Assembly (NCBI RefSeq): GCF_036971445.1
Contig: NC_091482.1
Coordinates: 24,180,001 to 24,244,000 of the forward strand
DNA length: 64,000 bases
Direction: 5' to 3'
From: Narcine bancroftii
Lineage: Eukaryota
The translations under genes were made by a program, and so were the position numbers. This document shows, piece by piece, positions 1 through 64,000 of the stretch (position 1 is the stretch's first letter; every line of letters starts with the position of its first letter). The notes beneath the pieces were generated by a model, which ran no database searches, had not been told where the DNA came from, and saw only the letters and a program-made list of their open reading frames with translations.

Positions 1-809
1 ATGCTGGTTTATCAGAATTTTACTATGCTGCTAGAGATGTAGGAGAAGAAGAAAATATATTGAGAAAGTTGGTGGAGACCATTTACAAGAAGACAAGGAA
101 AGGTAGCATTCAAATGAATACCTGAACTTCATGACTAAAATGTCCAATAAGTTAAATGTGTTTATGATGGAGGGACCTAATAACTCGGAGAATGGAAGTA
201 TTGAAGGTTCTATGAGGCATTTACACTTGTATGCTGTCTGGAAGCATCACAGCTTGGTACAGGAACTGGCTTTCCAAAAATAGAAAAATAAATTGTGGAG
301 AGTTGTAAATGTATTCATACAAAAAAAGCTCCACTCCTTTAACTCTGCTCATTCTTCCCGCTGTCCACAAAAAGTACCCAAAATTTTTTAAAGATTCATC
401 TAGCCCCAGCCACATTCTCTTCTTCCTGCTCTCATTGAATAGATGATATATGCATAGAAAAACCTCTAGTATTCAGAATTCACATAACCAACAGCCTCAA
501 GCAACCGGCAAAAATAAATTGAGGAAAAAAAATTAAAATAAATAAGTAAAATAGATAAAAGAAAACCCTAAGTTTACAATTGTAAAAGTAAATGTTCTCT
601 GAAGTAACACTTCGGTGAAGATGGGAGCAAATATTCAGTCGGGAGAGTGCCTTGGTCATGCTTTGCTTGTAGCAGCTGTTTGAATAAAGTTGTGTGAAAC
701 AGCAATGGCGCCACCCAGGATGAAGAGCTGGTTGATGCCACTTGCTGTTGGGTGACTCTCTTAAAGTATCTCTTTATCCCTGCTTAGTAAGAGTCGCTCC
801 GGTCAGAGG

Positions 810-2922
810 TGACAAATTTATTCCAAAGTGGAGGAAAGGCTCTAGGAGATGCAAATGGCAGTCGTGGCTAACTAATGAAATCAAGTGTAACATCAAATCC
901 AAAGGGAGTAAGTATAGGATAGCGAAACGGAGTGGGAAGTTAGAGGATTGGGAAACCTTCAAAGAGCATCAGAGGGTAACTAAGAAAGTCATAAGAGAGG
1001 GGAAAATGAAGTATGAGAGGAAATTAGCAAATAATATAATGGAGGATAGCAAAAGCTTTTTTTAAATATGTGAAGAGGAAGAAATTGGTTCGGTCTAAAA
1101 TTGGTCCATTAAGAATGGAAAAGGGTGAAATTATTACCGGAAACAAGGAGATGGCTGAGGAATTTAACAAATACTTTGCAACTGTCTTCACCAAGGAGAA
1201 TATAGGTTTTGGTCAGTTAGGGGGTAGTGGTCATGCGGTATCAAGAGACTTGGGGAACTTTCCTGGGGAAGTAGGGGATCTAATGGATATCCGGATCCAG
1301 AAACAGGAGGTTGTGAGTAAATTGTTGGGACTGAGGGCTGATAAATCCCCAGGACCTGATGGGCTGCATCCCAGGGTGCTTAAAGAGTTGCTATGGAAAT
1401 TGTGGAAGCACTGGTCGACATTTTCCAAAGTTCCATAGATTCGGAGGAGGTCCCTGAGGATTGGAGAGTGGCTGATGTGGTGCCGATTTTTAAGAAGGGA
1501 GGGAGGGAGAAAACGGGAAATTATAGACTGGTCAGCCTGACGTCGGTGGTGGGGAAGATATTGGAGTCTATCATAAAAGGAGTAATAGCAGAACACTTAG
1601 GCAGAAATAATAGTATAAGGGCTAGTCAGCATGGATTCCTTAAGGGTAAGTCATGTTTGACTAACCTTCTGGAATTTTTCGAGGATGTGACAAAGAGGGT
1701 GGACTCGGGAGAGCCGGTGGATGTGGTGTATTTGGACTTCCAGAAGGCCTTTGATAAGGTACCGCACGGGAGACTAGTGGGCAAAATCAGGGAGCATGGT
1801 ATTGGAGGTAAGGTGCTGACATGGATAGGAAATTGGTTAAGAAATAGGAAACAAAGGGTTGGGGTAAGCGGGTCTTTTTCAGGATGGCAGGATGTGACAA
1901 GTGGAGTGCCGCAGGGATCGGTATTGGGTCCTCAGTTGTTTGTAATTTATGTAAATGATCTGGATGAGGGGATTATTAATAACGAGCAAATTTGCAGATG
2001 ACACGAAACTGGGTGGCAGTGTGGGGTGTGAGGAGGATGTCAGGAAAATGCAGAGGGACTTGGACAGGTTTGGGGGAGTGGGCTGCTGAATGGAAGATGA
2101 CGTTCAATGTAAGCAAATGTGAGGTTATCCATTTTGGGGGCAATAACAGGAAAGCTGAGTATTATTTAAATGGAGACAAGCTAGGGACTGGGGAGGAGCA
2201 AATGGATATGGGAGTACTTGTTCACCGGTCACTGAAGACTAGCATGCAGGTTCAGAAAGCTGTGAAGAAGGCTAATAGCATGTTGGCTTTCATAAAGAAG
2301 GGATTGGAGTATAGGAACAGAGACGCCCTTCTGTAGTTGTACAGGGCCCTGGTGAGACCCCACCTGGAGTATTGCATCCAGATCTGGTCTCCAATTTTGA
2401 GGAAGGACATACTAGCTATAGAGGGTGTGCAGCGCAGATTTACAAGGTTAGTTCCAGGGATGGCGGGGTTGACATATGCTGAAAGGCTAGAAAAATTGGT
2501 CTTGTATCCGATGGAGTTTAGAAGGATGAGGGGGGACATGATTGAGGTATACAAAATCATCAGGGGGATAGACAGGGTGAAGTCGGATTACTTGTTCCCA
2601 ATGATGGGGGAGACGAGGACTAGAGGGCATAGTTTAAGAATACAGGGTAGGCCCTTTAGGACGGAGATGAGAAAACATTTTTTTACCCAGAGAAGTGTGA
2701 ATCTGTGGAATGCTCTGCCACAGAGGGTGGTCGAGGCAGATTCGCTGATTATGTTCAAAAGAGAGTTAGATAAGACTCTAGTGGGCAAAGGAGTTAAGGG
2801 TTATGAGGATAAGGCTGGAAAGGGGTACTGATGGTAGTGATCAGCCATGATCTGTAAAATGGCGGTGCTGGCTCGACGGGCCGAAGGGCCTACTCCAGCT
2901 CCTATTGTCTAAATTGTCTATT
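810..2922 (+). mobile_element. 5'-truncated CR1-clade LINE (RT region and 3' end), disrupted
   Basis: Consecutive ORF fragments with [66 protein letters not shown] and RPHLEYC. Several frameshifts and a TAG at 2334. Short tandem-like tail ctattgtctaaattgtctattg. Confidence 0.93.
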
Positions 2923-4989
2923 GTGTAAAACAGTTTTCATCTGTATGTCATACATGCAATAGTTCACTGTTGTGAATTCAGAGTGGTTCATTCAGTAAAT
3001 AAAGGGAGAGTTTTGGCCAAAACAGCAGTCAGTTTGCTTGTGGCTGTATCTTGGAGATATAGGTGACACATTTCTTTCTTGGTTGGATTCAGGGTATCAT
3101 TGACTGAATCCAAAATCTACTTGGAAGATAGGGTAAAAACACAATGCTGGAGAAACTCTGCACATCAGTCTATTTTAAATAGCAATGTTTTGTGCCTAAG
3201 CCCTTCACCAAGATATGCCCTTGTTCATACCTTGATGAAGGGCTCAAGTTGGTTATTTATCTTTATCTTTGCTCTATCGAGTACACTTTTTTTTTATCTG
3301 CTGAGTTTTTACTTCAACAAGTAGACTTTTGTATTTTACTCTTGGAAGATAAAGACAGATCATGTTGGAGGTGAAAGAAATGCTGACACCTGGATCAAAA
3401 GACAAACTGCTAGAGGAAGTCAACAGGTTGAGCAGTATCTGTGGGGGAAAAAAATACCAAAAGGATAACTAAATACCTTGTAAATCTTGATTCACAGACA
3501 TCCTGCGTCATAGCAGACGCTGCTCAACTTGTAGCACACATCTTGCTTTCCAGGACAGGTCAGGAACTGGAATTAATTCTTTACAAAAAAAAAAGACAAC
3601 CATATAAAAAAATCTTGGCACAATCAGCATTAAATAGTCTGTAGATGCTACAATTGTAGTTTAATGCACAAATGTGCTGAAGAAACTCAGCAGGTCATGC
3701 AACATCCTTTATGGTAAAGATACAATCAGTGTGCTTATTTAATTAATTTAATCAATCACTGTTATACCTACTTATAGTGGAACCTTCAGCTGAGCAGCCA
3801 ATAAACAGGTGGATTAAAACGATTAGGATAAGATGTGGGTACAAAATACCCAGCTTAACTGAATTACTTCTGGAGCTGCTCCATATCATTCGGCATAGCT
3901 ATGGTTCAACAGCAGATCTGCCTTCATCTGCATTGTTAATTTCATTCTTACCATCAATTCAACCAACCTGCACCTCGTTTGAAAAAGATGATGACCTGGT
4001 GCCACATGAATGAAAAAAAATTCCACATTTTCCCAAAGGTGCTGGTGGTCTTTGTGCGGGGATTGGAGGGACAATCTGTTTCTGCAAGGAGGCAGGAATC
4101 CCACCACAGTCTTGGAAGACAGTACAATACTGCTCCACAAAGAGCTATACTGCTGTAGGTCAAGGATCTAGTTGCAGCGCTTTAAATACTGAATCTTCAC
4201 ACACATTGTCAAGATTAGTGAATAATTCTTCATAGCCTCATTGTTCACCTACCAACAACCTGTCAATTAAGATTAAATACTTCTTTACTTTCTGCAGCAT
4301 TTGCATATCCAGTGATGCTACGCTACAAGCCTCACATCCACGTCTCATAGCAGTAACATCACTAAAACACAAGTGCAATAGATGCTAACATACTTGCTAT
4401 TTCTTGCAAGATAAGAGAATGCACATTTCTGATCACTGCCATTTTAGAGCAGACCATGTGTGGCTGTATCACTGCACACATGTGCAAGAGAACTGGGCTT
4501 GCCACAATGAAGCAGATATTACCATGGAAACAATCGAAGAACCATGGTCCATTTATCCAGTTCTTGATTTTACATCCATGTTTCTCAGCCTATAATCTCT
4601 ACTGATTTGAAAACTGCACAAATGGAACAAGATCCAAATAGCCAAGAATGGCAGTTGGTTTTGGAAGAATATATATATGTTATGACAAATACTATTGGTA
4701 TCTAGCTGGTTTAAAGGCAACCTGCTTGTGCTTTGTCACCAGGCCTGAGTGGGAGATGAAGTAGTTTTTTTCCTCTCTCAAAAACATATCAATTTTTGGA
4801 AACCTCTATGTTAAAAGTCAGTGTAATCAGAATCTTCTTGGAGGCAATTTCTTGATCAGCAAGATGAAGAAGTGACCGAGTAGGCAAGAATGAGCTTAAA
4901 CAGTCTACTCATGTTCCCAACTCATATCTTCATATGCGAGTGGTACTGGTGACTTTCTAAAGCAATGTGGCCACTGGAGAGATCTTCTC

Positions 4990-5472
4990 TTTGGCTTGGC
5001 TTCGCAGACGAAGATTTATGGAGGGGTAATGTCCACGTCAGCTGCAGGCTCGTTTGTGGCTGACAAGTCCGATGCGGAACAGGCAGATACGGTTGCAGCA
5101 GTTGCAAGGGAAAATTGGTGGGTTGGGGTTGGGTGTTGGGTTTTTCCTCCTTTGTCTTTTGTCAGTGAGGTGGGCTCTGCGGTCTTCTTCAAAGGAGGTT
5201 GCTGCCCGCCGAACTGTGAGGCGCCAAGATGCACGGTTTGAGGCGAGATCAGCCCACTGTCGGTGGTCAATGTGGCAGGCACCAAGAGATTTCTTTAGGC
5301 AGTCCTTGTACCTCTTCTTTGGTGCACCTCTGTCACGGTGGCCAGTGGAGAGCTCACCATATAACACGATCTTGGGAAGGCGATGGTCCTCCATTCTGGA
5401 GACGTGACCTACCCAGCGCAGTCGGATCTTCAGCAGCGTGGATTCGATGCTGTCGGCCTCTGCCATCTCGAG
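4990..5472 (-). mobile_element. RTE-clade LINE 3' fragment
   Basis: Minus-strand ORF LRWVGHVSRMEDHRLPKIVLYGEL...RGAPKKRYKDCLK, typical of the RTE C-terminus. Same 3' UTR as the copy at 46058. Confidence 0.9.
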
Positions 5473-5859
5473 ATGGAACGTGGAGAAGTGAAGAGATGAA
5501 GATTGTGCTGTTTAATCAAGGGCATTTGTGATTTTGTTAGTGCAAATTCTTCAATGGAGACATAAAAACTGGCTATAATTTCCTCCCTATACCATTCATT
5601 GTTGGATGGTTACATCATCTCATTGGCACTGATGTAAATCAATGACATTAGAATTAATTGTCAATGCCACGTAACTGTGAAACGTTGCACATTATTGTCA
5701 ATTATCTGAATCTTAAGTTAAATAAGAGGACAAGGAATGGTCATAAAATTAAATGATGACAATATCTCTGAAGCAACTTATTGTACTGCTCTTCTCTCAC
5801 TATCCAATTTACTTCTCACCTTTTCCAACAAAGAACCCATAGAGCCTCAATTTCCTGCA

Positions 5860-6655
5860 CATCCGCCCCCATGTGCAACAAGAATTCCCCTTGTCCTCAC
5901 CTACCATCCCACCAGCCTCCTTATTTAGCATATTCTCCGTCACCATTTCTGCCATTTACTACATGATCCCACCACTGGACACATATTCCCCTCTCCACCT
6001 TGAGCAAGGACTACTTGACTCCCACTCCTCCCTCCCCATCAATCGTCCCATTGGGACCTACCCCTGTGAGTGCAGGAGACCCTCCACTTGTGCCCACACC
6101 TCCTCCCTCGCCACCATTCAGGGGCCCCAAACAATCCTTCCAAGTGAAGCAACATTTCACTTGTGCAAGGGTCATCTACTGCATCCAGTGCTCTCATTGG
6201 GGTCTCCTCTTCATCAGAGAGACTGGATGTGGACTGGGAGATCGCTTTCTTGAGTACCTCTGCTCTGCCCAGCGCATTAACATGGATCTCCCAGTGGCCC
6301 CTATTTCAATTCTCTATCCCATTCCTTTGCTGACATGGCTGTCCATGGTCTCATGCATTGGCAGACTGAGACCACCAGCAAATTGGAGGAACAACACCGC
6401 ATCTTCTGATGGGCCCCCTCCAACTGAATAGCATTAACATCAACTCTCTGGCTTTTGTTAAACTCCCCACCCCACCCCTGTCTCTACTGTTTCCTTTTGC
6501 ACAAACATGTTAAATTTTTACCTCATCCCTTATCAATCTAATTAACACTTTCTGTTGGTCTCGATTCCTCCCCTAGCCAGCATTGTCTGAATTCTGAGAC
6601 TTTACGAGATGTCCTGCTTCTGGCTCATTCTGCCTATTCCTTGAAGAAGGGACAC
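5860..6655 (+). mobile_element. Penelope-like element fragment (GIY-YIG endonuclease remnant)
   Basis: RIPLVLTYHP and FQVKQHFTC..VIYCIQCS..GLLFI.ETG..LGDRF motifs. Confidence 0.8.
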
Positions 6656-6973
6656 CTAAAGCACATTTCTGAGATTTCTGGTTTAGATTTATGCAATTTT
6701 TATCGTGTGAGATACAGTTGATGCAGGAAATTATATTGCACCAACCTGTACCTGGCATCAATAACTGTCCAAAGATCTGACCAGCACTGCTTGTGGATTG
6801 TTGTGCCCAAGTCCGATTCCCATCTTTCCCTCGACCTGTGTAAGCCCCCAGCTTTGGGCCCTCACTTTAGGAGATATACATTGTAGAGATAAACTTACAC
6901 GTATTCCCCTTTCGAATTAGAATCTCCATGTCGCTACACATAGGTAGGCCCATAGACAGGCTCAAATGATCCC

Positions 6974-9150
6974 TTAAGAAAGATCTTTCTGAAGATAGCA
7001 GAAGAAAATTTTATTAGACAAATCATATTTATCCCTCAGTTGTTTAAATGATGTGAGCTGCCCTTGCTCATAACAATCCTTGATATACCTGATCCCCTCT
7101 GGCACCCAGGTGTTCAGGATCTTATTATCCAAAGTCATGGGTATTAATTTGTTTTGGGTCAAGGGCATTTTAGATATCCCACCCTTTAGTCCAAACATTG
7201 ATTTATTTTTTGCCATATCTGAATTACATGTTTTAATATGGGGTTATTAATTTTTCCTGATATCAATTTGATGTCCCATTTACATATGAACTCGCTTGCA
7301 ATCTTTTCTCCTACCACGTGTAGTCCAATTTGTGCCCAGGAGGGGATATCGCCTCCCTCAAAGAGTGAAGCGATAAACCTCGTCTGGGCTGCCCAATAGT
7401 ATTTTTATAAATCCGGCATTTTCAGACTTCCCAATTTATAATCCCATCAACTTTTCCATAGAGGTTCTAGCTACCTTACCATTCCACAGGAACTTTCTGA
7501 CACATGTGTTGAGTGCCTTAAAGAAGCCCTGGGGAAATGGAATGGGCAAGGACTGAAATAGATATTGTAGCCTTGAAATCACCTTCATTTTAATACAATT
7601 AACCCTGCCCACCAAAGTTATGGGAAGGGTCCTCCATCTACCAAGGTCCTCCTCAATCTTCTGGAGCAAAGAGAGAAAACTGATTTTATATAAATTGTGT
7701 AAATCCTTATCCACTTTTATCCCCAAATATTTAATGCCCTCTTGTGGCCACTTAAATTGACTCACTTGTTCGTATTGTCTGCAATCCCCCTTTGCCAAGG
7801 GCATAATTTAACATCCAAATTTATTTTATACCTAGAGATCTTGCCATATTCCTTCAATGTGGTCCTCAGCCTGGTCAATGAGTCTCCCCAACCCACCCCA
7901 CTCGAGGCCTGTCAAATATACTAACACATCATCAGCGAATAAATTGATTTTCTGCTCCTCCTGGTCCACTTTAAACGTCTTTATATCTGGATCCTGTCGA
8001 ATGGCTTCTGCCAGTGGTTCAATAGCTAGAAGAAACAATGTTGTACAGTGTGCATCCCTGCCTACTGGACCTACCCACTAGGAAAACTGGAGATATTTTC
8101 CCATTCACAATAATTTTAGCTTGGGGTTTATGATAGAGCACCCATACCCATTTAATAAATGATTGTCCCAATCCAAATCTTTCTAGTACTTTGAATTAAA
8201 AAGTCCCACTCCAGTCTGTCAAAGGCCTTCTGCTCATCCAGAGCTATGGCCATGTCTAGATCCACCCCCGACTGTGCCAGATGCACTATATCGAGTAATC
8301 TACATATATTTTCTGCTGATTGTCTCTTTGTACAAATCCAGCTTTATCTGGATTTGTTAACTTTGGTAAATATTGAGCTAACCTATTGGCCAATGCTTTT
8401 GCTATAATTTTATAATCTACATTCAACAATGAAATGGAGAAGGAATTCGATGGGCTCCTGTCTCTTTTTGTGCTAACCATTATAATTGCTTTTGAGAAAC
8501 ACTCAAGGAGGGTATGTGTCTCCAATGTCTGGTCCACCACTCCCATAATAAGGGGCTTGAAAAGATCCTTAAACTCTTTATAAAATTCAGTGGGGAACCT
8601 ATCCTCCCCTGGTGATTTGTTAGCCTGCAATGAGCCCAGGGCTTTCTCAATATCCTCTCCAGAGAAAGAGCCATGTGGCCCCTCTCATTCCTCTTGATCC
8701 AAACTTGTTAGTTCTAATGTAAGCAAGAAATCATCTATTTTAACGGGGTCTCCCATTGATCTGAATTATTTAGCTCTGCATAGAACTTTCTAAATATTTA
8801 ACTCCTTTGGTTTTTATGATATCTTGTCTCTTCCCCCCACCCCCGTTTGAACCACTTTAATTGTTTTTGAGATCTCTTCTGCCCTCACCTGCCAAGACAG
8901 GACTTTTGCATTGTGTTGTATTTGAGCTTTTTGTTCATTAAATTCTTATATTTATCCTCAGAACCCGATCTTTGATAGTCTTTTTCCAACTGGGTTATTT
9001 CCTGCTCTAAGTGGTTTATATCTTTTATATGCCTTTTTGGTATATCCAATTATCTGGACCCTTAAATAACCCTACACCACTCATTAGTGCACAAATTGCA
9101 CCTCTCCAAGAAGAACTGAGGTAATCTATAGGTATCTCTTCCAAATGTCA
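6974..9150 (-). mobile_element. L1/Tx1-clade LINE ORF2 fragment, decayed
   Basis: KSPGEDRFPTEFYK, ISLLNVDYKIIAKALANRL, LFADDVLVYL, IKYLGI, RLQYLFQSLP motifs in broken minus-strand frames. Confidence 0.87.
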
Positions 9151-9784
9151 TAATTCTCACTCAGCTCTGAAATGTCATATTTAATTGATTTGCCGTAGGT
9201 AACAAGCCCTGAATATAGAGATAGCAGCCTGTTCCAAGGGTTGTAACGGGAAATGTTGTTGGTGAAAAAAAGGACTTAACCTGGATGTTGGCTGCATTGT
9301 CAACAACCAGCAAGGCATTGTTGTTCCTTGGATCATGTGTGACTTCATCTTCTAGATGGGCCTACCACAACAGACATTGTAGGAGTTGATTTTTTTTTGT
9401 CATCTATTTTAAAAGTGAACAATGTAGATACTGGGGTTAGTTTCATGGACTAATTATGTCAAATGGACCCATTATGTCAAAAGCTGCAGTCTGTAAGCTC
9501 AAATTGCCTGTGTCAACATAATGTAGCTATCAACTAATGAATGACAATAACAGTGATAAAGTTGAACCTATAATTTCAATTGCCTCTAGTTATTTATAAT
9601 TCATTATCAGTGTACTTAACACGCTTACAATGTCAATATGGGGAACACAAAATAGGTTAAACGCTGGTCCTTGTTTATTATGTATTGACAGTAATTAGGA
9701 CACATGCTTTGTTTTAAGAATCAAATTTGTCAATAGTAAAAAAAATTGAAAATGGAATATTGATACTTGCATGCAGAAAGCTCA

Positions 9785-10211
9785 ATGTCAGAATCAGAAT
9801 TTATTGTCATGTAATTTGTTGTTTAGCGGCAACAATAGTGCAAACATTTCTATAAACAGCCTTAAAAATTAAATAAAAATAGCGTAAAATAAGGCAGTGT
9901 CTGTGGTTCATTGTTCATTCAGCAACCTGATGGTGCTGTAAAGATGTTCTTGTGCCACTGAGTACTCAAGCTCCTGTACTCTTCTTCCCCCATTGGTAGC
10001 AGTGAAGAGGGCATGGGCTGGCTGGTTTGGTGGGGGGGGCGGGACCTTGAGGATAGAGTCTGCTTTTTAAAGACCTCACCCACCTCTTATAGATATCCTC
10101 GATGCAGTGAAGTCTGGTGCCTGTGATGTTGCAGACTAAGTTAACGATCCTCCCCTGGTGTTTTTTTCTTGTCCTGAGTATTGGCACCTCTATACCAGCA
10201 GCGATGCAACC
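9785..10211 (-). mobile_element. Rex/Babar-like LINE 3' fragment abutting the minisatellite
   Basis: Reverse complement resembles the 3' part of the copies at 15090 and 48907; tail reads aataaattctgattctga on the minus strand. Confidence 0.65.
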
Positions 10212-12898
10212 AGGGGGTCCACGACCTAGGCTCAGACCAAAGGGTCCATGTCCCAGGCTCAGACCAGAGGGTCCACGTCCTAGGCTCAGACCAGAGGGTC
10301 CACGTCCTAGGCTCAGACCAGAGGGTCCACGTCCTAGGCTCAGACCAGAGGGTCCACGTCCTAGGCTCAGACCAGAGGGTCCACATCCCAGGCTCAGACC
10401 AGAGATGGCCACGTCCCAGTCTCAGACCAGAGATGGCCACGACCCAGGCTCAGACCAGAGGGTCCATGTCCTAGGCTCAGGCCAGAGGGTCCACGTCCCA
10501 GGCTCAGACCAGAGATGGCCACATCCCAGGCTCAGACCAGAGATGGCCACGTCCCAGGCTCAGACCAGAGGGTCCACGTCCCAGGCTCAGACCAGAGGGT
10601 CCACGTCCCAGGCTCAGACCAGAGGGTCCACGTCCCAGGCTCAGACCAGAGAAAGCCACGTCCCAGGCTCAGACCAGAGATGGCCACGTCCCAGGCTCAG
10701 ACCAGAGATGGCCACGTCCCAGGCTCAGACCAGAGATGGCCACGTCCCAGGCTCAGACCAGAGATGGCCACGTCCCAGGCTCAGACCAGAGATGGCCACG
10801 TCCCAGGCTCAGACCAGAGATGGCCACGTCCCAGGCTCAGACCAGAGATGGCCACGTCCCAGGCTCAGACCAGAGATGGCCACGTCCCAGGCTCAGACCA
10901 GAGATGGCCACGTCCCAGGCTCAGACCAGAGATGGCCACGTCCCAGGCTCAGACCAGAGATGGCCACGTCCCAGGCTCAGACCAGAGATGGCCACGTCCC
11001 AGGCTCAGACCAGAGATGGCCACGTCCCAGGCTCAGAGCAGAGATGGCCACGTCCCAGGTTCAGACCAGAGATGGCCACGTCCCAGGCTCAGACCAGAGG
11101 GTCCACGTCCCAGGCTCAGACCAGAGGGTCCACGTCCTAGGCTCAGGCCAGAGGGTCCACGTCCCAGGCTCAGACCAGAGGGTCCACGTCCCAGGCTCAG
11201 ACCAGAGGGTCCACGTCCCAGGCTCAGACCAGAGATGGCCACGTCCCAGGCTCAGACCAGAGATGGCCACGTCCCAGGCTCAGACCAGAGATGGCCACGT
11301 CCCAGGCTCAGACCAGAGATGGCCACGTCCCAGGCTCAGACCAGAGATGGCCACGTCCCAGGCTCAGACCAGAGATGGCCACGTCCCAGGCTCAGACCAG
11401 AGATGGCCACGTCCCAGGCTCAGACCAGAGGGTCCACGTCCTAGGCTCAGGCCAGAGGGTCCACGTCCCAGGCTCAGACCAGATGGTCCACGTCCCAGGC
11501 TTAGACCAGAGATGGCCACGTCCCAGGCTCAGACCAGAGATGGCCACGTCCCAGGCTCAGACCAGAGATGGCCACGTCCCAGGCTCAGACCAGAGGGTCC
11601 ACGTCCCAGGCTCAGACCAGAGGGTCCACGTCCCAGGCTCAGACCAGAGGGTCCACGTCCCAGGCTCAGACCAGAGATGGCCACGTCCCAGGCTCAGACC
11701 AGAGATGGCCACGTCCCAGGCTCAGACCAGAGATGGCCACGTCCCAGGCTCAGGCCAGAGGGTCCACGTCCCAGGCTCAGGCCAGAGGGTCCACGTCCCA
11801 GGCTCAGGCCAGAGGGTCCACGTCCCAGGCTCAGACCAGAGGGTCCACGTCCCAGGCTCAGACCAGAGGGTCCACGTCCCAGGCTCAGACCAGAGATGCC
11901 CACGTGCCAGGCTCAGACCAGAGATGGCCACGTCCCAGGCTCAGACCAGAGATGGCCACGTCCCAGGCTCAGACCAGAGGGTCCACGTCCTAGGCTCAGG
12001 CCAGAGGGTCCACGTCCCAGGCTCAGACCAGAGGGTCCACGTCCCAGGCTCAGACCAGAGATGGCCACGTCCCAGGCTCAGACCAGAGATGGCCACGTCC
12101 CAGGCTCAGACCAGAGATGGCCACGTCCCAGGCTCAGACCAGAGGGTCCACGTCCCAGGCTCAGACCAGAGGGTCCACGTCCCAGGCTCAGACCAGAGAT
12201 GGCCACGTCCCAGGCTCAGACCAGAGATGGCCACGTCCCAGGCTCAGACCAGAGATGGCCACGTCCCAGGCTCAGACCAGAGATGGCCACGTCCCAGGCT
12301 CAGACCAGAGATGGCCACGTCCCAGGCTCAGACCAGAGGGTCCACGTCCCAGGCTCAGACCAGAGGGTCCACGTCCCAGGCTCAGACCAGAGATGGCCAC
12401 GTCCCAGGCTCAGACCAGAGATGGCCACGTCCCAGGCTCAGACCAGAGATGGCCACGTCCCAGGCTCAGACCAGAGATGGCCACGTCCCAGGCTCAGACC
12501 AGAGATGGCCACGTCCCAGGCTCAGACCAGAGATGGCCACGTCCCAGGCTCAGACCAGAGGGTCCACGTCCCAGGCTCAGACCAGAGGGTCCACGTCCTA
12601 GGCTCAGACCAGAGGGTCCAGGTCCCAGGCTCAGACCAGAGGGTCCAGGTCCCAGGCTCAGACCAGAGATGGCCACGTCCCAGGCTCAGACCAGAGATGG
12701 CCACGTCCCAGGCTCAGACCAGAGATGGCCACGTCCCAGGCTCAGACCAGAGGGTCCACGTCCTCGGCTCAGGCCAGAGGGTCCACGTCCTCGGCTCAGG
12801 CCAGAGGGTCCACGTCCCAAGCTCAGACCAGAGGGTCCAGGTCCCAGGCTCAGACCAGAGGGTCCACGTCCCAGGCTCAGACCAGAGATGGCCACGTC
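10210..12898. repeat. Two-variant minisatellite, 98 units of 27 bp (A) or 28 bp (B)
   Basis: A = CCAGGCTCAGACCAGAGGGTCCACGTC, B = CCAGGCTCAGACCAGAGATGGCCACGTC. Hand count gives 44 A and 54 B. Confidence 0.98.
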
Positions 12899-13280
12899 GC
12901 GAGCTCTGTCCAGCGACTGCTCCCAAGCTCCAGGGACGTCAACCACGCGCTGACGCAATTCCCCACCCCAGGGAGCTCACGATGCGCGCTGACGTGTGAC
13001 AGGAGCCCCGCCTCCTCGCCGCAGCGTGCTGACGCCGCAGTGCCACGCGTACTGACGTGGCCGCGCTGCCGGGGTGAATGGAGCCGCTCGCTGTTCTGGC
13101 CCTCTCCCTGTTCCTCGGGGCGCTCATCTCGCTCATCTCGCTGGTGGTGAGCGTGTCGCGGAAGGCCCCGCCGCAGCAGAGTGACGGTAAGGAGCAGGAC
13201 GGCCAACTGAGCTGCGGTGGTGGGCGGCCGAGGCCTTGGACGGGGCGGGACGTCAGCGTCCTCCCTTCTGCCTGGTCTGG
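12899..13280 (+). promoter_or_regulatory. CpG-rich TBL2 promoter/exon 1 region with bZIP (UPRE/CRE/C-EBP-ATF-like) motifs and GC boxes
   Basis: Locally high GC and CpG. TGACGCAAT 12951-12959, TGACGTGT 12990-12997, GC box CCCCGCC 13006-13012, TGACGTGGC 13053-13061, GGGGCGGG followed by ACGTCA 13242-13255. Confidence 0.7.
13078..13186 (+). CDS. TBL2: TBL2 coding exon 1 (N-terminal hydrophobic membrane anchor)
   Basis: ATG at 13078 in a CpG-rich region encodes MEPLAVLALSLFLGALISLISLVVSVSRKAPPQQSD (hydrophobic stretch). Donor G|GTAAG at 13186/13187, phase 1, matching exon 2. Confidence 0.85.
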
Positions 13281-13389
13281 GTCACAGCCCCAAGTGGGTA
13301 CGTCCCACTCTTAAAGGGGCTCCTTTGGACTGGGTGAAGCCGTCATAGGGTTAGCCCCTGCTAAATCCGCCCGCATTAATCACCAGTCC

Positions 13390-13855
13390 TTTATCTTGAA
13401 GTAAAAACAGTCCTGGAGAAACTCAGCAGGTACTTTATGCAGCAAAGACATAACTAACATTTCGGGCTCAAGGAGTGGGAAAATGTGGACAGGCGTCCGA
13501 ACAAACAGGTAAAGGGGGGGGGGGGTGAGGAGCACGGTCCCAAAGGCAGTAGGTAATAGGTGGAGAAGGGAGCAGCAAACGGTGGGGGTGAGGGATTGTT
13601 AGGTGAATTGAGTGGGTAGGGGGTGGAGAGCTGAGGGCAAGCAGTAAAGGGCAAAGGGATGGAGAGTGGGTTAGCAGAAACCAGAGAATCTGAGTTGGAG
13701 AGTGTGCCCAGGGGGAAAATTCCTCCAATTTGCAGGTGGTCTTGGTGGGATAAGTGCACGAGTTTGGGAGTGGGTTGCAGACCTGAAATGGTTGGCCACT
13801 GGGAGATCCCTGTCACTGATGCGGGCAGAGCGTCGGTGATCGGGAATCGCCCAGT
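13390..13855 (-). mobile_element. Penelope-like 3' fragment
   Basis: Shares ctggagaaactcagcagg and tttcgggctcaagg terminal motifs and layout with the Penelope copy at 26045. Confidence 0.6.
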
Positions 13856-14032
13856 CCTTTGCTTTGCTTGTTCAGGTATGCATGCAGATGCCTCTGAAAT
13901 ATCGTTTCCAGATAAATGAGCTAAGTCTGGTCAGATCGTCCAGATCTTGCACAACGCTTTCAAAGTAGCACCAAGTATGGAGGCGCTTCACAGGAACACT
14001 CGCACACAGAACTTGATACCAACACCCCTACT

Positions 14033-14602
14033 CTCCGCCTCCATCCTCTGACCTCCCCAACCCTCCACCTCCCTCCTCTGACCTCCCCAACCCTCCACCT
14101 CCCTCCTCTGACCTCCCCAACCCTCCACCTCCCTCCTCTGACCTCCCCAACCCTCCACCTCCCTCCTCTGACCTCCCCAACCCTCCACCTCCCTCCTCTG
14201 ACCTCCCCAACCCTCCACCTCCCTCCTCTGACCTCCCCAACCCTCCACCTCCCTCCTCTGACCTCCCCAACCCTCCACCTCCCTCCTCTGACCTCCCCAA
14301 CCCTCCACCTCCCTCCTCTGACCTCCCCAACCCTCCACCTCCCTCCTCTGACCTCCCCAACCCTCCACCCCCCTCCTCTGACCTCCCCAACCCTCCACCT
14401 CCCTCCTCTGACCTCCCCAACCCTCCACCTCCCTCCTCTGACCTCTCCAACCCTCCACCTCCCTCCTCTGACCTCCCCAACCCTCCACCTCCCTCCTCTG
14501 ACCTCCCCAACCCTCCACCTCCCTCCTCTGACCTCCCCAACCCTCCACCTCCCTCCTCTGTCCTCCCCAACCCTCCACCTCCCTCCTCTGACCTCCCCAA
14601 CC
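14033..14602. repeat. 30-bp C-rich minisatellite, about 19 copies, TBL2 intron 1
   Basis: Unit CTCCACCTCCCTCCTCTGACCTCCCCAACC; copies nearly identical. Confidence 0.98.
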
Positions 14603-14689
14603 TTTCATCGACCCTTTGATCCTCCTAACCCTCCTCCTCCACTCTCTGGTTCCCCCAACCACCCCCCCCCCCACCACCTCCACCCTCTG

Positions 14690-15088
14690 TTTAACACTCC
14701 AACTTTCCCCAAATTCCTCCACCACACTGACTCCCAAATACTCTGACCCCTACTTGGCCATTACTATCCCCTGACTTTTCCCTTCGTCCCGCCTTGCCTT
14801 TGTCCCGCTCTGCCCACGTCTTAATGAGTTCTGTGCATGCCGCGAGGCCAAACTCTTCTTCCATTGCCTCCTTCTTCAGGCCTACTTCCACAACCTTAAT
14901 TTTCCACCCCGCCCACTCAAAACCACTCCTGCTTTAAGCCTTTCCACTTGGACACCTCCTTCTGGCCAGCTGCCCACTGTGGATCATTTTAGTTCCAATT
15001 GCTGCTGAGACATTAACTGTCTCGATTTCACTCCCCTCTCTTATTCTAATCTCACCTCCTCTGAATGTTCTGCCCTCCACTCACTCAT
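14690..15088 (+). mobile_element. Penelope-like ORF fragment, decayed
   Basis: Resembles the region upstream of Penelope RT (LFFHCLLLQAYF..., SNC..DIN.LDF, SNLTSSECSALHSL). Confidence 0.5.
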
Positions 15089-15089
15089 A

Positions 15090-16245
15090 CATCAGAATGC
15101 TCTTTATCAACTATAGTTTGGCATTTAACATTATCATTTCCTCAAAACTGACCAGCAAACTCAAAGACTTAGAAGTTAACACCCCACTGCATAATTGGAT
15201 CATGATTTCCTCTATTCTAGACCACAATCAGTGAAGATTGAGAAGAACTTCTCCACAATCTCCATCAGTTTCAGTGCACCACAGGACTGTGTTCTTAGCC
15301 CTCTGCTCTATTTACTTTATTCCTATAACTGTGTAACTCGGTACAACAATAACACCATCTTCAAATTTGCTGACAATACCAAAGTGGGTTGTATAAAGGG
15401 AAGTGGATGAGTCAGTATACAGAATGGAGATTGAAAACATGGCTGAATGGTGCACCAACAACAGCCATGTATGCAATGTCACCAAAACTAAGGAGCTGAT
15501 TGTTGACTTCAGGAAAGGAAAGCCAATCCAGTGATCAATGGGGAATCAGAGGTGGAGAGGGTGAGCAAATTTAGGTTCTTGAGAGTCACTATCTCAGAGG
15601 ATCTTTCCTGGACCCAACATACCAATTGCATCGTGAAGAAAGCACGTTGGTGCCTCTACTTCCTCAGGAGTTTGCCGAGGTTTGATGACACCAGAAACCC
15701 TGGCAAATTTCTACAGAGATGTGGTGGAAAGTGTGCTGACCAGCTGCGTCACGGTCTGTTATGGGAATGCCAATACATTGAGTGTAAAGTCCTCCAAAAG
15801 GTAGTGGATACTGCCTAGGACATGGGCTAAACCCTCCCCATTATTGAGTAAACCTTCAGGGGACGCTGCTGTCAGAGGGCAGCAGCAATCATCAAAGACC
15901 CACACCACCTAGCACACGCTCTGTTCTCGCCACTGCCATCAAGAAAGAGGTATCGGTGCACCGTGCACCGCCAGATTCAGGAACAGTTGCTACCCCATCC
16001 TCAACGACAAAGTCAATCTGAGACTCATTTAAGGACTCTTGTGGACTTTATTGATTGATATTCTTTGTTCTCTCTGTCTTGCACAGTCAGTTTGATTACA
16101 TTTGTTATCTGTTTGTTCTATTTGATTACATTTTTACGCTGTGTACAGTTTATTTTTGCACTACTGATTTATGGTAATTCTACTACATCCTCAGGAAAAA
16201 GGAATCTCAGGGTTGTTTGTTCCCTGATAATAAATCTGAATCTTC
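15090..16245 (+). mobile_element. Rex/Babar-clade LINE RT and 3' end, decayed
   Basis: RMLFINYSLAFN, RPQSVKI, APQDCVLSPLLYLLYS, IFKFADNT, VERVSKFRFLRVTISEDLSW. Tail aataaatctgaatct. Confidence 0.85.
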
Positions 16246-17119
16246 AAAAAAAAAACGAATGTACCTTGATGAAGGGCTCGAGCCTGAAATGTTGGTTCTG
16301 TATCTTTACTTTTGCTACCTGAAGTGCACTTTTGACCTGCTGAGTTTCTCCAGCATTGCGTTTTTACTTCAATCATAGTGTCTGCACCAAAGAAGTTGCT
16401 ATTTGGCATTAGACCAAAATGTCCATGGTGTGCCCAAATGGATGGAAACATTGAGAGGTAGGAATGTAATGTAATTGAAGGTCCATTACTTTCGAGGCAG
16501 ATACTCCCAATTCCCTAACCTGGGGTAACATTTTCCCTGGTGGACGTATCATTTCAACCCAATTAGGATCTTGTGCATTTCAATGTGGCCGTCTCTCTCT
16601 TTTAAAAAAAAATTAGTGAAAAGTTCTGTCTTGCTCAGCCTGTCTGCGAGTGACTGATCTGCTATCTAAGGAAATAATTTGGTGCTTGATCAGGTGGACT
16701 CTCAATTTAGAAAGAGTGGAGGAAATGAAAGGTTTTGGTGAAAACTGTGTGTTCCTTTTGTAGATTTGGAAACTGGTGTGTTAATTTTGAATAATGGTGC
16801 AGTTGTATCTTCCAATGGTTATGGAGAGGTCCTAACAATCAACCAGGGTTGCTTCCTTGAATGACTCCTGCTGCTTTTAGACTTGAGCAGATCTTTGTTT
16901 TTACAAATGGCCTTTGCCCTAATCTAGAATTTTCTCTGCTAATCTACCTTTTCCACAACTATGTTGAATAGAATTATAATTGTTAACACTAGAATGCCCC
17001 TTTGAAACTCACTTTGTTTGGCCTTCGGTCTGATTCTCTTGTCCACTGGCTGAAGTATTAAGAATTCTCTATAACTTCTGCATGTTTTTCACTGAGGTAG
17101 TAAGAAGTAGGAGGAAAAG

Positions 17120-17330
17120 GTTAGGGCGAAGCCTTAACAGTGTCTGCCATCGGGACTGGACCAGGATTCAAATCCTGCACTGTCAGAAGTTTGTACGTTC
17201 TCCCCATGTCTGCGTGGGTTTTCTCCCACCGTTCAAATAACATACTGGGGATGTAAGTAATGGGCTATAAATTGGGCGGCATGGGCTCATAGGCCGAAAT
17301 TATGCTGTATATCTAAATTAAAATTTAAAA
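17120..17330 (+). mobile_element. tRNA-derived V-SINE (HE1-like)
   Basis: B-box-like ggattcaaatcc followed by the V-domain gtttgtacgttctccccatgtctgcgtgggttttctcc; AT-rich tail. Confidence 0.75.
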
Positions 17331-17809
17331 AAAAACACTTGGGGCATCAAATCTAGAACCCCTCCCCCACAGATTTCAAAGAACATGTAAAGGGCAAAAC
17401 ATGTCAGATACAGGTAACTTGTTCAAGCAGAAGGGTATGGAAAGCCCAGAGGTAAAAATAAAAAGAGTATTAATGTAGAAAGGAGAGGGTATGAGCAAGA
17501 AAAAATAAACGTATATATAGAAAAAATGTGTAGGTGGTAAAAGGGATAGAAAAGTGAACACTGGAGTGGGGTGGAAATAAATATGATCCAAAAAAAATTG
17601 CTGCATTTTTGTATGAATGAAGGATGATGCTCAAGCTGCAGTTAAGTAGTGTGGTTTTTGACCTTTTATATTTATTTTTCTATTCCTCATGCCTTGCATG
17701 TTAATTATGCTTAAATTGATGTTAGAGTGTATTTATTATATACCTAGGAACCTGCAACAAATAAGGCTTTCATTGCGTCTGTACATTAGGGTGATTAGGT
17801 CTGTCACTG

Positions 17810-18045
17810 GGCAACACGGTTAGTGCAATGCTGTACGGCGCCAGTGATTGGCATCGGGGTTCAAATTCTTCACTGTCTGTAAGGACATTCTCCCCTTTTC
17901 TGCATAGGTTTTCACTGAGGGCTCCGGTTTCCTCCCAGATTCGAAACGTACCAGGGATTGTTAGATACTTGGGAGTAATTGGGCATCATGGGCTCGTTGA
18001 CCGAAATGGCCTGTTGCTGTGCTGTATGTTTAAATTTAATTTTAA
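17810..18045 (+). mobile_element. tRNA-derived V-SINE (HE1-like)
   Basis: ggggttcaaattc B-box, ctccggtttcctccc V-domain, tail gctgtatgtttaaattt. Confidence 0.75.
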
Positions 18046-18640
18046 AAATTATACTTGCGCTTGTGGCAAGAAATTCTTCATTCATTCATAAAAATGTGAG
18101 AGGGATGAATTATCCATAGGTGAAGAACTTTTGAATGTAGATAAATCACTTGATTCTTATGAAGTGTATCTCAAGAAACTAGCAAAGAAATAGTAAGGGC
18201 TTCCTGCTCTCAGCCCTGTGGATCCACTTCAGAATCTATTTCCTGAAACAGGAATCTGAAGATAACTTCTTGCATCCGTGTTGGGACAAATTCGAAGCTC
18301 TGTCCTGGAGCTTCCACATGACAAAGGACATTCTTGCAACCTACCAGAAGTCGATGTTTTTTTTCCTAGATTGGGATAAAGCTCACCATTCAGTTTTAGG
18401 TATTTATGTTGTACTCATTTCCCTCCTACTGCTTGTGCTCCATTGAAATCTGGGGTTTGATCTGCTTTACCATCTCTTTAACTAATTAGTTTATCTTATA
18501 ATTTATTCAGAAATGTTTGGTATTGATATATTTCACATGCTACACTAAAGTATTTCAAATACCAAACAGTCACAACCTGCGGTAGTGCCTGCCTTTGGTA
18601 AACTTATGCCTCTCATTTTGTTGTTTTAGATTGGTCCCAG

Positions 18641-19308
18641 TGTTTGAGCTACCAAAAGAAAATAGACACACACACCGAGAGCAGTTCATTTTATACAAAT
18701 GTTTATTACAAATTCAAAAGCTGATTTCAAACTACAATATGCAAGCCCTTCCCAACTATACTTATCAACGCCTGGACTGGTCCTAACTGCCGAAGCGAGG
18801 CAACGACTGCACACTTGCAGTAGGTTGTCAGGGCGCCGGTAGCAGCTTCTCCACCTCCCCTGACCGGGACGTTGGCTGGACTCTAGAAGTTCTTCTTGCT
18901 GAGAGATGTTGCCACCTCTCGGAGAGTCTCAAACTTCAGCAGGGGGACCATGGCTTATATTACCCAAAAACTGCTTACCCAAGCACCTATTCCCAGCACA
19001 GCAAGAAAGATAAGCGAGCAAGCTAGCATGCCTAGGCTTCTATCGAATAACATAATTTTCAGCTTATCAATTTGAATACAATGGTTTATTTTGCATCAAG
19101 GCTAGGCCTCTGACAGTCTGTGACCAAAACAAGCAGGAAGAGTAAATGTTCCTGGTACACAGATGTCCTTTCGTCAGATAACAGCATCTCTGGTCCCTCG
19201 GAGGAATTTAGCTTATGTCTGCTGATTCTAAAAACAAGCAGGTTCTCAGCCTTGCAGAAGCAAAGGGTGCAAAAGTAAAAAACAACACAGTTAGAATCTT
19301 CCATTACA
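18641..19308 (-). mobile_element. Candidate retroviral-type solo LTR, antisense in TBL2 intron 1
   Basis: About 670 bp with TG...CA termini. On the minus strand: TATA-like AATATAAG near 18955-18962, then AATAAA near 18702-18707, then the end. Internal short direct repeats (aaaacaagcagg twice). Target-site duplication ambiguous. Confidence 0.5.
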
Positions 19309-20180
19309 GTGCCCAGATTTTTTTGGAAATGGTGCAGATTCTCTCTTCGTGCCCTTTTTCCTGCCAGCTTTGTTGCTACTGCTGGTCCTATCAGTCCTCT
19401 CAGCTGTTAGGATTTCCCCTACACTCATGACTGCTGTGTATCCTTGCACCTGGCTCTCAAAGTCAGTGGTTTTTCTCAGACGTGCTTTGTCTCTTCTGTT
19501 TAATTTGCTTAACGCCCATCCTTTGATTGGTCTTGCTAATTAAATTTTTAAATTTTGCTATATGATGAAAATGCAGATTATAACTAAGTTTGCTTTACTT
19601 TAAAAATTCAACCATGTTTTTGGAAAAGATAACTTTTCAGACTTCTCCCTAATTTATAGTAAGTTTGAATTACATATAATATAAAACAAACATGCTTTCT
19701 CCCTTCAATGAATCTTTCAACTAAGCTTTTGAAGTTGTCCTTTAAATTTGTCAAATACTTCGTAAATTCACCAAGAACGTATGATTAAAATTTGAAGAAG
19801 AAGCATAATATCTATTTGTAATCTTAAATGCCGTTGATGCAGAGAAATTTTGCATATTTTCTGTATATCCTGACAGCTAAAGATGCCATTGCAAAGGGGA
19901 AAGAAAACAATAAATTCCAGGCCCAGAGTCTGAGGAAATGCCAAGGCCCTAGGAATTTGTGATGAGAGGATTGTGGTAGTGTATGTGTTACTAAGCTGTG
20001 TTAAAGATGGTTTCGTCCTCTGTTTTGAGAAAATTGTGCTTTTAATCATTCATGTGTGAAATGTGATGTAGTGTCTTTGAATGTGCTTACATTGGGGTTG
20101 CTGAACACCACTCTCGGTAGCTCTTTAATTGAACTGTAATAAAAGACCGGAGAATTGAAGTTTCTGTAATTTTATTTCAG

Positions 20181-20311
20181 AACACAGTAAAGTCAGTAAT
20201 GGTGTTAATGAGAAAAATGTGGCATCAAAGAAGCAAAAGCTGCTACGTTCACGCAAAGAAAAAATTCAACAGCATGTGTTTACTCACCCATTGTTGGCCG
20301 CTTCGCTGAAG
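20181..20311 (+). CDS. TBL2: TBL2 coding exon 2
   Basis: Acceptor ttttatttcag|. Encodes ...KKQKLLRSRKEKIQQHVFTHPLLAASLK, matching the vertebrate TBL2 RKEKPQQHNFTHRLLAAALK motif. Donor AAG|GTAAGG, phase 0. Confidence 0.93.
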
Positions 20312-20719
20312 GTAAGGAACTTTGAAGTTGTATAACACACCATTACCGAATTCACCAGAGGTCACGGTGATCACTGAGAATGGGAAGTTCACAACAAAAT
20401 CTGGATTATTACAGTGGTCCCCTTGAGAAAATAATTTAAAGGATTATCTAGATTCCAACCTTTTACATGCCTGAAAGTTGTTTTGGCACTCTGGACAATC
20501 TAACAAGTCGTGTTGCACAGGGCAGTTTGTAAGAATTAATAATCCAAAAGCAAGATGCTGAAATCTGCGACAGAACAGAAAATATCTGAAATATGAAGAC
20601 AGAAGTAGAGATAATGTTTCAAGTTGATTACATTGAATTTTATATTTTGATGTAATTGTTTAGGTCATTGCCTCTCTTCACATTTTGCAGAAGAGTTTAT
20701 GACTGGAAGCTTGCTAAGC

Positions 20720-21640
20720 CTCTGGATTTGCACACAGCATTCCAAGTGCAGCCAAACCAAAGTTTTATATGGCTGTAATATGACTTCCTTATATTTATCC
20801 TGAGTTCCCTGCCTGATTAAGGCAAGCATGCCACAAACATACTTGCTTGGGCCTTTCATTGATCTGGACCCGCCTGCTGTTAACTGTTTGCATTCCCATT
20901 ACATTTGAAGTGCAAAACCTTGCGCTTGTTCAGATTATACTCCATCTGCCATTTCTCTGCCCATATTTGTAACGTATCTGTATCCTATGTATTCCTGATT
21001 GTCCTTTATTAAACTGTCCACAACTCCACTGATCCTTCTATAATCAGCATACTGTACTTACTAACCTGTCCACCTACTTTTTTACCCAAGTCATTTACAT
21101 AGATCAAGCAACAGGGGATGCAACCCTGTTGCCTGAAACATCACTTGTCACAAACCTCCAGCCTGAATAACAGCCTTCCACCCCCATCCAGGCATCTTTA
21201 GGCCAGGCAGTTTTTTAACCAAGCTGTTCACTTCCCCTGGATCTCATGAATTTGCATTTTCTGAATCAGCCCACCATTATAAAACTTCTTAAGACTCTTG
21301 GTTATAATATGTATGTTCACACTATGACGCTGCCACAAAACACCAAATTTCATGACTTGTTCATGACAATAAATTCTGATTACCAATGTCCACAAAGATG
21401 GCATTCACTCGAACCATCTTTGTCACCACTTGAAAGAAAAACTAAGTTTGGTTATGTTGACTTCTTAATCTATGACTTTCAAAATGTGCATAAATCTTAT
21501 CCCTAACTATCCTTTCCACTAGCTTTCCAACCACCAATGTGAGCCTTACAGGCCCATAATTTCCTGGATTATCTTTTTTTCCCCATCTTGAAACAAAGAT
21601 ACAACATTAGCTACTTTCCAGTTCTCTGGGATCTCTGCTG
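20720..21640 (-). mobile_element. Decayed CR1 fragments
   Basis: Minus-strand ORF ...YKTLVWLHLECCVQ (RPHLEYC-like); CR1-like nucleotide tracts. Confidence 0.6.
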
Positions 21641-22137
21641 TCCAATCATGAAAATGCCCCAGCAATCTTAATGCTCTTGAAAAGACCCAGCACCACCTCT
21701 TTTTATTGGGGTGGGGGGGGGGAATAGTAATATGGAATGAATTGTACGCATGTTTTATTGTTTATATCTTGGGTAGAACTCCCCAGCATTAGTATTGTGT
21801 ATTTATAGACATCAAGATGGTTGCACATTCTATGACTGCTGGAGGCACTTTCTTAACATCAGGCATATTTTAGTTGACATAGTTTACAAGCAGGGAGATA
21901 AAACAATCGTAGTAATAGTTCCTTCAGTTTTGGAGTAGGTATTCTTGTCATTTGTTTGTCTGCTGAAACTTGCCCTAAAGATGAAATTTGACAAGGGTCT
22001 ATCATCTTTTCAAGCCAGTGAGTTTCAGACTCCTACAGCCACCTGGGTGAAATTATTTTTCCTCTTAATCCTACTTATTGAATCTGTTTTTTTTTCCCTT
22101 TTACCAATGAAAATTATCAACGTGCCTCTTAATTTTT

Positions 22138-22765
22138 CATATATACTCATGTAATAGTCAAGTTTTTGGGACCAATTTTTCGGGTCAAATTTTAGACAGA
22201 TACTAATTTTGACTGAGGTAAGTACCTGCGTCGTTCAAGACATGGGGAGCTCGGATGGCCAGGACTGGGTGGTAAGTCTGCAGTTGGAGTGTCGGGAGCA
22301 CAGATGGGCAGATGGCCGAGGCGTCGAGAGCTCGGATGGCAGTTGCGTCATCGGGAGCTCTAGTGGGCAGGCGGCCAAGGTGAGGATTTGCAATGGGGGT
22401 ATCGGGAGCTCTGGTGGGAAGGCAGTCAGGGTGTCGGGAGTTCGGATGGCCGGGCAGGTGGTCGGGGTATTGGGAGCTCAGAGGGATGGGTGGCTGAGGT
22501 GAGGGTTTGTGGTTGGGACGCTGGGAGCTCCGGTGGGCAGGCGGCCAGGGTGAAGGTTTATGGTCGGGGCATCAGATGCTCATATGGTCGGGCAGATAAA
22601 GCGTCGGGGTGTCAGAAGCTTGGATGGGTGGGTGGTCAGGGCCAAAAGTAGGGGGAAGTTGAGTTTTACATGGGATATATGAAAAATGCTCAATTTTGGG
22701 GGGCCAAAAAAAGGGAGGGGATCAACTTCTGCATGGGATTGATTACTACACGAGAATATACAGTA
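22138..22765. mobile_element. Non-autonomous Tc1/mariner (Tigger/pogo-like) DNA transposon
   Basis: Imperfect TIRs atatactcatgtaatagtcaa and ttgattactacacgagaatatacagta; GC-rich internally repetitive core. Confidence 0.6.
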
Positions 22766-23223
22766 TGTACTCTGATCAGGCCAACTCAGTTCTATTTCAA
22801 AGTAAGTAACTCTAGTTTGTCCAATAATTTCCCAGACACAATTTTTCCAATCTGGCAACATCTTTCTACCTCTCCAACACAATTTCATATTAGCTCTTCA
22901 AAGCAAAAATTAATGAATCAAATCATGAAATAATTAACTACTTTATTTCACTCTATCTTGAATATGCAGAAACTCACAGATTTCTGCATGTTGCAGATGC
23001 TGGAACCTGAACCAAACACAATCTGCTGGAGTAACTCAGTAGGTCAAGCAGCATCATTGCGAGAAAAGGACTGGTCAGTGTTACAAGCCAAAACCCTTTT
23101 AAAGAGTTTTGATTTGTAACAGGATTATTACCTTTTCTCCCACTAATGCTGCTTTAACTGTTGAACTCCTCTGGCAGATTGTGTTGAAATTTCAATCCAT
23201 ATACTTTCATGTTTGGGTGATTA

Positions 23224-23438
23224 TACGTATACCCCACTTTACAAAACTAGAGCGTTCCTCGAGGGTGGTAAGCTGAAATGGCATGAAGCGAAGACCCATT
23301 CACTACTATTGAAGATTATTTTCATAAAAGCGAAAACCCATTCAAAGCTCATTAAAATCCTTTCCTAAAAGCAAACACAGGTTTCTTCATAAAGGTGAGT
23401 TTCCATAAAACATAATTGTAAATTGGGGTACACCTGTA
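23224..23438. mobile_element. Short Tigger-like MITE
   Basis: TIRs tacgtataccccactttacaa and ttgtaaattggggtacacctgta. Confidence 0.65.
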
Positions 23439-23926
23439 TTTGAAAAGAAACAATTTTATAACGCCCACAAATATTTGTCTCAATAAAAAGAGTTTTTAAA
23501 TAAAGATCATTCAACATTTCCAACTGAACCATAAACGTCTTAACAATTCTGATGACCCTTGCAACCTTTGGTTTGAAAAGGTTAGGGTTTGTTTCCGTTA
23601 CAATTTGAACTCTTGTTGTTCACAGTTAGACAGCCTTTCCTTTTTATAATTGCCTTGCATTAACTCTGCAACATAATATGTGTATGGAAAGGTAGAAAAT
23701 GCTTATTATTTATAAATTGAGGAAACTTCATTAATCGTGCTGGTGTGTATTTTAACTGCTGACAATCAGAAGCAAACTTGCAGAATGAAATTAAAGCACT
23801 TTAAATATTGTGTTTTTCCAAATCCCTTTTGAATAGAAATGTTGTTTGCTGATTAAAAGTGAAAGGAAACATAAGTGAGGCATGCTTTATCTGGAAAAAA
23901 CTTGAGTTGTAATTTTTCTTTTCAAG

Positions 23927-24111
23927 GGCCACACTGGGAATGTTAGCTGCCTAGATTTTAGTAGCAATGGGAAGTACCTTGCGTCCTGTGCTGACGACCG
24001 TACAGTTCGGATTTGGAGTACAAAAGATTTTCTTGAACGTGACCACCGTTGTATGCGAGCTAATGTTGAACTTGACCATGCTACACATGTGTGCTTCAGC
24101 CCTGACTCAAG
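23927..24111 (+). CDS. TBL2: TBL2 coding exon 3 (WD40 repeats)
   Basis: Acceptor ttcaag|. GHTGNVSCLDFSSNGKYLASCADDRTVRIWSTKDFLERDHRCMRANVELDHATHVCFSPDS. Donor AG|GTAAAA, phase 2. Confidence 0.96.
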
Positions 24112-24540
24112 GTAAAATAGTGTATTAAAATATGTAAAGAAGGTGTTGGCATCTTGTTCTTTTCTCCTTGCTTAAGTTTGGGCATGTCTTTTAACATTTG
24201 TAGTTATGTGCCAAAGAAAAATATTATTCAAACTGTTCTGTGTGGATCATGTAGAATTGAACTTAGTTGGGTTAATTGTGACTTGGGGGAAATAACATTG
24301 GCAGTTTTCACTCAAATGTGCAATTGCCACCAGTTATAATCCTTCCTTGTTTGGTCATTCTTAGATAATGGTCTATTCACAGGGATGTGAAATGAGTTGC
24401 CATGCTTCCCTCCCCACAAGAAATATTGTCAATGCTAGACTGAAATTATGGAGTTTTGGATTGGGAAATTATATATGTAAACCTATGTTGGGATTCTGCA
24501 GTGTGTTAATGTAATTTTCTTTTTAATTCTGTCACTGAAG

Positions 24541-24692
24541 AGCCTTCATCACATGGCTAGCAAATGAAGAAACGATCCGTGTTTTTAAAATGATAAAAAA
24601 GGACGATGGTTCGTTCACATTTACCGCTGCACCTGAAGACTTCCCAAAGAGACACAAAGCCCCCATCGTGAACATTGGAATTGCAGAAACAG
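24541..24692 (+). CDS. TBL2: TBL2 coding exon 4
   Basis: Acceptor ctgaag|. AFITWLANEETIRVFKMIKKDDGSFTFTAAPEDFPKRHKAPIVNIGIAET. Donor G|GTGTAG, phase 1. Confidence 0.95.
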
Positions 24693-25196
24693 GTGTAGTT
24701 CGATTTTTAGAGCTCACCCATTGGCTGGCTTGTTTGGACAAGTTTCAACTAGTTCTTGATTAATATATCTACCTCCTATAGACATTTCGAATAATTTGTA
24801 AATTTTGTTCGGAAATATTATTCTTCTATTGCCAAAGGCTGTCTGTTGCATAAATAATTATTTCACATTCCACCCTCACCCCCCCCCCCCCCACCCCCCA
24901 CCAAACAAGCACTTGAATCTCCAAATCATTTTGGGCTAAATTCTGAATTGTGTGACAGAGATGTGAAATGACTTGCCATGCTTCCCTCCCCACAAGAAAT
25001 ATTGTCAATGCCAAATTGAAATTATTGATTTTTGGATTGGGAAATTGTATATGTTAACCATGTTGGGACTCTGCAACATTAGTGCATTGCAAGTTTGATT
25101 ACCCATTGCAATTCAACAGACAATCATCTGTGAATACTCTGAACAGAGAAAAATGTATATGGATCAAAATGTAATATGTATCTATTTCAATGTTAG

Positions 25197-25323
25197 GAAA
25201 GTTCATTATGTCTGCCTCCAGTGATACTACCATCCTCATCTGGGATTTGAAAGGAGAGGTTCTTGCTACAATTAACACTAATCAGATGAACAATGCTTAT
25301 GCAACTATATCTCCTTGTGGAAG
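25197..25323 (+). CDS. TBL2: TBL2 coding exon 5
   Basis: Acceptor tgttag|. GKFIMSASSDTTILIWDLKGEVLATINTNQMNNAYATISPCG. Donor AG|GTCAGT, phase 2. Confidence 0.96.
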
Positions 25324-25391
25324 GTCAGTGTCCTGCAGTTTTGCTATTTTCGTTTCTCAACATTGGGATTGCTGTGTTTAAAAACTCTTGA

Positions 25392-26036
25392 TACAGTACA
25401 TAATCTTTTATCTGAAACCCTTGGGACCAGACACTTTTTGGAAATGGAATTTTTCAGATAATAGAATAATAGCAACAGGATGTTAAGTGATTTCGCTGAT
25501 TTCAGATTTGCACGAAACAAAGACAGACTCCAACTAGAAGAGTCTCTGGACTGGGGGGGTGGGGGTGGCGGCAACGCTGGACGGGCAGGTGGTAAATGAA
25601 GTGAGATAAAGATAGACAAAATTACTAGTGTACTTTTTATTTTTAAGAAAAAAACTCTCTCAAGCTAAGCTAAACACCTGAAAATATGGTGATCATCATC
25701 TTCAGGTTGGAGTCTTTTTAAAGACTTCTTCCATTGTCATCGGGCTCCCGAGCAGGAGTGGGGACTGTAGTCAGAGACCAGCGGCGGCAATTGGGAGGTG
25801 TTGGGGACTGGCGGCCATCCACATTGAAAAATTCTGGGCAGGAGTGGGGACCTCGGGCTCCCAGCATGTCTAACTGGTAAGAGCAATGAGATAAGGAGCA
25901 GGACAGGGTTAGGTCGCGTTGGGTCACGTTTGGCGCCAAAAGCGAGCTTTGGCGTGCAGGCGACATCCATGGAAAAATATGTTCGGTTTTCGGAAGTTTC
26001 GGTTTTCAGAATTTCGGATAAAAGATTATGTACTTG
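25392..26036. mobile_element. Tc1/mariner-like MITE in TBL2 intron 5
   Basis: TIRs cagtacataatcttttatctgaaa and tttcggataaaagattatgtacttg; same TIR family as the element at 39927. Confidence 0.75.
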
Positions 26037-26044
26037 CGATTAAA

Positions 26045-27145
26045 AATACAGAAGTGCTGGAGGTACCCAGTACGTCTTGCAGTGTCAATAGATGATAAAG
26101 CTATATTACTGATGTTTCGGGCCTGAGGCCTTCATCAAGATATGAGAAAAAGCAGGCAGGCATCTGGATGAATACTGAGGAGAGAGAGAGAAAGAGGAGG
26201 AAGAATGATGGGAGAAGTACAGACCAACAGACAAAAGGTGATATTTGGATATAGAGAAGAGGCCATGAGAAAGAAAAGGTGAGAATTGATAGAGGGGAAG
26301 GGGAGGTTGGTTGGGGTAAATGTAGAGCTGTGGTAAAGGAGGCAAGGAAAGGAAAAAGGAGAGAGAGACAGAGCTACCGGAAAGGAGGGGTGATGAATGG
26401 AAACTGGAAAATTCAATGTTAACAGCATTTGGTTGGAGGGTGCCCAGATGGAATATGAGGTGTTGGTCCTCCAATTTCTGGGTGGTCTGAGTCTGGCAGT
26501 GCATGAGACCATGGATAGGCATGTTGGCAAGAGAATGGGACGGGGAATTGAAATGGGCTGTCACTGATAGATCTCCGCTCTTGTGGTGGAAAGAGCAGAG
26601 ATGCTGAACGAAGTGATCTCCCGTCTCCATCCAGTCTCACCAAGAAGACCGCAACGGGAGCACCGGATGCAGTAAATGACCCCTGCAGATTCACAAGTGA
26701 AAGTTTCTTTGGAGCACATCCTTTACTCACAGCATTAGGTGCCAAAGGAGTCATGGAGGGAGCGGTCTCTGCAGAAGGCAGAGAGGGGAGGAGCAGGGAA
26801 AATGCATAGTATGAAATGGCGGAGTATGAGCTATTGGATGCGAAGGGGAATTCTATCCTTGTGGCACAGGGGACCATGGCAGATATCTGGATAATGGAGG
26901 ATATAGGGGTGGTAGAGGGGAAGCCATGTTGTTTGAAGAAGGAGGACATCTCTAATGATCCAGTGTGGAAGACCTTGTCCTGGGAGCAGATGAATTGGAA
27001 GAATTGAGGAAAAGGGGGGCAGGGTGTGAAGAGGTGTAGTCCGGGTGGATGTGGGTAGGTTTGTAGAAGGGTTTGTCTCCAAAGGAGGAGAATGAGAGAT
27101 CGAGAATGGGGAGGGTGTTGCCAGAGAAGGACCATGTGAATTTGA
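26045..27145 (-). mobile_element. Penelope-like element fragment in TBL2 intron 5
   Basis: Minus-strand GIY-YIG C-terminal remnants (AHFNSPSHS..M.IHGL, LEDQHLIFHLGTLQPNAVNIEFS) and the terminal repeat motif. Confidence 0.8.
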
Positions 27146-27296
27146 GATCTAATCAAACAGCATTTCAATGCTAGTGTTCCTTGGCTGTGTAAGAACAATT
27201 GCATCACGTTTTCACATGCTTTCACTGTCATCACATCCTCCAAGGACTTGTACACCTTTTAATTCCATAGGTTATGGTTCATTTTCCTTTCTGCAG

Positions 27297-27449
27297 ATTT
27301 GTGGCCTCGTGCGGTTTTATAACAGATGTGAAGGTTTGGGAAGTATGTTTTAATAAATCGGGAGTGTTCCAAGAAGTGGTGAGAGCCTTTGATCTAAAAG
27401 GGCATTCAGCTGGGATTTACTCGTTTGCTTTTTCCAATGATTCCAGAAG
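27297..27449 (+). CDS. TBL2: TBL2 coding exon 6
   Basis: Acceptor ctttctgcag|. FVASCGFITDVKVWEVCFNKSGVFQEVVRAFDLKGHSAGIYSFAFSNDSR. Donor AG|GTAAGA, phase 2. Confidence 0.96.
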
Positions 27450-27684
27450 GTAAGACCTACTTTTTGTGACCTGCTACATTGGCCTTGATTAGAAATCCAG
27501 CTATATTTTGAAATCTTGCAGAAAAATAATCCATTTCACTAGCAATGAGGTCAATCGGCCTATATGAACTCTTGGTATGTAGCCTAGAACTGTGTATGTA
27601 CAAGTTGAATGATTTAAAAATATATATTTTCCTTGTATACCCATTAATAGTTTAGATTAAAATAGGGTAAAATTAAATTAAAAA

Positions 27685-27845
27685 AAAAATTTAGATGTAC
27701 AGCATAGTAACAGGCCCTTCCGGCCCACATGCCTGTGCCACCCATTTTGACCTATTTAACCTACAACCCTCGTACATTTTGAAATGTGGGAGGAAACCCA
27801 CATGGACACAGGGAGAACATATAAACTTATGGACAGTGCTGGATA
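27685..27845 (-). mobile_element. V-SINE, antisense, intron 6
   Basis: Reverse complement of the SINE body (gtgggaggaaacc...cagggagaac). Confidence 0.7.
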
Positions 27846-28367
27846 AACCTTCATTATTATAAGGATAATAATTAAGTAAGGGTGGCTAATTCCCCAGGGC
27901 TTGATGAATGGGAAGCAAAGGATGTGATAGCTGGGGTCCTGAAGGGTACTTTTGCATCTTTATTTGCCTTCATTAAGAGTTTTTAATGATAGATGGTTGA
28001 TATCTGGATTATGCTGCCAGAGGAGGTGGTAAAATCATATAAATCACGCATTTGGAGAGATGCTTGAATAGGAAAGTCAGAGAAGGATATTGATTTATTA
28101 AGGCCTAGTGTGTTAAGTGGACAAGACTTGGAGAGTTGAAGGGCCCAATTCTACGCTGCCCAACTCCGACTCAATAGTCTAAGTCCCCTTGTCCTCAACA
28201 GGAATATAAATAGAAACAGAGACCAGTGCCATAGCTATTAAATCATCTTTTTTGACTATTATCGAAGGTGGTGGGATTAAAAATTGGTACAGGATCTTAG
28301 TTTAAATTGTATACAAGGGCAGGTTATGGCATTTTGTATTGGATCTGAAATACAATTGCAAACAGAA

Positions 28368-28620
28368 GCACAGTTGGCGCAATAGTAAGTGCAACGCCTT
28401 TACAGCGCCAGCGATCGGGACCGTACAGGGATTTGAGTCTCGCGTTGTCAGTAAGGAGTTTGTACATTCTCCCCATGTCTTGGTGGGTTTTCTCTGGGGG
28501 CTCCGATTTTCTCCCACCATTCAAAAACATAATGGGGGCGTGGGTTATGGGGTGTAAATTGTGGCACTGACTCATGGGCCGAAATGGCCTTATACCATGC
28601 TGTATGCCTAAATTTAAATT
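28368..28620 (+). mobile_element. V-SINE, near full length, intron 6
   Basis: A-box-like gttggcgcaatagtaag, B-box-like gggatttgagtct, V-domain, tail gctgtatgcctaaatttaaa. Confidence 0.8.
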
Positions 28621-29334
28621 GTCGAGATATTTGTATGCAACTGTATCCCTTTAAAGTTTTAAGAGCTTGGAGTGTAGAAGAGAAAGAGGCTGAGAAGTGA
28701 TAGGGGAAGAGTTCATTAAACTAAGAAGGGTAGGGTCACCATTAGTCCTTTGCACTCTCCCCACCACTTTAGCTAATTTTGCAGATGGGTGCCTGAAAAT
28801 GATTTTTAGAAGGAAACATAACATGTAAATGACACGGATGACAGTTGTAAATATTATTGTATTAAATAGAGGTGGATAAATAGATTACAGAAAGATCTAA
28901 ATTATTGTATCATAGGTGTTTGTAGATGTACACAGTCTAATAAGTAAGATGGCTGAGCTGCAGGCACAAATCACCACATTAAAATTAGATATGGCAATAA
29001 CCAAGACCTAGCTCAGGAAAGGAAACAGTTGATTGAGAGGAAATATAGAAGTGTGTTCAAATTCAACAAGGATCCAGATAGTAAACAAAACTTGGCAGTA
29101 GGTTTGAAAGCCAAAAGGCACAAATTTAAGATAACTGATTTAAAAAAAAATATAGAAAATACTCTAAATTCTGTTTTTTCTTGCTTTGGATAAGAGAATT
29201 AGCTTGACACAAAAACAAACCTTGTAGGGAGAATGAATAAAGATAGATGAGACTAATGTTCTATTTACTGCCACAAGTTTGAGCACATTACAACTTTGAG
29301 TTCATTTCTAGTTGGCTACTTACACTTCTCGTAT

Positions 29335-30033
29335 CAGTTGGTTATAAAGCAAGATTTGTAAGGTGGCAACAAATTTTATTGTTGAAGTCAATGAGATCTC
29401 CGAAAAAATAAATTTTTGCTTGTGATTTGGAAGTATTAACTGGTTGGGTAAATGACACTGGGAACAATTTTTTTCCAAAAAGTCGGCTTCTTGAAAAGAA
29501 ATTTGGAATTATGATAGACAACTTCAAGCTGAACACAAAAATAATTTCAGATTTGCTGTATCACGTAGGAAGATGGAAAAACATGAAATTAACCTTTATT
29601 GAATTTAGCAGGTTTGATCGGCCATTGACGCTGACTCATTGCGTTAGTTCAACTGACCTAAAAATGATTTGCTGCTGATATTCGTTTGTACTCAGCATCT
29701 GATGCCTCTCATGTCAGTGTCAAACACTAGTCGGCCAGCACTGATGGGTTCCAGTTGCCCTGACACCGCTTTTCCGCGGTCACAATGTCCTGATGAAATC
29801 TTTCGCCAGGTTCGTCATTGCACCAAGATCAGCGGGGAAGATGTCCAAGTACGAATGCAGAAAATGAATTTTCAATGACATGATACACTTCATGGTTTTG
29901 TAGGCTTGAAGTGGATTAAAAAAAATAGGTTATATCTAACAAAAATTTTGAAGTGATTTTTTTGATCAGCAGCCCCAAAATCCATAAAATACACCCAGAA
30001 GTGCTCAGGACGCAAAATCTTTGTTATCCAGTG
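29335..30033 (-). mobile_element. Chapaev3-like (CMC superfamily) non-autonomous DNA transposon with transposase C-terminal remnant
   Basis: Minus strand 29690-29895 reads MSLKIHFLHSYLDIFPADLGA / DEPGERFHQDIVTAEKRCQGNWNPSVLAD. Terminus CACTGGATAACAAAG on the minus strand at 30033; left end unclear. Confidence 0.7.
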
Positions 30034-30169
30034 TTATTGGTTTGTAGGCTAACCTATTTTTTTTTAATGGAAATTAGTAATTAGCTAGAATAGTTCAATC
30101 TAGTCTCAAAGATTGTCTTAAATAAATACAGACTATAATGATTAAAGTTGTTCATTGTTTCTTGGATAG

Positions 30170-30626
30170 AATGGCAACAATTTCAAAAGATGGCACCTGG
30201 AAGCTGTGGGACACGGATGTTCAGTATAAACAGCAGCAGGACCCATACTTGTTGTTGACGATGAAGTGTGATGTTTCTGATTCCTGCCGAATCGCTCTTT
30301 CTCCTGATGCCAGGGTGGTAGCTATCTCCAATGGTTTCAATATCACGGTGCACAATGCCAAAACGGGCAAGCAGGAGGAAGAATATGTAAATGTGCACGG
30401 GGAGGAGATTGCTGACTTGGCTTTTGATATCAACAGAAGGTTTTTGGTTTCCTGTGGTGATCGTGCTCTCCGGGTCTTCCACAATGTGGTTGGTTACCGT
30501 GCAGTTATTGATGAAATGGAAGGCGGACTAAAGAAAGCAACAACCAATGCAATGCGAGAGAGGTTGCAGCTACAGATTGATAGTGCAAAGAATGCGTTGG
30601 ATGCATTTTGTACAAAGAAACAATAA
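30170..30626 (+). CDS. TBL2: TBL2 last coding exon (exon 7)
   Basis: Acceptor cttggatag|. MATISKDGTWKLWDTDVQYKQQQDPYLL...RFLVSCGDRALRVFHN...LDAFCTKKQ, then TAA. Exon lengths sum to 1314 nt = 437 aa + stop. Confidence 0.96.
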
Positions 30627-31983
30627 CACTGCCACAAACAAGGTTGCCTTCCATTTCCCGTGATTCTCTGAAGGCTCAGATGAATGTGTGTAACCTTACT
30701 CTAAGATATGCGATATGGCCAGTTTTCCTTGGCATTAAATTCCAGGTATCAGTGAAAGAACTGATCAAGAATCACTGGAATTGATGCCCAGGACTCAAAC
30801 TTGACCTGTTTTGGGTGGAGCAGACTATCTACCACTGAGAATTTATACATTTTCAGACTTTGTCTTGGTCTTTCATTATTTTGGTTCACTGCAGCAATTG
30901 TCAGCTTTGTGGATTGGTTGTGCATTCATTTTGGAAATTGAGAATCCTGTGAGGACTTTTGAATTATTGACAATTGGTTTTAATTCTGTATTCAAGTGAT
31001 GAATGTCCAAGATGTAAAATTGTGTTGAAACCATCATTATTTTTATACATCAAAGCCAAATGTTTCAGATGTGCAAACTCAAAATCGAAAGAGCAAACAC
31101 GTAATTGGTGAGGATAGTTGAGAATTTAACTAACCTGACCAGCTAAACTTTTTTAGGTTTGTGACCTTGTTGCCCATCATTGCATCTCTGGTCTGTACTG
31201 ACAAAGGTGCTACATAGAATCTTTGTATAGTAGCAGGAAAGTATTTCACACCACTTTAGAAATATTGCTTCATTTGTATGATTTAATGATGCTTTTTGGT
31301 CCTTAATTGTAAGTTTCTTCATATTTGTGGCTTGAAGTTTTTGGAATTTGTTCAGTGCCACTGTTTGTGCGCAGTGAAATTATTAATTTTGGTAATGAAA
31401 TAATTAGTCATCAAGAAGCAGCAACCTTTGGTCTCTGAGTGCAACTAAGTTTAAGTAAGTATTTTGTTTGATTTTGGAGGGATACATATGTGGGACCCTA
31501 TGACTTGGACACAATAATAAAGGATAGTCTTAACTCTGCTTTTAATGAAAGATTTCAAAATTTGTGCTGTTACTTAACACAGCAGTTACAGCAAGCTGCC
31601 TCTGCAGTTTCCCAGAGAATAAACTAAATGTGATGGGCTCAATGCCCATTACTTTGCACGAGGAGTGCCAGGAAGGTGGTTGCATACTGGAAATTCACAA
31701 TGTGATTAAGTCCTCACTTTCATGTAATCAAACACGCTGTTGGCCTTTTGCTGCATTTTTATCTGTGTTTCTGCTTTTTATACCCCCCCCCCCCACCCCC
31801 CCCCCAACATTTCACTGACTGGCACTTCCTACAAGCAAATGTGGTTGGTCTGCAGTCAGGACATGCCTGTTGTAAACTGCATGCAACACCGATAGAATGC
31901 AATCTTGCGTGACACCTTTCTTTGCTGGTTCGTCAACGAAAAAATAATTTCCAAGTAGGCTTGTGATTTTATTGTTAGCATAC

Positions 31984-32330
31984 TCACTGACAAAAGGCAA
32001 AGGAGGAAAAACCCAACACCCAACCCCAACCAACCAATTTTCCCCTGCAACCGTGTCTGCCTGTCCCGCATCGGACTTGTCAGCCCCAAACGAGCCTGCA
32101 GCTGACGTGGACATTGCCCCTCCCTAAATCTTCGTCCGCGAAGCCAAGCCAAAGAAGAAGAAGAAGAAAGACAAAGGAGGAAAAACCCAACACCCAACCC
32201 CAACCAACCAATTTTCTCCTGCAACCGTGTCTGCCTGTCCCACATCGGACTTGTCAGCCACAAGCGAGCCTGCAGCTGACGTGGACATTGCCCCTCCATA
32301 AATCTTCGTCCGCGAAGCCAAGCCAAAGAA
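31984..32330 (+). mobile_element. Two head-to-tail short RTE 3' ends
   Basis: Two copies of about 165-180 bp (31984-32165 and 32168-32330), each ending cgcgaagccaagccaaagaag; first copy has a (GAA)n tail. Confidence 0.88.
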
Positions 32331-33610
32331 GTTAAAACTGAGGGGGGTGCCGGCGAGGGGAGGAAATTGACCCCTGTTCTTCTCCACTGAAGTATTTTGG
32401 TGTGTGGTCATTAGCAACAAAATTATACGCTGCAAGTTCCCACAAACAATTACGTTATGTTAATTGAAGGATATCATTCGGGTAGGGTATCGGGGATGAT
32501 GGATGGTCTTTTAGAGAGTGCTGTGGAATCTGAGGAAAGAGACTTAGTTTAATGACGTCTGGAAAAACTCCACCTCCGATAGATAACACAGCACTTCCTT
32601 GCCTCTGTGTTGTATTTTTGTGCTCCAGACTCGAAAGTGGGGCTTAAGACTAAGAATACCAACAAAGTCACATCTGGTGTGTATTCATACAATATTTTTA
32701 TTTTGTATTTCTTATTTGTTTTGTTTATGTCTGGACATTTGTGATTGGCTTTATAGCTACCTTCACATTTTGCAGTGCTACTTTTTCTTTAGTCCTTTGA
32801 CCAAAATTGGTGCTGGAAATGCAGTGTATTTAGAACCACGTAAAATTTCCATTTAATTTTGATGGTCTTGTATGATGAGTTGTAATTGAATCAGGCTTCA
32901 TAATACCAGGGGCAGTGTTTGTGGTCATGTTTCTTCCAACAGCATTAATTGTATTTGGGCCAACAGCAGGTGGAAACACATATCAGTTCACATTGCCTTA
33001 AATAACAAAGCTATTTCCTAGTGACAGCTGTGATCAACTGTGTTTTAGTTAATGAGTATATGATGCCTCCATCTTCAGCCTTCTGCTGACCCAGAGTCGA
33101 GCAGCATGCTTTGCTGTGGCAGCCAGAAGTCGTAGTGGCAGTCCAATTTGTCGAAACAAAAGTAGGCCAGCAGACTGATTTTACTGCATTATATCTATTT
33201 TATTGTATTGAGAGCTGCCGTGGCAGTGTACAAGTGTACACTGCAATTAAAAACAGTAAAGACACTGGGTTTGAGCCCATCTGTCGCTCACACTTGGGCC
33301 ACATGTTAGTCCAGCAGTCCCTCTTGCACAGAGGATAAAGTAGGCTACAGTTCTCCACTCTGCAGCCCTTCTATGTCGTGAAGCAGGCTGAAATTCACAA
33401 CCAGGCCTTGGGCAGCAGAACTTGAAGCTCAAAACACAGTATTTCCCTGATGGGTTTTGGCAGCTAGCTTGCTGTCATGCTCTTTTGCTGGTTGTAAATG
33501 TTACAGCTATTCAGAGAAAATTTAAGAACTGTTTAAATAGATTAAATAACTTGAAAATAGATATTTAAATTTTTGTTTTCATTTATGGTTTTTGTATTTT
33601 GACTATGTGG

Positions 33611-33616
33611 AATAAA
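33611..33616 (+). terminator. Candidate TBL2 polyadenylation signal
   Basis: AATAAA preceded by T-rich, 3'UTR-like sequence. Alternative AATAAA signals at 31516 and 31618; the real site cannot be determined from sequence alone. Confidence 0.3.
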
Positions 33617-35199
33617 GAAAGATAAAACTTAACCTGGACTTTTTAAGAAGCACAAGGCTCGAGAAACTAGCAAGTCATACAATGCACTTTATATAGCAAA
33701 GATAAAGTTACATGACAATGTGCCCTTCCATTGCATTGTTAGTGTGAAAGCTGAAGGGCCAGATAGGTTTGTGTTTGCTTCTTCAGCTTGCTACAATCCA
33801 ACTCCCTGTGAGTCCAGCGTTGGAACAGAAGGTCAGGTGTGCCAGTGCAACTCCGGCTTTCTCAGTGCACAGATGCAGAAGCTGAAAATGTGCTGAATGT
33901 CGGAAGCAGCTGCTGTCCATATTGGAGTGTGAGCCAATGCAATGGAACTTGCAGTAAAGTGCAAGCTGGAGCAGATAATTTATAGAAAAATGTTTTGCAA
34001 AATGGTCATGAATGTGAAAGGTTCTTGCAATAGGTGATGGAACTTGAATTTAAAATAAAATTAGATTGTTTGAGTATATTTCTTTGTGAAATATTTCCAA
34101 TTCTACAATTTCACAGTATATAATGGTAAAGATTTTAATCCAGATTATTCTTAAAATATGGATTTGTAATCTATATTAATTGGAATTTCAAAATGATCTA
34201 AAGAAAGTGATGTAAAGTGTAGAAATGCCATTGCCATTTGGGGAGTGACAGGATACCACAGAGACCAATGAGAAAAGGGACTTTTTTATATATTGGTAAG
34301 GCCCAGCTTGTTGGTGGTGCAGAATATTCTCTCTACTACCCAGCTCTATGCTCAGTGTCGTATCTATGGAACACAGCATTTTGTGTAAAGTTCTGTATAG
34401 GGATGTGATAACGCTTCAAGATCCTAAAATAATTAGATAATATTGTTATTAATTTCCTTTTTGTGGTTGAGAAAAGAGTGGCCTTGCACAAAGAAAGTTG
34501 AACACTACTGGATGGTTTCTACACCATTCACATGCACTGCATGTTGGCATTGATAAATTGACAGTGAGGCTAGAAGAAGATTAAAGGAGTGATTGTTGCA
34601 TGCCTTTGAGGTTTTTTGTTTTCACTGATGCCCTGACTAGCAATGTTTGTCTAGACCGTTTGATTTCATTGATTCTTTTTGTGTAAATCATCAGTTGTAC
34701 TGTGACCCTTTACATCCAAATGATCACAGCTGGCACTTTAGGTTCTTTTCATTGTTCAATTGAATGACATATTTTGCATGTGGTAAGGAGCTGGCTTTTA
34801 TTCCAATTGACATTACAGCCTGGAAGAGATCCATTTTGTTCAGGTCTTCAGGTGCTTAAATGAGTTGAACTTCACAAGTACTGGACCAACCGTGCAATAA
34901 TACAGTGGGTACTTGTTTTAACAGCTGTAAGCAGCATCCAAGTGAGAGTGTCAAAGAATTTGAAATTGTTAAACACTTCATGGTCCAGGTTGTGAGATGT
35001 AAAGCTGCTCTAGATTTCCAGCAGAGGTTTGATATTGACCAGCTAATGAAGGCAGCAGCCCAGTAAAGGCCCAGAGGCAAACAATGTTGAACCCAGTTCT
35101 TCAGCATCATTGAGAAAACAGCTGAGGGGAAGATGTCCTTGTATCAAGTTTTATCTGATGACTGCAATCAAAAGGAATGAAACACCATCTCTAGCAACA

Positions 35200-36285
35200 C
35201 TCTCCCTTTTCTCGATCTTTCTTTTCCATCACAGAAGACAAACTCAGCAGACATCTATAAACCTACTAACAACCTCGACTGCACCTTTTCACACCCAGTC
35301 CCATGTAAGGATTCAATTTCTTTCAATTGCTCCATCACATTTGTTCTGAGGATGAGGTCTTCCATGCCAGATCATCAGGTCCTCCTTCAAACAACATGGC
35401 TTTCCCTCTACCATCAACTAGATGCTCAGATGCATATCCTCCATTACTACACCTGCCATGGCCCCCTCTGCCCCTATGCACAATAAGGACAGGATTCCCT
35501 TTGTTTTCACCTATCACCCCACCAACCTTTATGACCAACATATCTTCCTACCTACTATGTGATAACATCACCAGATGCATTTTCCTCTCTCTTCATGGCT
35601 CTGCCTTCTGCAGAGATGGCTCCATCCCCATCAGTCATCCCTTTGGCACCTACACCTGTGACTGGAGGAGATGTTCCACTTGTGCCTCCACCTCCTCCCT
35701 CACCACCATTCAGGATCCCAAATGGTCCTTCCAAGTGAAGCAACACTTGTGAATCTTCAGGAGTCATCTACTGGATTCGGTGATCCTATTGTGGTTTCTA
35801 CATCAGAGATACTGGGCGCAGAATGGGAGATTGCTTCATTGAGCATCTTGGTTCTGTCTGCCACAATAGAGAGTATCTCCCAGTGGCCATCCATTTCAAT
35901 TCCCCATCCTATTCCTTGCTGACATGTCTTTCCATGGTCTCATTCACTGCCAGTGTGCGACCACCCGCAAATTGGAATCTTGACTTCTCTGGTTTTGGTT
36001 TAACCCTCCCCATCTTCATCTTCTGTTCTCTCTCTCTCTCTCCTCTCACAAAGCCAAAATTAATTCTCACCTTTCCACTTACCATGTGCAATTAACACTT
36101 TTGTATGTTGGTCTGGACCCCTCTCCTTCCCATTCTTCCTGCTTTCTCTCCCCTTTATTCAGACGCCTGCCTGATTTTTTGCTTATACCTTGAAGGACTC
36201 GGGGCCCCAAAACATTGGTTATTTACCTCTGTGAAAGTTGTGAGGCGAGCTGAGTTCCTCCAGCATTTGTGTATTTTTTTTTACT
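35200..36285 (+). mobile_element. Penelope-like element fragment
   Basis: HICSEDEVFHARS, SFQVKQH, LPVAIHFNSPS motifs; terminal ctgagttcctccagcatttgtgt. Confidence 0.78.
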
Positions 36286-36529
36286 GCAACCACAAAGGGT
36301 CTGTCTGCAATAATTATGCAAAAAAAAAGACCATTTATCAACCGTTTGTTTGAAAGTGAATCAAGACCATGGCAAATGTTACCAAACTGTCTGAAGAATA
36401 GTAAGATGCACATGGACTAGTAACCTGGATGTACTGATAGAGTTGAAACAAACTTGGAATTTACAGGAGTTTCCAGAGAAGAAAAGAACAATAGTGTTGT
36501 GCATAAGATGTCTGAAAATGATGGTAATA

Positions 36530-37330
36530 TTACTGTATGGCATCAAAATGGGCCTTTTGGTTCACCATCTCCATGCCATCCATAATGCATTTCTATGCTC
36601 TTCCTTCGTTACTGCATTAGCTCCATATTCCTTTGAATTGTGCTGTCTTAGGTACCTGTTCAGCTCATTATTACTATTCATTCCTTCAATATCTCTGACA
36701 GCTTATTCCAGATATCAACTAGCTTGTCTTGGGGGGGGGGGGGTGGGGAAATACCACCTACATCCCCCCTACATCCCTCTCCCCTTCCCAAACCTTAATA
36801 ACCCAAGGCCTTCAATCCAGGCGCTATCCTTGTGATCTCATCTCAAGCTTAGACATGTCTTTCCTAATAGTGTGGCTACTGGAATTGCACACAATATTCC
36901 ATCCTGTACCATTGTAATGGCCAAATTCTAGTTGTGCTTCAGACAATGAAGGCAAGCATGCTGCCTTCAGCATCCTGTCTACCTGTGTGGCCACTTTCAA
37001 GGAACTCGGTACCTGTACCCCAAAGTGCCTCTTCAACAACCCCCTGGGAACCTGACAGTCATTGTCTTTAACCTACCAGGAGTTAGCTTTTCCAAATACA
37101 TAGCTTCACAGTTGTCTGAATTATGTTCCACCTGCCATTCTTTTGGCCACCATCCAGTCTATCTTGGACAACTCTTCTTCACTGTCCATTATATCATCAG
37201 TTTTGGTAACGTCTGCACATTTACTCATCAAGTCACCTTTGTTCCCATTGTCTCATTAATTTATATAAGTAACAAATGGTCCCACCAATGATCCATGCAG
37301 CACACCACTGGTCAGTGGTCTCCAATGTGA
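36530..37330 (-). mobile_element. Decayed CR1 fragment
   Basis: Minus-strand GVQVPSSLKVATQVDRMLK, typical of CR1 RT C-terminal region. Confidence 0.6.
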
Positions 37331-37344
37331 AGAATGCTATTGTG

Positions 37345-37772
37345 TGATGCCTAGGACATCACTGGCAAAACTCTTCACCATCGAGAACATCGACAGGGAA
37401 GGCTGCTGTCAGAGTGCAGCAGTAAATATCAAGGACCCACACCACCCAGCACATGCTCTGTTCTTGCTGCTACCATCGAGAAAGGGGTATAAGGGCCACA
37501 AAACCACCAGGTTCAGTAACAGCTGCTACCCTTTCACCATCAGAATCCTCAACAGCAAACTCAATCAGGGACTTATTTAGGACTCTTACTTTTGCACGTT
37601 ATTGATTATTTTCTCTCTGTATTGGACAGTCAGATTATTTACATTTCTTTATTTGTTTACATGTGTACCTTGAGTGCAGTTTTTGCACAACCAATAAGTG
37701 GTCATTCATTCTCGCCCACAGGAAGAAAAATCTCAGGCTTGCATATTTTCTCATGATAATAAATTTGAATCT
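37345..37772 (+). mobile_element. Rex/Babar-like LINE 3' fragment
   Basis: IKDPHHPAHALFLLLPSRKGY..TTRFSNSCYP; tail aataaatttgaatct. Confidence 0.8.
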
Positions 37773-38699
37773 GTTACAACCCTGGATGAATTTAGTAAAT
37801 ACATATTTAAAGTGAATAGTTGTTCATATTAATGCTGCTTTACCTCAAAGAATGCGTTCAAAGCTGAAAATGATCTTTGGGGTTTCCACAATTATATTTG
37901 ACCATCAATTTCACTGATATTGAATTTTCTGACTTGCCCAGAAGGAATGGAATCAAGCATTTTGCACAACTGTAAACTGATCAGTTACAAAGAGTGTGAC
38001 AGAAAGGGCAAAGAGCAGACTTAAAGATGTCCTGGGTCAGATAAAATTGAGGCAAAACTAACACATTTCTCACTTCACCACTGCATACAACTACAAGGTA
38101 CTGAGTGGATAATGTGCCAAAAGTGTATTTGGAATTGGTAGCCAGAGGTAACCATTATTGTACCATCTTAAAGAAGCAAAAAGCAGAACTTGAGATTGTC
38201 ATTTTGCAAATTTTTAATAAAAAAATATTTACAACACATTCTGGCTATTAAAATCCATGCTGCCCAATTAAGCTACATTTTGGAGGCGTTATGACCAGTT
38301 GCACACATTGTGAGGAAGTAAATTAACTTGCCCCATCAACAAAGCTACATCAGCCATTGTAAGTCACAGACGTAAAATGAGCCAGATGAGGATTTTGACT
38401 GCCAAGGAGATTCCTTGCTTGCGACCAAAACTGATAAAATGGATGTTAGTATCTTGAAAAGTGATCAGGAACAAACAGGGCTGCTTTTACACTGAGTGAG
38501 AATGCCAACAGATTTTGGTAGAAATGGAAGTATTACTATTGTAGATTTCCCATGAAGAAGGGAGAGCTGTGGTAAACCTTTAAGATGAGATTCCTTTAAG
38601 AGATGTGATTATGTTGCTGACAAGTCCCTCTAGTGGTTAGATCACCGCAAAATACAATGATCTTGCAGAGAGAAAGCATGACACAACTATTTTTTAGAA

Positions 38700-38920
38700 T
38701 TTAAACTTTAAATTTGGACAGACAGGCCCTTTTGGCACCCAATTACACCTAAATGACTTACAACCCCCGGTACATTTTGAACAGTGGGAGGAAACCGAGG
38801 AACCTCGCGCAGACACAGGGAGAACGTACAAACTCCCTACAGACAGCACGGGATTCAAACGCTGATCCCGACCGCTGGCACTGTAACAGGGTTATCCACT
38901 ATGCCAACCATGCTGCCCCT
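38700..38920 (-). mobile_element. V-SINE
   Basis: Reverse-complement SINE body (cagacacagggagaacgtacaaactccc...gggattcaaac). Confidence 0.75.
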
Positions 38921-39926
38921 ACTGCAGAATGTAAAGTTTTAAACTCATTTTGCATTTATTGCGTGGTCCTGTCAAATTTTATTTTAATTGGCATTTGACA
39001 TTAATACACATTATCGATTCAGGTGGCATTGCCATAGTCAATTGTCATAGCAAAAAAAACCATACAGAAATATGAAATGACTGTTCAATTTTTCCAGTAC
39101 AGCAAACTTCTGAATTTCTTTCATTTTATTTTTATTGGAGTTTGCAATAATACAAGAATTAAACAATTATATATTGAAATACAATTTACAAGAGAAAGAG
39201 AAAAACCCCTTAATTCAAAACCCCTACCACTACACAAGGTTGGAAAAAAAACTAACACGTGGGTATCAAGTGACGACGACCTGGAAACAGACAGCATCGA
39301 AGCTTCTAACATCCCTAAAATTTTAGATTGTGGTCATGGTCCATAAAAGGGCCCCATGTCTTTAGGAAATTAGTATTTGAATTTTTAATAGCTTATCTAA
39401 AGTTAAATTATCTCTTTTTTTACTCTGATATAAATGTAAAATTGTTGAGGCTTCTTTGATTCACTTGCTCTAGTTTAGAAACATTTTGGAAAGCTATTTT
39501 TCCAACCTTATCGGTGTTTCTTAAGGTTAAATTGGAATTTGCCTTTTAATTGCTCTTTTCGGATCATTTCAAGATGATGTCGTTTTACTGACTCCAACTG
39601 AAAACCGAATTTTATCTTTTCGTCATTGATAGCCAGATGTGCAAATTTGATTAAATGGAAGGGTTACAAAAAATTAGATATTCCATTAAAGATTCAAACT
39701 TCTGAATTTCATAGTGGCATTCCCCAGATTGACACAGTGACATTTAGTCATCCAGGGTAATGTACGTAATTAAGACTACTGTTCCTCAAGGAGACTTTCA
39801 TCAAACTGAACTTGAGAACACTGTTTATTCATTCAAAAATCTTCAGCCGCACCAGTCAGAAAGATGATTTAAAAGGGTACTCAATTATTTCAAGGACACT
39901 ATTTGGTTAGTCATTTTAGACTTTTA

Positions 39927-40229
39927 CAGGTACACAATCCTTTATCCGGAACCCTTGGTGGACAGTGTGTTCTGAATTTCTGATTTTTCCGGATTTCGGA
40001 AAGCCCACCCGAATTGTGCTGCTGTGTCCACCCCACCCCCTTCTGGCCGTCCGGCCACCTCCCCCAAGTGCTGGTCCCTCGGCCACCTCCCCCAAGTGCC
40101 GGTCCCTCGGCCGCCTCCCCCAAGTGCCGGTCCCTCGGCCGCCTCCCCCAAATGCTGGCCGCCTCTCTCTCCACTTACTGGATTTTGGAGCTCTCTGGAT
40201 TTTAGTCCGGATAAAGGATCGTGTACCTG
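39927..40229. mobile_element. Tc1/mariner-type MITE with TA target-site duplication and internal 28-bp tandem repeat
   Basis: TA|CAGGTACACAATCCTTTATCCGGA ... TCCGGATAAAGGATCGTGTACCTG|TA. About 4 copies of ggccgcctcccccaagtgccggtccctc at 40053-40160. Confidence 0.9.
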
Positions 40230-40234
40230 TACTG

Positions 40235-40458
40235 GACAGTAACAGGCCATTTTGGCCCACGAGTCCATGCCACCCAATTAACCTACATCCCCAGTACCTT
40301 TCGATTGGTGGGAGGAAACCGGAGCCCCTTGGGGAAAACCCACACAGACACGGGGAGAACGTACAAACACCTTACAGATAGTGCGGGATTCAAACTCCAG
40401 TCCTGATCGCGGGCGCTGTAAAGGCGTGGCACTAACTGCTACACCAACCCTGCTGCCC
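40235..40458 (-). mobile_element. V-SINE
   Basis: Reverse-complement SINE, near full length. Confidence 0.8.
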
Positions 40459-41212
40459 CGATGTCTTCTGAGACACTGGGCTTATTTCTGATTGTGAGCT
40501 GCTTCATTTAAATTTCTGATGGATGATGAGGATGTGAGCTATGACTATAGAAATGCAAAAGTCTGATTGGATGAACCCCTGTCACCAAGCAGTCTACACA
40601 AACAGCCCTTTGCCAGTAACTCTGGTCATGAATAAGCAAATGGGGGAAAAAAAGAATGTAATGCTTTTACTCTTGGGTTGCATGCTGTGATGCCCAGGAA
40701 AATAATACTTAATTGGAGACTTGGGTGGGGAAGGGCACACGAGAATTAGAGATCACATTAAGTGGGAAAGGGGGGGGGGGGGGGGAGACGACGACGAAAA
40801 GCAAATGTAGCATTATAGCAAAGATTGCTGGAAACATTCAACTGGAATGGTGGCATCTGTGGCAAGATGGCCTGGACATTATAATGACAGCAAAATGGTT
40901 GGCATTAGTTGAGAGAGTGAATACACATCTTCCACCTACAAAAACCTAGGAATATTAAATTCATATCTGAGTTGTGCTTTGCAGCCATGTTTCTTTTATG
41001 GCTTTTGGATCAAGTGGATTTATTTCTTTGTATAATCCATTCATCTGTTTTGTAACAATTGCTGCATTGCCTTCAGTGCCTTGTTGAATGAGGTGCACCT
41101 GTGGTGTTCTTAATTACCATTCCCTAACTTGACAAGATCATTTAAAATGTGGAATATATTTCCACATTTGTTAGGTGCATTCAGGAATGTTTCTTGAAAA
41201 AAAATCTGTAAA

Positions 41213-41570
41213 TCAGGGGTGGCCAAACCGCAGCTTGTGAACCACATGTGGCTCTTTGACACGTAATGTGTGGCTTGTGGGAAAATGTTGGCTGAGGCTG
41301 GAATCGTATGAGCCACCCACCCACCGGATCTCCCAACACCCCGGTCACATACTCCCGCTTAGGCCCCGGCCACCTGCCCATCCGAACTCCTGACGCTGGA
41401 CTCGTCCAGCTCCTGGTTGCCAGCCCATTCTAAGGTCCAGATGGCCCGGCTGCCCACCTATCTGAGTTCTAAATGCCCTGACTGTAGACTCTTACCCAGG
41501 CCCTGGCTGACTGCCCATCCAACCGCATCCGCCCTCCCATCTAAGCTCCCGACACTCTTGTCCAACCAGG
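41213..41570 (+). mobile_element. hAT (Charlie-like) MITE fragment
   Basis: Begins caggggtggccaaaccgcagc...ccacatgtggctctttg; the other end was not identified. Confidence 0.45.
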
Positions 41571-42032
41571 GAAAGGACTGTGCTGGGAAATGAGCCTCGT
41601 TAAGTGATCAGAATTTCAGTGGGAAAGCATTTGGAAATGGTAATTACAACTCCTTAAGTTCTAAAATAATTATAACTAAGTTACTGAATTGGAGGAGGAC
41701 AAATTACAACCTGATTAGACAGGAGTTGGGGGAGTTAATTGGAAGCAGCTGTTATCTTCTGACATGTGACAGTTGTTTAAATATATTCCAACAAAGAGAG
41801 AGACTGAGATTGCAAGGTAAGAACTTTGGAAGATGAGAGGTTGTGAAATTATTTTAAGTGAAAGCATGTGTAAGATTTGGTCAAATAGGGTGTCTGAGGA
41901 CTGTAAAGATGGCAGGAAAAAGTTCAAGTGGGGGGGTAGGAAGGCTAAAAGGGCTGTGAAATACCCCTGGGAGTAGGATTAAAGGGACATTTTATACACA
42001 ATAAAATCAATAGGTTTACTAGGAAGAGGCTG

Positions 42033-44319
42033 TGTCTAACAGCACTGATTTACCACAGCTTACAAACAAATAAATACACTCACTCATTTCTTTCAACCAC
42101 CATGAAGTTGATTTTTTTTATTCACTAGACACAACATTGGATTCTTCAACTCCCCCAAACACCACCCGGCTAAACCCCCTCCGACTTGTTCACCGCCATA
42201 TGGGAGATCCTGACCCTCTCACTCTCCTCCTCCTCCTCCATCTGAGATTCATCACCTGTATCCTGATGCTTAACGCACCTGCGCACGACTACTCCCGCGC
42301 GTTGCATCGCTTATGTCATCAGCGGCAGCCAGCACTGCTCCCAATAAAGGTAATACGCAACCACAAAAGTCTTTCTCCAACCCCACCATGCAAGGAATCA
42401 ATTGTTTGGAACGGCCCAGAGACTGATAGTTCAGCCCGACCTCATACAATACTGCAAGACAGGCAATGTAAGGTTTGACTGGCATGGGTGTGACTTGTCG
42501 TCTGACTCTGATGTAGAACATAGACCGTTGATATATGCCAGCTTTAACCTGTCGATGGAAACTCGTGTCTCCGTTGATTTATTTGGATATCTTCTTCATG
42601 TTGATCTCATAATTGACAGAGATCAATTGCAACTCCCGGCAGCTATTCAGGCCTAGAATTACTGGTCTGTCTGTGTCTGCCACGTAGAACATACAGAGAA
42701 TGTTCTTTCCCTTATGGCAGCCATTGATCTTAGTTCTCCCAAGCTGATCATGGGTCTACCATAGGCCGTTAATGTGACATTCGTTTCCAATGCACCGTCT
42801 TTTGGGTGCCCTTTTAGTATGTTCTCTGGGAACATCTGGTGGAAGGATGTTGCTTTGTGATCCAGTATCCAGCTTCACCTTTAGGTGAAGGATTGTCCTC
42901 TGTTTTTGGACCCTTGTATGCAACTCGCTTCCTTCTTTCATTTCACCCGATTTCTCGTGAAGGTGTATGGATTATATATCCAGTATCTGGGTGTCGGAGT
43001 CCTCATTGTTAATTCCTTGTCTTTTTTTTCTTCACTGATATTACTGTTTTCTTCATACCAGACTTGCACATCTTCGCCCAGTGGTTGGCCTTATTGCAGG
43101 CTCTACTTTCAGAACCGTATGTGGAGCATTTGTTTCGGTCATCGATGGGGTGTTGTCTGCCGCACTTCCTGCAGGTCTGGGGGGGGGGGGGGGGTTTGCT
43201 GTTGTCACTGCACAGTAACGATCAGCACCATTCACAGTGAGCTCAGACAAGGGGCCTCCGTATTCAAATTTCACACTCAGATGCTGATGCTCGAAATCCT
43301 GGCCAAGTATTAAGTCAGGTCACGTAGCAGCGTATGACCGGCTATTAAGACTGAGTTAGGTCGTCAACAACAACATATCCTTGGGAACTAGTGTATAAAG
43401 TTTACTGAAGCCATAGTAATATCTGGATCTGGATGGGTGAACCTTTAGTTTTAGTTCCTGCATGACTTTCTCGCTAACGTAACTCAGTGCTCCATGAGTC
43501 CAACAGAGCACTTAGCCTTTTACCATTCACAGTCACACAGGTTGCAGCTTGAGCATAATGTCCCTTCTTGGCACATATATAACAAGTAGCCTCGTATGCT
43601 GGACAGTTATCCCGTGAATGGTAAGAGAAACCACAGAAGAAGCATTTCCGTTTTGTATTATGTGGCAGCCACAGCTGGTTTCTCAAGAGCAAATGAATGG
43701 TCATCGTGCAGCCCTGCTAAAGAATCCTCCTCACTACCTGCAGTACCTGTGATGATTCAGGGTTCACTACTGCAGCTGGATGGGCTGCTGGGATAGCGTA
43801 GGCATCATTATTGCGTTGAGCTACGTCTAACGCAGATGCTTGGTTACAAGCAGTCTGTAAGTCCAGTGTTTTTTCTAGGAGACGCTGGCATATTGCAAGT
43901 GAGGCAATGCCAGCGATGAACGAGTCACGCATTGCATCATTTCCATACTGTTCCGCACTAAAATCGCAAAAATTACAGTTCCTCTTGAGCTTTTCCTACT
44001 TACTGAAGGAATCGTCTAATGGTTCTTCTGGCTTCTGCCACCTGGTAGCTAGTAACTATCTGGCAAAAACCTCATTGGGAGTCTTCACATATAAACTGTC
44101 CAACTTAGAGATCGCTGAGTGAAAATTTTCCCAACCTTCTGTGTACTCGAAAACATTGCCACTCACACAGCCTAATAGTGTTCTGCATTTGCTCGGTATC
44201 TTCTCCCCATAGTCGTCGACGTAGCTCGTGAAAATCGTACGCCAGTGTTGCCACTCCTTGGCCGCTGTCAGCGAGCTGAGGTCGATATCCAAGTACTTGG
44301 GCCTCCAGACCATATCCAT
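42033..44319 (-). mobile_element. Ty3/gypsy-type LTR retrotransposon remnants (two gag/protease segments)
   Basis: Gag start MDMVWRPKYLDID..AAKEWQHW, MRDSFIAGI..RLLE, zinc knuckle CFFCG...CYICAKKGHY, protease LLDSWST. Second knuckle CRKCGRQH...CNKANHWAKMC and protease KLDTGSQSNILP. Confidence 0.82.
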
Positions 44320-46057
44320 GCTTGACGATTGAGTACATTGTGATGAGAATGAAAAACTTGGTGACTTAATTGTACAGTTACAGTTAGAATTTAAAAGTAA
44401 GGTAGAAAGCTGATTGGAGGAAGAAGAACAATTAAGAATCTTTGTAATAACACAGTAGACAAACCTTGGGTCATTCACTTTCAGTCCCCCCGCCACAAAA
44501 ACATAGAAGTACAGAACTGTAATGATGAAAAGCTGGGAGCAATGAAAATCCATAGAAACTAGGAAACTTGTATAGATTATATTCAGGTGTGGAAAAGGGC
44601 TTTTTAATCAAGGTGATTCAAGAGAATAGAAGAAGCAGTATACCGTGCAAGCACTTGAAATACTGTGAGCAATTCTGGGCACTGCAGGATAGGAATGATA
44701 TATTAGTGTTGGAGAAGCATTGCTCAGGTTTTCCATGTAACTGGATTCCAGAGATTCATTTATGGTTTACAGATACAGAGGATGGAGTTACATTCCATTA
44801 TAAGGGTTGATGATATGATTTGCTCAATTTCTTTCAGTTATTAAACAGAACTAGAGAACAGAAGATACTGGTTTTGTTGCCTTGTTAATCAAATCATGAT
44901 TTAAACATCGCATATGTAAAGTAAAATGTCCAACTCCAAAGGCATGATAGATATTTCCAATTTTTTTTTGTTAATGTTGCACAAAATAAGTTTCAATCTG
45001 TGACATTTTTGATGGCCAAATATATTAAGGAATATGAATTCAGATCATTGATTATCTATGATCTCATTGAATGAGCCAAACTGATTCAACCACTGTAATG
45101 ATAGTGCTAGTGATTCTCCTGACCACTAGAGGGAGTTGGAGACTGTTGCAGCTCTGGATGGATTCAAGATGGATGCTTCCACACGGTCTTGAGTTGATAG
45201 CTCATAAAGGAGAGTTGTTTTAAAAGATCCCAAGTTTTTTTTTACAATAAAAAGAAACACCACAACCACTTCTGCTCCTATGGAATGTAAAGGTAGTAAG
45301 AGAAGGGTAGATGTTTATGAGATGGTGGAAATAACATACTCTGTAGAAAAGAGAGAGCTGTGGGGAGGGAGATGAGAACAGTTCCCATAGATGAGTCACA
45401 AGATCCATTCAAATTCCTGAGGCTTGAGCATGTAATTGAAGATGACCCTTCAGTGCAGTAGTGCTGGACAGTGAAGGTGCCATGTTTTTTGATGAAGTAT
45501 TAAACTCTTTCTGCAGGTTGACAAAATGAACTTACCACCCCCACCCCCAAACCATTACTGGGAAAGCAGGGAATTTCTCATGTACTCAATTGAGGTGTTA
45601 GCAAGTGTAACACTTAATATACATTGGATCTTCTCCATGTAGAGGAGTCCACAACATATGAAGCCTATCTCTCTTTATCATGCAGTTATGCTGCCACCCT
45701 TTTATTCCTTCAAAGGTTTTCTTGACAAAAAAAACCTAAACATTTGGACGTTGGAAATATTCAACAGCACCTGTGAACTTTATCAGACCTGTCATTTTTT
45801 TTTTGTCTAAGATGTTGCCTGACCAGCTGAGAATACTCAACAATTTCCACTTTGGCTCCTTTGGCCTCCGACCTCATTCAGCCCCCATCTTTGTTCAGTG
45901 TTCTGTTCATTTCATCCTGGAGAAACTTTTTGAGACATTTCTTCAGAGTCCAAGTTATAATCCTGTTCTAATGGTATGGATGTTGCTTGTTGAGGCCTTT
46001 CCACCATCCTCCAGCATTGAAGCTGTAATCTTTAATACTTCTTTTCTTTCTTTCTTC

Positions 46058-46818
46058 TTTGGCTTGGCTTCGCGGACGAAGATTTATGGAGGGGGTAAAT
46101 GTCCACGTCAGCTGCAGGCTCGTTTGTGGCTGACAAGTCCGATGCGGGACAGGCAGACACGGTTGCAGTGGTTGCAGGGGAAAATTGGTTGGTTGGGGTT
46201 GGGTGTTGGGTTTTTCCTCCTTTGCCTTTTATCAGTAAGGTGGGCTCTGCGGTCTTTTTCAAAGGAGGTTGCTGCCCGCCAAACTATGAGGCGCCAAGAT
46301 GCACGGTTTGAGGCGATATCAGCCCACTGGCGGTGGTCAATGCGGCAGGCACCAAGAGATTTCTTTAGGCAGTCCTTGTACCTTTTCTTTGGTGCACCTC
46401 TGTCACGGTGGCCAGTGGAGAGCTCGCCATATAACACGATCTTGGGAAGGCAATGGTCCTCCATTCTGGAGACGTGACCCACCCAGCTCAGCTGGATCTT
46501 CAGCAGTGTGGACTCGATGCTGTCGGCCTCTGCCATCTCGAGTACTTCGACGTTATGGATGAAAGCGCTCCAATGGATGTTGAGGATGGAGCGGAGACAA
46601 CGCTGGTGGAAGCGTTCTAGGAGCCGTAGGTGATGCCGGTAGAGGACCCATAATTCGGAGCCGAACAGGAGTTGGGTATGACAACGACTCTGTATACGCT
46701 TATCTTTGTGAGGTTTTTCAGTTGGTTGTTTTTCCAGACTCTTTTGTGTAGTCTTCCAAAGGCGCTATTTGCCTTGGCGAGTCTGTTGTCTACCTCGTTG
46801 TCGATCCTTGCATCAATC
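46058..46818 (-). mobile_element. RTE-clade LINE 3' fragment
   Basis: DARIDNEVDNRLAKANSAFGRL and WVGHVSRMED..LPKIVLYGEL; same 3' UTR as the copy at 4990. Confidence 0.9.
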
Positions 46819-47465
46819 TCTTTAAAAAATTGTTTATTCATTTTAGCGCTGTAGGGTGCTGGTGGAAAGGTGGTCATTTGTTGTTGTCTCATTGTCTTTG
46901 TGTGGAGTCACTTGATATTACTGAAATCCTTCTGTTAAAGATACTGGCTCCCGAAACCAAAACTAACATCAGGGAGTATGTTATTGGAGAGTATTTTGTC
47001 AGACTCCTTGTAGATCTGCCTTGTAGATGTTGCAAAGACTTCCATCAGAGAATTTCAGGGAAAGGATTGATAAAGTGGTAATTCACTGCTTGGACTTAAT
47101 CCCTCTGATTATGAACAGGACGTGCCTGGCTATTGTCCACATTGTTGATTATGTGCTCATGTTGAGGCTGGAATGGAACGCTGTGGCTAAGGCATGGCCA
47201 ATTGTAGAGTGCAAGTCCTCAGCACGGCATTCAGTAGGCCTTTACACACTGCGGCCGAGCGGGTGACCCTACTTCGAACCGGGTGAAATTCCCAAGCTTT
47301 TCACACCGCGGTCCAAATTCCCTGTAATTTGCCCTCCCTGGTAATTTGGGGGGGGGGGGGGGGCGGACCCACCTTCAGCGATGACATAGTGAGTAGTGCA
47401 TTATGTATTCATATGAAGTCCTACTGCAAGTTGGACAAACTGAGTGTGTGGGCATTTAGATAGGC

Positions 47466-47467
<2 letters not shown>

Positions 47468-47498
<31 letters not shown>
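47468..47498. repeat. (CA)n microsatellite
   Basis: About 15 CA units. Confidence 0.95.
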
Positions 47499-47499
<1 letters not shown>

Positions 47500-47973
47500 C
47501 TCTTGCGCAACCTACGGAGTAAGTTCTTCTTGAAGGACAACAAAGTGAATGATGATGAACTGCTTCTTACATAGCACACATTCTTAATTATTAGGCAAAT
47601 GTGACCAGATACAAAAATATTGCTGCTTAAGTCAGAAGTATATCATGTAAGGTAACAGGCATCAGCACAGTTAAACCTTGATGCTATATTAGGCTTGGAA
47701 ACTATTTTGTGAAATTTTACATTTTAAGCTTGACAAGCTTAAATGCTGAAATGATGACACGATGACTCAGCAAGCAAGCGTTGGCATCACGACGCTTCCC
47801 CTGCTTGGCCATTTGCCGATTCAACCTCAGGGAAATGGTGGCCTGGGGGGAATTACCCGGGTCCACTGCCCTACCTAAGAGGGCTGACATTTTCACACCG
47901 TTGGTTCATGGTAGGATTGCAAATACATTGAATTGACTGAAAACTCATTCAGTGGGAACCTTGGGAAGAAGCT

Positions 47974-48586
47974 GAGGGGATTCCAAGATGGCGGTGCTGT
48001 CGGAGCCACTGTCCCGTGGGGAGTGAGGGAGCAGAGATGCAACGCTGCTGCACGGCCAGCTTTGAATGGCCCATTGAGGGAGCCATTCAAATCCTGCAAC
48101 TGCAGGGTCTGCACCCAAGATGGTGGCGCTTATTAATTGGCGGCTGCCATGAGGGGCTGCAGAATCCGGGGAAGTGGAGGACTGGAGCAGGGCACCAGAG
48201 AATGGGGAAAATCAAGCCCCATCTGAGAGGGAGAAGTGGAGGTAACGACCTGCGAGATGGTGACTACGGCGGTGGACTTGTGAGGGGGTTCCACAGCTGA
48301 GGGACCAGTGTGTGCGGCGGGCTGCGGGTGACTCAAGGCTGATGGTGACTGCTGTAACAGACACACACTGGGCTGTGGACTGGTGGAGACTGGCTCAAAC
48401 TGGATGGAGAGGTACCAGGTATTGGAACCGGGATGCGAGGGTGCTGAAGAGTTCCTGACTATGTCGGAGGTACAAATCTTAAGCTCCAGTTACCAATGAT
48501 TGGGATTGGGCTCTGGGGACTATGGAGATGCTGGAGAAAATCTATGAACGCTCAGTGACTCTGGGGAGGGGGGGGGGGGATTTGCT

Positions 48587-48621
<35 letters not shown>

Positions 48622-48750
48622 GACTGTAAGTCTGACCCTAAGAGGCAGGCAATTCCTGCCAGTGGCGAATCCGTCTGCCTTGCAGCAGGCAAAAAGAAAT
48701 TTCATGTAATAAGACTTTTATTACTATGATAATAAATTGAATCTTGTATC
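47974..48750 (+). mobile_element. Probable non-autonomous non-LTR retroelement with Rex/Babar-like tail
   Basis: GC-rich head starting CAAGATGGCGG, no RT ORF, internal (CT)n, 3' end aataaattgaatcttg similar to the LINE tails at 16245 and 37772. Confidence 0.5.
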
Positions 48751-48906
48751 TCAATTTGATTATAAAGGCATCAACTTTCTCTTTAGAATAGCATCCTGAG
48801 CTCTACCATTGGTGATTTTGGGGAGGTTCTTGGGGTTGCCTTCTCATTTTTTAATGGTCCAAGAATAGATGTGGCTGAACTGCCATTTTGATTATCTTCA
48901 ATGATT

Positions 48907-49850
48907 TAGCATATAGAAGAGAGATTGAAAACTTGGCTGAACAGCGCACTCAATGTCACCAACACCAACGAGCTGATTATTGACTTCAGGAAGGGGAAAT
49001 CAGACGTGTATGATCCAGTGATTATTGTGGGATCCGAGGTGGAGAGGATGAACAAATTTAAGTTCTTGGGAGTCACTATGTTGGAGGAACTTTCATGGAC
49101 CCAACACATGAATGGCATCATGAAAAATGCAGGTCAGTGCCTCTACTTCCTCAGGAGTTTGTAGAGGTTTGGTATGACACCAGAAACCTTGGAAAATTTC
49201 TACAGATGTCTGTGTGCTGACTGGCTGCATCATGGTCTGGTATAGGGACACCAATATCCATGAGTGGTCAACCATATAACCATTTACGGAGCGGAAACAG
49301 GCCATGTTGGCCTTTCGAGTCCGCACCCGTTCACTGATTTTGTGCGCCCTCTTCAGGCATTGGTCCCGGTAGATCTTCATAGGTTGTGGACCGCAGCCCA
49401 GGAAATCACAGACCAAACCCTCCCCACCATTGAAAACATCTGCAGGGAGCACTGCCGACGGAGAGCAGTGACAATAATTGAGTATCTATGCCATCCAGCA
49501 CATGCTCTGTTCTTGCTCCTACCATCAAGAAAGAGTTATCGGTGCCACAAGACTCACACCTCCAGGTTCAGGAACAGCTGCTACCCCTCCACCATCGGAC
49601 TCCCAACAATAAACTCAATCAGAGACTCATTTAAGGACTCTCACTTGTGCACTTTATTTCTTTCCTCTCTGTATTGCACAGTCAGTTTGTTTGCATTTCG
49701 TTATTTGTTTACACATGTACGTTGTGTACAGAATTTTTTTGTTGTTGCATGACCAAAAAGTGGTAATTCTGCCTCGCCCACCCACAGAAAAAAAACAATC
49801 TCAGGGTTGTATGTGATGTCATTTATGTACTCTGACATTAAATCTAAAAT
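48907..49850 (+). mobile_element. Rex/Babar-clade LINE 3' fragment with a nested insertion
   Basis: LNVTNTNELIIDFRKG, VERMNKFKFLGVT, HPAHALFLLLPSRKSYR..TSRFRNSCYP. About 110 bp of unrelated sequence at 49270-49380. Confidence 0.85.
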
Positions 49851-50758
49851 ATCCACTGATTGTGGGATCAGACACCTGTTTATTACATGCTGCTTGGCAC
49901 ACACACAATCTTGTGTGGCAGCTTCACGTTGTTGGATTTGCCTGGTTTGCTCTTCATTGAAACGATGGTTTGATCACAAACGATGGAAATTCTGGGACAT
50001 TAAGTCATAGATCATGGCAAGGTGCACCTGCTGATGGTCCATAGGGCCCCATGGGCTCCTGTTTACGAAGCGCTGGACATTTTCTGACCCCTATCCCATG
50101 GAGCACGTAGTGAGGAAACATGCCTTGACTGTGTGCTGGTCAATTCCACCTACGTGCTGGAAGGATGAATTTGTAATCTGTAGACGTGTGAAGATGATGC
50201 CGGATAAATACACCTCTTGAGTTGGTTCACCCATTACCTGCTGACCGAGAACCCAGGCCCTGTAGGATTCCCAGATTGATCAGCTGCACTTGGTGAGGCA
50301 CATTGGACCTCTCCTATCTCAAAAAATAGTAATAGAAGCAGGTGACTATGGCCTTCAAGACTTCTCTACCTCTTAGTATGATCATAGCTAATTATCTGAA
50401 TATCATATTCCCATTCTCCCCTTATTGTCCTGAATACATGCTCTTCAGAAATTAATCCTTAAACATATTCAGGTACTTGGTCTCTACAGCACTTATGTGG
50501 CAAAGAAATTTCCCCTAATTTTAGTGCCTTTGTTCTGGACCCAGCCCAACTAACCCCATCAAAATTTCTAGATTTCAATTACCGGTAAATCCTTTCTCAT
50601 TCTTCTTGACAGAATCTCATTCTCTCATTCTGAAAGTATATTCCATAAAGCCCCTCTGCCAAACTATTCCAGGAAAGTGTGGACGGAGGAGCATCCCAGC
50701 TTGTCTTCGACCCTTCAGCGAGAGGCTGTAATCGTTGTATAGATTGCAGCGGCTAAAT

Positions 50759-51152
50759 CAGTCATTCCCAAAGTGGGCGGTGCCATCACAATGGGGAAAA
50801 GGGGGGCGGTCCAAACATTTCCAGCAAACTCAGCCCCCAATGCTCATCTTGCACTATCCAGGAGGGGGTTGGGGGGGTGACTGGTTGGGACAGGACCACT
50901 CGGGACGGTGACTGACCGCCTCGGATGGTGATGGCTGGGGATGGTGACTGTAAATTGCTATACTAAAAGTTTTATTTGTGAAATACATCCGGTTGTTTAT
51001 AGTGTTAGATTAGTTGTTTTAAATTTGCAGTAGACCTAATTCCAAGAAAGAGGGGTGTGTTTGTTGGATGTGTGTGTGTGTGGGAGGGGAGGGGTGCTAG
51101 GGATGTGGCCTGGGAGCCAAGGGGGCGGCAGCTCAAAGTTTGGAAACCACTG
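50759..51152. mobile_element. hAT-type MITE with 8-bp target-site duplication
   Basis: Termini CAGTCATTCCCAAAGT and AGTTTGGAAACCACTG, flanked by GGCTAAAT and AGCTAAAT (7/8 match). Confidence 0.75.
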
Positions 51153-54100
51153 AGCTAAATGAACAAGGGATTATCCCAGCAACCCAACATAAAATGGACC
51201 ACGCAATGTGATTGATCAGAATTGTTTATTTTGTGTAAGAATTCACAACGCAGGAAGCCATTTGCAATCAAAGCATGAACATTCTTTACAAGAAGGCAAT
51301 GGCTGGGAGAGCAGACGGGAGACAACACTGTCCCTCATTTCTGCAACAAACTGCAACACGTAAACCAGCACAATCAGCTCTACAGCACAGTTACAAATCA
51401 GGGCGATCCTCGCAGAGAGGGCAGAACTGACAACAATGACAGCCATCCACATCTTTACAATATCAAGCACTGCTGGTGAGGAGCAGTGGATTAAACAACA
51501 AGTTCAATGAGAGTTTCAGACACAGAAAGGTAACGTTTCACATTTTTAAAAAAATCCTGTAACATGCAGCATAAATTCGATGAAGGAGGAGGAGGACCTG
51601 GGGTATGTTGTCCACTTTATTGCACAGTAATAGAAATGCTTATCCCCAGAGATTTATTTAAGTGAGGCAAAACTGATCTTGGATTCAGCCTCGGATCTCC
51701 TTTCAGTTTGCCCCTTGGTGAAGTGCCCCCTTTGTTTGACCTAAGTGTGCTGTGCTTATCACATGAGTTGTTAACTGCAACTCCCACCCACGGATGAGCT
51801 TCCCCTATCTGGTGCTCACACTGAACTGGGAGAGTCACTTAACGGAGCTTTAAATTGTTGGACAATGCTGCTGGACGCTGCCTTCTTGATGATGATGTAT
51901 GAGTGAAAATTTTCAAACCTCCAATACAAGGGGTTGATGCTACCTGACCAAACACATGCAATAAAGTGTGGAACTTTCCTTTGAGTAATGCCCAACGTTC
52001 TACTGTTTTACATTTAGCTTGGTGCTCTTCAGACCTAACAATAAATGAGTGTCTGTGCTTAAGTCGATTTTAAATTCTTTCACCTGCCAAACTCCCATTA
52101 TGTTGTGCAATGTAATATAAAGGATTAGATAATTCAGTTTTAGTACGAAATAAAGTTTGAATGATCAGAAATTGATTTCCCTGAGAGCTGTTTGTAGTTA
52201 CCCATAGGTGGATGTTGATGTTTATATCATAGGGAAATAGCAGTTTAAAGCATGGTCTGTAAATATTCACGTCACGTTGCTTGTCTGGCACAACCAAGAG
52301 GGCTTCCTCCATACACAGTGAACCACTCAGTTTTTCTCTTGTGTTTGCAGACTATTATATTACATTTCTCATTTGAGAGGGTGCAAACTCAGACCACTTC
52401 CCTTAACAATAGAAGAGAGCAGCTTCAAATAAATTCTGATTTTAAACCCCTCAGACATTATTGCCAACAGCAACACAGAACGTCCATTGGGGAAGATCGC
52501 ATTCTTACAATTTTGCTTTCCTTTCTTGGAGGCAAAGTTGTGTCCGGAGTTATTTGCAGTTCATCTCTTCAGAAAATGAAAACTTTAATTGATCTCTTTT
52601 GCCTCTCTAAACTGTTCAACCAAATTAAGGGTCACTTGCCTTACTCTGTGGGATTTAGTCAGAATTCTTTATATTTTTAATAAGACATTATCGCCAACGC
52701 CTAATGATTACAAAATGTACTCTAGGTTCAGTCTTTTCTTTCATTTAGCTTCCTATCTTCTCCTGCAGGGTAATCAAAACTAGCTGATGGTGTTGCCAAT
52801 CCTTTCTGGTAAGCAAGGTCACGCAATTTGTTGTCTATATCCTTCCAAATGGAGCTATAAGCAAATTATTCAAAGGATCATTTTTTAAAAGCTGTTAATT
52901 GAAGTCTGAGAATTGTATTATTGTCTTTAATTATCCAATAGGAAACTTATTTCCTCCAAAACTTGAATCTTTAGAAGATTGGGGTTTGTGTTTCAGGAGT
53001 GCAGGGTTATCACTTTTTAATGGAACCCTTTGGTTGGTGGTTTAAAAACTGTGCAACGTGTAAATGGCATTGAAAAATCGCCAAAACAAATTTATAATAT
53101 TCTTAAAGCTTTGGCTTTCCTGCTTCTTGGTGTTTTATATTCTTGATGAGCATGTATCTTAAATATTGATAGTGTGCTTCATTCAGTAGCACTGTCCTTC
53201 CTTCCATTCGTCTCGGGATGGGTTCTACTAAACCATTCAGGAGAATATAAAGGGATCATGGTCACCTATTTCCCTTCTGCTAATAGCCAGTGCTGTGCAA
53301 AACACCCAATCCTACCACTGTGGTCAGACAAAGGGGACGCTGTACCTTTTGCACCGAAAGATTTGGCATTTATTTTAAAATAAGAAGGAAGACTTTTTTT
53401 TTTAAAGTAAGATTTTGAAATTTGCAATCCTGATTAGGGACATATTTAAATTGCATGCAGGGTTCTCTATTACACAAGGTGACAGTCATCTCAATGGTTG
53501 ATAATTACCTTCAGTCAATTTATTTTAATATATATATATTTAAACATTACAAATTGTGCAACTTTGAGGACATTAGAACTGAATGAAAACTGGTGAAAAC
53601 CAGTCATTAATTTATTAATAATGCTACTGATATTGAACATTTGGATATTAGCTCTGGGTAACCCTCAGTGAAAGATGATCTAAAACTCCCATCTCAGATC
53701 AGTGGGTAAATGGCACTGAAGGAGGGGGACCAGGCCAAGCTTGCCTATTGTCACCGGTCTGTGCTTAGGTTAACTATCTTTGCTGCAGTGAGGAATGGGC
53801 CTTGCCCCTGGTACTGGTGTGTTGATGATGTGGCTGAACTGCTGGGAAAGGAGATCAATGTTGTGCAGTGGACTAATGGGGCTGAATGGCCCACTTCTGT
53901 GTAGTGCATTTTATGCCATTCATATGTAAAATGCTTGGATCTCATTGGTAACTGATGAGTTGATTCCAGGATCCATGCTTGCAGGTTAAGATTTTAAGAA
54001 GTGAAGCTACAACTTGGTTCCCAGAGAAGTCTGCAAGTTACACTCACTTCCTTCATGTGCTTGAGCCTCCCCCCAAAAAATCTGTACATCTGATTGTTTC

Positions 54101-57100
54101 AGCAATTGAAAAATAAATATCAATTTATATATTGAATTCTCTTAATCAAACTTTACAATGGTCAACTCCACACCAAAGTTATCCCTCCCAAAATTGGATC
54201 CTAAATGTGCCTTTGTTCAATAGTGGGACCGAAAGCATGCTTTTTTCCTGTGCACAGTTGATTCTGAAACCTTCCTCTGTGAAATCCTAACCCTGCCTCA
54301 GTGTGAGCTGAAATTTAACTTCTCCCTCCCACATCAGCTCTGTACCCTGTCTCACCTTCCTGATTGATTTCACTTTCAACTTGCCCTCCTTCCTACACGC
54401 AGCCCAGCCCATCTCTCTATCTGTGATTTCAGAGCCTCCACAGAGCCTCTCTCACAAAGGGCTCCCGCTCTATTCTTCCGCCCAGCCAGCCGCCTGCTCC
54501 ACTCTTGCCTCTAATACGCTGACCTTTCTCCTCAATTAGCACAGCCCAAATCAGCAGTTGGAGATAGAATGGTTCTATAACTGTTCTTGTCTAAGCCCAT
54601 CCAGATCAGGCAGTGAATTGGAGCATGAGTCTTTGCGTTTTTGGTTCTCCCCACCCCCCCCCCCCCCCATCCCACCCCCTCCATTTTTGTTGGCGATAAG
54701 GAATGTATTGTGTATCACGTCTCTGCAAGCTGGGTGGGTTCACTGAGCTATAGTTGGTGAAGGAATGTAATTTACGCTGCTACGTTTGCAAGGGTTTTAT
54801 GTTATCTTTGTAACAGTAATCATGAACTGAATAACAGAAGAGGCTGGAGAAGAAATTTGTAACTGCAATGGAATATTAAGGGATGAGCAAAATGAGGAGA
54901 GTGGATTAACAAACATGTGGGAATCACGGAGGTTTGAGTGGCAAAGCTGCTGTCTACCCTACTAACTGATTTTTATTTCAGCTTCTAAGCTTGAACAATT
55001 TCCATCTGCACCCAGCCCTGTGACATGTTTCCATTCTTGTGCTTTTCGTGGGTCGAGAGGGATTTGGGACAGTCCCAGTGCTTACGGTAACATTGATTCA
55101 AAGGGTTCAGATGGTGAAAGTATGCAGTTGTTTTTGTCTTCAGATCTAACACAGGCGCTCATGAAAGAATGTGTAAGGGTTTCTCCAGTGAAGATATTCA
55201 CCAAATATCAGAATCAGTGACGTATTTAGAAATTGTAATGGGTGCAGATTGAAACTCCCAATTTCTACAGAGAACATCCTCATCCAGGCTTTTACTTTTT
55301 CAAAATACAGAGTTTGGACACCACATTTATTTGACAAGATAAGCCAAAACCAAACTAATCACAGACACAAGACGAAACACTGCTGTTCATAGGCTAACGT
55401 GCAAACAATTTGTTAATTAGCAGATGCAGCAGATTCACAAGTCCAGGCTTCAATTTGTGCTATACATTGGTGGGATGGGGAGAAGGAGGGGAAGTGGTAG
55501 GGAGTTTAGTGATGGCCAGACTGAAGCTGAGTCTGGCTACAGTTTGTGCTGTACATGAAGGAAAGGGTGCAAACTTTAGCTGAGCCAGACTTCCTGTCTG
55601 CTCAGTCACAGGCTGGAGACTTGTTTGTCTACATTCAAAAGCAGCTAAAATACTAAACACCAGATAATTGGCACAGAACATTGGCTTTAGATGTACAATA
55701 AAGTCTTCAAGCAACGCAGGGTTCTAGGCCATACAAATGGCAATTTTGTTTTATTTTTAAGATCTTAACATTAGTGAAAGAATAAACTAGATCTGCTTGG
55801 AGTGTAATGGATGATGGTGAAATGAGAGAATCCAGGGCTAAGGGTTTAATCAGTCATCCTGGATTTACTTTTCCTCAGTGGTTTTCTTTATGTATTATTA
55901 CCTGCTGTCTTTGACAGCCAACTACCCTACATAACCCTCTGAAGGATGAGCCTGAATGATTCCTAGAACCGTATTCCATTCTTTTTCAGAACTCATTAAG
56001 ATAGAAAATTAATGAGCTGTGAAGCAGTTTGTTAGATCCCAGGCACCAGACTGGAGCCTTCATTGACTTTAGCTTGAACTCGTGTTCTGGTCTGATATTT
56101 CATTCGATTGGTTTTTCACTGGCCTTATCTGGTTTACACAAATAAATGCTGATACCTGGGTCATCTTCCCCTAACATTGCTGGGGTATTAAACCAGGCCG
56201 CTGACAGGTCTTAGAAATGTATGTTTCTTTTAGAAATTCTTTTAGTTTCACAAAAGAACGAGGTGTGCAGTTTTGGTGAGGAGATAGATGCAGGAGGGTT
56301 CACGATTCAAAATTTTGGAGATGCAAGGTCAGCCAGGGTTTCTGGTACTAATCAGAGTTTGCTTAATCCACGGTGGAGAAGCCCAAGGATTAGTACAGGA
56401 CTGTCTTGGGTCTGGTTGTCCCAAGGACCTGCCAGTGGTATGTATGTAACTTCGAAGCTGATCATTACAGGAGATACTTTGATCTCAGAACTTGTGATCC
56501 CACTGAACAATACTAAAGAAAAGCAGAGATGGTTATGATCAGTGATTTAAAAAAAATGGAGAGAATGTCAATGTACTTTTCAAATTACTTTTACAAGGAC
56601 TGCAAGGAAACAAACGAGAGGATGAATTCTACGGTACCACAAGAACAAATACCTTGACCTGCAGGTAGTTAGGGAGATGAAGGGCTCCCTCACTTAACTC
56701 GTCACACTGTCTCCCCCATCTTTGACGTCCTTTGGTCAGTTCCTATTCCTCCCTTTCCTGCACAGTGAGATCACGACATATCTTCCTCCAAACCCAAAAG
56801 CTTCTCCAAAATTCACACCCCAATTTTCCCTTCTGCTAAATTGAAAGGTTGTTGACGCTTTTTCCTCCTCCTCCTCGGATACCACCTGGGTTACCAAGTA
56901 CTTTAAGCACATACTGCTTTTTTAAATTTTGCCTTTTGGAATGAGTTCTAAACTCTGCCATTCCCTTCGCACAGCATTTGGTTTTGACATTACCTCTCGG
57001 CATCCTCAGAAAATGCAGAATAAGGGGCTACTGCATTAAATTATTCGTGTCAGCCTGTGCTTCAATAGCTGGGAGTAAGTGATTAGCTCTGGAATGTGCT

Positions 57101-58249
57101 TTACAAGCTCTTCAGTACATATCATAGCCTTGCAAAGATTAAGGTACTGGCCTGGCATCAGCTAAGTAAAATAAAACAAACAAAAGTTCAACATGCTTTA
57201 CTTATTTAAGAAAAGCAGAAAATTATGTAATCAGTAGTAGATTCTTCTGTAAAACTCAATAATATGGACTTGATTAGAGCAGCGAACACAGGAGGAGTAG
57301 GTGTCCAGCCCCCCCCCCCCCCACCCCCGTGTCTGCCTTCACCATTCAGTAAGATCATGGCTGACCTCCAATCCTGTGACTGTGTGTGTTGTCCCAATCC
57401 TTGTGGTGCAACCACTATATGGTATCGTACGAGCTAGTCAGCCCCCTGAACCTGTGACACCTCCCTCCCAGAAATCCCTATAGAGGCTGTTTTGCTCCAA
57501 CTCCTCCCTCAGTACCTGCCTTGGAACCGGACCAGCAACATGTGATTAAAGGTGATTAAAGCCTATTAATCACAACACTCTGATCGATAGTGCTACGCCT
57601 TAGTTCCCTGATCTTTCAAAAAAATTATCTATCTCCTTCTTAGATACTTGTAATGATCTAACCAGGATTTTGAAACTTAAAATTTACTATAATGGATTTG
57701 GGCAAAGCAAAAAAGTGAGCTGGAAAGGAGAGGAAGTTCGATTGTTGAGCAGATTTTGGGAAAACTTAAAAAAAAATCTGGAAGGCTGGAGACAGGCATT
57801 AACCCTATCTGCTCAATTAACAGCTTCCTTGTCTCCTTATTGGCCCATTGCTCCCAATGGGAGGGAAACATTTGATAGTATGGAAAGGTTCATGGTGGGC
57901 CAAGAACATTGTCTGCGAATAATCCTTCCATCTCCACAACTATTTTGCTGTCACCTCTGGGTATTTTGTCCTAAACTGAGGCTAGCTTTAGGTGGGACCC
58001 TGTAAGCCATATGATTTTTTTTTGTGTAGGGAGTTGTGCAGAGCGAGGGAGTTGCACTTTCCATCTGTTGGAGTGAGATTAAAACCTGACCATTTTCTCT
58101 GATGTCAGAGAAAATATTCTGACGATGGCATGTTATTGGATCCCACTGGCACTTAATTTAAATAACATTATCCGCATGCTTTCCTTATTCACCACTGTGG
58201 ACAATCAAAACCACAACACAAAAAGGTTAAAATTATAATTTTAAAGTTA

Positions 58250-58495
58250 GAGGCCATTTTGGCCCACGAGTCTGTGCTGCCGGGTTTATACCCAATTAAG
58301 CTACCACACCACACCCCCCCCCCCCCCGACCCAACCGTACGTTTTGAAAGGTGGCAGGAAACTGGAACCTCTGGGAAAAACCCATGCAGACATGGGGAGA
58401 ATGTACTACCTCCTTATAAAGAGCACAAATTCAAACCCCGGTGCCGATCACTGGCGCTGTAAAGGTGTTGCGTTAACTGCTTTGCCAACCGTGAC
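58250..58495 (-). mobile_element. V-SINE
   Basis: Reverse-complement SINE body. Confidence 0.75.
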
Positions 58496-61269
58496 ACTCT
58501 TGTTGGTGTTTATGGGTTAGTCCCAAAACCAGCAATGAAGGTAATGACTAATTACTGTTGTGTGATCAGGCCCTTTGCTAGGCCAATACATATAAATGCC
58601 CTCTTTGCACGGCATAAATTTCAATGATTTAAATGTACACAGGAAGACTCCACTCATTTTTGATTATTCCATAAAGATGTCCCTGATTGCATGAGTCTCT
58701 CACATTAATCCTTTTAAGGGGAAATTCGCAATAGATCTTGGCAATCAAAAAAGGCATTTGTTTCTCTGACTGATGTTGCAGCTACCTAAATGCAGTGTTT
58801 CCCCCACTCCAGCTGTAGCCTGGAGAGCTGGTGCATCAAGCATTACTTGACAAGGCAGTCCAATAAAAACCAGAGCTGAGAGTTCACATTATCGTTTCTG
58901 TACATGGGTGCCCTCTAAACAACAATAATCATGACTCCAAAATGCATTTCTATACCTTTTGCAGCTGTTCATTTAATTTATTTTTAAAAAAGTCTTGTAT
59001 ATTTGGAAGACACAAGATGTAGGAAAAGGCTGTAGGTAGTGCAAACAGAATAACTGATAAAACAACTTGTAGTTGCCTATTGGCCATGAGCAGTAGTTTG
59101 CAGCTCTACGCACTTCCAGGAGAAAGTGGCATTAGACCATGAGGCTGAGTGGGACGACCCTGCCACAGTTGTAGCAAAGTGGCTCGGATGTACTTGTAGA
59201 GAAGTATTATTTGCACACTTTCTGATGCCAAGCAGAAATCACTGCTGGTTAGGAAAGAAGAGGTGGCAAAATGGATTAGGCCGACTATGTTGCTAACAGG
59301 GCATCTGTAGTAAAGAGGGGATGCGTTGACTGTAAAAAGCCACACATTTATTCTAATCATCTGTCAGTTACTGCTTGACCCAGCAACATTCCAAGCTTCC
59401 ATCATTTCACAATACTTGGCAGGAGTTCAGGATCTCCCTCTGATAAATGGATTACAGATAATTTGTGGGACCTCTGCACTTTACAAAAGAATCCTGTCTG
59501 ATTTATATTTTGTCTTTGGTATTACCAGTATCCCAATGTACTTCATTCAACATGCTGACTTCATAACTCACTGTTGTTTGGTTAAAGTCACTGAACGTGT
59601 GATTCGCCTTCGTGATGTAAACAAATATTGCTCCAAAATAGAGCTCTAGGTCTCTTGTTAGCATTTTCCCAGTCTATCTACTCACTTAAGTGGTACTGAC
59701 AAATTAGATGGAAGTTTACTGTCTAGGAATCATGTAGTTACTTGCATTAAAATGGGATTGTTGCTGCAGGCATTTTATTTTACTGAAAGTCTACAATAAA
59801 TTGTGATCTTGCACTTCAGAAAAGTATGCCCCCCCCCCCCCAACTACTTTCCTTTCCCCCATTAATAATGTTCCCTTTTCAATAGGATCTTGGAAAGCTA
59901 TTTCTACTGTTACAAAAGGTTAGTGGTATGCAGGAGTGTTGAGAGATCTATCTAATGAAGGAAATTGTATCTGATGATGTTTAAAATAATCCTCAGATTG
60001 AAATCCTTCATGGATCCCTCCCCCCCTCCCCCCCCCCACCCCTCTCCATCAATGCCTTTTGAACTCTCCAAGATTCCATTCCTTCATGGATCCACTCCTC
60101 CCACTCTTCTCTGGCCCTACACTCTTCATCCAACCATTGCTTTAAGCTCTAACCTAAAAATTCCATCCATTAATTTCTATGTCTCTTCAGTCCACTCAAA
60201 TATTGACCTTGTAATCCTAGCTATAGTCTCACCTTTGGGACAGTCAAATGTTTATTCAAATTCAATCCTATAACTTCCCTTGTTGCATTCATCTCAGCGT
60301 ACTTTCCTATCTTGATCTGGATTAGAGTGATGGCATTGAGATTAGTAAAACTGGGCACAATATTCTATGACTTGGTCTTTTTAGAAAGTAAGATGCCACT
60401 AACCCTGGTATAGCCTCTCTCATGAAGTGGAGACAAGAAATCCACCATACATGCTTGATTCATGAGAAGTTTTATATCGACTCTGTCTGCCAGCCCTTTT
60501 TAGAAAGCAAAGCTACCATTCAGTCACCTGCCTAAACTTCGCTTGGCCACAACACAGGAAGCCCGGATGAATGTCCCCTGAGCAGTGCCTCCATGGCACA
60601 AGCTTGTAGCTGAAGATGACCATAACGTGATGGCTATGTGGTCTAGAATTTAAAAAAAATCAAGCAATGGGAAGTAACAATTCGGCAAAAGCCAGAAAAA
60701 AAAATAAAAAAAAACCAATGCTTTCAAAACTAGCCAGTCCCTATCTTAAGGAAACCATGCAGAACTTCAAGGCATGTTCACTGCAAGGTGTACACTTGAA
60801 ATTAACTCGCAGTACTCAGTTGCTTAAAAAAAGACCCATTGCCATCAACCATCCAAATTGGACAAAAGTCAAACCAATTTAGAATCGTATGCTGTGTTCA
60901 AACCTAATCTTCTATTATAAACTCATATCATTGCCCATGAAGATCTAATCTGAGATGTGCTTATTCCTATGTTTATAAAGTATTTTATCTATGATTTCCC
61001 TGATCTTTTTCCATTTATGTTAGAGATATCTTGTTTGTTCCTTCATTGAAGGGCTAATTGACATCTACTACCCATGAATACCTCACGCAAGTGCTCAAAT
61101 TATGCTTTACACTTGTAACAGGGTTGTTGCAGGATTCTGGATTTACCTGCGCTTGGATATTTTCATCAACAAACTAGTTTATATATTTTGTTTTTGCAGA
61201 GTCTATAGTTTTATGTTTACATTTAGCTCCATTAGTATATAAAGTTTAGAATTGACAAACAATATAAAT

Positions 61270-61745
61270 AAAGGTAGAGAAGGTGAAGAGAAGATTTACT
61301 AAAATGTGGCCTGGATTGCTGTATCTACAATACAAAGTAGACTGGGTCTTTATTCATTGGAGCGTAGAACGTTGAGGGGGGATTTGATATTTAAAATTAT
61401 GAAGGGGATAGATAGAGTAAATGTGAATAGACTCTTCCCCTTGAAGGTAGGAGTGATTGGAACAAGGGGTCATAAGTTGAGGGTTAGGGGGCAAAATTTT
61501 AGAAGTAACATGAGAGGAAGCTTCTTCACCCAGAGAGTGGTGGCTGAGTGGAATGACCTTCCGGAAGAGGTGGTTGCAGCAGGGTCAATTTTGTCATTTA
61601 AGGGAAGGTTGGATAAGTGCATGGATTTGAGAGGATTGTAGGGTTATGGACAGTGAGTGGGCAGGTGGGACTAGAGGAGATCACTTAAATCGGTGCAGAC
61701 TAGAAGGGCCAAGATGGCCTCTTTCTGTACTGTAATTGTTAATTA
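61270..61745 (+). mobile_element. CR1 3' fragment
   Basis: LGLYSLERRTLRGDLI.FKIMKG...TRGHKLRV...FFTQRVV.EWNDLPEEVV. Confidence 0.87.
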
Positions 61746-62864
61746 TTATATGATAAATGAGGGGCAATTAAAGAGGAATTAAAATAAATAACTGGAAGTT
61801 CATAGCCTGTAATTTCCATTGGAGAGAAATGTAGAGCACCTACTTCAAACCAGAGATTGGGGTCAACAGAGTTTTGTGTCTTACTAACAATGTTTGAATG
61901 GTAGTTGATTGCGAAAATGTCAATCAGCTTTAATAAGCATTAAGTGATTCAAAGAGGAGGGTGTGTCTTGGTGTTAACAGGTAAAATTTGACAGCATGAA
62001 CCAAAAAGAGTGCAGGAAAAAAATGAATGGGCCGAAGTGTATTTAAACTGACACCGGACACAGATTTTCAGTTAAACGGGTGACAGCAAGAGCAAAGACT
62101 TGGTTTAATAACATGTCTCGGGAGCCTAAAATGTTAGGACAAGGTGTATAGAGAAAGGAGAGAAGCTGCAAAAGGTAGTTGGTGCAATGCCTTCATGCAC
62201 AATGAGGCATGTGAGGAGGTCAGAGCCTTAGTTGGCATTTGCATTCTCTGGATGTTGTCTGATTAAAAGGAGAGTGTGCTTTTAAAAATGTGGGCAGCAT
62301 TGTCTCCGAGCCTGTTGAGTAGCCAGAACTGGTAGAAATAATTCTGGGCTGGTCCTGTTACAACATTAATCATGGGTAGGGAAGTATTCTGGATCAAATG
62401 AACATCATTCTACTGAAGTATTTGAAAATGATAATGTATACAAAGAAAGGGATAAATTTGATGTATTAAGCCCATCAACTCAGTGGGAAGACTTTGACCA
62501 AGTTAATCCCCAAGAACCTCTCTTTACCCACAACACATACCAGATCTCTTTCCTCCCCCCCCCCCCCCCCCCACCCCCGCAGTAGCATGCTATTTCCTGG
62601 GACAATTGAAAACCAAAAACTGCCAACAATTTAAGAAGATCTTGCAAATTTCAGAGAAAGCTCCAAAACAGAGCTGGACTTGGTTCAGCAAACTTCACAA
62701 CCAACTGGTAATTTACACCTTGGGAATTGGAATGATCTCATCTATTTAAAAACCTGCCTTGTTTTCTGTTAAAATCATGTTGCATCTTCATGCTTATTAT
62801 GGAAGAGAAGCCAAAATAGAATATGTTTGAGCTCGCAAATGGAGATTGAGATAATACAGTTTTT

Positions 62865-63075
62865 AAAATAAATTTAGGCATGTTAACAGGCCCTTTTGAC
62901 CCACAGGCCTGTGCCACCAATTGACCTAGAACTCCCAGTATGTTTTGAACGGTGGGAGGAAACTGGAGCACCCGGAGAAAACTCATGCAGACATAGGGAG
63001 AATGTACAAACTCCTTACAGAGCTGGATTCAAACCCTGGTTAGCAGAGTTGTGCTAACCGTACACTAACCCTGCC
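62865..63075 (-). mobile_element. V-SINE
   Basis: Reverse-complement SINE body (ggtgggaggaaactggagcacccggagaaaac). Confidence 0.78.
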
Positions 63076-63144
63076 ATCCTTTTTGAGTCAAAATAATGAG
63101 GTCCAACTGGAAATAGTGCAGTTTTTGAGAAACTGCGTAAGGTA

Positions 63145-63410
63145 GATCACAGTGGGTAGTAGATCTGCTGCCTCAAAGCTGCAATGACCTAAATTTAAAA
63201 AAAAACCCTGATCTTTGATGCTGTCGCTATGGAGTTTGCAATTTTTTCCCGCTGATTGTGTGGGTTTCTCCTGGATACATCTATTTTCTCCCATGTCCTC
63301 AAAGTTAGTTGGCTATTGTAGGTTGCCTGAGTGCATAGATGAGTTGTAGAAACTGAAGGAAATTGATGCGAATGTGGGGAAAGTTAAACTAGTGCAGGAT
63401 TCACGTAAAT
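63145..63410 (+). mobile_element. Older V-SINE-like copy
   Basis: ggagtttgca...gtgggtttctcctggatacatc V-domain-like segment. Confidence 0.55.
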
Positions 63411-63879
63411 GCATGATATCTGGACGGGTGTTTCTGAGGTGAATTTCTTTGATTATGAGAATTCATTGAAATAAATAAACCAATATTAAAATAAAGAATT
63501 ACATCAGAAGAGTTGAACATGAGTCATTCAAACAGATGGCTTCAATTAGAAAAAATAAAATCCAAATGAAATGTTCAATGTCAGTTTTCTCAAGTAAGAT
63601 TGATTATTTCATTGTGAAAACAATGGGGTGAAAATGTATAGGCCAAGTTCAAAGTGATGATGGGAAAAGGAAAATGTACAGTTTTGAAGAGTACAGTGGG
63701 TATTTTTTTAAAATTTAGCAATAAGCATTATTTTGAATAAGGTTATAATTATAAAACCTGCAAATCTGGAACCAATGCCCAAAGAGATAACAAAGCTCGG
63801 ATGTTGTGTGAGGAATGCAAGTTATCTTTGGAATCAAACCCAAAGATGTAAAAGCTCTTTGTGAAATGGCAAAACATAG

Positions 63880-64000
63880 ATAAACATATAACAATTACAG
63901 CACAGAAAAAGGCCAACTTGGCCCTTCTAGTCCATGCCGAACACTTTCTCCTACCTAACCCCACTCACCTACACTCAACCCATAACTCTCCATTCCTTTC
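63880..64000 (-). mobile_element. CR1 3' end, continues beyond the window
   Basis: Reverse complement resembles the CR1 3' UTR at 61640-61745 (gactagaagggccaag...ctttctgt). Confidence 0.7.

What the first reader, a model, noticed from the sequence alone, without database searches (positions are those of the whole stretch)
10210..13061. 98-unit minisatellite of CCACGTC (UPRE/XBP1-like) cores ending about 180 bp upstream of an ER-stress gene
Seen: most units contain CCACGTC. The 28-bp variant gives GCCACGTCC, which on the minus strand is GGACGTGGC, one mismatch from TGACGTGGC. The array runs directly into the TBL2 promoter, which itself holds a perfect TGACGTGGC. Established: TGACGTGG is the UPRE bound by XBP1s/ATF6/CREB3-family bZIPs, CCACG is the ATF6/XBP1 half of ERSE, and mammalian TBL2 is an ER-membrane PERK-interacting WD40 protein. 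Inference: the array may be a copy-number-tunable cluster of low-affinity UPR-factor sites (a VNTR rheostat or decoy) for TBL2.
Basis: partly seen in the sequence, partly recalled or inferred. Interest (0 to 1): 0.7.

Follow-up and report, generated by a model that had tools for sequence, protein, structure and literature searches.

The report
LINE-edge minisatellite abutting ray TBL2 promoter
In a ray genome, a 27-28-base sequence is repeated 98 times between a broken jumping gene and the promoter of the ER-stress gene TBL2; its units only partly match the stress-response site, so it is likely an ordinary repeat that grew from the jumping gene's edge, while the true stress switch likely lies in the 170 unique bases beside it.

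Summary
The array is real: 98 units (54 of 28 bp, 44 of 27 bp), 88 with CCACGTC, ending 180 bp before the ATG of a confirmed TBL2 gene; the unit occurs only here in the 3.3-Gb genome. The UPR-rheostat reading is weak. No unit holds TGACGTGG or an ERSE partner; the core is no better kept than the rest of the unit; about 34,800 tandem hits of the same core lie elsewhere in the genome (decoy role untenable), as do arrays of perfect UPREs far from CpG islands. The array starts where a LINE is cut off; intact copies continue with a CCACG-bearing stretch like the unit's first half, and the same LINE spot has bred a second CCACG minisatellite elsewhere. The unique 170-bp promoter holds five TGACG sites and a perfect UPRE, kept in another species; human TBL2 mRNA rises about 2-fold in ER stress. 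A related tandem unit (34 bp) exists in a close relative. Weak XBP1/CREB3 binding to the GACGTG hexamer is not excluded. The scan noted similar promoter arrays before on other DNA (same genome; SEC23B elsewhere). Verdict: new member of a known kind, low-moderate interest.

The parts
9782..10213 (-). Truncated, decayed LINE copy (3' end of the reverse-transcriptase ORF, ALKBH8_N/DUF1891-type C-terminus); cut off exactly where the array begins
   Evidence: 26 blastn hits at 65-87% in fetched loci, 16 of them ending at 10210-10213; minus-strand translation resembles the same ORF end; a sister copy (L063) hits PF09004, E=1.8e-8 (L042 gave no hit). 'LINE' for this domain context is my own knowledge.
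10210..12909 (+). Locus-specific minisatellite, 98 units of 27 bp (B) and 28 bp (A) in interleaved runs; 88 CCACGTC cores (GGACGTGG on the minus strand); ends more diverged than the middle
   Evidence: 68 of 68 exact 24-mer hits in the own genome lie in this array; CpG obs/exp 0.33
12903..12930 (+). Degenerate unit-like edge of the promoter, resembling the second half of the unit
   Evidence: Local alignment to A and B dimers, shuffle p=0.03 and 0.02, post hoc
12910..13077 (+). Unique CpG-island promoter/5' UTR of TBL2 with five TGACG half-sites (12937 minus, 12951, 12990, 13030, 13053)
   Evidence: CpG obs/exp 0.88 for 12900-13300; 5 sites vs 0.6 in dinucleotide shuffles, p=0.0004; orthologous stretch 12923-13322 in organism D, run X13
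13042..13061 (+). GCCACG plus perfect UPRE TGACGTGGC, the likely XBP1s/CREB3-family input
   Evidence: 0 of 15 motif positions changed in organism D vs 19 of 109 others, p=0.07
13046..13186 (+). TBL2 exon 1 as covered by a spliced contig (ATG 13078, hydrophobic N-terminus, GT donor after 13186)
   Evidence: Run X5 contig of 2735 nt, 0 differences, continues into exon 2 at 20181
13078..30626 (+). TBL2 (transducin beta-like 2, WD40) coding span, seven exons
14025..14602 (+). Second, unrelated minisatellite (30 bp x 19, C-rich, no CpG core) in intron 1; exon 1 is thus flanked by two arrays

Best explanation
A locus-specific 98-unit minisatellite fills the gap between a truncated LINE and the TBL2 CpG-island promoter; it likely grew by slippage and unequal exchange from that junction and likely has little effect on TBL2, whose ER-stress input likely comes from the unique 170 bp next to it. 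Shown: array anatomy, uniqueness, the LINE edge, the TGACG cluster with a perfect UPRE, the lack of a full UPRE or ERSE in the units. Inferred: (1) the seed joined the LINE's CCAGA-ATG...TCCACG stretch (first half of the unit) to the promoter edge (second half), so the 'UPRE-like' CCACG would be LINE coding sequence by descent; (2) turnover homogenises the middle and leaves diverged ends, without selection on the core; (3) XBP1s/CREB3-family bZIPs would bind the unique sites at 12990 and 13042-13061 and at most weakly the GGACGTGG units; (4) the array is probably largely methylated, which would further lower bZIP binding (own knowledge).
For: 0 of 98 units hold TGACGTGG, no CCAAT/ATTGG in 10210-13186. 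Core bases changed 10 of 679 vs 34 of 1993 elsewhere in the units; 5 distinct changes in 7 bp vs 14 in 20-21 bp, p=0.65 for sparing. LINE similarity stops at the first unit; 6 of 16 sister copies have TCCACG in the next 25 bases and 9 of 16 start CCAGAAT; anchored alignment to the units median p=0.03 (A), 0.025 (B). The same LINE spot has independently grown a 16 x 34-bp CCACG minisatellite with no CpG island nearby (L152). Tandem GGACGTGG is common here: 34,849 triple hits; arrays of perfect TGACGTGGC exist away from CpG islands (L023, 67 x 21 bp; L105, 139 sites). Unique promoter: 5 TGACG, p=0.0004, GCCACG and TGACGTGGC unchanged in organism D. Array CpG obs/exp 0.33 vs 0.88; four distal units show CpG transitions (weak). 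In human data 163 of 2672 tested genic VNTRs (6.1%) associate with expression, twice as often within 100 bp of a start site (PMC8024321, passages).
Against: The junction origin rests on post-hoc p values of 0.02-0.03, on non-independent LINE copies, and fails when the first unit is aligned from its fifth base (median p=0.89). Such adjacency is not the norm: 0 of 14 CpG-island loci had a >=150-bp minisatellite within 1 kb (small sample, large chromosomes). A tandem unit with the same B-type core and 7 extra bases (period 34) is present in a close relative, organism B (run X8), so the array has persisted and the core half is what stayed constant. The units keep 7 of 8 UPRE bases, single-base UPRE changes tune rather than abolish XBP1s binding at KLF9 (PMC6251307, passages), and 88 weak sites 150 bp from a start site could add up. 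Motif conservation in organism D is not robust (p=0.04, 0.07 or 0.30 by motif bounds).
Confidence: 0.62

Rival explanations
1. One reading: the array is a cluster of low-affinity XBP1s/CREB3-family sites whose number tunes TBL2 induction, switching on only at high factor levels.
For: 88 GACGTG hexamers, 51 with a full GCCAC half-site; GACGTG is given as the UPRE in PMC10164557; CCACG-only XBP1s targets are listed in a review (PMC8301375, passages); human TBL2 is stress-induced and mouse Tbl2 falls to 0.53 in Tpit-knockout pituitary, where Creb3l2 and XBP1 are low (PMC6722061, supplement file 2 and passages; indirect); precedent TRIB3 and KLF9; core half shared with organism B.
Against: No full UPRE or ERSE in any unit; core not spared; <=1-mismatch match arises in 3% of shuffled units; Fink et al. 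state that CCACG binds XBP1s only with NF-Y (the review says otherwise); CCACG has a LINE source; stronger sites lie in the unique promoter.
Confidence: 0.15
2. The array affects TBL2 by another route: as repeated HIF (RCGTG), YY1-like (GCCAT) or SMAD-like (CAGAC) cores, or as a 2.7-kb spacer or methylation front between the LINE and the CpG island.
For: 90 exact RCGTG, 52 GGCCATCT and 86 CAGAC in the array (motif names recalled); TBL2 matters under low glucose plus hypoxia and XBP1s co-binds with HIF1a; it abuts the island within about 30 bp.
Against: Each core appears in 5-8% of shuffled units, so some known core is expected in any such unit; no sparing of any part of the unit was seen.
Confidence: 0.15
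3. The array is a decoy that soaks up UPR bZIP factors.
For: Many near-consensus sites in one place.
Against: Its 88 cores are about 0.25% of 34,849 tandem hits of the same core, and arrays of perfect sites exist elsewhere.
Confidence: 0.02
4. The array is an assembly artefact, or encodes a repeat protein (962-aa stop-free frame 10111-12999).
For: Long open frames on the plus strand; copy number not checked against long reads.
Against: DNA runs X1-X4 hold 83-93% of the words of 12700-13400 (possibly the assembly's own sample); unit contigs are in a second sample, X5, and a relative, X8; variant runs and diverged ends are as expected of a natural array; frames are open because the consensus units lack stops, and A/B switching scrambles the frame.
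Confidence: 0.04

Closest known systems
Human TRIB3 promoter 33-bp VNTR (Ord et al. 2020, PMC7425993; abstract and outline read)
   Same: Tandem repeat of about 30 bp in the promoter of an ER/integrated-stress gene, with a bZIP-type core in each unit.
   Different: TRIB3's unit is a consensus C/EBP-ATF element conserved as a single copy in mammals, has 1-5 copies and a measured effect. Here 98 copies, a non-consensus core not spared by mutation, a likely LINE source, and no measured effect.
Low-affinity UPRE of KLF9 (Fink et al. 2018, PMC6251307; passages)
   Same: A one-base departure from TGACGTGG near a start site could set a higher XBP1s threshold.
   Different: KLF9's TGACGTGA still fits the consensus and is conserved; the units here change the first base (T to G), which was not tested there (deleting the first 4 bases abolished the response).
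Minisatellites born inside dispersed retroelements
   Same: Array starts at a fixed spot of a retroelement family; a second copy of the family (L152) shows an independent array at that spot.
   Different: Here the element's far side is missing and the array runs into a CpG-island promoter; the unit matches the element only in part.
Human promoter eVNTRs as a class (Bakhtiari et al. 2021, PMC8024321; abstract and passages)
   Same: Array within 500 bp of a gene start.
   Different: Those are short (median 48 bp) and shown polymorphic; this is 2.7 kb and polymorphism is untested.

Membership tests
Minisatellite / VNTR | Head-to-tail units of 10-100 bp at one locus | tested here: met
   98 units of 27-28 bp; 68 of 68 exact hits at this locus
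Minisatellite / VNTR | Copy number varies between individuals | not testable with these tools
   Only collapsed contigs were served
UPRE | Full consensus TGACGTG(G/A) in the unit | tested here: not met
   0 of 98 units; all read GGACGTGG; consensus
UPRE | ACGT core / GACGTG hexamer | tested here: met
   88 of 98 units; hexamer definition
UPRE | Bound by XBP1s/ATF6/CREB3 factors and stress-inducible in a reporter | not testable with these tools
   No binding assay or weight matrices available
ERSE / ERSE-II | CCAAT-N9-CCACG or ATTGG-N-CCACG (NF-Y partner site) | tested here: not met
   No CCAAT or ATTGG in 10210-13186
TRIB3-type functional promoter VNTR | Factor site in the unit is under constraint | tested here: not met
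   Core changed 10 of 679 bases vs 34 of 1993 outside
TRIB3-type functional promoter VNTR | Unit is a conserved single-copy element in outgroups | tested here: inconclusive
   Organism D contig starts at 12923, past the seed; organism B has a tandem relative of the unit, locus not shown
TRIB3-type functional promoter VNTR | Expression scales with copy number | not testable with these tools
   Needs genotypes with expression, or reporters
Decoy (sponge) array | Holds a large share of the genome's sites of that type | tested here: not met
   88 cores vs 34,849 tandem triple hits
Retroelement-seeded minisatellite | Array lies in or abuts a retroelement copy | tested here: met
   LINE similarity ends at 10210-10213
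Retroelement-seeded minisatellite | Unit derives from the element's sequence at that place | tested here: inconclusive
   Anchored p about 0.03 in one phase, 0.89 in another; unanchored not significant in 15 of 16 copies
Retroelement-seeded minisatellite | Independent arrays at the same spot of other copies | tested here: met
   One case: L152, 16 x 34 bp
TBL2 (transducin beta-like 2) | WD40 protein closest to named TBL2 proteins, N-terminal hydrophobic stretch | tested here: met

The most novel reading that the evidence does not exclude
A piece of LINE coding sequence that happens to spell the CCACG half of the UPRE was amplified about 100-fold against the promoter of a UPR gene and co-opted as a bank of weak XBP1s/CREB3L2 sites, kept across related ray species with different unit lengths: a transposon-born, length-tunable threshold enhancer, and one case of a lineage-wide habit of amplifying promoter-edge sites.
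Probability: 0.12. Interest if true: 0.62.

Novelty: new member of a known kind. Interest (0 to 1): 0.28.

Why it matters
As read here it is an ordinary promoter-side minisatellite, useful mainly as a worked case of how a retroelement edge seeds an array whose core mimics a factor site, and as a warning that near-consensus motifs in repeats are cheap in this genome. If the weak sites do act, it would be a natural series (0 to about 100 sites, two unit types, several species) for asking whether many low-affinity bZIP sites add up at a real UPR promoter, a question so far studied on 1-5 copy human repeats. I found no paper on this locus or on elasmobranch promoter minisatellites (searches; open-access library only).

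Tried and rejected
No RNA holder listed on record; X5 and X10 are guessed or unlabelled but hold spliced TBL2 contigs. Unit contigs are present in X5; dividing contig depth by copy number gave about 3-7 per copy and X5 has no cover at 12899-13045 or 13187-13340, which would fit leftward transcription into the array, but contigs give neither strand nor level, holes prove nothing and no silent stretch was laid, so transcription of the array is not claimed. Runs X13 (organism D, 92% read), X12 (organism C) and X10 had no contig on the two units laid at 80% likeness: not evidence of absence. X12 covered only intron repeats. Promoter baseline: of 89 motif-centred loci (49 NRF1-type, 40 ZNF143-type; 40 picked from the first 100 of 232 hits) only 14 passed the CpG-island filter, 75 were dropped; 2 of the 89 had a >=2-kb minisatellite within 4 kb. 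Of 6 loci behind the first 100 perfect-UPRE triple hits, the 3 real arrays had no island in 10 kb, while 2 of the 3 short hits lay at CpG-rich stretches. The reversed-pattern controls (1,375,906) lack the CpG and are poor nulls. Pattern GCCACG-N6-12-TGACGTGGC found 34 look-alike repeats and missed this promoter (spacing 5): unused. No hairpin excess (z=0.82) and no 3-G-tract quadruplex pattern. Left flank vs unit, unanchored: p=0.11 and 0.67. A literature search for the unit's 8-mer returned primer noise. The Shoulders 2013 XBP1s/ATF6 data set was not held, so direct XBP1s dependence of TBL2 is not documented here. No look-alike window in other genomes and no note near this place. No weight-matrix scan: no matrices on hand.
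Full report
1. Observation. The window holds a tandem array at 10210-12909 (TRF period 28, 97.2 copies, 94% matches). Parsing gives 98 units, 54 of 28 bp (A, CCAGAGATGGCCACGTCCCAGGCTCAGA) and 44 of 27 bp (B, CCAGAGGGTCCACGTCCCAGGCTCAGA), interleaved in runs. 88 units keep CCACGTC, 50 GCCACGTCC; none has TGACGTGG on either strand. Changes pile up at the ends (16 in the first 15 units, 11 in the last 15 scored, 17 in the middle 67). A 24-base piece of the unit has 68 exact hits in the 3.33-Gb own genome, all in this array. The last core ends 180 bp before the ATG at 13078.

2. The gene. Seven exons from 13078 to 30626 encode a WD40 protein; the last exon is 86-88% identical to skate and stingray TBL2, the top two of 213 hits at E<=1e-30. 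Contigs of run X5 (same organism label, another sample) and X10 (organism B) join exon 1 at 13186 to exon 2, which starts at 20181; the X5 contig begins at 13046. Mammalian TBL2 is an ER type-I membrane protein binding phospho-PERK, needed for ATF4 induction (PMC4231078, passages). Human TBL2 mRNA rises by log2 0.91 and 0.97 after 6 h of thapsigargin or tunicamycin (PMC7287054, rows of supplement files 4-6; the protein changes little), and mouse Tbl2 is 0.53-fold in Tpit-knockout pituitary, where Creb3l2 and XBP1 fall (PMC6722061, one supplement row and passages).

3. The unique promoter. 12910-13077 is a CpG island edge (obs/exp 0.88 against 0.33 in the array) with five TGACG half-sites, where dinucleotide shuffles give 0.6 (p=0.0004), among them TGACGTGT at 12990 and GCCACG plus TGACGTGGC at 13042-13061. 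A contig of organism D (X13) covers 12923-13322 with 32 other letters and 26 gap letters in 399; GCCACG and TGACGTGGC are unchanged, the site at 13030 is lost and those at 12951 and 12990 are changed at their edges. Sparing of motif positions gives p=0.04, 0.07 or 0.30 depending on the bounds chosen after seeing the data: suggestive only. UPREs in 5' UTR position are known (KLF9; PMC6251307, passages). This cluster is the natural candidate for the stress input (inference).

4. Are the units UPR sites? The UPRE consensus is TGACGTG(G/A); ERSE and ERSE-II need a CCAAT or ATTGG partner (PMC8301375, passages). The units read GGACGTGG, 7 of 8, and there is no CCAAT or ATTGG in 10210-13186. They do keep the GACGTG hexamer, which one paper gives as the UPRE (PMC10164557, passages), so weak binding is possible. 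Three tests speak against design. (a) A shuffled unit matches TGACGTGG with at most one mismatch in 3% of 20,000 shuffles, much as it holds exact ACGTG, GCCAT or CAGAC cores in 5-8%; the array also has 90 RCGTG, 52 GGCCATCT and 86 CAGAC, so HIF, YY1 or SMAD stories (names recalled) could be told as well. (b) Within 97 scored units (the last, half-degenerate unit left out) the core is changed at 10 of 679 bases, the rest at 34 of 1993; no unit has gained the missing T. (c) The genome is rich in such arrays: 34,849 triple hits of the unit's own core, the first 100 listed being a dispersed 15-bp satellite at four loci without CpG islands, and 476 triple hits of perfect TGACGTGG, including a 67 x 21-bp array and a 7-kb array with 139 perfect TGACGTGGC, neither beside an island. 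This disposes of the decoy idea and shows that UPRE-bearing arrays arise here by chance.

5. Origin. The 430 bp left of the array are a decayed dispersed repeat; 16 of 26 hits in fetched loci stop at 10210-10213. It translates, on the minus strand, like the end of a LINE ORF, and one sister copy hits PF09004 (a second gave no hit; the LINE label is my knowledge). Sister copies continue past that point with a stretch that begins CCAGAAT in 9 of 16 and holds TCCACG in 6 of 16, like the first half of the unit; anchored alignment gives median p=0.03 (A) and 0.025 (B), but 0.89 when the first unit is read from its fifth base, and unanchored scores are not significant in 15 of 16. The promoter edge 12903-12930 resembles the second half (p=0.02-0.03). 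A prediction of this reading held: a search for that LINE stretch in tandem found one other locus, L152, where a copy of the same family has grown 16 units of 34 bp with TCCACG at the same spot, in sequence of 35-53% GC with no island. I infer a seed at the LINE-promoter junction, with CCACG inherited from LINE codons.

6. Relatives. Run X8 (organism B, 55% read) holds a 41-base contig made of the B-type core half plus 7 extra bases, period 34, going back on itself as a tandem unit does. Organism B is close (1 difference in 117 bases of exon 1, run X10). Its place in the genome is not shown, but since the unit is unique in our genome, an orthologous array is likely. So the array predates that split and has changed unit length; the part that varies, within and between species, lies just before the core, in a CAGA-rich slip tract. 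This fits plain descent and does not exclude constraint. Unit contigs are also in X5; whether as RNA or DNA is unresolved.

7. How unusual is the position? 0 of 14 CpG-island loci sampled by promoter motifs had a minisatellite of 150 bp or more within 1 kb (75 of 89 loci failed the island filter), and in 204 kb around the window the two largest arrays flank TBL2 exon 1. Adjacency is therefore uncommon but, by earlier unreviewed notes of this scan, recurrent in this genome (CCAAT arrays, an RFX array, an NRF1 array at promoters), and a UPRE array was noted at SEC23B in another shark or ray; I did not check those.

8. Mechanism and rivals. Most likely (0.62): a near-neutral array grown from the junction; stress input through the unique sites; array probably methylated (CpG obs/exp 0.33; four distal units with CpG transitions, weak). 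Rivals: weak-site rheostat (0.15), another cis effect (0.15), artefact or coding (0.04), decoy (0.02). The prior for any expression effect of a genic VNTR in humans is about 6%, double near a start site (PMC8024321, passages).

9. Known kin and verdict. It could work like the TRIB3 33-bp VNTR (PMC7425993, abstract and outline) but fails that kind's tests that I could run (consensus site, constraint). It is a new member of a known kind, a promoter-side, likely retroelement-seeded minisatellite. No paper on it turned up (search listings only). Supplements of bioRxiv papers and the Shoulders 2013 data set were not available and may bear on whether TBL2 is a direct XBP1s target. Interest 0.28.

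Noticed in passing
G000:C27:42528001-42535000 (L104-L105): 7-kb minisatellite (30-bp unit) with 139 perfect TGACGTGGC sites in L105, a stronger 'UPRE array' than the one studied; nearest CpG island about 16 kb away; gene context not checked.
   Followed up: partly
L023:4006-5417 (G000:C8 near 306.787 Mb): 67 x 21-bp array, 99% pure, each unit with a perfect TGACGTGGC; no CpG island in 10 kb.
   Followed up: partly
L108:4722-5938, L110:4704-6440 and many more: Dispersed, near-perfect 15-bp G-rich satellite with a GGACGTGG core, probably behind most of the 34,849 triple hits; two of four loci sit in a 105-bp GC-rich repeat family near the start of C1.
   Followed up: partly
L152:3119-3660 (G000:C8 near 61.282 Mb): 16 x 34-bp minisatellite grown inside a LINE copy at the same spot that borders the TBL2 array; suggests a slippage-prone site in this LINE family.
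   Followed up: yes
window 14025-14602: 19 x 30-bp C-rich minisatellite in TBL2 intron 1, so exon 1 is flanked by arrays on both sides; L075 shows a similar two-sided arrangement (2.4 and 2.7 kb) around an NRF1-type motif.
   Followed up: no
window 13179 (exon 1): Organism D has a 9-base in-frame insertion in the exon 1 coding part.
   Followed up: no
G000, 34 places: A dispersed 24-bp element joining GCCACG to a perfect TGACGTGGC, near-identical across chromosomes (control 2); probably part of a repeat family that spreads UPRE-like sites.
   Followed up: no
window 5016-5511, 31991-32407, 46108-46764: Several copies of another retroelement ORF end, one with a 174-bp tandem duplication at 31993-32331.
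   Followed up: no
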